DNA of 20,000 bases from Rhizaria sp. SCN 62-66 (taxonomy: Eukaryota). The stretch lies in assembly GCA_001724265.1 (NCBI GenBank), contig MEDY01000150.1, positions 57,652 to 77,651 on the forward strand. The letters are read 5' to 3'. Of the stretch, positions 1 through 20,000 are shown piece after piece. Position numbers and translations under genes: made by a program. The notes under the pieces are model-generated. The model had not been told where the DNA came from. It worked only from the letters and a program-made list of their open reading frames with translations, and made no database searches. Position 1 is the stretch's first letter, and every line of letters begins with the position of its first letter.

Positions 1-1093
1 CCTTGGTCTCGGCCGAGGACTGCCGCTCGGGCGTGGGGCACTTGCCGTGGCAGATGTAACGCTCGATGATGAGAGTCGACGCGACGTTGTTGAAGGGGAT
101 GATGCAGCCATAGACAACGACGCAGGATAACGATAGCAGCCAGAAGAGGCGCCCGAACTGGAGGATCTCCTTGAAGCGCATCTCCTTCTCGGCCGGCGTC
201 GTCGCGGCCGCCGCGGTGACGGCGATCGCGGTGTTGGGGCTGGTCGGGACGACCTCATCGTCATCAGCAGCCGCAGAAGAAGAAGACGAGAGTTGCACGT
301 TATCGATGAGATTGTTGGACGACGCAAGGTGGGTGCGCAGACGCTGCTCCGACGCGGCAATCTTGCGCTCCGCCCAACGGTCGATGACGAAGACGATGAT
401 TGAGCACCCAAAGGCGATACAGAGCATGATGACGCCGAACCAGAGCGCGAAGGTGATCGACTCTGACTGGTACAGTGCGCGGGAACCGATGTTGTTGAGC
501 ACGGAGCCGAGGCGGCCAAGCGCAAGCTTGATGCCCATGACCATGGCGAACTCGTTTGCGCCGCGGAACCACGAGGCGAGGAGTGAGGAGAGTCCGACGA
601 CGATGCACTCGCCGCCGAATCCGTAGACGACGCGGCCGGCGAGCGCGGTCGCCATCGACGTGTTCGAGACGCCGATGGCGAACAAAGAGTGGCCGGCAAT
701 GAGGAAAGTGCCGAAGATGATGTTCATGAGGCGGTAGCCGAAGGTGTCGGTGAGGAAGCCGCCGAATAGCGGCAGGACGATGTTGGGCAACGAGTAGACG
801 GAGTAGAAAAGCGCGAAATAACGCTCGAATGCGGCGTCGTCGTAGCCGAAGTGGCGGCGCAGGGGATCGTGCAGCGCGGAGGGCGCGTCAAGGCAATAGT
901 AGCTCGCCATCATGAAGATGGACGCGAGGGGCAGCACGAGCCAACGCAGGAGCGAGTCCGAGCGGCGCATCGCACGCGGGGCGCCGTTTTCGTCGGTGAA
1001 CTCGGGCATGGTGATCTCGTCAGAGCTGACGTTGCCGGCGTTACTGTCGCTGTCACCGACGAGAGACTCGTTAAACATGTTGTTGGATGACAT
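1..1093 (-). CDS. MFSD1: MFS transporter, MFSD1-like (lysosomal dipeptide transporter family); 3' end lies beyond the window
   Basis: Manual translation from ATG 1093 stays open to position 1 (absent from the ORF track because there is no stop in the window): MSSNNMFNESLVGD...RWLVLPLASIFMMASYYCLDAPSAL...FYSVYSLPNIVLPLFGGFLTDTFGYR...GRVVYGFGGE...WFRG...FWLLSLSCVVVYGCIIPFNNVAS. The SYYCxDxP, YSxYSxPNxxLPxFGGxLxD and GRxxxGxGGE motifs are typical of MFSD1. Confidence 0.88.
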   Translation of the reverse strand, partial: MSSNNMFNESLVGDSDSNAGNVSSDEITMPEFTDENGAPRAMRRSDSLLRWLVLPLASIFMMASYYCLDAPSALHDPLRRHFGYDDAAFERYFALFYSVYSLPNIVLPLFGGFLTDTFGYRLMNIIFGTFLIAGHSLFAIGVSNTSMATALAGRVVYGFGGECIVVGLSSLLASWFRGANEFAMVMGIKLALGRLGSVLNNIGSRALYQSESITFALWFGVIMLCIAFGCSIIVFVIDRWAERKIAASEQRLRTHLASSNNLIDNVQLSSSSSAAADDDEVVPTSPNTAIAVTAAAATTPAEKEMRFKEILQFGRLFWLLSLSCVVVYGCIIPFNNVASTLIIERYICHGKCPTPERQSSAETK

Positions 1094-2006
1094 CGCGAAA
1101 AAGAAGAGTCAACGGGGAGGAAGACAAGGCTGGCTACTCGACGAGGACAGTTCTGAAGGGGATTAGCAGGCTGGAGCGTCAACTGCGAGAGATGACGGTT
1201 GTTGTTGCTAAAAGGGTGACACTGGCGGCTTCTGGGCTTCTGTGACAACCGCCTGAGACAGGGTGCGGCGCGGAAGCGGAAGCTGTAGGGGCGAATCAGA
1301 TAGTTATTGTGTAAACAGACAAGGCAAAATGAGCGGTTGAAAGGGTGCGAGGAGGTGGAGTCGGCTAATTGAGGAAACGCAATGAACGGTGGGGAATTAT
1401 AAGGCCTACGTCGGCCTGGTTGAAATGGGTTAATATTACAACCGTTAAAAATCCATCATTTGCGTGGTAGTAGATATAAACCTCGCAAGGGCACTGTAGA
1501 GCGACGAAACTTGGTTGGTGCGCAACGATTTCGAAGGAGGCATCCCGCCAACATTCGGAGTGCGCGTCGAGAGTCACAGTCCAAGTGTCTTCAAAATACA
1601 ATTATAAATAGAGTACAAATGCAAGCGCATTTAACGGGCAGTAACTATACGTTATCATGAGAACGCGTGTGTTATGCCAGCAGCATGGTCTAAAATGAGC
1701 CCTCCTCTCACCAACTCGTCATCGAACCGATATCACTCAGAAAAACGCAGAAACATATGTTTTAGTTGGAATACACGCCGTCAACAAAATCATAGACCGC
1801 CAGAGCCATGTATAGTGATAGAATAAACTGATTGATTTTATTATTTTGCGTTTTTTCTTGCTTAATTGTTTCTTATGGCATACATTCTTACTAAGATATC
1901 ATTCATCAAGGATCTTCAGCAAGAAGCGCCAACTGTACAGCCAGCCGACGCTCTGCCGAAGCCCGTTCACTCAGCTCCCTCCAACAGCGCTCTGTACAGC
2001 GCAGAC

Positions 2007-2965
2007 TTACGCGTCCTCGACCATGGCAGCGGGCTGCGCAGCGGCCTCAGCATCGAGGTCCTCCTGTGCGATGGCGTCAACGTACTCGCGCACGTCGTCA
2101 TCCTCGAGAACAGTGAACACGGTGTCCTTGCCCACATAGGCGATCTGCAGCCCCTCGGCGGTGAGCTTGTCCTGCGCGGCGCCCTTGAGCGAGCGCACGG
2201 CGTGCAGCACGGCCTCGCGCAGCCCCGTGCCAGCGGCGGGCGCGGAGAAGGCGTCGATGTGCTTCTCGAGGTACGTCTTGGCGGCCTGCGAGCGAGCGCC
2301 GATGGCCTGGGCGCGGAACTCCCACACGTCGCCGGACGGCGAGGTCTCAAACAGGTGCGGGCCCGTGAAGTCGTAGCCGGCAACGAGGAGCCCCACGCCC
2401 GCGGGGCGCTTCTCGGAGCGCTGGGTGTAGACCTGGTTCTTGTCGCCGAGGGAGCGGACGAGGCGGCCGATGGGGACCGGGGCCTCGTAGCGCCACTTCT
2501 CGTCGATGCACTCGTGGCGGAGGAAGTCGCACTGCGCAGCGCCGTCGGGGATAAGGCCCGAGACGGCGGCGCCGACGTGATCGTCGAGGCGGGTGATCTT
2601 GCGCGTGTACGAGGCCAGCTCGGACTCAGCGCGGCGCAGAGCCGCGAGGACAACGAAGTCGCCAGAGACCAGGCCCACGCACGCGCTGCCGTGAGTCACA
2701 GCGGCGCAGGCGTACTCAACCTAAGATAGACAAAGATAGTGGCAACAATTTGCAAAAGAATTCATGACAAAACGATAACAAGGTGGGCGTATCAAGACGT
2801 TAAAGAGGATTGTGGACGGTGGGTGGTCAGGACAGAACGAGTCGTGAGATCAGATGAAAATACGTGGGAATAGAGTCCTCGACAATAAGATCAAAATCGT
2901 ACCTGATAAAGGCGCCCCGCAGGGTTGAACGTAGTCACGTCCGTGTCGTATTGATCGCGAGACAT
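2007..2965 (-). CDS. PSMA1: 20S proteasome subunit alpha-6 (PSMA1/PRE5 type), 2 exons: 2965-2903 and 2720-2007, 258 aa
   Basis: Exon 1 MSRDQYDTDVTTFNPAGRLYQ (alpha-subunit N-terminal signature) splices in phase 0 to VEYACAAVTHGSACVGL...ALRRAESELASY...GVGLLVAGYDFTGPHLFETSPSG...AIGARSQAAKTYLEK. The SELA and ARSQxAxTYLE motifs point to alpha-6. Confidence 0.93.
2721..2902 (-). other. Spliceosomal intron of PSMA1 (182 nt, phase 0)
   Basis: CAG|GTACGA ... TCTATCTTAG|GTT; removing it joins the conserved LYQ-VEYA. Confidence 0.93.
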
Positions 2966-3465
2966 TTAGCACAGGCACAACTTTCAGATGAGCCTTCGAG
3001 TCTACATCAGACTCATCTCGCTGCAACGGTGTGAAATAATCGTTTGTGGTGGATCGGCAAAAGTTAGGCCGCGACGCACAAAACATCAAGGATTTCGTCG
3101 GGATAACTGTCGTAAAATAAAACAAAAACATTTTGCTAGAGTAGCTTCAGTCGCGATTTTGGATCAAGTGATAAAGTTATTCGTGTATTGAGTTAAACAT
3201 AATGATTGTGAGCGCGCGGAAGACTGGAGGGTGAGCACTGATGGGCAGCAAACGGCTGTCCCTTCGGCACAACCTGGCTCACGCGCAGCAGACGCAGGGC
3301 AGACGCGACCGCAGCGCTGCAGCAGAGACCCGTAGCAGCGCCGTCGCCGCGAGTACCGAAGTGCCGGAAGCGAGAGCAACGGCGTCGTTCATGCATTGAC
3401 AAACGGAGCGATTGCTGCCAGCCCCGACACAGCCTCAGATCTGCGCCCGTTGGCGGCCGGGGCAC

Positions 3466-3901
3466 TTAGTGCGACTCCTTCCAGACCTTGAGGTCCTTGA
3501 TGAGCTCGGGGGCGGCGGTGACCTTGTGGCGCTGGAGCAGGCCGACGAGGGCGTCGTCGGAGGTCTGCTGTTGCTCGGGGTGGCCCATGCGCTTAAGCAG
3601 CGCCTTGAGCATCTCACGCTCCTGCTTGTTGATGAAGTCGCGCTCAGCCGCGGACTCCTCCTTCTTGAAGCGGTCGGACATGACGCGCTGGGAGACCTGT
3701 GGTGGGTGGATGGGGACAAAGCAAAAGCAGCAAAGGGAAGAGCAAAAGGGTGAGGTGATGAATCACGACGGGAGGCTTGGGTCAGGCAAAGGCAGGTTTC
3801 GGGAAAGGGAAAGGGTAAAGAGAGATGGGACGTACCATGACGGGGGCGGCGGCAATGCGGGGAGCGACCTTAACAATGGCGGACTGGAAGCGGGAAAGCA
3901 T
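3466..3901 (-). CDS. Mitochondrial F1Fo-ATPase inhibitor (IF1)-like protein, 2 exons: 3901-3836 and 3696-3466, 98 aa
   Basis: Spliced product MLSRFQSAIVKVAPRIAAAPVM|VSQRVMSDRFKKEESAAERDFINKQEREMLKALLKRM...ALVGLLQRHKVTAAPELIKDLKVWKESH. The N-terminus is basic and free of acidic residues, like a presequence. FKKEExAAExxFxxKQERExLxxL resembles the IF1 inhibitory helix. Codon bias is strongly GC3. Confidence 0.75.
3697..3835 (-). other. Spliceosomal intron of the IF1-like gene (139 nt, phase 0)
   Basis: ATG|GTACGT ... CCACCACAG|GTC with a C/T-rich interior. Confidence 0.88.
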
Positions 3902-4448
3902 CTATACGTGGCGAAGCAGGCAGCACCCAGATAGGGCGAGAGTGGGAGGTGAGTGAGGTGACGAGTTGGAGACGATACAAATCACGCGAGATCTCGCCAA
4001 AAACGGACGCAAGAAGCGCTGCAAGAAATAACACACAGCTGCTCACACCATGAATCATTCCGAAAATAAAAAACTACTGCTAACGAATGGCCGCAAGAGG
4101 TGCATCGAGCTCTGCAAAGTGGACATCTCAAGATCAGCCCACAGCCCCATGCCCGTCTGTGTCCCAGTCAAAATCAAGCCGCAGAAGGATCGACCGAGCA
4201 GACCAAACTCACAGCAAGCTCAGGGCTTTGTGCAAATAAAGTGAGATATAGCGGTAATACATAGTAGTTGAGGAAGTAATAGTGATAGAGCATAAAGTGA
4301 ATAGATGGATGTGTTTGAAATTTGGTTTTTTTATTCTCTTCCTGATCATCCTGCTCCGAGTGAGACGTATTCGGGGCAGAACTGCGCGTCAAATTAGGCG
4401 GCGACGTGCGACATTTGTGTTGGGGGGTGGGGGACGCCCGCGTTCAAC

Positions 4449-5099
4449 TTACTCCTGGACGGGGAAGGAGAACTCAACCGCGGAGCGGGTGAGGCGGTTG
4501 TAGACGGCGGCGAAGGACTTGAGCTTGTCCTCGGTCTCCTTAGCATCCTTCTTGTCGACGAAGACCTTAAGGAGCTTGGACTGGTCAGCACGCACGCGGG
4601 TGCGCTTGCCGACGATGGAGGAGGGGAAGACAATGTCGTCGAGGATGGCGGCGTGCACGGCAGTGAGGGTGCGCGACTGGGGGCGAGCGATGCCCTTGTA
4701 CTGAGCCATCTGTGATGATGTAGAGAGGAGCAAGCAAGAGCAAAGCAAGTGCGAGTGCGCACAGATGAGAAGGGTGAGCGCGGGATGAGAATAGCAAAGC
4801 AAGACAGGTGCGGATGGGGATGTAGCTGAGATAAGGGTGAAGAGAAAGATGTGGAGAAACGTACCTCGTTGGTGAGGATGGTGCGCTGGGCAATGAAGAC
4901 GAAGTGGGTGTTGGCGAACTTCTTCTCGAGCTCGCGGGAGAGGCGGGGCTGGATCGACCTCCTTGGCCGCGCAGAAGTGAAGGGCCTTGAGGCCCGCGAG
5001 CTCAGGGGTCTCCTGGAGCTCGACCATAGCCTTAGCAACGCTCTCCTCGAAAGAGGAGACGGCCTTGCCGTTGGCCTTAACAACCTTGTTAGTCGCCAT
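4449..5099 (-). CDS. RPS7: 40S ribosomal protein S7 (eS7), exons 5099-4865 and 4709-4449; as assembled, exon 1 has an internal deletion and frameshift at 4952-4955
   Basis: MATNKVVKANGKAVSSFEESVAKAMVELQ...AAKEVD in one frame, then IQPRLSRELEKKFANTHFVFIAQRTIL in another; exon 2 is MAQYKGIARPQSRTLTAVHAAILDDIVFPSSIVGKRTRV...FSFPVQE*. RELEKKF, FIAQRxIL, SRTLTAVH and IVGKR are hallmark eS7 motifs. Confidence 0.93.
   Translation of the reverse strand: MATNKVVKANGKAVSSFEESVAKAMVELQETPELAGLKALHFCAAKEVDPAPPLPRAREEVRQHPLRLHCPAHHPHQRGTFLHIFLFTLISATSPSAPVLLCYSHPALTLLICAHSHLLCSCLLLSTSSQMAQYKGIARPQSRTLTAVHAAILDDIVFPSSIVGKRTRVRADQSKLLKVFVDKKDAKETEDKLKSFAAVYNRLTRSAVEFSFPVQE
4710..4864 (-). other. Spliceosomal intron of RPS7 (155 nt, phase 0)
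   Basis: GAG|GTACGT ... CATCACAG|ATG, pyrimidine-rich; contains CTTGCTTTGCT twice. Confidence 0.9.
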
Positions 5100-5197
5100 T
5101 AGGAAGAGAGGCTACAAAGCAATAGGAACGTCGGAAGCAAAAGAGAGTATGGAAAGCAGTGAGCATGGGCATGGACGCAACAGACACGAAAGCGGGG

Positions 5198-5279
5198 GTC
5201 CTCAGACCGATTGCGAGGGTGGCCAGAGTGAGCTCTGTTGTCCCGGTCAACAAGTGAGCACAACTTCGCATCACAAAAC
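5198..5279 (-). ncRNA. Candidate box C/D snoRNA upstream of RPS7
   Basis: Minus strand reads gtttt-GTGATGC ... CTGA-ggac. Box C-like motif starts at 5274, box D is at 5205-5202 (73-nt span), and the flanks could form a short terminal stem. Box C has one mismatch and no target was identified. Confidence 0.3.
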
Positions 5280-6369
5280 TAGGGTAACGAAGGCGTCTGG
5301 CAATAACGCAAACCCACTGTAGGATAGAATAATTCCTGTTTTATCATAGCAAATCATCCCTAGACGCATAGTCCGCACGCCGGATCCATAAAGACTGTCC
5401 TCAATCCGCGCCTCGACCTCACACACTGGGCCCGACTGATGCCCGCGGTGCGGCGACTCGGCTAAGGGCCATCTAAGTACCCCAGAATGTATTTCCCCCT
5501 TTTCGCGAACCGGGTCCAGGACGAGCTGCCTCAAGCTATTATCACGGAAGGTTTTTAAAACAACTATATCGTCGGATGACACCATTTTTTAACTATGGGG
5601 ATGACACGAAGTGTACTATCATGGCAATTTATCACAACGTCTGGGTCGCGATATGAAAGCGGCCAAAGGGGGGGAAAACTCGACTGTTGGTCGACACAAC
5701 TATTGCATAACACATCTCTAATAGCTCCCTCAAAACGATTGGTGGACATACCTCTGAGAAGTCCGATCTGCGGAGCAAGTCTATTCCTGTTATATTTTTT
5801 CTCTTCAGTCCTGCATATTGCTGTCTTAGATCGATAATGTGGGTAATCACTGCTTGTGTCGTGTGAACAGGATTTGATGCTGTGTTAATCGTTCATCGTC
5901 ACCAACATCAGCTTCCGCCTCGCCTCGTTCGTTCCCATGATGTCGATTAACTGTGACGTCCACCCACCTTGCTCGTATCCGTCTCTCTTCCATGTTTGGC
6001 TGTGTCAACTGCAACTCGTGCTGCCTAGCAATCTTGCTCTCAATAAACTGAGCAACGTAGCAGATCATGTCGCACTTCATCAGTGATCTACTCATGCCAG
6101 TGCGCATCTATAGTTGGCAGATCGATTGAGCTGCTGATGTGTGTGTTAAGGTGTTGCTTGCGTTCCAAAACATCCAATAAACACACAATCGACAACAAAA
6201 CAGAAATGAGTGGCAATGTGCTTTGTAAGACAACATCTGTTGTACAACAGATCAAAGCAAAACAAAAATGTATTAATTCAATTAAACGTTGCTAGTAAGG
6301 ATACTATGTAACATAAGGTATATTGATCTTGACAATTTCTCCGGCACAAATGAAGTTTACGTCGTCCAA

Positions 6370-7825
6370 TCACCCGCGCGGCGGCGGAGGCGGCGCGAAG
6401 CCCTGTGCGCTGGCCCTGCTCGCCACGACGCCACCCATCGGCGGCGGCGGCGGCGGAGGCTGGAAATGCTGATGCGACTGTTGCTGCTGCTGCTGCTGGT
6501 GCACCGGGGGCTGCTGCGGGGGATACTGCGGCTGCTGAGACGGGTAACCGCCGCCATGCTGGTCCATCGGTTGCTGCGCAGCTCCAGTGTAGCCGTAAGC
6601 GGACACGCCATACTGAGGCGCCGGCAGCGAGGCAAACAGGCCTCCCGCGCCCGCTGCGCCCATCGCGCCTGCCGCGCCAACGGGGGCGACCGGGGCGCGG
6701 GCAGCACCGGCGGCGCCGTAGCCAGCACCGGCGGCGCCGTAGCCAGCGCTGTGACCCTGGCTGTGACCCTGGCTCTGGCCCTGACTATGACTCTGACCGT
6801 AGCTGTGGCTGAGGCTGTGGCCGTAGCCCTCGTGACTGGGACGGCCGAGGCTGCTGTAGCCTTGGTAGTCGTTGTAGCCGCCGCCGCCGCCGCCGTGGCC
6901 GTGGCCGTGGCCGTCGCTGGGCGGGGGACCGTAGCTGCCACGGTCACCGCTGGTATAGCCGCCCCCGCCGTGCTGCTGCTGATGTTGCTGGCTGGGATAG
7001 CCGCCTTGGCTGCTGTAGCCCTGTTGAGAGCCGCTGTACCCATGCTGCTGCTGCGGCGGCGGCGGGGGGTGTGAATGCGAATGTTGCGCGTTGTAGCGAG
7101 GCGCCATGCTGTCGTAGGGACCGTGGGCAGGAGGGGCACCGAGAGCAGCGACGGGAGGGGGCGGCGGCGGGCCACTGCTGCGAGGGTCGTAGTGAACGTG
7201 AGCAGGAGGGTGACCGTGAGCAGGAGGATGACCGTGAGCAGGAGGGTGGCCGTGAGCAGGAGCAGGGCCAGGACCGTGGCTCTGGCCCTGATTGTGGCTG
7301 CGAAGCGGAGCCGGCCCACTGTGGTAATGAGCGGGCCCACGGTCACCGCGGTCCCACTCGCGGTCACGGTCGCTCCGGTCGCGCTCACGGTCACCCGAGT
7401 GCCCACGGTCGCCCGAGTGCCCACGGTCACCAAGGTGCCCACGGTCACCGGGGTAGGCCCGGTCACCGGAGTAGCCACGGTCAATGCTGCGCCCGCGCTC
7501 ACTACTGCGGCCACGGTCATCGTCACGGCCACGGCCACGGTCACCGTGTTCGGCGCTGCTGCGGCCGCGGCCGTCGCCGCGGCTGTCGCCCGGGGGGCCG
7601 CCGGGGGGGCCGCCGGGGGGGCCGCGGTGGTCGGTCGGGCCCCGGGTAATCGCATGAGGGTTCTTGCTCGAACCAGAATGGCCGTGGCCGTGACTGGTAG
7701 AGTGACCGTGAGCAGCGTGCGCGGGAGTCGTGGAGTGACCGTGAGCAGCAGTGGTAGAGTGACCGTGAGCAGAAGTCTTCACCGCAGACCCGCCCCGCTT
7801 GCCATCGTTGTGATCCCTCTCTGGC

Positions 7826-7857
<32 letters not shown>

Positions 7858-9855
7858 CTCCTTGTCGTCACTCTGAGGGTGGCCTGAGCCAGCGGCGCCC
7901 TTCATAGCGCTGCCTCTGCCATGGCCCTTCTTGTTACTGTTGTTGTTATTGTAGTTGTTGCTGCCGTGCCCCTTTCTCGGTGTCTGCATAGTATTCGCGG
8001 CAGCAGCATTCGCAGCAGCGGCGGCAGCGGCCGCGGCGGCGGCATCAGCGTCTGCCCTGGTGAACACGACCGTGATCCCCGCATCGGCAGCCTCAGCCGC
8101 CACATCACCGCGCCCGGCCTTGCTGCCGGCCGCAACCGACGGCTCCTTATCCCACATCGCACCATCATCACCACCCCCACGGTCGCCTCCGCGCTCACGG
8201 TCACCGCCGCGCTCACGGTCGTTTTGCTGCGGTTTCCGCGGCGCATAAGTCCTGTGCACGTCCATGTTGGCTTTATACACGGCGTCTGTGCGCGGCAAAG
8301 TGCAGTCGCGCGCGCCGTGATCGCCACCGCACACAAAGCACACCGACAGCGCCGCCGCCAGCGCCGCCGGGGCGCGCAGCAGCGACACGGGCAGCGGCAG
8401 CGGCAGCGCGTTGAGGGGCGCGTTGTGCAGCGGCACGGGCGTGCCCGCGGCGGCCGCGACGGCCGAGACCGAGGCCAGCGCGCCCGCCGCGTAGCTAGGG
8501 TCGCCGCAGCCGACGCGGTCGATGCAGAACGACGGGTAGTAGGTCACGGCCGCGGGCGTCGGCAGCGCCGGGAGCGGGGAGCGGAGCAGTGCGGAGACCG
8601 CGGCGGCCTCGGCGGCGGCGGCGCGCTCGGCCACGGCCGCAGCGCGTGCTGAGGCGGCCGCTGCGACCTCAGCGCTGCCTGCGGCGTCCAGGTCGGCCTC
8701 AGTCGTGTTGCTGGTGGCGGAAGCGGCGGCGGCCAGCCGGGCGGCGCGGGCAGCGCGTTCGGCGAAGATGGCGGCGTTGGCGTGCAGTTGCTCAGTCGGC
8801 AGCGCAGCGGCGATGCGGGAAGCGAAGAGGTAGGCCCAGTCGTCCTCGAAAAGACCGGTGTATCCGTCGGCAACGCGCGCGGGTCGCGTGGCAACGGCGG
8901 GGTCGAAAGATGTGGCCAACAGGGCCAAGTCGGCTGTCGAAAGCGAGGACACCAAGGTTGCCAAACCGGCATCACCGTCGGCGTCCCCGGTGCCGCCGCC
9001 GCCGCCGCTGTGGCTGCCGCGGCCGCCGCGCGCGGGCCTGCTGTTGCTGTGCGCGTGCGGGAGCGGCGGGCAGCGGACGGCGTGCGCCTGTGCAGGCGAG
9101 AGGCCTAGGCGCGATATGAGCGCGGAGCGGCGGATGGCGTGCGCCGACTCGGCGGCCGAGATGAGGCGGGCGAAGGACCGGCGTGTGGCGTCAAGCGCGG
9201 GCGCGACAGCAGAAATGGAGCTCGAAGATGATTGCGCTGACTGCTGCTGCTGCTGTTGCTGCTGTTGCTGCTGTTGTTGTTGTTGTTGCGAGTGGCAGAA
9301 AGCGGCGAGCTCGAGCGCGGCGCGCGCGGCGGCGGGCAGCGCGGGCAGCATTGCAACCTCGGCGAGCGGGGCGACAGGTTGCGCGTGCGAGGACGAAACG
9401 TACGCCTCCGAGGCAGGCAGCGCATACGGCAGCGGACCAGCGTCTGCTGCCGCTGCGAGTGCATTCACGACGGCGCGTGGCTGCGTCGCGGAGCCGGCGG
9501 TCGCGAGCGAAGACAACGCGCGCAGAACACGCTGCGTCGCGGCGGTGGAGGACGGGGGCGATGGGACGGCCGCGGCGGCGAGCGGGGACTGCTTGGGCAC
9601 TGCGATTTCAAGCGCAGTGGCCGCTTTGGCGGCGGGCGCAGATGCGGACGATGCAGCTGTTGAGTGCTGCGCGCGGTCAGCGCCCGAGAGGGTAACCGAC
9701 GAGGCAGTGGCAGCGTGCGCACTAAACACTGAGAAGGGCCTCGTTGCAGCAGCAGCCGCAGTGGGCGCAGCGCGCGCAGCAGCGTTGGGCGCGGCGGGCG
9801 GCGGCGCGGAGAAGGAAGCCTCGTCTTCAACAGAGAAGAGGGCGTCGAACTCCAT
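6370..9855 (-). CDS. ZCCHC8-like zinc-knuckle protein (NEXT-complex scaffold-like) with large low-complexity regions, 1161 aa
   Basis: YYPSFCIDRVG resembles the ZCCHC8 FCLDxxG motif and is followed by the knuckle CFVCGGDHGARDCTLPR (ZCCHC8 type is CFNCG..H...DC..PR). Also polyQ, polyA, RD/RG repeats and a G/Y/Q/H/P-rich C-terminus. A PSP domain was not recognised. Confidence 0.6.
7196..7460 (-). repeat. Coding 18-nt tandem repeats (PPAHGH x3-4 at about 7196-7262; GDRGHS-type at about 7340-7460)
   Basis: Repeated plus-strand units gaccgtgagcaggagggt and gcccacggtcacccgagt. Confidence 0.8.
9241..9288 (-). repeat. CAA/CAG trinucleotide repeat encoding Q16
   Basis: A ctg/ttg run on the plus strand, in frame with the ZCCHC8-like ORF. 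Confidence 0.9.
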
Positions 9856-10194
9856 GTCTGGAAAGTGACCAAAGTCAAAAACAGTAGAAATATTGTTTTA
9901 GCGGCAAATAGAAAAAAAACCATACATGTGCAATTGTCACTATAAATTTTGATTTGACGACGAAGAAGAAGCACAGATCTATATTGAAGAGCAGTCCAAG
10001 TGGACTCACAGTCGGTCCGCGGCCGCCGGCGGGCCTGGATCGACCAGTGGCAAAAGTGCGGGTCATTAAACACTACACAGCGGTCGTCAACATCTGTCAT
10101 TTGACTGTGAACCACAATTTTACAATTGTCCAACGAACAATCTAGCTATTTTCGTTTTAAATTTTTTAATGACACTCATTCATAGCGCTGCATA
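9856..10194. promoter_or_regulatory. Divergent (strand-switch) intergenic region; probable bidirectional promoter
   Basis: 339 bp between head-to-head ATGs at 9855 (-) and 10195 (+). The flanks are AT-rich around a GC-rich core at about 10005-10045. Confidence 0.6.
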
Positions 10195-13100
10195 ATGAAT
10201 CCCGCGCAACGCTTTCCCAACGGCCGCACTCTCACCTTCGACCCAACCTTCCTATCTACCCTGCGCTCGCCCGTCATCCTTGCCCCCGCTGCCGCTCCCC
10301 TCCAGACCATGTTGCCCCGCACTGCCCCTCCCACGCTCGACGGGGCAGCGTCGAGCTTCGCCGCAGATGACGTCTCAGCGTCTGCGCTCGCGGCCCAAGT
10401 CAGCACCATGCCCTTGCTCCACACCGCGCCCGACGCCACGCGCGACCACCTCGCGCTCGTGGGCGCCGCCGTGTCGGCCGACCTCGTCGCCTCGGGGCTC
10501 GCCTCGGCGCGCCCGCGTCTCCGCGCCAGCGCGCAGGCGGCCGCGTTCCTCAGTTCTCCGCCCACCGCGCAGCTGGGCGCCTCCTCGTCGTCGGCCTCGG
10601 CGCTGGCCCTGGGCGTCGAGAGCGTCGCCGCGCACGCCGCCGAGACGCTGCTGCTCGCGCCCACGCGCGTCACGGCGCCGCACAAGGCCGCCGCGCCGCA
10701 CAGTGCCCCACTTGCGGCGACAGTCGGTGCGAGTCTCGCTTTCCCCTCGCTCGTGTCGCTGCTTGACGTCGGGCCATCCGTCGTCCCCGCGTTTCCTGCA
10801 CCGACCTCGTCCGCCTCGTCGTCGTCCCACGCGCACGCACACGCCGCGTGGCCCACGCAGCTGCCGCTGGCGACAGTCCCCGCGCCCGGCGCGCTGCTGC
10901 CGACGCCGCTCCCGCCCGCGGCCCAGCTGGCCGGCCCCCAGCGCGCCGCCGCAGACGCGCACGGCAACCTGCTTCTGCTCACGCCCGCCTCCGACGCCGC
11001 CGTGGCTGCGGCCGGGGCAGGCGCCAGCGCCAGCGCCAACGCCAGCGCCAGTGCGCACGCAGTGGCGGCGGCGCCCCGCACCCAGTCGCTGAAGCTCATT
11101 GACCTCAAGCGCGCCGCCGCTGCCTCCGCGGCCGCCGCCACCGCCACGCGCGCGTTCTCCCTCGCATCGAGCTCTAAGGCGGACTCAGGTGCGCTTGCAG
11201 CCGCTGCGGAGACTGCGGCCGCTGCGTCGCGCGCCGCCGAGGACGCCAACGTCACCCTCGAGCTCGTGCCCGCGCTGGCCGGCACCAGCTCCGGTCGCCA
11301 GAACGCAGCCGCCGCCTCTAACCGTGTCGGTTTGCCCGCGTACGCCTCGCGCGTCGCAGTCAACGCCGACTCGAGCTACGCCGTCGTCACCGCCACCGCG
11401 GCCCCGTCGGTCTCGCTCGCCCGCGCGCGCGCCGCCGCCGCCGCCTCCGCCGGCGCAAACGATCCCGCTGACGGCGACTGCGACGACGCTGCCGGTGCGC
11501 CATCGTTCGTGGACAAGATTCCCGACGCCGCCGCGCGCTGCCTCATCGCCGTCCGTCTGCCGAACGCCCAGACCGAGCTGCCGCTGCTGCGCGCGCGCGC
11601 CGTCGCGGCCGCGACCGCTGCGTCCGCAGCCGCCGCCTCGGATTCCGGCTCAGCCGCCGCTATCGCCGCGGCCGCCGCCATCGCCGCCGCTGCGGCCTCG
11701 GCGGCGGCGCGAGTGTCGTGCCCGGCCGTGCGCGTCGGCGGCGGCAACGCGGCCCTGCGCGCGGCGGGCGCGGTGCTGCAGGCGACCTTCCACCCGCTCT
11801 CGCCGTCGCACTTGTACGTGCTGTACGCGTCCGGCGTGCTGGCCCTGTTCAACCTCGCCAAGGACTGGGTCGTGCCAGAGCAGGTCTACGCGCTCCCGGC
11901 GCTGCCGCACCTGTTGCCCCCCGCGCAGAACGCCGCGGGCATTGCGCACAGCAGCACCGCGGGCACCGCGGTGGGCTCGGCCGCTGGCAGTGTCGTCGGC
12001 TCCCGCGCGCAGTCGCGCCGCCCGTCCCGCGACCTCACCGGGGAGTCCGCCGGCTCTGCGCCGGGCTCCATGGGCTCCAGCTCCAGCGCTGGCTCTAGCT
12101 CGAGCTGGTCCGGTGCTCGCGGCGGCAGCAGCGGGCTGACGCACGCGTCGCTCGCTCTGTCGCCGTCGGCGCTCTTCACGCAGCCCACGTTCGCGCGCAA
12201 CGCATCGGTGCTTTCCCCGTTTCCCCTCTACGGCGACTCGGCGCCCAGCTCCCCCGCTGCCGCGCTCACGCTTGCAAACAGCACTGGCGCGGCTGGCGGC
12301 GCCGCGGGGGGCGTGCAGTGGATCTCCTTCGCGCTCGGCGCCGTGACAACGCCGCTTTCGTGGGACGCTTTCACGGTGTACCTCCTCACCCAGACCGGCG
12401 TGGTCGCGGCGGTCAGCCCCGTTGTGCCGCGCGGCCTCGCGCTGCCCATCGCCGACGTAGCCGCGCTTCATGAGGCCACCGCGGCGCAGGCCCTTCTCGC
12501 AGACTCCTCTACCGCCAACTCTAACAACAGCAGCAGCAGCAGCAGCAGTGCGAGTGCGGGCATCGCCAGTACGCCGACGGCGAGCGCGAGCGCGAGTGCG
12601 GCCGTGACGTCGCTGGTGAGCCGGCGCCAGCTGTCGCTCGCGACACAGTGGTTGCAGGAGGTTTTCTCCCTGTGCCCGCTCTGGACCGCAGACGGCGTCC
12701 GCGCGCCACGCTCGCGGCCCCCGGCCTACAACGCCGCCGACGCGCTGTTCCCCGTTAAGCTTGACGCCGCGCCCGCCGCGGCGCCCGGGGCCACCGCCGC
12801 CGAGGCCGCTGCGGCCGCCGCGGAGGCCCGCTCGCTGCGCAGCTGCGGCTTCGTCGCTGCAGGGAGCCCGCGCACCGCCGCGTTGTCTGCGCTGGCCGTG
12901 CAGGTCGTGCGCCGTTCGCACACTGACAAGCACGCGCGCGAGCGCCCGACCGCCGCCGCGGCCGCCGCGACCGCTGCCGCCAGCGCCGCTGCCGCCGCAG
13001 CCGCCGCTGCAGCCACCGCGGCGGCCCGCGAGGGCTCCGGCACTGCCGCCGCCGCTGCGGCTGCCGCCGCAGCGTCCGCGGCCGCAGCCGCAGCCTCGGC

Positions 13101-16100
13101 GTCCTCCGCTGCGGCGGCCGCGGTCTCGGCCCCGCGCACAGTGTACTCGTCACTGACTGCGTTCCCGCGTGCCGCGCACCCGACGGCACTGCTGCGTACG
13201 GCGTTCGCAGGCGTGTTCCCGCTGGCTCCGCCCGCGGCCGACGCGGCGGCGACCGCGGCCGCGGCGGCCAGTTCTGCCGCCGTCGCCGCCGCGGCTGCGG
13301 GGGCCACCGACGCCGCCTCGGCCGCCGCCGCCGCCGCCAAGGCCGCCTCTGCGGCTGCTGCGGCCGCTGCGTCCGTGTCCGAGACCGACGGTGCCGACGG
13401 CGGCGACTCCGGTGACTCTGCCGCCCTCGACCTCGACAACGACGCTGAGGCCAGCGCAAGCGCGAGTGTCGGCTCGAGCAACAGCGCAGACGCGAGCTCT
13501 CGAGCCTCGACTAGCACGAGTGCGAACGTACTCGAGGCGAGCGCGCGTGTGCTGGCGCCCTGGACCGTGACCAGCGACGTGCTGGTCATGGTTCTGCCGA
13601 TGCTGCCGCTTTTCGACCCCGCCGGCCTCGCAGCGGCCGCCGCCACGCCCGCCGCGCTGCTGGTCCGCAGCAGCGGCAGCGGTACGAACACGCGCGCGGA
13701 GCCGTCCCCGGTCACCGGCCTCGACCTCGGCCTCACAGGCCTTGGCTTTAACGGCACGACGACGACGACTGCCCGCATCCGGTCCCCTGTGCCCGCGGCG
13801 TCCACGAGCGCGACCAGCCTCACTCCCGCCGCTGTCACCGCAACGAGCAGTCTCCTGCAGCTCCCGGGTCTGGCGCCGTCCCCGTCGGGCGACTCCGTCT
13901 CGGTCTCCACCAACGGCAACACCAACAGCGCCGTTGCTGTGGGCGGCGGCAGCCTCGCTGGCGAGGGTGACGGATGGGGCCAGCTCGCGCACCAGCAGCT
14001 CGTGCTCGCCTTCGACCGCGCGACCTTCCGTGTCCCGCTGCCGCCCCGCCACTGCTCTCGGTCCGCCTGGCAGGCGCTGCAGGCCGCCGCGCTCGTTGCT
14101 GCCGCCGACGCGCTCGCCGCCGCGGCCGCCGTATCCTCCCCGGCGGCCGCCGCCGACACCAGCGCGTCCGCAGCCTGGTCCTCGTCTTCGTCGTCGGCGG
14201 CGGCGGCGGCGGCAGCCTCTACCGCGCTTGCAGTCGCCGGCAGCAAGGGCAGGCCAGCGACAGCGGGCACTTCGCCGCTGGCCCCCGTCGAGGACCCTCT
14301 GGCGCCGCGCTTCACGTTGTTCGCGGGCGGCAGCGGTGCTGCGGCTCAGGCCGCGGCGGCCAACGCCGCTTCGAACGCCGCGCCCGCGCCTGCCCTGCGT
14401 TCGCTGCACTCCCTCGTCGCCGCTCACTCCTCTGACAGTGCCAGCAGCAGCAGTCAAGGCAACGGCAACGGCGCGGGGCTGAAGGTCGACGTGCGCGCCT
14501 CCACGGCCTCGCTGCCGTCCAGCTCCAGCAGCGGCAAGGCGCGTGCGGCGCCCCCGTCCCCGACGACGGCCGTGACGGCCGCAGCGGCGCGGTCCACGCT
14601 GCCGTTGACGCGCGCACACGCCGAGCTGGCCCGCCAGGCGCTTGCGCTGTACGTGCCGCAGCTGCGGCGCATGCAGCGGCGGCGCGCGGCCGTCGCGCTG
14701 GCCCCGCCGCAGCACCACAGCGCGCTGCACGCCGCGGGCGTGTACTTCGTCACGGTGCAGTACACGCTGCCCTCGCTCGCTGCGCTCGCCACGCGCGCGT
14801 CGCTGCGCAGGCTGCTCTCGACGCTGCCCGCGCTCGCGCCCGCGGCCGCGGCCGACACGGAGGCCGCTGTCTCCGCCGCCGCAGCCGCCGCAGCGGCGGT
14901 CGCCGCTGTGGCCAAGGCCGACTCGGGTGTCGGCGCTGCATACGCCGCCGACGCCGCCGTGACCGAGGCCGTCGTCGCCGCCGCCCGCGCCGCGCCCGCG
15001 TTTGCGCTCTTCATCGCTGCGCTCGCGCGCGTGCTCGCCTCGCCGCTAAGTGCCGCCGTTGCGTCCACGGCCACGATCGCCGCCAACGCCGCCTTCGTGC
15101 AGCTGCTGCCCCTTGTCTTCGCCGCCGCAGCTGCCTCCTCGAATACGAGCGCGAACGCCGGCTGCGCTAGCGCGAATGTGAACGCGCTGGGCTGGTCGCG
15201 CGCTGCGATCGCGCCCGGCCGCGGTCTCTCCTTCGCGCTGCAGCCCGGCAGCCACCGCGAGCTCGCGCGCCACTTGGCCTCGCTGTTCGAGACCAAGCGC
15301 ACGCGTTCCGACCTCCTGCTCGCCGCCTCCGCGCCCGGCACCGCAGACACCGCGGCCCCGCTTGCGCGCGCCGAGCCCGGCCGCGAGGGCGCCGTCTCCG
15401 CGCTGACGCTGGGCACCGCGCTCGTCGCCGCGCCGTTCCTCCCGGCCGCGCTGCTGCGGCTGCGCGGAGACGGCGCCGTCGTCGCCGCCGCGCTGCCCGC
15501 GCAGTTCTGCGACGCCGACGCCGTGCTGGCAGGGCTGCCGCACGTCAAGTCCATCGCCAACTCGGCCTCCGCGCTCGTCTCCGCCGCGAACTCCAAGCCC
15601 AACGCCATCATTTTCGGCGCTGGCGCCGGCTCTGCTGCTGCGGCGGCGACCAAGTCGTCGTTCGCCGAGAAGCTGGCCCAGGTCCGCGCGGCGCACGCAA
15701 AGGCCCTGCGCGCGGATCCCGCCGCGCTGGTGCCCGCACCCGTGGCCGCCGGCGCGCTGCGCGACGCGGGCGCTCTGTCGCTCGACGACTTCCTCTCGCG
15801 CTACGCTCCCGCCGGCTCCGTCGTCGCTGCGACCGGCGCCGCAACCGGCGCCGCTGCGGCCGGCAACAGCAAAAACCCGGTGGAGCTGCTGCGCGTGGCC
15901 GCGAAGGGCAAGGGTGCGAGCTTCACCCTGACGCAGGCCGACGAACTGACGCACTTGGCCGACGTGCGCCGCCGCGTCAACGCAATCGCGCTGCACTGCC
16001 AGGCCGCAGCCGTGGAGACGGCGGCGCGCGTACAGGCGGCGCGCGCGGCCGGCGCGGCGCAAGTGGCGCAGGAGCGCGCGCTGCGGGCCGTCGCCGCGCG

Positions 16101-16752
16101 CGTCGCCGGAGAACAAAAGGCCGCGGCGGCGCGGCTGGCGGAGCTCGAGCAGACCCAAAAGACACTCGCGGAGCGGCTCGCGCGGCTGCAGGGCGCCGTG
16201 GCGGGGAAGTTAAGCCGCCTCTCGCCCGCGGACCGGGAGTTCCAGGCGGTCGTGATGGCCGCGGAGGCCGAGCTTGCGCCGCTGCAGGCGCGGGCGGCGG
16301 CGGTGGCGTCGCTGGTTGACGGGCTTAAGGCCATGGTCGAAGGCACCCGCGACGGCAACAACGACGACGACGAGGACGGCGGCGACGCCGCTGCTGAGGA
16401 CACCGACGACGATGCTCAGTACCCCGCTGAAGAGGAGGACGGCGCCAGCAGCCGTGCACTGGTTGAGGTCGGCGCCGGCCGCCGCAGCGCCGTCGCGCGT
16501 CGTGACATCAACAACGCCGGAGCTGGGAAGAAGCGCGCCGGCGCTGTGGTGCGCCACGGCGAGGCTCTGCTGGCGAGCAAGCTGCGCGAGCTCGACGTCA
16601 ACGCGACGCAGCTGGCGGCGATGAAGATCCGCTACAACGCGCTCAAGGAGAAGCTTAAGCGCATCCCTGACTGCGACGACGATGACGATGACGAGATGGA
16701 GGCCGAGGCGGACGCTGAGGCTGCGGCGCGGGAGGAGGGCAAGGATGCGTGA
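10195..16752 (+). CDS. NUP88: Nucleoporin NUP88/Nup82-like, apparently single exon, 2185 aa with extensive Ala/Ser-rich insertions
   Basis: Beta-propeller motifs QATFHPLSPSHLYVLYASGVLALFNL and WDAFTVYLLTQTGVVAAVSPVVP match Nup88/Nup82 consensus blocks (Q..WHP.S..HL.VL; W..FT.Y.L...G....CP..P). A C-terminal coiled coil contains LSPADREF (consensus LS.AER.F), followed by an acidic tail. Confidence 0.8.
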   Translation: MNPAQRFPNGRTLTFDPTFLSTLRSPVILAPAAAPLQTMLPRTAPPTLDGAASSFAADDVSASALAAQVSTMPLLHTAPDATRDHLALVGAAVSADLVASGLASARPRLRASAQAAAFLSSPPTAQLGASSSSASALALGVESVAAHAAETLLLAPTRVTAPHKAAAPHSAPLAATVGASLAFPSLVSLLDVGPSVVPAFPAPTSSASSSSHAHAHAAWPTQLPLATVPAPGALLPTPLPPAAQLAGPQRAAADAHGNLLLLTPASDAAVAAAGAGASASANASASAHAVAAAPRTQSLKLIDLKRAAAASAAAATATRAFSLASSSKADSGALAAAAETAAAASRAAEDANVTLELVPALAGTSSGRQNAAAASNRVGLPAYASRVAVNADSSYAVVTATAAPSVSLARARAAAAASAGANDPADGDCDDAAGAPSFVDKIPDAAARCLIAVRLPNAQTELPLLRARAVAAATAASAAAASDSGSAAAIAAAAAIAAAAASAAARVSCPAVRVGGGNAALRAAGAVLQATFHPLSPSHLYVLYASGVLALFNLAKDWVVPEQVYALPALPHLLPPAQNAAGIAHSSTAGTAVGSAAGSVVGSRAQSRRPSRDLTGESAGSAPGSMGSSSSAGSSSSWSGARGGSSGLTHASLALSPSALFTQPTFARNASVLSPFPLYGDSAPSSPAAALTLANSTGAAGGAAGGVQWISFALGAVTTPLSWDAFTVYLLTQTGVVAAVSPVVPRGLALPIADVAALHEATAAQALLADSSTANSNNSSSSSSSASAGIASTPTASASASAAVTSLVSRRQLSLATQWLQEVFSLCPLWTADGVRAPRSRPPAYNAADALFPVKLDAAPAAAPGATAAEAAAAAAEARSLRSCGFVAAGSPRTAALSALAVQVVRRSHTDKHARERPTAAAAAATAAASAAAAAAAAAATAAAREGSGTAAAAAAAAAASAAAAAASASSAAAAAVSAPRTVYSSLTAFPRAAHPTALLRTAFAGVFPLAPPAADAAATAAAAASSAAVAAAAAGATDAASAAAAAAKAASAAAAAAASVSETDGADGGDSGDSAALDLDNDAEASASASVGSSNSADASSRASTSTSANVLEASARVLAPWTVTSDVLVMVLPMLPLFDPAGLAAAAATPAALLVRSSGSGTNTRAEPSPVTGLDLGLTGLGFNGTTTTTARIRSPVPAASTSATSLTPAAVTATSSLLQLPGLAPSPSGDSVSVSTNGNTNSAVAVGGGSLAGEGDGWGQLAHQQLVLAFDRATFRVPLPPRHCSRSAWQALQAAALVAAADALAAAAAVSSPAAAADTSASAAWSSSSSSAAAAAAASTALAVAGSKGRPATAGTSPLAPVEDPLAPRFTLFAGGSGAAAQAAAANAASNAAPAPALRSLHSLVAAHSSDSASSSSQGNGNGAGLKVDVRASTASLPSSSSSGKARAAPPSPTTAVTAAAARSTLPLTRAHAELARQALALYVPQLRRMQRRRAAVALAPPQHHSALHAAGVYFVTVQYTLPSLAALATRASLRRLLSTLPALAPAAAADTEAAVSAAAAAAAAVAAVAKADSGVGAAYAADAAVTEAVVAAARAAPAFALFIAALARVLASPLSAAVASTATIAANAAFVQLLPLVFAAAAASSNTSANAGCASANVNALGWSRAAIAPGRGLSFALQPGSHRELARHLASLFETKRTRSDLLLAASAPGTADTAAPLARAEPGREGAVSALTLGTALVAAPFLPAALLRLRGDGAVVAAALPAQFCDADAVLAGLPHVKSIANSASALVSAANSKPNAIIFGAGAGSAAAAATKSSFAEKLAQVRAAHAKALRADPAALVPAPVAAGALRDAGALSLDDFLSRYAPAGSVVAATGAATGAAAAGNSKNPVELLRVAAKGKGASFTLTQADELTHLADVRRRVNAIALHCQAAAVETAARVQAARAAGAAQVAQERALRAVAARVAGEQKAAAARLAELEQTQKTLAERLARLQGAVAGKLSRLSPADREFQAVVMAAEAELAPLQARAAAVASLVDGLKAMVEGTRDGNNDDDEDGGDAAAEDTDDDAQYPAEEEDGASSRALVEVGAGRRSAVARRDINNAGAGKKRAGAVVRHGEALLASKLRELDVNATQLAAMKIRYNALKEKLKRIPDCDDDDDDEMEAEADAEAAAREEGKDA

Positions 16753-17099
16753 ATGCTGAAAACAATGCGCTCTTGTGCTTGAATGCGTTGTGGTGCTCAG
16801 GCTCTGCACTGAGCACTAACTTAAACTTGGAACTGTTGCGAAGAGTGATCGAGATATATATACCGTAAGCCGCGGTCATCGTGATATGGCAGCGGTCTCA
16901 TTGCAGTTATACCAATACATATATTTTATTAAGTTTATTTTACGCGCATGGAATTGACAAGGACTTGAAATGCAGTCGAACGCGTGATTTAGTTATCGTT
17001 TTTGACTGGTGGCTGGACTGGACAGGTGCTCACAGTCACTTTGCCCAGCAACTGGTCGGCCCTTCTCTCTGCCCACAGTCGGCCGAGCGAACGGCCCGT

Positions 17100-17530
17100 T
17101 TATGTCGCTATATGTGCATCTGGTACCTGCATGAGTCTTTGTTATAGGTAGCATATGCAGGTATTTCCTTAGTGGCGAATTGCCTTCGCCACGCAACGAC
17201 GTTTCAGGTTACTTTGATATCCTCGAGGAGGAAAGACGTCACTCCCTTCGACCGCGCTGCAAAATCATCTTCTGATGGTGCTGGCAGTGGGCACTCGCGT
17301 CGGCGCGGCACCAACAGATACGCAAGGCCGGTGCATATAGCGCATCTACATGCATTGTGACCGGTCTTGCGCTCTCTGTCGGTTCGAAGAAGTTCGAATC
17401 GCGATTCCGAAAGACAGCCATTAAAGGTTCACTCGGCGACGAGCTCCCGGTCGAGTGTGCCCAGAAAGCAACGATTACTGCCATCATACGAACGTCAGTG
17501 ACCCATGCCTTCGAACTAATGATTATTGAC
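17100..17530 (+). ncRNA. Unidentified structured RNA element (ncRNA or structured leader/outron)
   Basis: At least six stems of 8-12 bp whose wobble positions are G-U on the plus strand; see findings. Confidence 0.4.
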
Positions 17531-17579
17531 ATCCTTTTATTTCCAAATGCTTTCTTTCTTTTCGCGCCCGACAGGAACT

Positions 17580-19394
17580 ATGGCAAGTTTGCGCTCAGAC
17601 CTTACTGACCAGGGTACGTCCCAAACCCCGACCTCTCTGACATCTCTATTCTTCTTCCTGACCCGTTCAACTATCTCCGCAACAGACCGTCGCTTGTTTC
17701 CCCGCTCACTCTTTTGCTGAATTTTCTTTCCTCGCCCCGTCACGTGCTATTTTGCCCTTCTGCCCCATTCAGACCTTGCCGCGGCCCAGGAGCAGGCCAT
17801 GGACGGCCAGTTCGAGGCCAAGGTCCTCTCCGCCGCGTCCAACCCGGCCTTCTGGGGCCCGCTCATCGCCCAGGGAGTGGTCGACGCCAAGCAGCGCGGC
17901 ATCCTCATTGACTGGCTCGTCGCCGCGCTTGAAGGCCACAACCAGACCGACTACCTCGAGGAGTCCGGCCCCCGCCTCGCCACCCTCATCGTCAACCTCC
18001 TCAAGTCCACCGCCTTCTCTTCCTCCCCCGACCAGGGCGACTTTAAGGCCTCCACCGTTGACGTCGCGCTCGCCGTGCTCTCCCTGCTCTTCCGTACGTC
18101 CTCTAACGTCGCCGACGACTCCCAGGTGCAGTCCCGCGCGGCCGTCTTCCGCACCATCGCGCTCACGGCCTGGGAGACCTCCTCCGCGCTGCCGGAGTTT
18201 CAGGCGCTCAACAAGCGCATCGCGGCTGAGTTCGACGCTGCTGCCGCGCGCTCCGCCGCCGCGCAAGCCGAACTTGAGATCACTGGCCACAAGGAGGAGG
18301 CCCAGCAGTTTGCGTCGTCGTCGTACGTCCGCCTCGAGCTCGCCGACCTCTCCACTCTCGGCCCGCTGCGCGACGACGACGTCTTCGGCGCTCTGCTCGA
18401 CATCCTCAACGCCGCCGACGCCGGCAAGCCCGCGTCGTCGGGGTACCAGCTGCGCAAGGCCGCGATGGCGCTGGCCACGATCACCGCGCGCGGCGTCCCC
18501 GGCACTCACCCCGTGTTCCGCCACGCGTTTCGCTACCTTCGCGCCGCCTCGCTCGCGCCGCAGACGCAGATCGTCGCCCTGCAGGCACTTAAGGCGCTGC
18601 TCAAGAACCGCGAGCTGCATGTGGCGTTTGAGGCCGAGCAGGTGACGTCTGCACTCGCCGCGATCCTCAAGAAGGACTCGAAGAACGCGCAGCCGCTCTA
18701 CCTGGCCGGCTTCTGCGTCTGGCTCCTCACCTTCAACCCCGCGATGGACTCGGTCGTGCACGCCAACGGCATCGTGGCCGCACTGACGGCGATCCTGCGC
18801 GTGGTGGTGCGCGAGAAGGTGGTGCGCATTTCGCTGGCGACGCTGGCGAACCTCATCGGCCGCGGTCACTTCACCGAGGAGATGGTCGGCGCCGACCTGC
18901 ACCGCCTCGCGCCGCAGCTCGCGCAGCGCAAGTGGAAGGACGAGGACATTGTCACCGACGTCAACGCGCTCGTCGAGGTGCTCACGCGCCGCATCAATGA
19001 GCTGTCGTCGTTCGAGCTTTACGCCGCCGAGCTCCAGGCCGGCGCGCTCCGCCGCTCGCCGGTGCACAACGAGAAGTTCTGGCGCTCCAACGCGCTCAAG
19101 TTTGAGGACAACAACTTTGTGCTGATCAAGTCGCTCATCGCGCAGCTCGACTCGGACCGTGAGGACTCGCTCGAGATGGCGTGCTATGACCTTGGCGAGT
19201 TCGCGCGCTTCCACCCCGACGGCAAGCGCGTCATCGCCAAGTTCGACGGCAAGACCAAGCTCATGGCGCTTATGACGCACCGTGACCCCGCGGTGGCCAA
19301 GGCCGCGCTGCTGGCCGTGCAGAAGGTGCTCGTGCTCAAGTGGGACCAGATGATCGGCGGCGCTTCGGGTGCCAAGGCCGTCGCCGCCAACTAA
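17580..19394 (+). CDS. ATP6V1H: V-type proton ATPase subunit H, 2 exons: 17580-17613 and 17773-19394, 551 aa
   Basis: REKVVRISLATLANL, KWKDEDI, LSSFELYAAELQAGALRRSPVHNEKFWRSNA, ACYDLGEFARFHPDGK and ALLAVQK are conserved subunit-H motifs. A short first exon MASLRSDLTDQ joins in phase 1 (G|AC). Confidence 0.95.
17614..17772 (+). other. Spliceosomal intron of ATP6V1H (159 nt, phase 1)
   Basis: CAGG|GTACGT ... CCCCATTCAG|AC, pyrimidine-rich; splicing keeps the frame into the 17799 ORF. Confidence 0.85.
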
Positions 19395-20000
19395 GTGACA
19401 AGCTTGCGGTCAGATCAGGTTCGATGTGGCAAAAAGCAATTAGAAATAGTCTAAAAAGAAAATGATAATTTGTTTCACAAAAGAAAATCTCAATCAATAA
19501 CGAAGAAAAAAAAATAATCAGTGTTAATATTAACATTCTTCCTGCCGAGAGGGTGCAAGGCTTTGACTCAGTCACCACACAAGTAAATAAACGTGTGGCG
19601 TTACATATTAATAGAAGAGATACATCTCCATCATCCAAAGCGGCTGTTCCACGTTTGTAATCTAGAAAGCGCGCAATATTTGTTTGGTTTTTTTTTTCAG
19701 ATTTGTCATGCCAGCAAATGCGTAAATCACAGTGTACTTAGGTACCTGCGCGGCGCCGTGGCGTCGGCCGCGTGATGTCGTGCGTGGAGGGCATTATGCC
19801 TGCGACGCACGACAGCGGGAACAAGCCGTTCGATGCGACGGTGGGAGCTCAATAAGATGTGCGTATTAGGACGGAAGTGCAAGTTAACCCCCGACGGTGA
19901 TGAGGAAAGGATGGTATGACGGTGAAGTACGACAAACTCATGCCCCAGGGAATGAGGGAGTGAAACACGAGCGGTATTCTTCTTGCTTGCCAGCCAAGCG

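What the first reader, a model, noticed from the sequence alone, without database searches (positions are those of the whole stretch)
1283..17579. Every gene has an unpaired 3' splice acceptor just upstream of its ATG: possible spliced-leader trans-splicing
Seen in sequence: a YAG preceded by a roughly 40-90 nt AG-free, pyrimidine/T-rich tract lies upstream of all seven starts. IF1 tatag|ATG (AG 3903-3902); ZCCHC8-like tttccag|acATG (9859-9858); ATP6V1H cgacag|gaactATG (17573-17574, with actaat upstream); NUP88 ttcatag|9 nt-ATG (10184-10185); RPS7 tttgtag|12 nt-ATG (5113-5112); PSMA1 ttgcag (3022-3021, with cctaac upstream); MFSD1 cctacag (1284-1283). All four internal introns start GTACG, yet I found no sense-strand GTACG in these upstream regions. 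Established: unpaired acceptors (outrons) are the genomic footprint of SL trans-splicing, known in Euglenozoa, dinoflagellates, some Cercozoa and some animals. Inference: this protist trans-splices most mRNAs. Weaker donors do exist (e.g. GTATGG at 9925 on minus, GTATTT at 17161), so ordinary 5'UTR introns remain possible.
Basis: partly seen in the sequence, partly recalled or inferred. Interest (0 to 1): 0.72.

Follow-up and report, generated by a model that had tools for sequence, protein, structure and literature searches.

The report
This wastewater protist, probably a cercozoan, appears to graft a short leader, made from separate small-RNA genes, onto the front of its messenger RNAs, a process that may be older and more widespread in this branch of life than its one described case suggested.

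Summary
All seven acceptor-like sites are at the stated places; five lie 0-12 nt from the ATG, two lie 55 and 189 nt away. Over 408 kb of the genome, 54 of 64 predicted genes have such a site, and only 4 of those 54 have the organism's GTACG donor upstream, against 39 of 48 internal acceptors. RNA contigs of two studies leave the genome exactly at the RPS7 acceptor. The longer tail matches, 10 of 10 letters, the exon end of a previously unrecognised ~115-nt RNA gene present on 10 other contigs, followed by a GT donor, folding into hairpins, and flanked by motifs shared with this genome's U1, U2 and U4-like genes. That is an SL RNA gene family with no Rfam match. The leader is shown on one gene only; use on most genes is inferred. 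No operon signal. One gene tree places the organism beside Guttulinopsis (Cercozoa). In Rhizaria I found SL splicing described only for photosynthetic Paulinella, whose leader shares a hairpin loop with this one: a hint of common origin.

The parts
5112..5200 (-). RPS7 outron end: 87-nt AG-free pyrimidine tract and TAG acceptor (5113-5112), 12 nt before the ATG; the trans-splice site that carries the leader
   Evidence: RNA contigs of X3 and X1 match up to 5113 then continue with non-genomic letters; X3 tail equals the SL RNA exon end 10/10. The SL RNA genes lie outside the window, on contigs C8, C11, C30, C43, C79, C374, C584, C644, C657, C659, e.g. G000:C374:431-546 with the donor at 466
3902..3992 (-). 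IF1-like gene outron end: 89-nt AG-free tract and TAG acceptor abutting the ATG
   Evidence: the spliced X1 contig aligns to 3903 and has 4 letters left over, not printed
3021..3106 (-). PSMA1 candidate acceptor (CAG, 84-nt tract, CTAAC at -47), 55 nt before the ATG; two upstream ATGs follow, and a second YAG 36 nt before the ATG may be the site used
   Evidence: the RNA contig stops near 2953, so no 5' information
1283..1364 (-). MFS transporter candidate acceptor (CAG, 80-nt tract), 189 nt before the ATG; weakest of the seven
   Evidence: (5.4% of shuffles as good)
9858..9939 (-). Acceptor (CAG, 80-nt tract) 2 nt before the ATG of the 1161-aa gene; divergent from the next gene, both acceptors within 326 nt
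   Evidence: outside the stretch on which reads were laid
10146..10185 (+). Acceptor (TAG, 38-nt tract) 9 nt before the ATG of the 2185-aa gene
   Evidence: no RNA laid
17499..17574 (+). ATP6V1H acceptor (CAG, 74-nt tract, CTAAT at -59) 5 nt before the ATG
   Evidence: no RNA laid
2721..2902 (-). PSMA1 cis intron, 182 nt, GTACG donor
   Evidence: joint in X1
3697..3835 (-). IF1-like cis intron, 139 nt, GTACG donor
   Evidence: joint in X1
4710..4864 (-). RPS7 cis intron, 155 nt, GTACG donor
   Evidence: joints in X1, X3, X4
17614..17772 (+). ATP6V1H cis intron, 159 nt, GTACG donor
   Evidence: sequence and reading frame only

Best explanation
The organism uses spliced-leader (SL) trans-splicing alongside ordinary cis-splicing. 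About ten dispersed snRNA-type genes make a ~115-nt SL RNA: a ~35-nt leader exon folded as a hairpin and ending TTTTAGTTTAAG, a GTATGA donor, then three more hairpins. Most protein genes are transcribed singly with a short throw-away 5' piece (outron) that ends in a branch region, an AG-free pyrimidine tract and a YAG but has no donor; the spliceosome joins the SL exon to that YAG, giving each mRNA the same capped 5' end, removes upstream ATGs and leaves a short 5'UTR. Shown: the SL-type genes, the unpaired acceptors, and the leader on RPS7 mRNA. Inferred: transcription of the SL genes, the exact 5' end (by spacing from the upstream motif as in U1/U2), cap and Sm binding, use at the other six sites and on most genes.
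For: RNA contigs of 2 of the 3 RNA-labelled runs laid (X3, X1; two studies) end their match at 5113, the A of the predicted AG; the third (X4) does not reach it. X3's 10-letter tail matches the SL exon end 10/10 and the genomic outron 4/10; X1's 6 letters before the adapter match 4/6, the four next to the junction. 9 of 33 genome hits to the tail pattern are copies of one element with GTATGA directly after; BLAST finds 10 copies on 10 contigs, none on the window's contig. Fold z = -4.4, 1 of 200 shuffles as stable; 95.8% of cells pair, 2 pairs with double change. Upstream GTGAGT-like motif and downstream box shared with U1, U2 and a U4-like gene. Leader ends WWG and holds TTT, the two near-universal SL marks (PMC3795323, passages). 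54 of 64 predicted genes have an acceptor-like site within 250 nt (controls 26-39); with tract >=60 nt within 100 nt: 29 of 64 (controls 6-9); GTACG upstream in 4 of 54 against 39 of 48 internal acceptors, p 5e-15. No cis donor fitting the tail lies in the window.
Against: Leader letters seen on one gene only, in assembled contigs, not reads; X3's contig appears to be the one carrying variants at 5057/5079, so probably a sister strain, and X3 also holds unspliced (DNA-like) contigs; X1 disagrees with the SL at 2 of 6 letters and no SL copy ending GTTTTAAG|GT exists among 14 hits. No canonical Sm site (A-T4-6-G) follows the donor; the best candidate, TATATCTG, is one letter from the U4-like site and is paired with the donor in the predicted fold. 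Covariation is thin (12 of 500 shuffles reach it, all double changes from one diverged copy). Gene models are my own and partly wrong (IF1 and PSMA1 merged); the gene finder favoured GTACG donors, which inflates the internal-intron figure. Expression of the SL genes was not tested.
Confidence: 0.85

Rival explanations
1. SL trans-splicing is real but limited to a subset of genes (as in Paulinella, about 20% detected); several of the seven sites, above all MFSD1 and PSMA1, are just pyrimidine-rich 5' flanks.
For: Only RPS7 shows leader letters; loose-threshold background is high (26-39 of 64); MFSD1 is not above chance and PSMA1's site leaves two upstream ATGs; Paulinella figure from PMC9311404 (passages).
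Against: Excess over background implies about 51-65% of genes (my arithmetic), a floor given mispredicted starts; IF1's contig also stops at its AG; ubiquitin genes on other contigs show the same layout.
Confidence: 0.09
2. The sites are ends of ordinary 5'UTR introns whose donors are weaker than GTACG.
For: 16 of 52 confident internal introns have non-GTACG donors; weak GT sites exist upstream of all seven.
Against: Strong donor upstream in 3 of 54 5' sites against 44 of 48 internal ones; the RPS7 tail matches no exon end in the window but does match genes on other contigs; X1 has no coverage upstream of 5113.
Confidence: 0.04
3. The ten-copy element is something else (a divergent U5 snRNA or a small repeat) and the tail is an assembly chimera or a retrocopy.
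For: No U5 gene was found by four searches; the element is U5-sized and holds CCTTTTA, like U5 loop I (U5 loop recalled); X6 DNA contigs with the same variants also seem to end near 5114 and their tails were not shown.
Against: No Rfam family, U5 included, matches at E<=10 or E<=1; CCTTTTA is paired in the fold and not flanked by a closing stem; U1, U2, U6 are single-copy; the junction falls exactly between a GT donor and a predicted acceptor; a retrocopy bearing the leader would itself require trans-splicing.
Confidence: 0.02

Closest known systems
SL trans-splicing of photosynthetic Paulinella (P. micropora, P. chromatophora; Cercozoa)
   Same: Multicopy SL genes, leader of similar length (33 vs ~35 nt), leader folded as a hairpin with GGA and TAATCC at its tip, donor starting GTAT, no canonical Sm site, coexisting cis introns (PMC6053224 parts 1-3 of 5 and supplement hits).
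   Different: Stem arms, last letters (AAG vs CTG) and the intron part differ; here about 10 copies (43+14 to 151 there), an snRNA-type 3' box rather than a poly(A) signal, probably a larger share of genes, and a host with no sign of a chromatophore story (not searched for).
SL trans-splicing of nematodes, tunicates, cnidarians, flatworms, cryptomonads (mixed cis and trans systems)
   Same: Outron with unpaired acceptor, SL exon ending WWG with TTT, GT donor, stem-loops, dispersed multicopy genes, U1 retained for cis introns (PMC3795323, PMC7986045 passages).
   Different: No sequence family match in Rfam; no canonical Sm motif; no operon-like strand runs (27 of 77 neighbours co-oriented); SL genes not next to the five 5S copies found.
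Kinetoplastid and dinoflagellate SL systems
   Same: A leader on most or all mRNAs.
   Different: No long polycistronic arrays here, many cis introns, dispersed rather than tandem SL genes, unrelated sequence (their features recalled, and from PMC7986045 passages).

Membership tests
SL trans-splicing system | Non-genomic leader at an mRNA 5' end, joined exactly at a genomic AG | tested here: met
   RPS7, runs X3 and X1, two studies
SL trans-splicing system | The same leader on many different mRNAs | tested here: inconclusive
   Letters seen on 1 of 4 genes in the laid stretch; IF1 stops at its AG with 4 unprinted letters; PSMA1 and MFS contigs do not reach their sites; metagenome scan returned only DNA contigs for the close relatives
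SL trans-splicing system | Leader encoded elsewhere, followed directly by a GT donor | tested here: met
   10 copies on 10 other contigs, 9 with the exact end, 1 variant
SL trans-splicing system | Acceptors without an upstream donor at gene 5' ends | tested here: met
   GTACG upstream in 4 of 54 against 39 of 48
SL RNA | Stem-loop structure | tested here: met
   z -4.4; four helices, 95.8% paired, weak covariation
SL RNA | Canonical Sm site (A-T4-6-G) downstream of the donor | tested here: not met
   Only TATATCTG, one letter from the U4-like gene's site; Paulinella also lacks one (PMC6053224), so it is common rather than universal
SL RNA | Exon ends WWG and holds TTT | tested here: met
   against PMC3795323
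SL RNA | Expressed, hypermethylated cap, Sm-bound; Y-branched intermediate | not testable with these tools
Operons resolved by SL splicing | Runs of co-oriented close genes, polycistronic RNA | tested here: not met
   27 of 77 neighbour pairs co-oriented; no RNA contig bridges two genes in 1-6300
Paulinella SL RNA family | Leader sequence conserved with the 20-nt Paulinella motif | tested here: inconclusive
   Local alignment reached by 373 of 20000 shuffles; shared loop motif in 1 of 20000 shuffles and 0.02-0.07% of random hairpins, but chosen after seeing it
U5 snRNA | Invariant loop I at the tip of a long stem; Rfam RF00020 match | tested here: not met
Helkesea / sainouroid Cercozoa (host) | Groups with Guttulinopsis in protein trees; own 18S in the clade | tested here: inconclusive
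   RPS7 clade with Guttulinopsis vulgaris, SH-aLRT 98, 22 rows, window row 44% filled; the only SSU gene in the assembly does not resemble the visible part of a sainouroid 18S

The most novel reading that the evidence does not exclude
The leader is homologous to the Paulinella leader, so SL trans-splicing arose deep in Cercozoa, long before the chromatophore, and persists, on most genes and without operons, in a heterotrophic early-branching lineage; Paulinella inherited it rather than inventing it for its endosymbiont.
Probability: 0.3. Interest if true: 0.8.

Novelty: new member of a known kind. Interest (0 to 1): 0.64.

Why it matters
Whether SL trans-splicing arose many times or is old and often lost is an open question (PMC7986045). 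In Rhizaria I found it described only in photosynthetic Paulinella, where it has been proposed to have evolved de novo and to have helped integrate the new plastid (PMC9311404 section 18). A second, apparently distant and heterotrophic cercozoan with its own SL RNA family either adds another independent origin or, if the shared hairpin loop is inherited, undercuts that proposal; existing cercozoan transcriptomes can decide it. Practically, the leader is a lineage-specific primer for full-length mRNAs of an uncultured wastewater protist, and gene annotation of this genome must treat 5' acceptors as outron ends, not missed introns.

Tried and rejected
Leader end as in X1 (GTTTTAAG+GT): 14 hits, none an SL-like gene. 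Loose tail pattern: 186 hits, too many to read. snRNA 3'-box pattern: 5 hits, gave U1, U2 and three other small-RNA candidates, no SL. Promoter-plus-donor pattern: 3 hits, none SL. 5S neighbourhoods: 0 of 5 hold an SL gene. Metagenome scan with a PSMA1 alignment: 22 loci; the two closest (84%) are unspliced DNA lacking the 5' end, none shows a leader. Protein searches for leader-extended N-termini: none. SL exon in viral and prokaryote contigs: 0 and 0. SL derived from U1 or U2 of this genome: no similarity (848 and 414 of 1000 shuffles). U5: not found. Polyubiquitin junction as a rhizarian marker: no polyubiquitin gene among 12 ubiquitin loci read. 18S for taxonomy: uninformative. X3 contigs over 1357-1713, upstream of the MFS acceptor, could be outron, read-through or DNA; not used. 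Earlier findings of the scan: none. The genome could not be searched with a covariance model, so diverged SL variants may be missed; the model over 35 held sources found only known copies.
Full report
Setting. The window is C150:57652-77651 of a 34.9-Mb, 714-contig eukaryotic assembly. It holds seven genes; Pfam confirms an MFS transporter, a proteasome alpha subunit, RPS7 and V-ATPase H, weakly an IF1 (E 0.0018), and not the NUP88 (E 0.33) or ZCCHC8 labels. Six of 7 listed runs hold part of 1-6300, from three studies labelled wastewater, activated sludge and biofilm; the wastewater run X1 matches with 0 differences over 859 nt of PSMA1.

Observation. All seven acceptor-like sites and their AG-free tracts (38-89 nt) are present as described, all four introns start GTACG, and no sense GTACG lies within 400 nt upstream of any site. 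Five sites are 0-12 nt from the ATG; PSMA1's is 55 nt and MFS's 189 nt away, with further YAGs in between. Per-gene shuffles put six below 3% and MFS at 5.4%.

Is it general? I fetched 130 kb of C3, 200 kb of C42 and the rest of C150, 408 kb or about 1.2% of the genome, and ran a small gene finder of my own that has no 5'UTR state. Of 77 models of 100 codons or more, 3 near an edge and 10 with a first exon under 40 nt were dropped, leaving 64 (five of them window genes; IF1 and PSMA1 were merged by the finder). A YAG with 38 or more AG-free letters lies within 250 nt of the ATG in 54 of 64 (antisense 34, 3' flank 34 of 62, 300 nt further up 26, shuffles mean 39, max 47); with 60 or more letters within 100 nt, 29 of 64 (controls 6, 9, 9, mean 7.6). 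GTACG lies 65-300 nt upstream of 4 of these 54 sites but of 39 of 48 confident internal acceptors (52 of 227 predicted introns passed my filter, 48 of them 300 nt or shorter); p 5e-15. The finder favoured GTACG, so the internal figure leans high; three such introns are confirmed by RNA joints. Excess over background suggests at least half to two-thirds of genes (my arithmetic).

RNA. I laid three RNA-labelled runs and one apparent DNA run on 1-6300, which covers 4 of the 7 sites. All are assembled contigs. For RPS7, contigs of X1 and X3 (different studies) match to 5113, the A of the predicted AG, and go on with letters not in the genome there; X4 stops at 5048. IF1's spliced X1 contig aligns to 3903, again the A of the predicted AG, with 4 letters left that the tool did not print. 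PSMA1's contig stops near 2953 and MFS's site is not reached. On the mRNA strand X3's end reads TTTTAGTTTA then AG; X1 has six letters then adapter, of which the four next to the junction agree with X3.

The donor gene. A search of the genome for X1's version found 14 hits, none informative. A search for X3's version found 33; 9 are copies of one element with GTATGA directly after the AAG. BLAST gives 10 copies on 10 contigs, 87-100% alike, none on C150, plus one fragment without the exon; six lie within about 1.1 kb of a contig end, so the true number may be higher. X3's tail matches the exon end 10 of 10 and the genomic outron 4 of 10; X1's matches 4 of 6; the two outer mismatches would fit a mis-annealed random hexamer (inference). 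The element spans about 115 nt, folds into four hairpins (z -4.4) that the copies largely keep (95.8% of cells paired, two double changes, both from one diverged copy; 12 of 500 shuffles as high). U1 and U2 start 58 nt after a GTGAGT motif; of six SL copies checked, two carry it exactly at the matching distance and three carry a one-letter variant, which places the start near C374:431 and makes the exon about 35 nt (inference). A downstream box resembles that of U1, U2 and a U4-like gene. Rfam has no match at E up to 10. There is no canonical Sm site; TATATCTG between hairpins two and three is the best candidate. U1, U2 and U6 were each found once; U5 was not found, and the element is not U5 by fold or by model.

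Mechanism. Shown: unpaired acceptors, SL-type genes on other contigs, and their exon end on RPS7 mRNA at the predicted AG. Inferred from established spliceosome biology: the SL RNA supplies the 5' splice site in place of a cis donor, the outron leaves as a Y-branch, and the mRNA gains the leader's cap. The outron side holds 1-3 ATGs within 200 nt for all seven genes, while six of seven 5'UTRs after the AG hold none, which fits clean-up of 5' ends as one effect. Neighbouring genes share a strand in only 27 of 77 pairs, so operon resolution is not the main use. Cis-splicing to an SL gene beyond the contig end is not formally excluded but would cross three genes and over 14 kb, where confident introns are under 400 nt.

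Against. The leader is read on one gene, from contigs; X3's contig seems to be the one with variants at 5057 and 5079, shared with DNA run X6, so probably a sister strain; X3 also holds unspliced contigs; five loose ends were not shown. Expression of the SL genes was not tested.

Host. RPS7 groups with Guttulinopsis vulgaris, a row from a dinoflagellate-labelled transcriptome (which I take for a contaminant) and two environmental rows (SH-aLRT 98), sharing a short loop and signature residues; PSMA1 groups with a row from the same transcriptome, in a quick tree with no named cercozoan in the clade. Guttulinopsis belongs to Helkesea, an early branch of Monadofilosa (PMC6133090, passages). Ubiquitin genes begin with an extra Met-Ser, reminiscent of the rhizarian ubiquitin insertion, but no polyubiquitin gene was seen. 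The single SSU gene found is AT-rich, carries long insertions and differs from the visible start of a sainouroid 18S; it looks heterolobosean to me (recalled) and may be a contaminant. I put a helkesean or nearby cercozoan host at about 75%.

What is known. SL exons nearly always end WWG and hold TTT (PMC3795323, passages); the expected gene anatomy is exon, GT, stem-loops and Sm site, with AG at the target (PMC7986045, passages). In Rhizaria, Matsuo et al. describe it in Paulinella and report it not found in Bigelowiella, Plasmodiophora or Reticulomyxa (PMC6053224, parts 1-3 of 5 and supplement hits); Gabr et al. detect it on 20% of genes, find no SL genes in heterotrophic P. ovalis and propose a role in plastid integration, while allowing for a diverged leader (PMC9311404, passages and section 18). 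Four full-text searches (10 of 10, 30 of 57, 30 of 244 and 4 of 4 papers listed) showed no paper on SL splicing in sainouroids or any other cercozoan; subscription journals are missing and bioRxiv supplements were not seen. The Rosculus vilicus genome paper has no transcriptome (PMC10770858, passages). PMC9399869, PMC5304391 and 10.1101/2025.10.07.680570 were seen as passages (plus one supplement of PMC5304391, its key sequence cut) and added nothing on this point.

A hint of shared origin. The Paulinella leader (33 nt) and this one (about 35 nt) both fold as a hairpin tipped by GGA and TAATCC, 10 and 12 nt before a donor starting GTAT. The alignment score is reached by 373 of 20000 shuffles; the tip motif by 1 of 20000 shuffles and 0.02-0.07% of random hairpins, but I chose it after seeing it. 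Stem arms and intron parts differ. I give homology 30%.

Verdict. A real SL trans-splicing system with a new SL RNA family, in a lineage where I found none described: a new member of a known kind, interest 0.64, higher if the link to Paulinella holds.

Noticed in passing
window 4953/4954 (RPS7, minus strand): The assembly lacks 68 nt that RNA contigs of X1 and X4 carry and that loose ends of X3 and DNA run X6 point to: the apparent frameshift is an assembly deletion. Ubiquitin genes on C3 show similar collapses.
   Followed up: partly
window 2966-3020 (PSMA1 5'UTR, minus strand): Two upstream ATGs form a four-codon uORF after the predicted acceptor; a second YAG 36 nt before the start would remove both.
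   Followed up: no
L074, G000:C262 around 17100-17350, minus strand: A ~240-nt gene with the snRNA-type upstream motif and 3' box contains TAACCCTAA, the template expected for TTAGGG telomeres (recalled): candidate telomerase RNA; no Rfam match.
   Followed up: partly
L071 (G000:C120 near 49900) and L075 (G000:C84 near 63150): Further small-RNA genes with the same flanks: a U3-like and a U4-like candidate (by recalled motifs, no Rfam hit), the latter next to an RNase MRP gene.
   Followed up: partly
whole assembly: No U5 snRNA found by model or four patterns although U1, U2, U6 were; the SL exon carries CCTTTTA, close to the U5 loop.
   Followed up: yes
L001, G000:C706:4459-8903: The only SSU rRNA gene found is 4.4 kb long with several insertions that look like group I introns, one with a possible ORF; AT-rich and probably from another organism.
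   Followed up: partly
L002, L005, L006 (C3, C168, C182): Ubiquitin is encoded as monomers starting Met-Ser-Met-Gln-Ile-Phe, three in tandem on C3 each with its own upstream acceptor and a three-residue tail; no polyubiquitin seen.
   Followed up: partly
L142, G000:C584:100-270: One SL copy has its core inverted relative to its upstream motif and 3' hairpin: local inversion or misassembly.
   Followed up: partly
L048 (U1, C280) and L173 (U6, C54): U1's 5' end and U6's ACAGAGA box are canonical although most cis donors are GTACG and the SL donor is GTATG.
   Followed up: no
window 2402-4477, run X6: One DNA contig has 43 differences over 321 nt of PSMA1 but 7 over 905 nt of the IF1-RPS7 stretch and skips 585 nt between: divergent allele, sister strain or chimera.
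   Followed up: no
window 5100, run X6; L052/L053: Relatives keep the layout: an X6 loose end shows a different sequence with a CAG 12 nt before the RPS7 start, and a 61%-identical PSMA1 has a CAG with a 79-nt AG-free tract 126 nt before its start.
   Followed up: partly
L042-L046: Five dispersed 5S rRNA copies, four truncated or internally deleted; no tandem array assembled.
   Followed up: no
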